Shown here in pieces: positions 1-17,281 of a stretch of 17,281 nt of DNA. Position numbers and translations under genes: made by a program. Location: positions 5,512-22,792 of the forward strand of contig CAZYEE010000024.1 in assembly GCA_964646355.1 (NCBI GenBank). Reading direction: 5' to 3'. Source of the DNA: an uncultured archaeon. Lineage in GTDB: Archaea > Asgardarchaeota > Lokiarchaeia > Helarchaeales > HEL-GB-B. Numbering within the stretch: position 1 is the stretch's first letter; each line of letters starts with the position of its first letter. The notes beneath the pieces were generated by a model, which saw only the letters and a program-made list of their open reading frames with translations, searched no databases and was not told the origin of the DNA.

Positions 1-126
1 AAAAAACGAATAAAAAGAACGAATATTTAGGATATTTAATTAACATCTATCAAATTTTTTTAATTTTAAAGGGTATTTAAGTTCGGTATTTAAAAATTTA
101 AATAATAAAGAGTGATAAGGATAAAA

Positions 127-594
127 TTAAATTAAATGCCCCTTTGAATCTATTTCACCTGTTCTAATTCTGGTAGAAGAAATAGGCTTATTATCTTTTG
201 AATAAATTAGAGGTATCGAGATAATAGTTAGAGGGGGCAGGGCACGTTCTCTTCTTATTTTATTAATTTCTTCAGCAACTTTATAGGTATCTTCGCTTAC
301 AACAATAGCATCTTGTTCTTTATCAGTGATAGCGGTTCCATATTTATCCTCAAGTTTAACAATTTGAGCATGTTTAAGGAATCCATGTTTTTCTAGATAT
401 TTAATCATATTTTGTTTTCGTGATTCAAATTTAGGAATTTTTTCGGATAATATTTTATTTTTCACCATTTCATCGGAAGTTATAGCAACGACAACAAGTT
501 CGCCTAATTTGAAAGCGGTTTTAAGTAGGGATTCGTGTCCTATATGAAATTGAGCGAAAGTTCCTGCGACTCCCACTTTTTTAAAAGCCTTCAT
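127..594 (-). CDS. coaD: Phosphopantetheine adenylyltransferase, archaeal type (cytidylyltransferase-like nucleotidyltransferase fold)
   Basis: The N-terminus GVAGTFAQFHIGHESLL carries the (T/H)xGH nucleotidyltransferase motif. The C-terminal ISSTRIRTGEID motif and a size of about 155 aa match archaeal PPAT (COG1019 family). The ORF track begins at a TTG at 630. The first ATG (592-594, MKAFKKVGVAGTF) gives the N-terminus typical of homologues, so it is used here. Confidence 0.8.
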   Translation of the reverse strand: MKAFKKVGVAGTFAQFHIGHESLLKTAFKLGELVVVAITSDEMVKNKILSEKIPKFESRKQNMIKYLEKHGFLKHAQIVKLEDKYGTAITDKEQDAIVVSEDTYKVAEEINKIRRERALPPLTIISIPLIYSKDNKPISSTRIRTGEIDSKGHLI

Positions 595-689
595 TGTAGA
601 ATCAATATAAATTTTGAAGAAATAATACAATAAACAAAATAGGTAAAAGTTTAGAAAAGAATTAAGCCAAAATTAGTGCAAAAAAGTGA

Positions 690-1157
690 TTAAATATTGT
701 CTAAATCACCTAAGGCAGATTTTAAATCTTCTTCTTCATCGCTAAGAGCTTCTCCTTCTAATGGAGGTTGCTCTCCAAGAAATTCACTGAGAACTTTTTC
801 CAGTTCAGAGGAAGCTGATTTCATTACTAATCGAATCATACCGATATTTACATCTTTATCTGTAATGATAGATAGAACTCCCTGTCCACAAGATGCAGCA
901 AAAATTTTACCATCATCAAATTCAGAAGTAACAATATTCAGGTTTCCAATATCTAGGGACCGTCCTTGCTCTTCACTTGCACAGAAAACTGCACTTGCTA
1001 TGGCGCCTATGCCGTCAACATCAACTGGATAATAAGAGAATTTAGAAACATGAGCAATTGTGAGCCCAGTCCTATCAGCAAGTATTACTTTCTTTATACC
1101 AGGTTCACTTTTAATAATTCTTGCTAGAATTTTATCGAATGCCTTTAAATCCATCAT
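690..1157 (-). CDS. Roadblock/LC7 (MglB-like) domain protein with an acidic C-terminal tail
   Basis: The 155-aa ORF has the pattern GIKKVILADRTGLTIAHV ... IGAIASAVF ... NIVTSEFDDGKIFAASCGQGVLSIITD. This fits the alpha-beta-beta-alpha-beta-beta-beta-alpha Roadblock fold. The tail EGEALSDEEEDLKSALGDLDNI is strongly acidic. A GGTG Shine-Dalgarno-like element (complement of 1165-1168) lies upstream of the ATG. Confidence 0.8.
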   Translation of the reverse strand: MMDLKAFDKILARIIKSEPGIKKVILADRTGLTIAHVSKFSYYPVDVDGIGAIASAVFCASEEQGRSLDIGNLNIVTSEFDDGKIFAASCGQGVLSIITDKDVNIGMIRLVMKSASSELEKVLSEFLGEQPPLEGEALSDEEEDLKSALGDLDNI

Positions 1158-1192
1158 TAATAAACACCAAATTAATAATACATAAGAATTAT

Positions 1193-1200
1193 TTTATAAA
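1193..1200 (-). promoter_or_regulatory. Candidate archaeal TATA box (TTTATAAA) for the Roadblock gene
   Basis: A perfect palindromic TTTATAAA is centred about 40 nt upstream of the ATG at 1157. This would place the transcription start just upstream of the GGTG SD-like element. The assignment rests on the motif alone. Confidence 0.35.
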
Positions 1201-1411
1201 TATTATTTATGTTTGTTGGATAATTTCTTCTTGCATTAATATTAATTAATTGAATTATATTAAACTTTTTAATTTTTTCATTTATTTTATTATCGAGAGA
1301 TTTTTAAGTTTTTTTACAATTTCAAAGGATTGACATATTTTTAATATGTAATAGAATTATATAAACATATAAGATAATAAAAAATGGATTATGCGATAGG
1401 ATTTATTAATA

Positions 1412-4400
1412 CTATTCTTCGACAGGTTTAAAATAGCCCTCTCTTGGCTGATATATTACTCCTCTTATTCTTAAATTATTTATTTCTTCCTCGATCTGAG
1501 TTTCTGGTATTCTAAGGCGAGCCGCTGCTTCTTTAATTTCATCGAGAGAAACAGCCTCTCCGTGTTTTTCCATAACAAGTTGTCGAATTAGACTATTAAG
1601 TTGATCGAGTCTTCTCCTACGGGATGTGGTGATACCTGTTTCAATAGCATCAATATCCGAAATTCCGGTTTCTTGATCGATACCGACTTGGCTTAATGAA
1701 AATCTCATCAATTGAATAACTGCTTGCGCATCTTCAGCGGTTACTTCTTCATGAAGTGCCATTTTTGCTCTTGCTTCAGCCAATCTTATAAGTGCTTCAA
1801 GATAACGCGCAGTAATTGGAACTGGAGTATCTGGATCGGCTCCAGCAGCCCGTGTTTGCAGATAAAATCGTTTTATTTCCTCAACCGCCTCTCTGGTCAT
1901 GCTTGGTTTACAATTCTTCCTTGCATAATATATGTAATTTTTAAGGAGATCATGACTAATTGGAGGTTCAGGAGGAGTTTCTTCTTGATTTAGTATAAAT
2001 TCTGCCATTCTTTCATCACGTGCTTGATCTGGCCGGTCTCGTATTAAGAAAATTAAATCAAAACGAGATAATATAGTTGGTGGAAGACGTTTAATATTTT
2101 CAGCAACAGTTTTATATTCATCATAACGTCCATAGTAAGGATTCGCAGCAGCTAGGATAGATGTTCTGGAATTTAAAGTAGTTATAATACCGGCTTTGGC
2201 GACGCTGATCGATAATTGTTCCATTGCTTCATGTATTGCGACCCTGTCTTCAGGCCGCATCTTATCAAACTCATCAATGGCGGCCAAACCACCATCGCTT
2301 AATACAAGCACACCAGCTTCAAGTGAGAGATTTCCGGTATCTTTATCTCTTATCACAGCAGCCGTATTATGGACTATAAATCCATTTGCAATGAAATTAT
2401 GCGATCCTGGAATAGTCAAATCATATACATAATGATCCTCGGATAAAAAGATCTCAATATCAGTAATCTCATCCCATAATATATCAGCTCTGGATATATG
2501 TTTTAAAATTTTATAAAATTCAAGATATTTTTCATGTTCTATTTTAGCATTCTTAATAATCTTGTTAATAAGATCCTTAATATCTGGTGCAAGATATGAG
2601 TCCATTTTTTCTAATATTTCGATTAATAGCTTGATGGAAATAATTCCTGAATCTTTTATATGATCAAATTGTTGTTTTAATTTATCAAAAAGAATTTTCT
2701 CTTTTAATGATTGTGATAATTCGTTCTTTGTATTAAATATTTTAGTCAATTCAATTTCAAAATTTTCCGGCAACCTTATTTTATGTCTTAAGAGATCCGG
2801 TCTAATATTTTTTAGTAAATGTCTAAGCATCTTTTTAGATATTCTCATAGAATTATTATCATTATTTTTTCGAAGATTTAAAGTACCAAACAAAACAGAG
2901 TTGTAATCATAGAAGTTTAGCAGTTTTTTTATTGAATTTAGGTCATATGGCATATTATCTTTTACGTTAAAATTAGAAAAATGGTTATATACTTCTTCTA
3001 GACTATTTTGAAATTTCCGTTTTTTATATTTACAGTTAAAATCAATAAAAATAGAAAAATTGAACAGATCCCTAGGTTCATTAATAACGAGGAATAAATT
3101 ATTTTTAATCGGACGAAGCGATTTTATAATCTTAGATAAGTTCATTAAATCCGAGTTATCTACAATCGAGGAAAATATGTTGAACTTACTTAGCGCGTTT
3201 TGAATAAACCTCAATTTGTTTTTATTTTCAGAAAAAAGGAATATACTAGGTATTGAGGTAGCATTAAGGGTCAAATCTGTATCATCAAAAAAATTTTTAT
3301 CATATAGGGATAAATTTTCACGGGATTCATGAGATATTTTATTATTAAACCATATATCTATTGGGCTCTCCTGATCATTCCTTATAACCCCCCCAGAATC
3401 AAAAACTCCTTTAAGAAAGCTTCGGAGTAATTTTTCAGGATAATAAAGAAATTCATAATATTTTGGAATTGAGCCTTTTTCTGATATTTCAAGGGGTTCA
3501 AATAATCCAAATTTGGATAAAATATGTGAAATAAAAGAAGAAATTACGTGGATTTTGATCTTATTTGATTGGGAACATTCTATGATTTCTAATTTAATCT
3601 TCAAATTTTTAAAGAAATGAATAAAATTCTTGATAATAGAATTGTCTATCTCAGATAATTTGAATTCAATGATAAATCCTGAGTTATTTTTAGTTAAAAT
3701 ATTTTCATTACCAAAAATTATTCCCATTATATAAAACCAGTGATCATTGAACTGTATTGGTAGATAAATTTTTTCAGCTCCTTCATTTTCCAATAAGAGT
3801 CTTTTTGGGAATTCTTTTAAGGAATTAATTTTTGATGAATTGCAGCAATTCAATAGTTCTTGTAAATGAAAATTTTTATTATTTTGATTTTTAATTTTAA
3901 TATAGTCATTAATCTTGAATATATTTGGTGAAAAATTCAGAATTTTTATTTTTTCTGGAAAATCTTTTAGAAAATCAATTATTAATGGTATATTTTTCTT
4001 ATTTCTAATTTTTAATTTCTTTGCAATAGCTATTTTATCATTAAATTTAAGAAAACTTGCACTTTTCCAACAGATATTAAAAAAATCATCATAACAAAGG
4101 ACACAAGTTTGAGGAGTTAATTTTATTTCTCTGCCCGTTTTAGTTGTAATTTTTATCATATATTTTGGGCTGGTAATTTTCCAAACTTTTTCGATATTCT
4201 GTTTTTTAATTTTTAAATTGTGAGAATATAGAATTTCGTTCCTTGAATTAACATTATTATAAACTATGTTAGTAAAATTCTGCTCATTGGTAATTAACAC
4301 ATCCGTTTGATTCGAAGTTTTAAACTCATTTTCGACAAACCGCTGGATTGATATAGGCCCAGTATCAAGGAAAAGTAGTGAATCACCTGCAACGCATAAG

Positions 4401-5500
4401 CCAGCTGCCGTTGTCCCTTTACCACTAGTATATATTCCTCTAGGAGCTATTTCTGCAATGCTCTTTAAAATTTGTGATTTACCAACTCCTGGATCACCTA
4501 CAAGGAGAATATGAATTTCTCCACGACGGACTGTACCATCGTTTCGTTGTCTTGATACACCTGAAAACAATTGTAATAATAATGCTTCTTTAATTTCATC
4601 CATACCATAAATAGAAGGAACGATAGACCTGATTAATTTACGGTAAATCCATGGGTCCTTTGCTAATTCTTTAATTTCCTCCTCTTGTTCTGGAGTAATT
4701 TCAAGGCTTTCGATTTCAACTTCATGTTTTTCAATATAATTAACGTCCAGAAACGTCCTAAATATTGTTAGTTTTCCCTGTTGAGTTGATTCTTGTTTAG
4801 CCTTAAGAATTCCAATTATAGTAACCCTATCTCCTGGCCTAGCAACGTCAACGATATCCTCAAGAAGATATCCATCAATAAATCTGGGCATTTGACCGGC
4901 AGGCAACTCTTCGGGTTTTTCTTGGATCCTGATTTTTTGCCAATCAATAAATGTGGACCTATCTTGTAATAGTTTGAAAGGACCTTTTCTATTACATTGC
5001 GGACAGACCAAAGGACGTGTAAACTCGTTATCTTCTTGATCAATGGAAATAATAGCATCATTACAGTTAAGGCATCTAAAGACACCCCGGATCATTAAAG
5101 GCGAAACTTTATTTACTCTTGTTAGAATACCACTTACTTGAATTAGTTTACCAATATGATTTGCTCTAATTTTACGAAGGTCAATTCTATTAATGGGTTC
5201 TAAATTTCTAAATCGTGCATGGAATTTTTCCACACTATTTGCGTATTCTTCGTTTATTATCCTAAGTCTATGCCTGATTGCCATAGATGCAAGATCAATA
5301 TAAAGTTCAGGGGCATTAAGAAGCCCTCTGGCAAGTTCGGCATCGAACCTAAGAAGATCATCATAATCAATAACTAAAGAGATGCTAGCATTTAATTCCA
5401 TCTGGCTTATCAAAATATCATATTTTCTATTTCCATTATCATCAATAAAATCGCTGTAAAACTGTTCAAATCTCCTTACAATTTCGGCTTGATCTTCCAT
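1412..5500 (-). CDS. mcm: MCM replicative helicase precursor, 1362 aa including a 677-aa intein; the spliced product is predicted to be 685 aa
   Basis: The N-terminal domain has a C4 zinc finger (CLNCN...CPQCN). The AAA+ core has Walker A GDPGVGKSQ, Walker B AAIDEFDKM, the motif ILAAANP and the arginine finger SRFDL. The C-terminus looks like a winged helix. An AGAGGT SD lies 8 nt upstream of the ATG. Confidence 0.95.
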   Translation of the reverse strand: MEDQAEIVRRFEQFYSDFIDDNGNRKYDILISQMELNASISLVIDYDDLLRFDAELARGLLNAPELYIDLASMAIRHRLRIINEEYANSVEKFHARFRNLEPINRIDLRKIRANHIGKLIQVSGILTRVNKVSPLMIRGVFRCLNCNDAIISIDQEDNEFTRPLVCPQCNRKGPFKLLQDRSTFIDWQKIRIQEKPEELPAGQMPRFIDGYLLEDIVDVARPGDRVTIIGILKAKQESTQQGKLTIFRTFLDVNYIEKHEVEIESLEITPEQEEEIKELAKDPWIYRKLIRSIVPSIYGMDEIKEALLLQLFSGVSRQRNDGTVRRGEIHILLVGDPGVGKSQILKSIAEIAPRGIYTSGKGTTAAGLCVAGDSLLFLDTGPISIQRFVENEFKTSNQTDVLITNEQNFTNIVYNNVNSRNEILYSHNLKIKKQNIEKVWKITSPKYMIKITTKTGREIKLTPQTCVLCYDDFFNICWKSASFLKFNDKIAIAKKLKIRNKKNIPLIIDFLKDFPEKIKILNFSPNIFKINDYIKIKNQNNKNFHLQELLNCCNSSKINSLKEFPKRLLLENEGAEKIYLPIQFNDHWFYIMGIIFGNENILTKNNSGFIIEFKLSEIDNSIIKNFIHFFKNLKIKLEIIECSQSNKIKIHVISSFISHILSKFGLFEPLEISEKGSIPKYYEFLYYPEKLLRSFLKGVFDSGGVIRNDQESPIDIWFNNKISHESRENLSLYDKNFFDDTDLTLNATSIPSIFLFSENKNKLRFIQNALSKFNIFSSIVDNSDLMNLSKIIKSLRPIKNNLFLVINEPRDLFNFSIFIDFNCKYKKRKFQNSLEEVYNHFSNFNVKDNMPYDLNSIKKLLNFYDYNSVLFGTLNLRKNNDNNSMRISKKMLRHLLKNIRPDLLRHKIRLPENFEIELTKIFNTKNELSQSLKEKILFDKLKQQFDHIKDSGIISIKLLIEILEKMDSYLAPDIKDLINKIIKNAKIEHEKYLEFYKILKHISRADILWDEITDIEIFLSEDHYVYDLTIPGSHNFIANGFIVHNTAAVIRDKDTGNLSLEAGVLVLSDGGLAAIDEFDKMRPEDRVAIHEAMEQLSISVAKAGIITTLNSRTSILAAANPYYGRYDEYKTVAENIKRLPPTILSRFDLIFLIRDRPDQARDERMAEFILNQEETPPEPPISHDLLKNYIYYARKNCKPSMTREAVEEIKRFYLQTRAAGADPDTPVPITARYLEALIRLAEARAKMALHEEVTAEDAQAVIQLMRFSLSQVGIDQETGISDIDAIETGITTSRRRRLDQLNSLIRQLVMEKHGEAVSLDEIKEAAARLRIPETQIEEEINNLRIRGVIYQPREGYFKPVEE
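2366..4396 (-). mobile_element. Intein (Hint domain plus a LAGLIDADG-type endonuclease-like domain) inserted in the MCM ATPase domain
   Basis: The N-extein ends ...GKGTTAAGL. The intein starts CVAGDSLLFLDTG (Cys codon 4394-4396). It ends with blocks F/G, DHYVYDLTIPGSHNFIANGFIVHN (Asn codon 2366-2368). The C-extein resumes TAAVIRDKDTG. The insert is 2031 nt and in frame. Two LAGLIDADG-like motifs lie at 3704-3736 (FYIMGIIFGNE) and 3389-3427 (LRSFLKGVFDSGG). Confidence 0.9.
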
Positions 5501-5508
5501 CTAGTAAT

Positions 5509-5514
5509 ACCTCT
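5509..5514 (-). promoter_or_regulatory. Shine-Dalgarno-like element for mcm
   Basis: The minus strand reads AGAGGT, with an 8-nt spacer before the ATG at 5500. Confidence 0.5.
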
Positions 5515-5573
5515 TTCTCACAGTCCAAGTTCATCATAAAAGAAAATTAAATTTAAATATTATAAGAGGGGCA

Positions 5574-5581
5574 TTTATAAA
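5574..5581 (-). promoter_or_regulatory. Candidate TATA box (TTTATAAA) in the mcm upstream region
   Basis: A perfect palindromic TTTATAAA lies about 75 nt upstream of the mcm ATG, in the divergent intergenic region 5501-5710. The assignment rests on the motif alone, and because the motif is palindromic its strand cannot be determined. Confidence 0.3.
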
Positions 5582-5671
5582 TGAATCACTAAATTATTGA
5601 CTTGATATAGTTTGTTTAAGATGTTTTTAACTCTTATTGATCAAAATCAAATAACGATATGTACAAAAAGA

Positions 5672-5679
5672 TTTATAAA
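5672..5679 (+). promoter_or_regulatory. Candidate TATA box (TTTATAAA) for the 5711 membrane-protein gene
   Basis: TTTATAAA is preceded by a purine-rich, BRE-like AAAAAG. It is centred about 35 nt upstream of the TTG at 5711, which fits a near-leaderless transcript. Confidence 0.35.
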
Positions 5680-5710
5680 TAGATAATAAAAATCAGCAAA
5701 TGAATTTAAA

Positions 5711-6337
5711 TTGAAAGAAAAGAATGTTAATTCGGATGAGAAAAAAAAAGAAATTTCGGTCAAATATGCTACTATTTTAATTAATCTATTTTTATTTCCA
5801 ACTTCCTATTTATTAATATTATTTTGTGAGTTTCAATTTATCATCACGAAAATCAAAGAACAACCATATGAAAGGATAGCTTTTGGAAATTATGTAATAT
5901 ATCCATCAGATATTTTTTTATTTTATACAATTTTGATAACATTAAGTATAATTTTTGTTACATTTGTTATTTTAAGAGAAATTATTAAATTAAAATATTT
6001 ATGCTGGAAAAAAATCTCAAATCTTAATTATTATTTAGTATACCTAGTCCTTTTTAGTGTCCTAAATCTCATTCACATTTTTCTTATAACAGGAAGGATC
6101 ACGGGATTTGGGATTTTTAGGACTTTTTTCGAAGATTACTATTTTTACTATTTTATAGCACTATTTGGACTGTTTTTTTTAATGTATTATTGTGTTATTT
6201 CATTAAATAGAGGAATATATGGAAAAAATAATATGAAATTACAAAAAAAGGTTCGAATATATACTAAATTCGGTTTTGTGTCTTGTGTAATATTCTCTGT
6301 AATGTATTTTGTTATGTCTATTGTTATTTTACTATGA
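5711..6337 (+). CDS. Hypothetical polytopic membrane protein (about 5 predicted TM helices)
   Basis: The 208-aa ORF has a Lys-rich N-terminus and five long hydrophobic stretches, for example ATILINLFLFPTSYLLILF, IFLFYTILITLSIIFVTFVIL and FGFVSCVIFSVMYFVMSIVILL. I recognise no family. The start must be non-ATG (TTG at 5711), because the first in-frame ATG falls only about 150 codons into the ORF. Confidence 0.5.
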   Translation: MKEKNVNSDEKKKEISVKYATILINLFLFPTSYLLILFCEFQFIITKIKEQPYERIAFGNYVIYPSDIFLFYTILITLSIIFVTFVILREIIKLKYLCWKKISNLNYYLVYLVLFSVLNLIHIFLITGRITGFGIFRTFFEDYYFYYFIALFGLFFLMYYCVISLNRGIYGKNNMKLQKKVRIYTKFGFVSCVIFSVMYFVMSIVILL

Positions 6338-6527
6338 TCCCTTAATTGTTAAAATCAGATGATTGGACGAAAATATCGCAACAGAGGAATTTTGTAGTAT
6401 TATTAAATGATGATAAATTATGGTAACAAGGTAAAATAAGATAACAATTAAATAATTCGATACTATAATTGCAGAATTATGACAAATTTTTTATTTCTAA
6501 AACTCAGATTCATTTTTTGATTAAAAT

Positions 6528-6890
6528 TTAAGAATGATTTTGAGATGCAATCTGAATAAGTCCTGTATTTAACTGTTTTGCGAGGTTAGGGTCAATGTCA
6601 GGAATAATTTCGCGAATCTTATCGACCGTGCTATTTACTCCTAGATGTTGCAACTGTTTAAATTGTTCAAATTGAATAATTGCAACCATTTTTTTAGAAC
6701 TGGACCCGTTTTGGATAAATAATTTAAGTTTATCTTCGTAGGGTTCTACCCAAATTTTTACTCGCTCTTGTTCCTCTATTATTTCTTTAAATTTGCTTTT
6801 AAATTTTTCATCATCAAGAGTAAAAATCTCGTCATCTTCTTCTTCATCGTCCATCAATTCCTCGTCTATATAGTCGTTTTTGGGCCGCAC
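6528..6890 (-). CDS. Hypothetical small protein with a poly-acidic N-terminus
   Basis: The 120-aa ORF has the N-terminus DEELMDDEEEDDEIFTLDDE, followed by a mixed alpha/beta-looking region (VKIWVEPYEDKLKLFIQNG...). The start is GTG at 6890, with an alternative ATG 12 codons downstream. I recognise no family. Confidence 0.5.
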   Translation of the reverse strand: MRPKNDYIDEELMDDEEEDDEIFTLDDEKFKSKFKEIIEEQERVKIWVEPYEDKLKLFIQNGSSSKKMVAIIQFEQFKQLQHLGVNSTVDKIREIIPDIDPNLAKQLNTGLIQIASQNHS

Positions 6891-7267
6891 CGAATTTTAC
6901 CTCCATTCGAATTTTATATTCGTGTTTTCAATATTATAAATTTAATATCAATCCAATGATTAAAGATATTTTAAAACATAAAGTAGTGTTCTTCACTTTT
7001 TCTAAATCTGATTTATTCATACTTTTTTCAATTTTTATGATTTTTGGATTTTTTTGTAATTTTCTTTGACAATTTTATATAATTAGAAAATCTAACTATT
7101 TTATTGATTAATCGATCAAAATTTTAGACCATTTAAAAAGTTCTTAAAGTTAAGTCAAAAATATTGAAGAAAATATACTTGATATAATTCTTAAAAGGGA
7201 AATATAATTCAATTTGAGTTATAATATTATCATATATAAACATATCTATTGAACATGCTCATAATGT

Positions 7268-7432
7268 TCATTTTGGCGGGAATAATAATTTATAGGCTTC
7301 ATCATAGGTCAAATTAAAGTCTTTAGCCACCAGTTCTACAGCTGTTTTAAAATCATTACTTTTTAGATATTCATTGAATTTTATTAAGCATTTACCCCAT
7401 AAACTTTTATCTATAGATGAATTATTTTTCAT
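7268..7432 (-). CDS. Possible small ORF (54 aa), not in the supplied ORF track
   Basis: My own translation of the minus strand gives MKNNSSIDKSLWGKCLIKFNEYLKSNDFKTAVELVAKDFNLTYDEAYKLLFPPK followed by a stop. It has an ATG start and lies in an otherwise empty 940-bp gap. This stretch is the least AT-rich part of that gap. There is no homology evidence. Confidence 0.25.
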   Translation of the reverse strand: MKNNSSIDKSLWGKCLIKFNEYLKSNDFKTAVELVAKDFNLTYDEAYKLLFPPK

Positions 7433-7550
7433 ATTAATCAGTTTACAATGTTTTTTTTTCTTATTTTTATTTGATTAATAAAGAATATCTTCTAAATTTT
7501 ATTAGTATTTTTAATTAATTAATCTCAATTATTTATATTAAATTTTCTTT

Positions 7551-7621
7551 TATAAAAATAGTGGTTTAAACTATAATATATAAAAATAGGACATAAAGAA
7601 AATAATTAAGTAAAAAATAGG
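7551..7621. repeat. Three direct copies of TATAAAAATAG (the third is TAAAAAATAG-G) spaced 28 and 32 bp apart
   Basis: The copies start at 7551 (tataaaaatagtgg), 7579 (tataaaaatagg) and 7611 (taaaaaatagg). They sit in the AT-rich divergent region between the 54-aa ORF and the 7833 gene. Confidence 0.4.
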
Positions 7622-7832
7622 CATAATTTTCAAAAAAAAAATTTAGAATTTAGTATATATAAGACCATTCATTATAAATAGAATGAGAAAAAATAAAAAA
7701 AATTCAAATACAAATTAAATTTAGATAAAGTAGAAAAGTTTTTGCTGATAAAAATTTAAAATAATAGGAATATATCTATAGCTTGAAAATATTTACTTAT
7801 CTTTTTAATGATAGACAAAACAAATAGTACTG

Positions 7833-8756
7833 GTGAAACAAATATTGAATAAAAAAGAAGTATTATTGCAAATAATAGAAAATCTTAAGGACCTAAACTT
7901 GAGTAACTTAATGCTAATTAAAACAGATGGCACTTTATTGGCGAATAATTTTCCTAAAAACGCAATAAACTACATAAAAAAAATTATAGAGAAATATAAG
8001 GGTATAAAAGTGAATAACTATGTAAGAGCAAATGTAGCAAATAATTTGAACCTAATATTATATAAGATAAGTAAAAATATTTTTCTTATAAGTTTAAGTA
8101 ATGAAAATGAACATAAATTAGTTAGAAGGTTTAAAGAAATCTCTCAAAAATATAATTATATTTTGTTTGAATTATTTAAGCCATCAATTCCAAAATCAGC
8201 ACCTATTAGATATAAGTATATTAAGTATATCGTTTATTCAAAAGCTGATAATTTAGGACCAAACCCGATTTCGTGGATTCCTGAATCAATTGATGAACAG
8301 GAGAGATTTGAAATCGCAGCAAAATCAATTTTAGTCTTAAGTGCAGGCTTTGATCAGCCTTCACGAAAAAAAATGGACCATATGACTTCTATAATTCCAT
8401 TTGTAAATTATGATTGTATTGGACTTGTTTATACATTTTCAATCTTTTCTCCGAGAGCAAGAGGAAATAGTTTTGATGCAACCATTACTTTATTGATTCC
8501 TCAAATTTATAAGAAATTGTTGCTTAATAAGCTTGATCAGGTAGAGATGGAGTTAAAAGAAGCGACAAAACAAATAACAGGTGGAAGGAATCCAAAATAT
8601 GTCTTGGAAGTATTAAGAGATAGTATTGAGCAGATAATGAGTATTCAGAAAATGAAACCTCAAAGTCAAACACTAGACAGCACATTAAAACAAATCATGA
8701 TATCCGAAATCAGAAAAATTCAAGAAAAAAGGCCCTATTCAACTCTTTTATATTAA
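7833..8756 (+). CDS. Hypothetical two-domain protein: an N-terminal Roadblock/LC7-like domain, a central longin-like (DENN-type longin) domain, and a C-terminal helical tail
   Basis: The ORF is 307 aa. Residues 1-115 (LLQIIENLKDLNLSNLMLIKTDGTLLANNFP ... NLNLILYKISKNIFLISLS ... LVRRFKEISQKY) fit a Roadblock-fold secondary-structure pattern. Residues about 125-235 (YIVYSKADNLGPNPISWIPES ... TSIIPFVNYDCIGLVYTFSIFSPRARGNSFDATITLLIPQ) fit a beta-beta-alpha-beta-beta-beta-alpha longin pattern. The last 70 aa or so are helical and polar. The start is GTG. The confidence given is for a real CDS; the domain calls are less certain. Confidence 0.6.
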   Translation: MKQILNKKEVLLQIIENLKDLNLSNLMLIKTDGTLLANNFPKNAINYIKKIIEKYKGIKVNNYVRANVANNLNLILYKISKNIFLISLSNENEHKLVRRFKEISQKYNYILFELFKPSIPKSAPIRYKYIKYIVYSKADNLGPNPISWIPESIDEQERFEIAAKSILVLSAGFDQPSRKKMDHMTSIIPFVNYDCIGLVYTFSIFSPRARGNSFDATITLLIPQIYKKLLLNKLDQVEMELKEATKQITGGRNPKYVLEVLRDSIEQIMSIQKMKPQSQTLDSTLKQIMISEIRKIQEKRPYSTLLY

Positions 8757-8785
8757 TAATTTTAATGGTCGAGTTAAACTCTAGT

Positions 8786-8793
8786 TTTATAAA
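8786..8793 (+). promoter_or_regulatory. Candidate TATA box (TTTATAAA) upstream of the GINS gene
   Basis: A perfect TTTATAAA lies only about 16-23 nt upstream of the GTG at 8809. This implies a leaderless mRNA, or that the true start is a few codons downstream (for example TTG at 8818). Confidence 0.3.
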
Positions 8794-8808
8794 TAATAAC
8801 TAAAAGAA

Positions 8809-9375
8809 GTGGAGCATTTGGATAATTTCATATTTAAATGGCAGAATAGGGAAGTTAAAGTTAAAATTCTTGAAGATTTACCTGAAATCAAGATGTTTAC
8901 CATTAGTATTGGACCATTTAAGAAGGGTGAAGAAACCAATATCCCTTATTGGATTGCAAAAATATTGAAAAAAGATAAAATAATTGATTTTTTAGAAGAA
9001 GTTGAATATGATGTAGAAGACCTACTTAAAGTTAAATGGAAAGAACAGGAGACCCCAAACATTCAAATTATTGGTAAAGAATTCTACGTAAAAACTAAGG
9101 AAACAATACTAAATTTAATTGATGAGCTCAAAGAAGAGGATAAATTCTCGATAAATTCACAAAAATTACAAAAAAAAGAACGAATTCAATCATTATTAAA
9201 AGATATATTTGCCAGAAGAATATATAAAATATTAAGAATAGCGACTCAAGGGCATGATCAGCCCAAATTTTTGAATAGTTTAACTGATGAGGAGGCGTTA
9301 CTCTATAAACACTTACGACAAATAATAAAAAATTGGCAGAACAATTTTGTGGAAATTGATAAAAAACAAACCTAA
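8809..9375 (+). CDS. gins23: GINS complex subunit, Gins23 type (Psf2/Psf3-like, with the B domain N-terminal to the A domain)
   Basis: The 188-aa ORF opens with a beta-rich domain, VKVKILEDLPEIKMFTISIGPFKKGEETNIPYWIAKILKKDKII. A helical domain follows (LLKDIFARRIYKILRIA ... LNSLTDEEALLYKHL). This parallels eukaryotic Psf2 as I recall it ([26 protein letters not shown] ... LVKDMWDTRIAKL). The exact start codon is uncertain; the ORF track uses GTG. Confidence 0.8.
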   Translation: MEHLDNFIFKWQNREVKVKILEDLPEIKMFTISIGPFKKGEETNIPYWIAKILKKDKIIDFLEEVEYDVEDLLKVKWKEQETPNIQIIGKEFYVKTKETILNLIDELKEEDKFSINSQKLQKKERIQSLLKDIFARRIYKILRIATQGHDQPKFLNSLTDEEALLYKHLRQIIKNWQNNFVEIDKKQT

Positions 9376-9412
9376 TTTTTATAAGAGATAGTTTTTAATT
9401 TATTCAATATAT

Positions 9413-9421
9413 TTTTATAAT
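9413..9421 (+). promoter_or_regulatory. Candidate TATA box for the aro operon
   Basis: TTTTATAAT lies about 60 nt upstream of the aroA' ATG. A GAGGG SD-like element sits at 9464-9468, 10 nt before the ATG. The assignment rests on the motif alone. Confidence 0.3.
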
Positions 9422-9478
9422 ATTCTGATAATCCCTCTAGATATCTGTAAATACTTAAACAATGAGGGACATTTAATT

Positions 9479-10273
9479 ATGATCGGAAAAGATACAAGGT
9501 TAAGACGTATTGGTAAGGAAAACAAGTTTTTGATAATACCAATGGATCATGGGACAACTGTGGGTCCATTACGCGGATTGTATAATATAGAAAAAACAAT
9601 AGCTGATGTTTCAGAATATGCTACTGCTATATTGCTCCATAAAGGCGTCATAAGAGCATTAAAAAATGTTCCAGATATTGGCATTATAATGCATTTATCA
9701 GCCAGTACGGTATTGGGCTCTGAACCAAATTGGAAAGTTAAGGTGGGTTCAGTCCAAGAAGCTGTTAGACTGGGCGTAGATGCAGTATCTATTCATATCA
9801 ACTTGGGAAATATTAGAGAACCTTATATGCTTCAGCACATTGGCGAAATTTCTGAACAATGCGATCTTTGGCAGATCCCTTTAATTAGCATGATTTATCC
9901 AAGAGGAGAAAACATCAAGGATCCATATGATATGAAGACTTTATCTCACGTGGTAAGGTTGGGTGCGGAATTAGGCTCAGATATCATTAAAACAAATTAT
10001 ACAGGAGATCCAAAAACTTTCGAGAAAGTTGTTGAATCGAGTTTTAAACCTGTTATAGTGGCAGGTGGCCCTAAAACTAAAACTGAACAAGAATTTCTTG
10101 AGATGATAAAGGGAGCTATGGATGCGGGAGCTGCAGGAGTTGCAATTGGCAGAAATGTATTTTCAAGCGATGATCCAGGTAAAATGGTAAAAGCGATTTC
10201 CTCAATTATGTATGAAAATTATTCTGTAAATGAGGCTTTGGAGATCCTTAAGAGTAAGAAAGATGAAAATTAA
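9479..10273 (+). CDS. aroA': 2-amino-3,7-dideoxy-D-threo-hept-6-ulosonate (ADH) synthase; class I aldolase family; archaeal shikimate pathway step 1
   Basis: The 264-aa sequence has LIIPMDHGTTVGPLRGL, AVSIHINLG, MIYPRGE, IIKTNYTGD, VIVAGGPKT and AGAAGVAIGRNVF. These closely parallel the MJ0400-type ADH synthase / DhnA aldolase family. The gene sits directly upstream of DHQ synthase II. Confidence 0.9.
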   Translation: MIGKDTRLRRIGKENKFLIIPMDHGTTVGPLRGLYNIEKTIADVSEYATAILLHKGVIRALKNVPDIGIIMHLSASTVLGSEPNWKVKVGSVQEAVRLGVDAVSIHINLGNIREPYMLQHIGEISEQCDLWQIPLISMIYPRGENIKDPYDMKTLSHVVRLGAELGSDIIKTNYTGDPKTFEKVVESSFKPVIVAGGPKTKTEQEFLEMIKGAMDAGAAGVAIGRNVFSSDDPGKMVKAISSIMYENYSVNEALEILKSKKDEN

Positions 10274-10296
10274 ATATTTAAATAAGTGTATTGAAT

Positions 10297-11367
10297 ATGA
10301 AAAAAATAATTCTAAAGTTATTAGGAAATTGGAATGATATTAAAGAAATTGCCAGCGAAGCTGTTATTGAAGGGCTTAATAATTTTATAGTTGCCCCTGA
10401 TAATATAGACAAAATTAGGAATTTCGGAAATGTTCATATTTATTCCTATTCAGAGCAAAATAATCCCGATTTTTTGATAAAAAAGATAACAAATACGGAT
10501 AAACTGGGCGATATTGGTCATTTTAAATTTGGTTTTGAGATTTCAGTATTGGACAAGAAGGATGAAAATTTAGTAATAAAATCCTCGGAATTAAGGCCTA
10601 AGTTCATAATTATTCAAGCAAAAGATTGGGTAGTGATACCATTAGAGAATCTTATTGCTAATTTACATAAAAAAGATGTAGAATTATATGCCGAAGTAAA
10701 TACTATTGATGAAATCAAGCTGTCTTTAGAAATATTAGAACTGGGCACTGATGGAGTCGTTTATACACCGAAGTCTGCTGGAGAATTAAAGGAAATAAAG
10801 GGATTTCTTGCTAAAGAGTTGTCGCTTGAACTTACCACAGCAAAAATAGTTGAGAAAAAGGAGGTCGGGTCAGGTGATCGGGTCTGCATTGATACATGTT
10901 CTTTATTAAAGTTTGGAGAAGGTATGCTTGTTGGTTCGCAATCTAGAGGTTTATTTTTGATCCATGCAGAAACTATAGAAACCGAATTTGTATCTTCAAG
11001 GCCTTTTCGAGTAAATGCAGGCTCTGTATCATCCTATATTCTCATGCCCAACGGTAAGACTCAATATTTATCAGAAATTGAGGCGGGTACTGAAGTATTA
11101 ATTGTAGGTGCTGATGGAAAATGTAGAACAGCAGTTGTAGGGCGATCAAAGATTGAAAAACGACCTTTAATGCTAATAAAAGCTAAAATAAATGAGGATA
11201 TCATCAAGACTATTGTACAAAATGCTGAAACTATCCGCTTGGTCTTAAAAAATGGAGAACCGATTTCAGTTGCCAGAATTAAGGAAGGCGATGAGGTAAT
11301 CGTTTATTATCAAAAAGGTGGACGTCATTTTGGGACTTTAATAGATGAATCAATCATTGAAAAATGA
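10297..11367 (+). CDS. aroB': 3-dehydroquinate synthase II (archaeal type, MJ1249 family)
   Basis: The sequence has GDRVCIDTCSLLKFGEGMLVGSQSRGLFLIHAETIETEFVSSRPFRVNAGSVSSYI, which is characteristic of DHQS-II. The ATG at 10297 is preferred over the TTG at 10291 used by the ORF track. Confidence 0.9.
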   Translation: MKKIILKLLGNWNDIKEIASEAVIEGLNNFIVAPDNIDKIRNFGNVHIYSYSEQNNPDFLIKKITNTDKLGDIGHFKFGFEISVLDKKDENLVIKSSELRPKFIIIQAKDWVVIPLENLIANLHKKDVELYAEVNTIDEIKLSLEILELGTDGVVYTPKSAGELKEIKGFLAKELSLELTTAKIVEKKEVGSGDRVCIDTCSLLKFGEGMLVGSQSRGLFLIHAETIETEFVSSRPFRVNAGSVSSYILMPNGKTQYLSEIEAGTEVLIVGADGKCRTAVVGRSKIEKRPLMLIKAKINEDIIKTIVQNAETIRLVLKNGEPISVARIKEGDEVIVYYQKGGRHFGTLIDESIIEK

Positions 11368-12068
11368 TTAAAATGATATGCGTATCTATTGCTAATAGCA
11401 ATATTGAAGATATGTTCAAGAATTCTAAAAAAGCAATTGGTTTAGGTGCAAATTATATCGAAATCCGGGTTGATTATTTGGAAAACTTATCTTTAAAATC
11501 ATTAAATGGTTTAGCTAAAATCATATCTTTACCAGTCCCCATTATTTTAACATGTAGAAAAAAGGACGAAGGAGGAAAAGCCTCACTCGACGAGAATTCT
11601 AGATTGGAAATATTGGACGCATTGATTAATTTTAAACCTTCATATCTTGATTTAGAATATAATATGGACAAGAATATTTTGAATAGTTTGATAAAAAAAT
11701 GCCATGAAAATGGAGTAAAGGTAATATTATCTTATCACGATTTTAAAGGAACACCAGAGCCCAGTAAAGCTAACTCTATTATAAATTCCATGAAAAACCT
11801 AAACCCCAATGTCATTAAAGTTATTTTTACGGCAAACACGATATATGATAATAATACCATTTTTGAAATACTGAAAAATCATACAAATGAAGATTTAGAA
11901 ATAGTCTCATTCTGTATGGGCGATAAAGGAATAATTTCAAGAGTTTTAAGCCCTTTCTACGGCGCATTATTTACTTTCGCCTCCCTGGATATTCAGACAG
12001 CTCCAGGACAAATATCTTTAATTGAAATGTTAAAGGTTCATGAGATAATTGAAAAATATATTTGTTAA
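11364..12068 (+). CDS. aroD: 3-dehydroquinate dehydratase, type I
   Basis: ICVSI ... YIEIRVDYL ... ILTCRKKDEGG ... YLDLEY ... LSYHDF ... IKVIFTA ... SFCMGDKGIISRV fits type I DHQase. The gene has a 4-nt ATGA overlap with aroB'. Confidence 0.85.
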   Translation: MIKMICVSIANSNIEDMFKNSKKAIGLGANYIEIRVDYLENLSLKSLNGLAKIISLPVPIILTCRKKDEGGKASLDENSRLEILDALINFKPSYLDLEYNMDKNILNSLIKKCHENGVKVILSYHDFKGTPEPSKANSIINSMKNLNPNVIKVIFTANTIYDNNTIFEILKNHTNEDLEIVSFCMGDKGIISRVLSPFYGALFTFASLDIQTAPGQISLIEMLKVHEIIEKYIC

Positions 12069-12130
12069 ATAAAGAAACATGTTTGTTATGTAAATGTAGT
12101 CAATAAATAAATCAAAATTATTACTATTAT

Positions 12131-12135
12131 GGTGG
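12131..12135 (+). promoter_or_regulatory. SD-like GGTGG upstream of the aroE TTG start
   Basis: The sequence tatGGTGGtcaaTTG supports the non-ATG start at 12140. It lies in the only sizeable intergenic gap of the operon (71 nt, 12069-12139). Confidence 0.3.
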
Positions 12136-12139
12136 TCAA

Positions 12140-13036
12140 TTGCTTCATATTAATATCAATGGCTCCACTAAACTTGTTATTTTAATTGGAGACCCAGTAT
12201 CACATTCATTATCACCAAGAATGCATACTGCTGCTTTTCAAAAGATAGGATTTAATGCGATTTATTTAGCTTGTAGAGTCAAAAAAGATAACCTAAAAGA
12301 AGCAATCAATTCAATTAAAGCGTTAGAAATAGTCGGTGCAAATATTACCATTCCCCATAAAGTAGAGACCATCAAATATATTGATAAAATAGACCCAATA
12401 GCCAAGGAAATAGGGGCAATAAATACTATTATTAATCGAAATGGTATTCTATATGCCGTTAATACGGATGGAATTGGTGCTATTAGGTCATTAAAAGAGG
12501 CAGGAATTGAATTAAAAGGCTGCAACGTTTTGATCCTTGGGTCTGGTGGTGCTTCAAGGGCTATTTCTTTTCACCTATTAAACGAAATTAATCATTTATT
12601 TATAACGAACATCAGGGAAAAATCCTTATCAAAATTGACAACAGACCTAGAAAAAAAACATGCTGGCAAAATTACCAAGTTTTTGTATAATAAAGACAAG
12701 CTGAAAGAATATTTAAAAAAATGCGATCTTCTTATTAATTGTACACCCGTTGGTATGTATCCAAATATTCATGAAAGTATGGTGCCGGAGGAATTTCTAA
12801 GAGAGGATTTACCTGTATTCGATATAATTTATAACCCCATCGAAACGAAACTCCTAAAAGACGCAAAAAAGGTGGGCGCCAGAATTATTTACGGATATAA
12901 AATGTTATTATATCAAGGTGTTGAAGGATTTGAGCTATGGACTGGAAAAAAAGCACCAGTTGAATTAATGGAAAAAATATTAATTGATGAGCTATTAAAA
13001 AACGACAACAATAACATAAACAATAAAAAGGGTTAG
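12140..13036 (+). CDS. aroE: Shikimate 5-dehydrogenase
   Basis: GDPVSHSLSPRMHTAAF, NITIPHK, AINTI, NTDGIG and the Rossmann motif GSGGASRA are all present. The start is TTG, and there is no in-frame ATG nearby. Confidence 0.9.
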   Translation: MLHININGSTKLVILIGDPVSHSLSPRMHTAAFQKIGFNAIYLACRVKKDNLKEAINSIKALEIVGANITIPHKVETIKYIDKIDPIAKEIGAINTIINRNGILYAVNTDGIGAIRSLKEAGIELKGCNVLILGSGGASRAISFHLLNEINHLFITNIREKSLSKLTTDLEKKHAGKITKFLYNKDKLKEYLKKCDLLINCTPVGMYPNIHESMVPEEFLREDLPVFDIIYNPIETKLLKDAKKVGARIIYGYKMLLYQGVEGFELWTGKKAPVELMEKILIDELLKNDNNNINNKKG

Positions 13037-13040
13037 TGGA

Positions 13041-13580
13041 ATGAAAAAAACTAATATTGCATTAATTGGTTTTATGGGAACAGGTAAGACCGTAGTTGGT
13101 AAATTAGTGGCTAAAAAATTGAAAAAAGAATTTATTGAAATGGATGACTATATTGAGAAATTGGCGGGTAAATCAATCCCAAAAATTTTCAAAGAGGATG
13201 GAGAATTAATATTTAGAGAGCTGGAGATTAAAGCATGTAAAGAATTATCTAAAAAATCAAACTCCGTGCTTTCATGTGGTGGGGGAATAATACTTAATAA
13301 AATAAATTTAGATTATTTAAGACCCAGTTCGGTTATAATATGTTTAGATGCAAGTCCTAAAGTAATTTACAAAAGGACTGTCATGGTAAATAAGAATAAA
13401 CGACCCTTATTAGCAAATTCGAACCCTCTAAAATCTATAATCAATTTATTAAAATATAGGGCCCCGCTTTATAAACGTGCAACAGAATACCATATAAATA
13501 CTAACAAGCTGACCCCAGATCAAGTGGCAGATAAGGTAATCAAAATATATCAAAAAGTTTTAGAAAATGATACAAAATGA
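13041..13580 (+). CDS. aroK: Shikimate kinase, P-loop NMP-kinase (bacterial AroK/AroL) type
   Basis: The sequence has Walker A GFMGTGKTVVG, plus EMDD, GELIFRELE, SCGGG and NKRPLL. It is not a GHMP-kinase-type sequence. Confidence 0.9.
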   Translation: MKKTNIALIGFMGTGKTVVGKLVAKKLKKEFIEMDDYIEKLAGKSIPKIFKEDGELIFRELEIKACKELSKKSNSVLSCGGGIILNKINLDYLRPSSVIICLDASPKVIYKRTVMVNKNKRPLLANSNPLKSIINLLKYRAPLYKRATEYHINTNKLTPDQVADKVIKIYQKVLENDTK

Positions 13581-14869
13581 AGATTAAAATATATAAATCT
13601 GAACAATTAAAAGGTACAATATCAGCTCCACCTTCTAAGAGTTATACACACAGAGCTATAATAATGTCATCTTTAGCTGATGGAAAAAGTATTATTAAAT
13701 TACCGCTACTTAGTGATGATACTATGTCTTCCATTAATGCATGTATGGCACTCGGAGCTCTGATAAAAATAAATCCATCTGCACTGGAAATTAGGGGGTC
13801 ATTTCCATTTAAACCAAACTCCGACATTATAGATGTAGGAAATTCGGGGACTACCATGCGGATAATTACTGCATTGTGCGGCTATTATCCCGGTAAAATA
13901 ACAATTACTGGTGATGAATCAATACAAAAACGTCCAATGGGGCCTTTAATTAAAGCATTAAAAAAGCTTGGAGTGCAAATAATTTCAAAGAATGAAAATG
14001 ATTGTCCTCCCATTATCGTAAAAGGCCCAACATTAATTGGGGGCGAAACATCAATACCTGGAGATGTAAGCTCTCAATATATAACTGGACTGCTTGTATC
14101 ATGTCCATTGGCTGAAAAAAATTCCGTGATAAATATTACAACTCCATTAAAATCAGCTCCATATATACATATCACACTAGAATGCTTGGACAAATATAGA
14201 ATTAAAGTGGACCATAAATCTAATTTGAGAAAATTTGTTATACAAGGAAATCAGGAATATAAACCAATAAACTTGACAATACCGGGAGATTTCTCCTCTT
14301 CCTCTTTTATGCTTGCACTTGCAGCTATCACTGGCTCAAAGATTACCATGACCAATTTAAATATAGATACGTACCAAGGAGATGTTCAGATTATTGATAT
14401 TTTAAAACAAATGGGCTGCGAAGTCCAAGTAAATAAAGTTGATAATTCAATTACTGTAGTTGGACCAGATAAATTAAATGCGATTGAAATAAATATGGGT
14501 AATATACCCGATCTCTTCCCAGTATTATGTATCTTGGGGACTTTCGCACATGGCATAACAAAATTGTACGGTGCAAGACATTTGCGTTTTAAAGAAAGTG
14601 ACAGAATACACGCCCTGAGTAATGAATTAACAAAATTGGGTGTGAAAATTATTGAAAAAGAAGATGGTGTTGAAATAAAAGGGCCCAATGCTATTAAATT
14701 TAATGAGATCGATGTATATAATGATCATAGAATCGCAATGGCGCTTTCATTATTGGGTGTTAAAATGGAATATTTAATAATCCCTAACATTGAAATATGC
14801 AAAGTTTCATATCCTAATTTTATTGAACATTTAAGATCTCTTGGAGTTGATTTCGAGGTGCTTGAATAA
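13577..14869 (+). CDS. aroA: 3-phosphoshikimate 1-carboxyvinyltransferase (EPSP synthase)
   Basis: PPSKSYTHRA, GNSGTTMR, QKRPMGPL, DVSSQY, RFKESDR and DHRIAMA are present. The gene has a 4-nt overlap with aroK. Confidence 0.95.
   Translation: MKIKIYKSEQLKGTISAPPSKSYTHRAIIMSSLADGKSIIKLPLLSDDTMSSINACMALGALIKINPSALEIRGSFPFKPNSDIIDVGNSGTTMRIITALCGYYPGKITITGDESIQKRPMGPLIKALKKLGVQIISKNENDCPPIIVKGPTLIGGETSIPGDVSSQYITGLLVSCPLAEKNSVINITTPLKSAPYIHITLECLDKYRIKVDHKSNLRKFVIQGNQEYKPINLTIPGDFSSSSFMLALAAITGSKITMTNLNIDTYQGDVQIIDILKQMGCEVQVNKVDNSITVVGPDKLNAIEINMGNIPDLFPVLCILGTFAHGITKLYGARHLRFKESDRIHALSNELTKLGVKIIEKEDGVEIKGPNAIKFNEIDVYNDHRIAMALSLLGVKMEYLIIPNIEICKVSYPNFIEHLRSLGVDFEVLE
14855..14860 (+). promoter_or_regulatory. 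Shine-Dalgarno element for aroC, lying inside the aroA 3' end
   Basis: GAGGTG lies 9 nt upstream of the ATG at 14870. The aroA stop and the aroC start are directly adjacent (TAA ATG). Confidence 0.5.
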
Positions 14870-15970
14870 ATGGCGGCTGGAAATATTTTTGGTACCGCAT
14901 ATAAAGTAGTTTCTTTTGGAGAAAGTCATGGTAAATGCGTTGGCTGCGTTATCGATGGCTGTCCAGCCGGTTTAAAAATATCTGAAGAGTTTATTCAAAA
15001 TGAATTGAATAGAAGGATGCCCGGTAAAGGAGATTTTTCAACCACTAGAAGTGAGAAAGATAAATTCGAAATTTTATCTGGTGTATTTAACGGAATGACT
15101 ACGGGCGCTCCTATTTGTTTATTAGTCTGGAATAGAGATGTAGACTCTTCTTCATATGAAAAAATGAGGTTCATTCCTCGACCCGGACACGCTGACTTTA
15201 CAGCTCATAAAAAATATTCAGGTTATAACGATTATCGAGGCGGTGGCAGATTCTCTGGTAGAATAACTATTTCAATAGTCTTAGCTGGAGCAATAGCCAA
15301 AATTATTTTGAAAGAAAAATTGGGTATTGAGATATTTGCTTATACAAAGACCATAGATGGCATCGAATCAAATATTCCTATACCGAATGATTTTAATAAT
15401 ATAAAAAGAGACCCTGCCACGGGTTGTATCGATCCAGAACTTACAGCAAAAGCCCATAAAATATTGGAGGATCTAAAAAAAGATGGCGATTCTACAGGAG
15501 GAATCATTGAATGCATAGCGAAAAATGTTCCAACTGGTTTAGGCGAACCATTTTTCGATACAATTGAAGGCGATGTCAGCAAGATAATGTTTGCTATCCC
15601 TGCAATTAAGGGCGTCGAATTTGGATCCGGGTTTAAAGGTTCGAGTATGAGAGGCTCTGAAAATAATGACCAATTTATTGTTAAAGAAAATAAAATCCTT
15701 ACCGAAACTAATAATGCAGGTGGAATATTAGGCGGAATATCCACTGGAATGCCAATTGTATTGAGAGTTGCAGTAAAACCTACACCTTCTATTCGAAAGA
15801 CCCAAAAATCGGTTGACATTAAAAAAATGGAACCAATCGAAATTCAAGTAAAGGGCAGACATGATGTTCTTATTGTTCCTCGTGCTATTCCTGTAGTTGA
15901 ATGCGCATTGGCTATTGTTCTTCTTGACCACGCCCTAAGATCTAATATTATTCAAAATGTATTAAGGTGA
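14870..15970 (+). CDS. aroC: Chorismate synthase
   Basis: SFGESHG, DGCPAG, RPGHADF, GGGRFSGR, GGISTG and KGRHD are the canonical chorismate synthase signatures. Confidence 0.95.
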   Translation: MAAGNIFGTAYKVVSFGESHGKCVGCVIDGCPAGLKISEEFIQNELNRRMPGKGDFSTTRSEKDKFEILSGVFNGMTTGAPICLLVWNRDVDSSSYEKMRFIPRPGHADFTAHKKYSGYNDYRGGGRFSGRITISIVLAGAIAKIILKEKLGIEIFAYTKTIDGIESNIPIPNDFNNIKRDPATGCIDPELTAKAHKILEDLKKDGDSTGGIIECIAKNVPTGLGEPFFDTIEGDVSKIMFAIPAIKGVEFGSGFKGSSMRGSENNDQFIVKENKILTETNNAGGILGGISTGMPIVLRVAVKPTPSIRKTQKSVDIKKMEPIEIQVKGRHDVLIVPRAIPVVECALAIVLLDHALRSNIIQNVLR

Positions 15971-16776
15971 TGTATTTGTACAAAACAATTATTATTGGTG
16001 GAACAGGTGGAATGGGTAGATTAATTGCACAGACCTTTAAAGATGAATTGGATATTTATATAAGTAGTAGAGATACAAATAAAGCTAAAAAGGTGGCTAA
16101 CGAATTAAATGTAAATTATTGCTCCGAAAAAGATTATTATGATGCTGATATTATTCTTATTTCAGTACCAATGGACAAAACACTCGAAAACTGTACTAAA
16201 GTAATTCCCCTTATGAAGGACGGAGCATTACTAATGGAAATCTCCTCTGTAAAAACTGGAATAGTCGATCAACTTAAAATCCCTGATAATATTGAATATA
16301 TAAGCGTTCATCCATTATTCGGACCTATGGGGAGCTTCTTGGATCAAAATGTCGTATTAATTCCCGTTAAAACTAAAAAATGGTTGAATATTATAAAAAA
16401 ATTGCTGGAAAAAAAGGGGAGCCAAGTTTCTATAGTTTCCTATAAAGAACATGATAAGATTATGGGTAATGTTCAAGTTATACATCATTTTTCATACCTA
16501 TGTTTGGGTGTATATCTATCCGAAAATTTCGTACCAAAAGAATTCTTTACCAGATCTTATAAAAAAACTGTAGACTCCTTCAAAAATTATGAACAAAACC
16601 TTAAAATCATGATTGAAATACAAAAATTAAATCCTTATTCAAGAATGGTCCGTAAAAAATTTGCCGAACTTGTTAATGAATTGGCAGAATTACCAGAAGA
16701 ATTATTTGAGAAAAAGATAATTGAAAGTCTTTCAAAGTTATATGCTCATTATACTAACGAATATCTACCAGATTAA
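15970..16776 (+). CDS. tyrA: Prephenate dehydrogenase (TyrA family), with no fused chorismate mutase or ACT domain
   Basis: The N-terminal Rossmann motif is IIIGGTGGMG. The motifs SVHPLFGP and HDKIMGNVQVIHH are typical of TyrA. The start is ambiguous among GTG 15967, ATG 15970 (overlapping the aroC TGA) and TTG 15976. An AGGTGA at 15965-15970 could act as the SD for the TTG. Confidence 0.8.
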   Translation: MYLYKTIIIGGTGGMGRLIAQTFKDELDIYISSRDTNKAKKVANELNVNYCSEKDYYDADIILISVPMDKTLENCTKVIPLMKDGALLMEISSVKTGIVDQLKIPDNIEYISVHPLFGPMGSFLDQNVVLIPVKTKKWLNIIKKLLEKKGSQVSIVSYKEHDKIMGNVQVIHHFSYLCLGVYLSENFVPKEFFTRSYKKTVDSFKNYEQNLKIMIEIQKLNPYSRMVRKKFAELVNELAELPEELFEKKIIESLSKLYAHYTNEYLPD

Positions 16777-16777
16777 T

Positions 16778-17179
16778 TTATTTGATAAAATTTACTGTCT
16801 CAGCTCCCCCACTCTCTAATAGAATATCCTTAATCTTCTCCAAATTCTCTTTACAATTTGAAATATCAGCTATTATATACCATTGAGCTATCTTTTTCCT
16901 CTGTATTATTCGAGATTCCCCTAATAAAAGATCTATTTTTAATTCAGCAAGCGTATTTGCGATTTTTGCAAGCGACCCCGGAAAATCACGCATGGTAATA
17001 ACTATAGTCAACGTCTTAGCATTAGGATCCGCAAACGGGACCATTTTAATCTCTTTATGATCTATATCAGAACTAATTAATAAATACATACCTTGTATTA
17101 ATCCCAATGATTCTCTAATCGTCTTTGGAATGACTATTCTAAACCTTTCATCTATTCTTACAATTTCACTTAATTTCAT
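16778..17179 (-). CDS. AbrB/SpoVT (swapped-hairpin) DNA-binding domain fused to an ACT domain; putative amino-acid-responsive regulator
   Basis: The N-terminus VRIDERFRIVIPKTIRESLGLIQGMYLLI matches the AbrB/MazE-type signature (GR-x-x-IPK-x-IR). The C-terminal part, LTIVITMRDFPGSLAKIANTLAELKIDLL, matches the ACT beta-alpha-beta motif (D-x-P-G-x-L). The gene converges on tyrA. Confidence 0.7.
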   Translation of the reverse strand: MKLSEIVRIDERFRIVIPKTIRESLGLIQGMYLLISSDIDHKEIKMVPFADPNAKTLTIVITMRDFPGSLAKIANTLAELKIDLLLGESRIIQRKKIAQWYIIADISNCKENLEKIKDILLESGGAETVNFIK

Positions 17180-17281
17180 TGTTAATAATTCCCTTCATTT
17201 AATATTTACTTGTTAAAATTATTATTATTAAATTTGTAATATAAATCTTTTATGATTTTGTTTCTTAAATATATACTATAT

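Follow-up and report, generated by a model that had tools for sequence, protein, structure and literature searches.

The RL gene and its surroundings

Within the 17,281-nt stretch of DNA analyzed here (the window), the list of open reading frames and its translation place on the forward strand, at 7833..8756, a gene for a Roadblock-longin (RL) protein of 307 aa when read from GTG 7833. This ORF had been put forward in an earlier sequence-only reading and is present as described there, with a translation that agrees with the motifs quoted at the time. A Shine-Dalgarno-like GGTGA (7831..7835, + strand), to which we assign this role tentatively, is located 9 nt upstream of TTG 7845, and in each of three orthologous loci (L002, L004, and L005) a GGTG is found 8-11 nt 5′ of the sequence TTG GAT AAA AAA. 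Since the GGTG-spacer-TTG pattern is shared by these three loci, TTG 7845 is favored and is probably the true start of the gene rather than GTG 7833, in which case the product would begin with MNKKEVLL and comprise 303 aa.

Eight further proteins from metagenomes or MAGs match the ORF product from end to end with 55-64% identity, those with named sources coming from Helarchaeota and Lokiarchaeota, and 84 alignment columns are invariant among these full-length homologs. This conservation excludes a chance ORF. With E ≤ 1e-3 as the limit, an exhaustive profile search retrieved 100 cluster representatives, and many of these are proteins of 270-330 aa spanning both domains. The organism labels of the clusters correspond to Promethearchaeota, plus one contig labeled 'Deferrimicrobium' that is probably mis-binned, since archaeal MCM and GINS genes are present on it. 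A scan of GTDB representative genomes revealed no relative with the A1 patterns and only three loci with A6, a metagenome scan added three further loci of the window subfamily, and a word-indexed protein search with a 31-sequence profile (8000 candidates) returned only known members among the matches listed.

Directly 3′ of the RL gene lies a GINS23-like gene (8809..9375, + strand), with Pfam matches to Sld5, PSF2_N, and Gins51_C. The 52-nt gap reported previously between both genes holds for the ORFs as listed; homology places the GINS start, probably, at TTG 8818 (MDNFIFKWQ), which would extend the gap to 61 nt. On the other side, a conserved ORF of 54 aa (7268..7432, - strand), matching no Pfam family, is divergent from the RL gene. 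By tblastn, this ORF was found upstream of the RL ortholog in L002/L003/L010, L005, L011, and L012, as well as in the distant L006/L007 (51% identity), and was absent only from L004 among the loci compared. The window also contains a separate, canonical Roadblock/MP1-like gene (690..1157) that matches Robl_LC7 and MAPKK1_Int with E values of 1e-8 and 2.5e-8, respectively. Neither the window, in agreement with the sequence-only reading, nor the 21.7-kb parent contig contains a small GTPase gene.

Domain architecture and fold

The AF2 model of the full-length protein (mean pLDDT 78) shows a Roadblock topology followed by a longin topology and two helices. The Roadblock domain (residues 7-115; 7851..8177, + strand) has the order α-β-β-α-β-β-β-α and is supported by Foldseek and by a profile of the Roadblock halves of the family with the window sequence first (A5). 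It is joined by a linker (residues 116-131; 8178..8225, + strand), with pLDDT below 50 at residues 120-124 and gapped or variable in the profile of close homologs (A1) and in the alignment of 31 full-length RL proteins (A3), to a longin domain of FLCN/NPRL2 type (residues 132-249; 8226..8579, + strand) with the order β-β-α-β-β-β-α-α and a pLDDT of 89.7 when modeled alone. The AF2 model and A3 then place two helices at residues 254-270 and 283-299 (8592..8729, + strand), and alignments A1 and A3 and the list of C-termini define a terminal peptide PYSTLLY (residues 301-307; 8733..8753, + strand). The order Roadblock-linker-longin is colinear across the 31 full-length members.

The segment beyond the longin domain had been described as a polar helical tail of about 70 aa with no transmembrane segment. 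The AF2 model confirms its helices and no transmembrane segment was found in the protein (maximum Kyte-Doolittle 19-residue mean of 1.47, on longin strands β3-β4), but the longin helices reach residue 249 and the tail is reduced to ~58 residues. Moreover, A3 and Foldseek indicate that it is a conserved part of the RL family and not a loose appendage: both helices are kept across the family, and the last one follows the pattern LKxxMxxxIxxL, with M289 nearly invariant. PYST is invariant within the window subfamily, and the PYSTLLY peptide is absent from other RL proteins. Two candidate motifs were considered in this region and rejected: Q297-E-K-R-P-Y-S-T does not fit the PCNA-interacting PIP box Qxx[ILM]xx[FY][FY], and the last helix of RL proteins of the main group does not fit the MIM1 pattern of MIT-interacting motifs, the MIT matches of the neighboring genes being themselves faint. 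The label 'DENN-type longin' likewise stands for the longin (uDENN-equivalent) part only. Core DENN and dDENN modules are not found: in the AF2 model nothing comes after the longin domain except two helices and a tail of 7 residues, and searches for DENN-family Pfam entries gave no significant match, with DENND11 appearing in one relative at E 0.1.

Foldseek comparisons, in which both folds anticipated by the earlier reading were recovered, gave as top matches 8yqg for the longin half and 8yqk/8yql for the Roadblock half, all titled as domains of a 'Lokiarchaeota archaeon Roadblock-Longin protein'. The Roadblock half was superimposed on 8yql_A/8yqk_A with TM-target values of 0.84-0.86 and rmsd of 2.4-2.5 Å; the next matches were MglB, Roadblocks from Thor and MK-D1 Asgard archaea, LAMTORs, and Rag C-terminal domains, with E values from 3e-4 to 4e-3 for the MglB, LAMTOR, and Rag C-terminal structures. 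The longin model matched 8yqg with a TM-query of 0.81. When the full-length model was used, 159 columns were aligned to 8yqg_B, a chain of 157 residues; since this length exceeds the core longin fold, the match may include the C-terminal helices, the Foldseek output giving no residue ranges for this alignment. Profile searches pointed to the same structures. The longin half matched 8yqg at E 3.3e-9 with A1 and at E 2e-32 with A2, a profile of 41 diverged longin domains, and the Roadblock half matched 8yqk at E 7e-29 with A5 and at E 0.05 with the close-homolog profile alone. Among eukaryotic structures, NPRL2, Npr2, FLCN, and Lst4 occupied ranks 3-9 and 20-30 of the longin search, the SNARE-type longin Ykt6 was weaker than NPRL2/FLCN, and no TRAPP longin was found in the top 50.

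Searching the two halves separately against Pfam and PDB, as had been proposed, retrieved 8yqg and 8yqk from PDB and left Pfam silent on the window protein, which by itself showed no match at E ≤ 0.1 nor at E ≤ 10. The Roadblock half shows no sequence match to Robl_LC7 (PF03259) or MAPKK1_Int (PF08923), and none of 26 Roadblock halves matched Robl_LC7 at E ≤ 1. In HMMER searches of PDB sequences with the family longin profile only 8yqg was found, FLCN and NPRL2 not being reached. The sole Pfam family recurrently matched among RL relatives was Folliculin (PF11704), which was retrieved with seven of nine close homologs and, among the longin domains of the family, with 23 of 41, the best E being 2.4e-6. 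Few relatives exceed its gathering score of 23.3 bits (e.g., P0027 with 24.5 and P0036 with 27.1), and the window protein falls below it, with no match even at E ≤ 10. As these matches come only through relatives, the Folliculin link of the window protein is transitive. Together with the best eukaryotic structural matches (NPRL2/Npr2, FLCN, and Lst4), they nevertheless uphold the resemblance to FLCN/C9orf72/SMCR8-type proteins noted in the sequence-only reading.

The single-chain Roadblock-longin architecture is already on record, because crystal structures of both domains (8YQK/8YQL for the Roadblock and 8YQG for the dimeric longin) were released on 2025-03-26. A literature search found no paper describing these entries and no biochemical data for any member of the RL family. 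The Lokiarchaeota protein consists, like the window protein, of a Roadblock followed by a longin and its C-terminal helices, with a chain length of ~270-310 aa; the sequence identity between them is only ~14-22%, with per-domain TM values of 0.81-0.86. Unlike the Lokiarchaeota protein, the window subfamily shows the PYSTLLY C-terminus and an insertion of a few residues in the α1-β3 loop. With regard to other systems, the Roadblocks of MglB, LAMTOR, and the Rag C-terminal domains share the α-β-β-α-β-β-β-α fold of the N-terminal half; MglB is a single-domain homodimer, whereas the window Roadblock is fused to a longin. Altogether, the window RL is a soluble protein of ~303-307 aa belonging to a divergent subfamily of the Asgard RL family, from an organism close to Helarchaeota, and these analyses establish its fold and its family membership.

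The GP motif, the candidate arginine finger, and small GTPases

The conservation of sequence motifs in the family is equally firm. Across the 41 diverged longin domains (A2), the only invariant columns are G142, P143, R210, and G211, and the same four residues are invariant in the 31 full-length RL proteins (A3), where A209 is nearly invariant. The GP motif (G142-P143; 8256..8261, + strand) is located at the start of longin strand β2 in the AF2 model, and A209-R210-G211 (8457..8465, + strand; A2, A3, and hhalign) in the β4-β5 loop, with R210 as a candidate arginine finger. A pair formed by a GP motif and an arginine finger is common to FLCN, NPRL2, SMCR8, and some Asgard longins (PMC12290439), and Asgard FLCN/SMCR8-type longins carrying both have been discussed in the same article (Traffic 2025). 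The 'LGP' quoted in the sequence-only reading corresponds to the GP motif described there for these GAP longins. The likeness to C9orf72 has to be narrowed, since the pair fits the catalytic FLCN, NPRL2, and SMCR8 but not C9orf72, which has no arginine finger.

In FLCN (R164), NPRL2 (R78), and SMCR8 (R147), as in the window protein, a longin fold bears GP at β2 and an arginine in the β4-β5 loop. Comparison of the family longin profile by hhalign with the human FLCN and NPRL2 sequences and with a profile of NPRL2 (probabilities of 3-11%, partial coverage) aligned the ARG segment on L-A-R164-G of FLCN (P 0.004, probability 8.5%) and, weakly, G142-P143 on the GP of NPRL2; this register is treated as supportive, not decisive. 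The Pfam Folliculin matches in RL relatives cover the arginine segment as well. On the other hand, FLCN and SMCR8 carry a C-terminal DENN and NPRL2 its own C-terminal domain, neither of which is found in the window protein, and in the latter, unlike in these three proteins, a Roadblock precedes the longin. A catalytic role of R210 is proposed by analogy with FLCN, NPRL2, and SMCR8. It has to be noted that the crystallized family member has E-P-E in place of the A-R-G of the window protein and nearly all its relatives; without the candidate arginine in that member, not all RL proteins can be catalytic.

The connection of this longin with small GTPases is recurrent among its relatives. Of 20 non-RL proteins taken as a sample of the profile matches, 12 have the same longin fused directly to a GTPase domain, of Gtr1/RagA/Arf-like or Ras/Rab-like type, and these fused relatives are recovered by the RL profile at E values from 1e-17 to 1e-4. 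Many of the GP-containing longin-GTPase fusions have no arginine. Asgard longin-GTPase and longin-GTPase-Roadblock fusions have been reported (Tran et al. 2024, PMC10933270; Liu et al. 2020 preprint, 10.1101/2020.10.19.343400); they display the same GP(-ARG) longin in the same organisms with the GTPase in cis, whereas the window protein, lacking a G domain, would have to work in trans if a GTPase is its target. Among paralogs of the main RL group, a small GTPase gene is located at ≤6 kb in six of seven distinct loci, in neighborhoods that also contain RACo-like and MIT/TPR genes, the MIT matches being faint and in large neighboring genes. Loci of the window subfamily differ in having GINS, MCM, and shikimate genes as neighbors, and none of them shows a GTPase gene within 6 kb; in L007 an Arf/Ras-type gene appears at the edge of the locus, ~7.5 kb upstream of the RL gene.

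Functional interpretation and gene neighborhood

The invariant motifs, the GTPase fusions, and the GTPase-near paralogs suggest that the window RL probably regulates a GTPase, most likely as a trans-acting GAP. Because the 8YQG longin is titled as dimeric and Roadblock and longin modules generally dimerize, the protein would form dimers through both domains. GTPase domain fusions and GTPase gene neighborhoods in relatives suggest, in turn, that the dimer would dock a small GTPase of Rag/Arf-like or Rab-like type whose gene lies elsewhere in the genome, and R210 might then be inserted into the nucleotide pocket, stimulating GTP hydrolysis. Taken as a whole, a dimeric protein with an FLCN/NPRL2/SMCR8-type longin acting as a trans GAP through R210 is the best explanation of the data, and one that we hold with moderate confidence.

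Other explanations were weighed against this proposal. That the ORF is spurious, or its fold resemblance fortuitous in AT-rich sequence, might be argued from a genome of ~30% GC, which easily yields long K-, N-, and I-rich ORFs, and from the lack of a Pfam match in the window protein itself; the invariant columns in full-length homologs, the 100 cluster representatives, the confident AF2 models, and the strong profile matches to two crystal structures leave this idea with practically no probability, and it is already refuted by the conservation and profile results. A possible, although rather unlikely, alternative is that the RL dimer serves as a non-catalytic scaffold or tether, or as an exchange factor (GEF), for a small GTPase, in the manner of Ragulator, TRAPP longin subunits, or Mon1-Ccz1, the arginine and the GP motif being then structural or binding elements. 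Most Roadblock and longin dimers are indeed platforms or GEFs, not GAPs (PMC10933270, PMC12290439), and the arginine is missing both from the solved family member and from many longin-GTPase fusions that keep GP. Yet R210-G211 is invariant in the 41 domains and the 31 RL proteins despite a drift to 20-30% identity elsewhere, and the best eukaryotic longin matches are the GAP subunits NPRL2/Npr2 and FLCN, ahead of Ykt6 and with TRAPP outside the top 50. The full-length model also matched the tri-longin GEFs Mon1-Ccz1 and Fuzzy-Inturned in Foldseek (E 3e-5 to 4e-4), which, like the window protein, have tandem longin/Roadblock-like domains in one chain; with TM values of 0.2-0.27 and rmsd of ~17 Å, these matches reflect tandem domains and not a shared assembly. 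Those GEFs have three domains with the longin first, are obligate heterodimers, and have no reported GP/Arg pair, whereas the window protein has two domains with the Roadblock first.

The third alternative concerns the neighborhood, and holds that the window subfamily works with GINS and MCM as a replisome-linked factor co-transcribed with gins23, for instance as a link through which a GTPase or a nutrient signal would act on the assembly of the CMG helicase. In the window (L001), L002/L003/L010, L004, and L005, gins23 comes immediately after the RL gene on the same strand, so that the pair, whose conservation had been proposed as a check, is kept within the subfamily (L001-L005 and L010); an SD-like GGAG 5′ of the probable GINS start would fit a polycistronic mRNA, MCM or a Rad51/DHH protein is encoded on the other side, and an invariant C-terminal peptide is peculiar to the subfamily. 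In L006, whose distant RL shows just 37% identity, the GINS and MCM genes remain within 1-2 genes of it, but one opposite-strand PALP gene separates RL from GINS. The gap between both genes in the window contains T-runs and a TATA-like TTTATAAATA at 8787-8796, a combination compatible with RL termination and a separate gins23 promoter, and T6-T7 runs follow the RL stop immediately in L002 and L005. The C-terminal peptide misfits the canonical PIP box, other RL proteins reside in GTPase and not in replication neighborhoods, and the unrelated shikimate operon is likewise retained within the block at all of the RL-GINS loci. Since this operon and the 54-aa ORF are conserved along with the pair, we attribute the adjacency, as the most likely reading, to block synteny and not to a function in common; a replisome-linked role is accordingly quite improbable.

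The window subfamily combines an invariant PYSTLLY peptide, a conserved divergent 54-aa gene, and proximity to gins23 and mcm, beside which the RL gene stays through at least three different local rearrangements. The more specific idea that the subfamily is a dedicated regulator through which the CMG replisome of archaea is linked to a Rag-like GTPase or a nutrient signal must be considered very improbable, and block synteny explains the same evidence equally well. If it were true, a GAP module resembling folliculin/GATOR1 would be tied directly to DNA replication in Asgard archaea, and this coupling would be a prokaryotic forerunner of growth-control signaling.

Returning to the GAP proposal, the eukaryotic machines for switching Rag, Arf, and Rab GTPases are built from Roadblock and longin modules, and Asgard archaea are where the prokaryotic precursors of those machines are sought. 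The genomic finding alone is confirmatory, not surprising; with it, the recently solved RL family gains a subfamily that is divergent and well defined. Most members of this family, unlike the crystallized one, keep the GP motif and the arginine of the folliculin, GATOR1, and C9orf72-SMCR8 GAPs, and if GAP activity is true for them, longin-type GAP catalysis would predate eukaryotes.

Start, fold and family of the Roadblock-Longin protein

The open reading frame that the sequence-only reading had placed at 7833..8756 (+) is present, and its translation is the 307-aa sequence quoted there. The window is AT-rich (GC about 30%, and 19% in the intergenic region 5′ of this gene) and matches a 21.7-kb metagenome contig in ENA with 99.98% identity. 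Eight full-length homologues of the protein, with identities of 55-64% and 84 invariant columns, were identified by sequence comparison, the named ones belonging to Helarchaeota and Lokiarchaeota MAGs, which indicates that the gene is real and conserved. Analysis of orthologous loci (L numbers, L001 being the match to the window) revealed that in L002, L004 and L005 the start is a TTG codon with GGTG 8-11 nt upstream. The same arrangement is found in the window (7831..7847 (+)), with an SD-like GGTGA at 7831-7835 followed by TTG 7845, which is the likely start, so that a 303-aa product beginning with MNKKEVLL is likely instead of the 307 aa listed (residues are numbered here from GTG 7833). 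The GINS23-like ORF is located, as listed, on the same strand 52 nt 3′; according to the orthologous loci, its start is probably TTG 8818, preceded by an SD-like GGAG (8809..8820 (+)), leaving a gap of 61 nt. Both listed ORFs probably begin too far upstream.

The assignment of a Roadblock N-terminal half and a longin C-terminal half was supported alike by AlphaFold2 topology, Foldseek and sequence profiles. In the full-length AlphaFold2 model (nine-sequence alignment as input; mean pLDDT 78, pTM 0.66), residues 7-115 adopt an a-b-b-a-b-b-b-a Roadblock topology and residues 132-249 a b-b-a-b-b-b-a-a longin topology, both corresponding to the definitions of Tran et al. 2024 (PMC10933270), and helices 254-270 and 283-299 lie C-terminal to the longin domain. 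The protein has no segment resembling a TM helix, the maximum Kyte-Doolittle 19-residue mean being 1.47, over two beta strands. The top Foldseek matches of the whole model in the PDB included 8yqg (E 3.5e-8), entitled 'Dimeric structure of the Longin domain from a Lokiarchaeota archaeon Roadblock-Longin protein', and 8yql/8yqk (TM-target 0.84-0.86), entitled 'Roadblock domain from a Lokiarchaeota archaeon Roadblock-Longin protein', all released on 2025-03-26. The next matches were MglB, Thorarchaeota and MK-D1 Roadblocks, LAMTOR subunits and Rag C-terminal domains; the tandem-longin GEFs Mon1-Ccz1 and Fuzzy-Inturned were also matched, with poor global TM.

A profile of the close homologues matched 8yqg with E 3.3e-9, and the values for the separate halves were E 2e-32 for the longin profile (41 sequences) against 8yqg and E 7e-29 for the Roadblock profile (26 sequences) against 8yqk. 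In addition, when 1.84 billion cluster representatives were searched exhaustively with a profile, 100 proteins scored E<=1e-3, many of them of 270-330 aa and colinear through both domains and the C-terminal helices. Altogether, the fold matches, profile matches and colinear relatives indicate that the window protein belongs to the Roadblock-Longin (RL) family. Its identity is 37% to the nearest outlier, the database relative P0010, and 17-28% to the other RL proteins (the main group), values that place it, with its close relatives (the window subfamily), on a separate, divergent branch.

Longin type and invariant motifs

The domain-only longin model (pLDDT 89.7) retrieved 8yqg as its first PDB match (TM-query 0.81), followed by NPRL2 in GATOR1, yeast Npr2, FLCN and the Lst4 longin domain, with C9orf72-SMCR8 lower down the list and the SNARE longin Ykt6 scoring more poorly. 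The only recurrently matched Pfam family was Folliculin (PF11704), found in 7/9 close homologues and 23/41 family longin domains (best E 2.4e-6); in relatives the match takes in the b4-loop-b5 segment, and the window protein itself gave no match to this family.

Only four columns, G142, P143, R210 and G211, are invariant in the 41-domain longin alignment; among 31 full-length RL proteins, G33, F202 and E238 are invariant as well. In the models, G142-P143 (the GP motif) opens strand b2 and A209-R210-G211 (A-R-G) lies in the b4-b5 loop. Using FLCN and NPRL2 sequences identical to the checked PDB chains, hhalign placed the family A-R-G on FLCN L-A-R164-G (P 0.004, probability 8.5%) and the family GP on the NPRL2 GP (P 0.003-0.013), weak statistics that tentatively suggest the register to be right. 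A GP motif at b2 beside an arginine finger has been described as specific to FLCN, NPRL2, SMCR8 and C9orf72, and the pair was also noted in Asgard 'FLCN/SMCR8-type' longins (PMC12290439, 2025). The proposed likeness to FLCN/SMCR8/C9orf72-type longins is thus sound, although the protein is closer to the arginine-bearing catalytic subunits than to C9orf72; the term 'DENN-type' says too much, as no DENN domain follows the longin.

Gene neighbourhood of the window subfamily

The same-strand order of RL and gins23 is kept in the window/L001, L002/L003/L010, L004 and L005, as the sequence-only reading had asked of relatives. In the distant L006/L007 an opposite-strand PALP gene lies between RL and GINS, and GINS and MCM still follow. 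Since a functionally unrelated shikimate operon shares the block in all RL-GINS loci, L006/L007 included, conserved synteny with local inversions is the simplest explanation of this adjacency. Within the RL-GINS gap there are T-runs, and a TATA-like TTTATAAATA lies some 25 nt before the probable GINS start; T6-T7 runs directly follow the RL stop in L002 and L005. These features would fit termination and a separate promoter, and the SD-like GGAG ahead of GINS would fit a polycistronic mRNA, so that RL and gins23 may or may not be co-transcribed. L006/L007 correspond to contig DATKTP010000117.1, labelled in NCBI with the bacterial name 'Candidatus Deferrimicrobium sp.'; it carries an archaeal MCM (with intein), GINS and the RL gene, and is probably mis-binned.

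A better conserved neighbour than gins23 is a 54-aa ORF (MKNNSSIDKSLWGKCLIKFNEYLKSNDFKTAVELVAKDFNLTYDEAYKLLFPPK; 7268..7432 (-)) lying upstream of RL in divergent orientation, present in 6/7 distinct subfamily loci with upstream sequence (absent only from L004) and 51% identical in L006/L007. It matched no Pfam family, and its product may be a functional partner or small regulator. Directly adjoining MCM is a gene for a canonical 155-aa Roadblock protein (690..1157 (-); Pfam MAPKK1_Int E 1e-8, Robl_LC7 E 2.5e-8), which L002 and L005 also have at the corresponding place, so that two Roadblock-superfamily genes flank the MCM-GINS region. The MCM itself (1412..5500 (-)) owes its 1362 aa to an intein of about 625 residues (residues ~421-1045), inserted in the P-loop domain and bearing a faint LAGLIDADG trace; its orthologue appears to carry two inteins in L002 (1680 aa) and has none in L005 (685 aa). 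Between MCM and RL lie genes for an acidic conserved protein of 113-120 aa (6528..6890 (-)), with orthologues in L002 and L005, and for a 208-aa protein (5711..6337 (+)) of polytopic-membrane appearance by eye, both without Pfam assignment; L005 has a 199-aa gene at the position of the latter, alike in size and position.

A complete aromatic amino-acid operon (9479..16776 (+)) is located 3′ of GINS, encoding in order DeoC-type aldolase, DHQ synthase II (archaeal route), DHQase I, shikimate dehydrogenase, SKI-type shikimate kinase (PF01202), EPSP synthase, chorismate synthase and prephenate dehydrogenase. An SKI-type enzyme is noteworthy here, since archaeal shikimate kinases are usually of the GHMP type.

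Association with small GTPases and proposed role

Twenty non-RL proteins sampled from the RL-profile matches were scanned against Pfam, and in 12 of them the same longin immediately precedes a small GTPase domain, of the Gtr1/RagA/Arf-like type in P0025, P0033 and P0035 and Ras/Rab-like in P0036, P0044, P0055, P0058, P0061, P0073, P0084, P0091 and P0108. Longin-GTPase architectures in Asgard genomes had been noted earlier (PMC10933270; 10.1101/2020.10.19.343400). At least one small GTPase gene lies within 6 kb of the RL gene in 6/7 distinct main-group loci (L008/9, L013, L015, L016, L017 and L018), L014 having none within this distance. Of the evidence available, these fusions and neighbourhoods argue best for an action of this longin type on small GTPases. 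No window-subfamily locus has a GTPase gene within 6 kb of RL and, as previously stated for the window, neither it nor the 21.7-kb parent contig contains one.

A protein of about 880-1000 aa adjoins main-group RL divergently upstream in L013, L014 and L015, and also in L008/L009; it gave faint MIT/TPR matches in L013 and L015, and in L014 it matched no Pfam family. In L013, L014 and L015 a RACo-like protein (Fer2 + RACo_C_ter) is encoded directly 3′ of RL, giving in these three loci the order large protein, RL, RACo-like protein. Arf/Gtr1_RagA-like GTPases are found 1-3 genes from RL in L008/L009, L013 and L015, and this neighbourhood may represent an unrecognised conserved Asgard module.

Beyond the fold, family membership and motif invariance demonstrated here, a mechanism can be proposed in which RL would dimerise via its Roadblock and longin domains, as homologues suggest, and the dimer would bind a Rag/Arf- or Rab-like GTPase in trans, as the fusions and neighbourhoods suggest. 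By analogy, R210, helped by the adjacent GP motif, would be the arginine finger stimulating GTP hydrolysis. The main rival is a role as non-catalytic platform or GEF: the crystallised RL longin (8yqg) has E-P-E in place of A-R-G, and a few other relatives, e.g. P0011, P0031 and P0072, also lack the arginine; P0028, about 70% identical to the crystallised protein over the Roadblock domain, retains A-R-G. Because these members lack the arginine, the family probably includes both catalytic and non-catalytic forms, a split that, speculatively, would parallel FLCN/FNIP, NPRL2/NPRL3 and SMCR8/C9orf72.

The sequence-only interpretation was essentially correct and is not new: the PDB already holds the RL architecture and the structures of both domains (no paper on 8yqg/8yqk/8yql was found in the literature searched), and Asgard longins bearing a GP motif and an arginine finger have already been read as FLCN-type in print. 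What is added is a divergent RL subfamily that has an invariant C-terminus (PYSTLLY) and a gene neighbourhood of its own, an arginine and GP motif that are invariant in the aligned RL proteins, yet with the arginine missing from the crystallised one, and the fusion and neighbourhood statistics that tie this longin type to GTPases.
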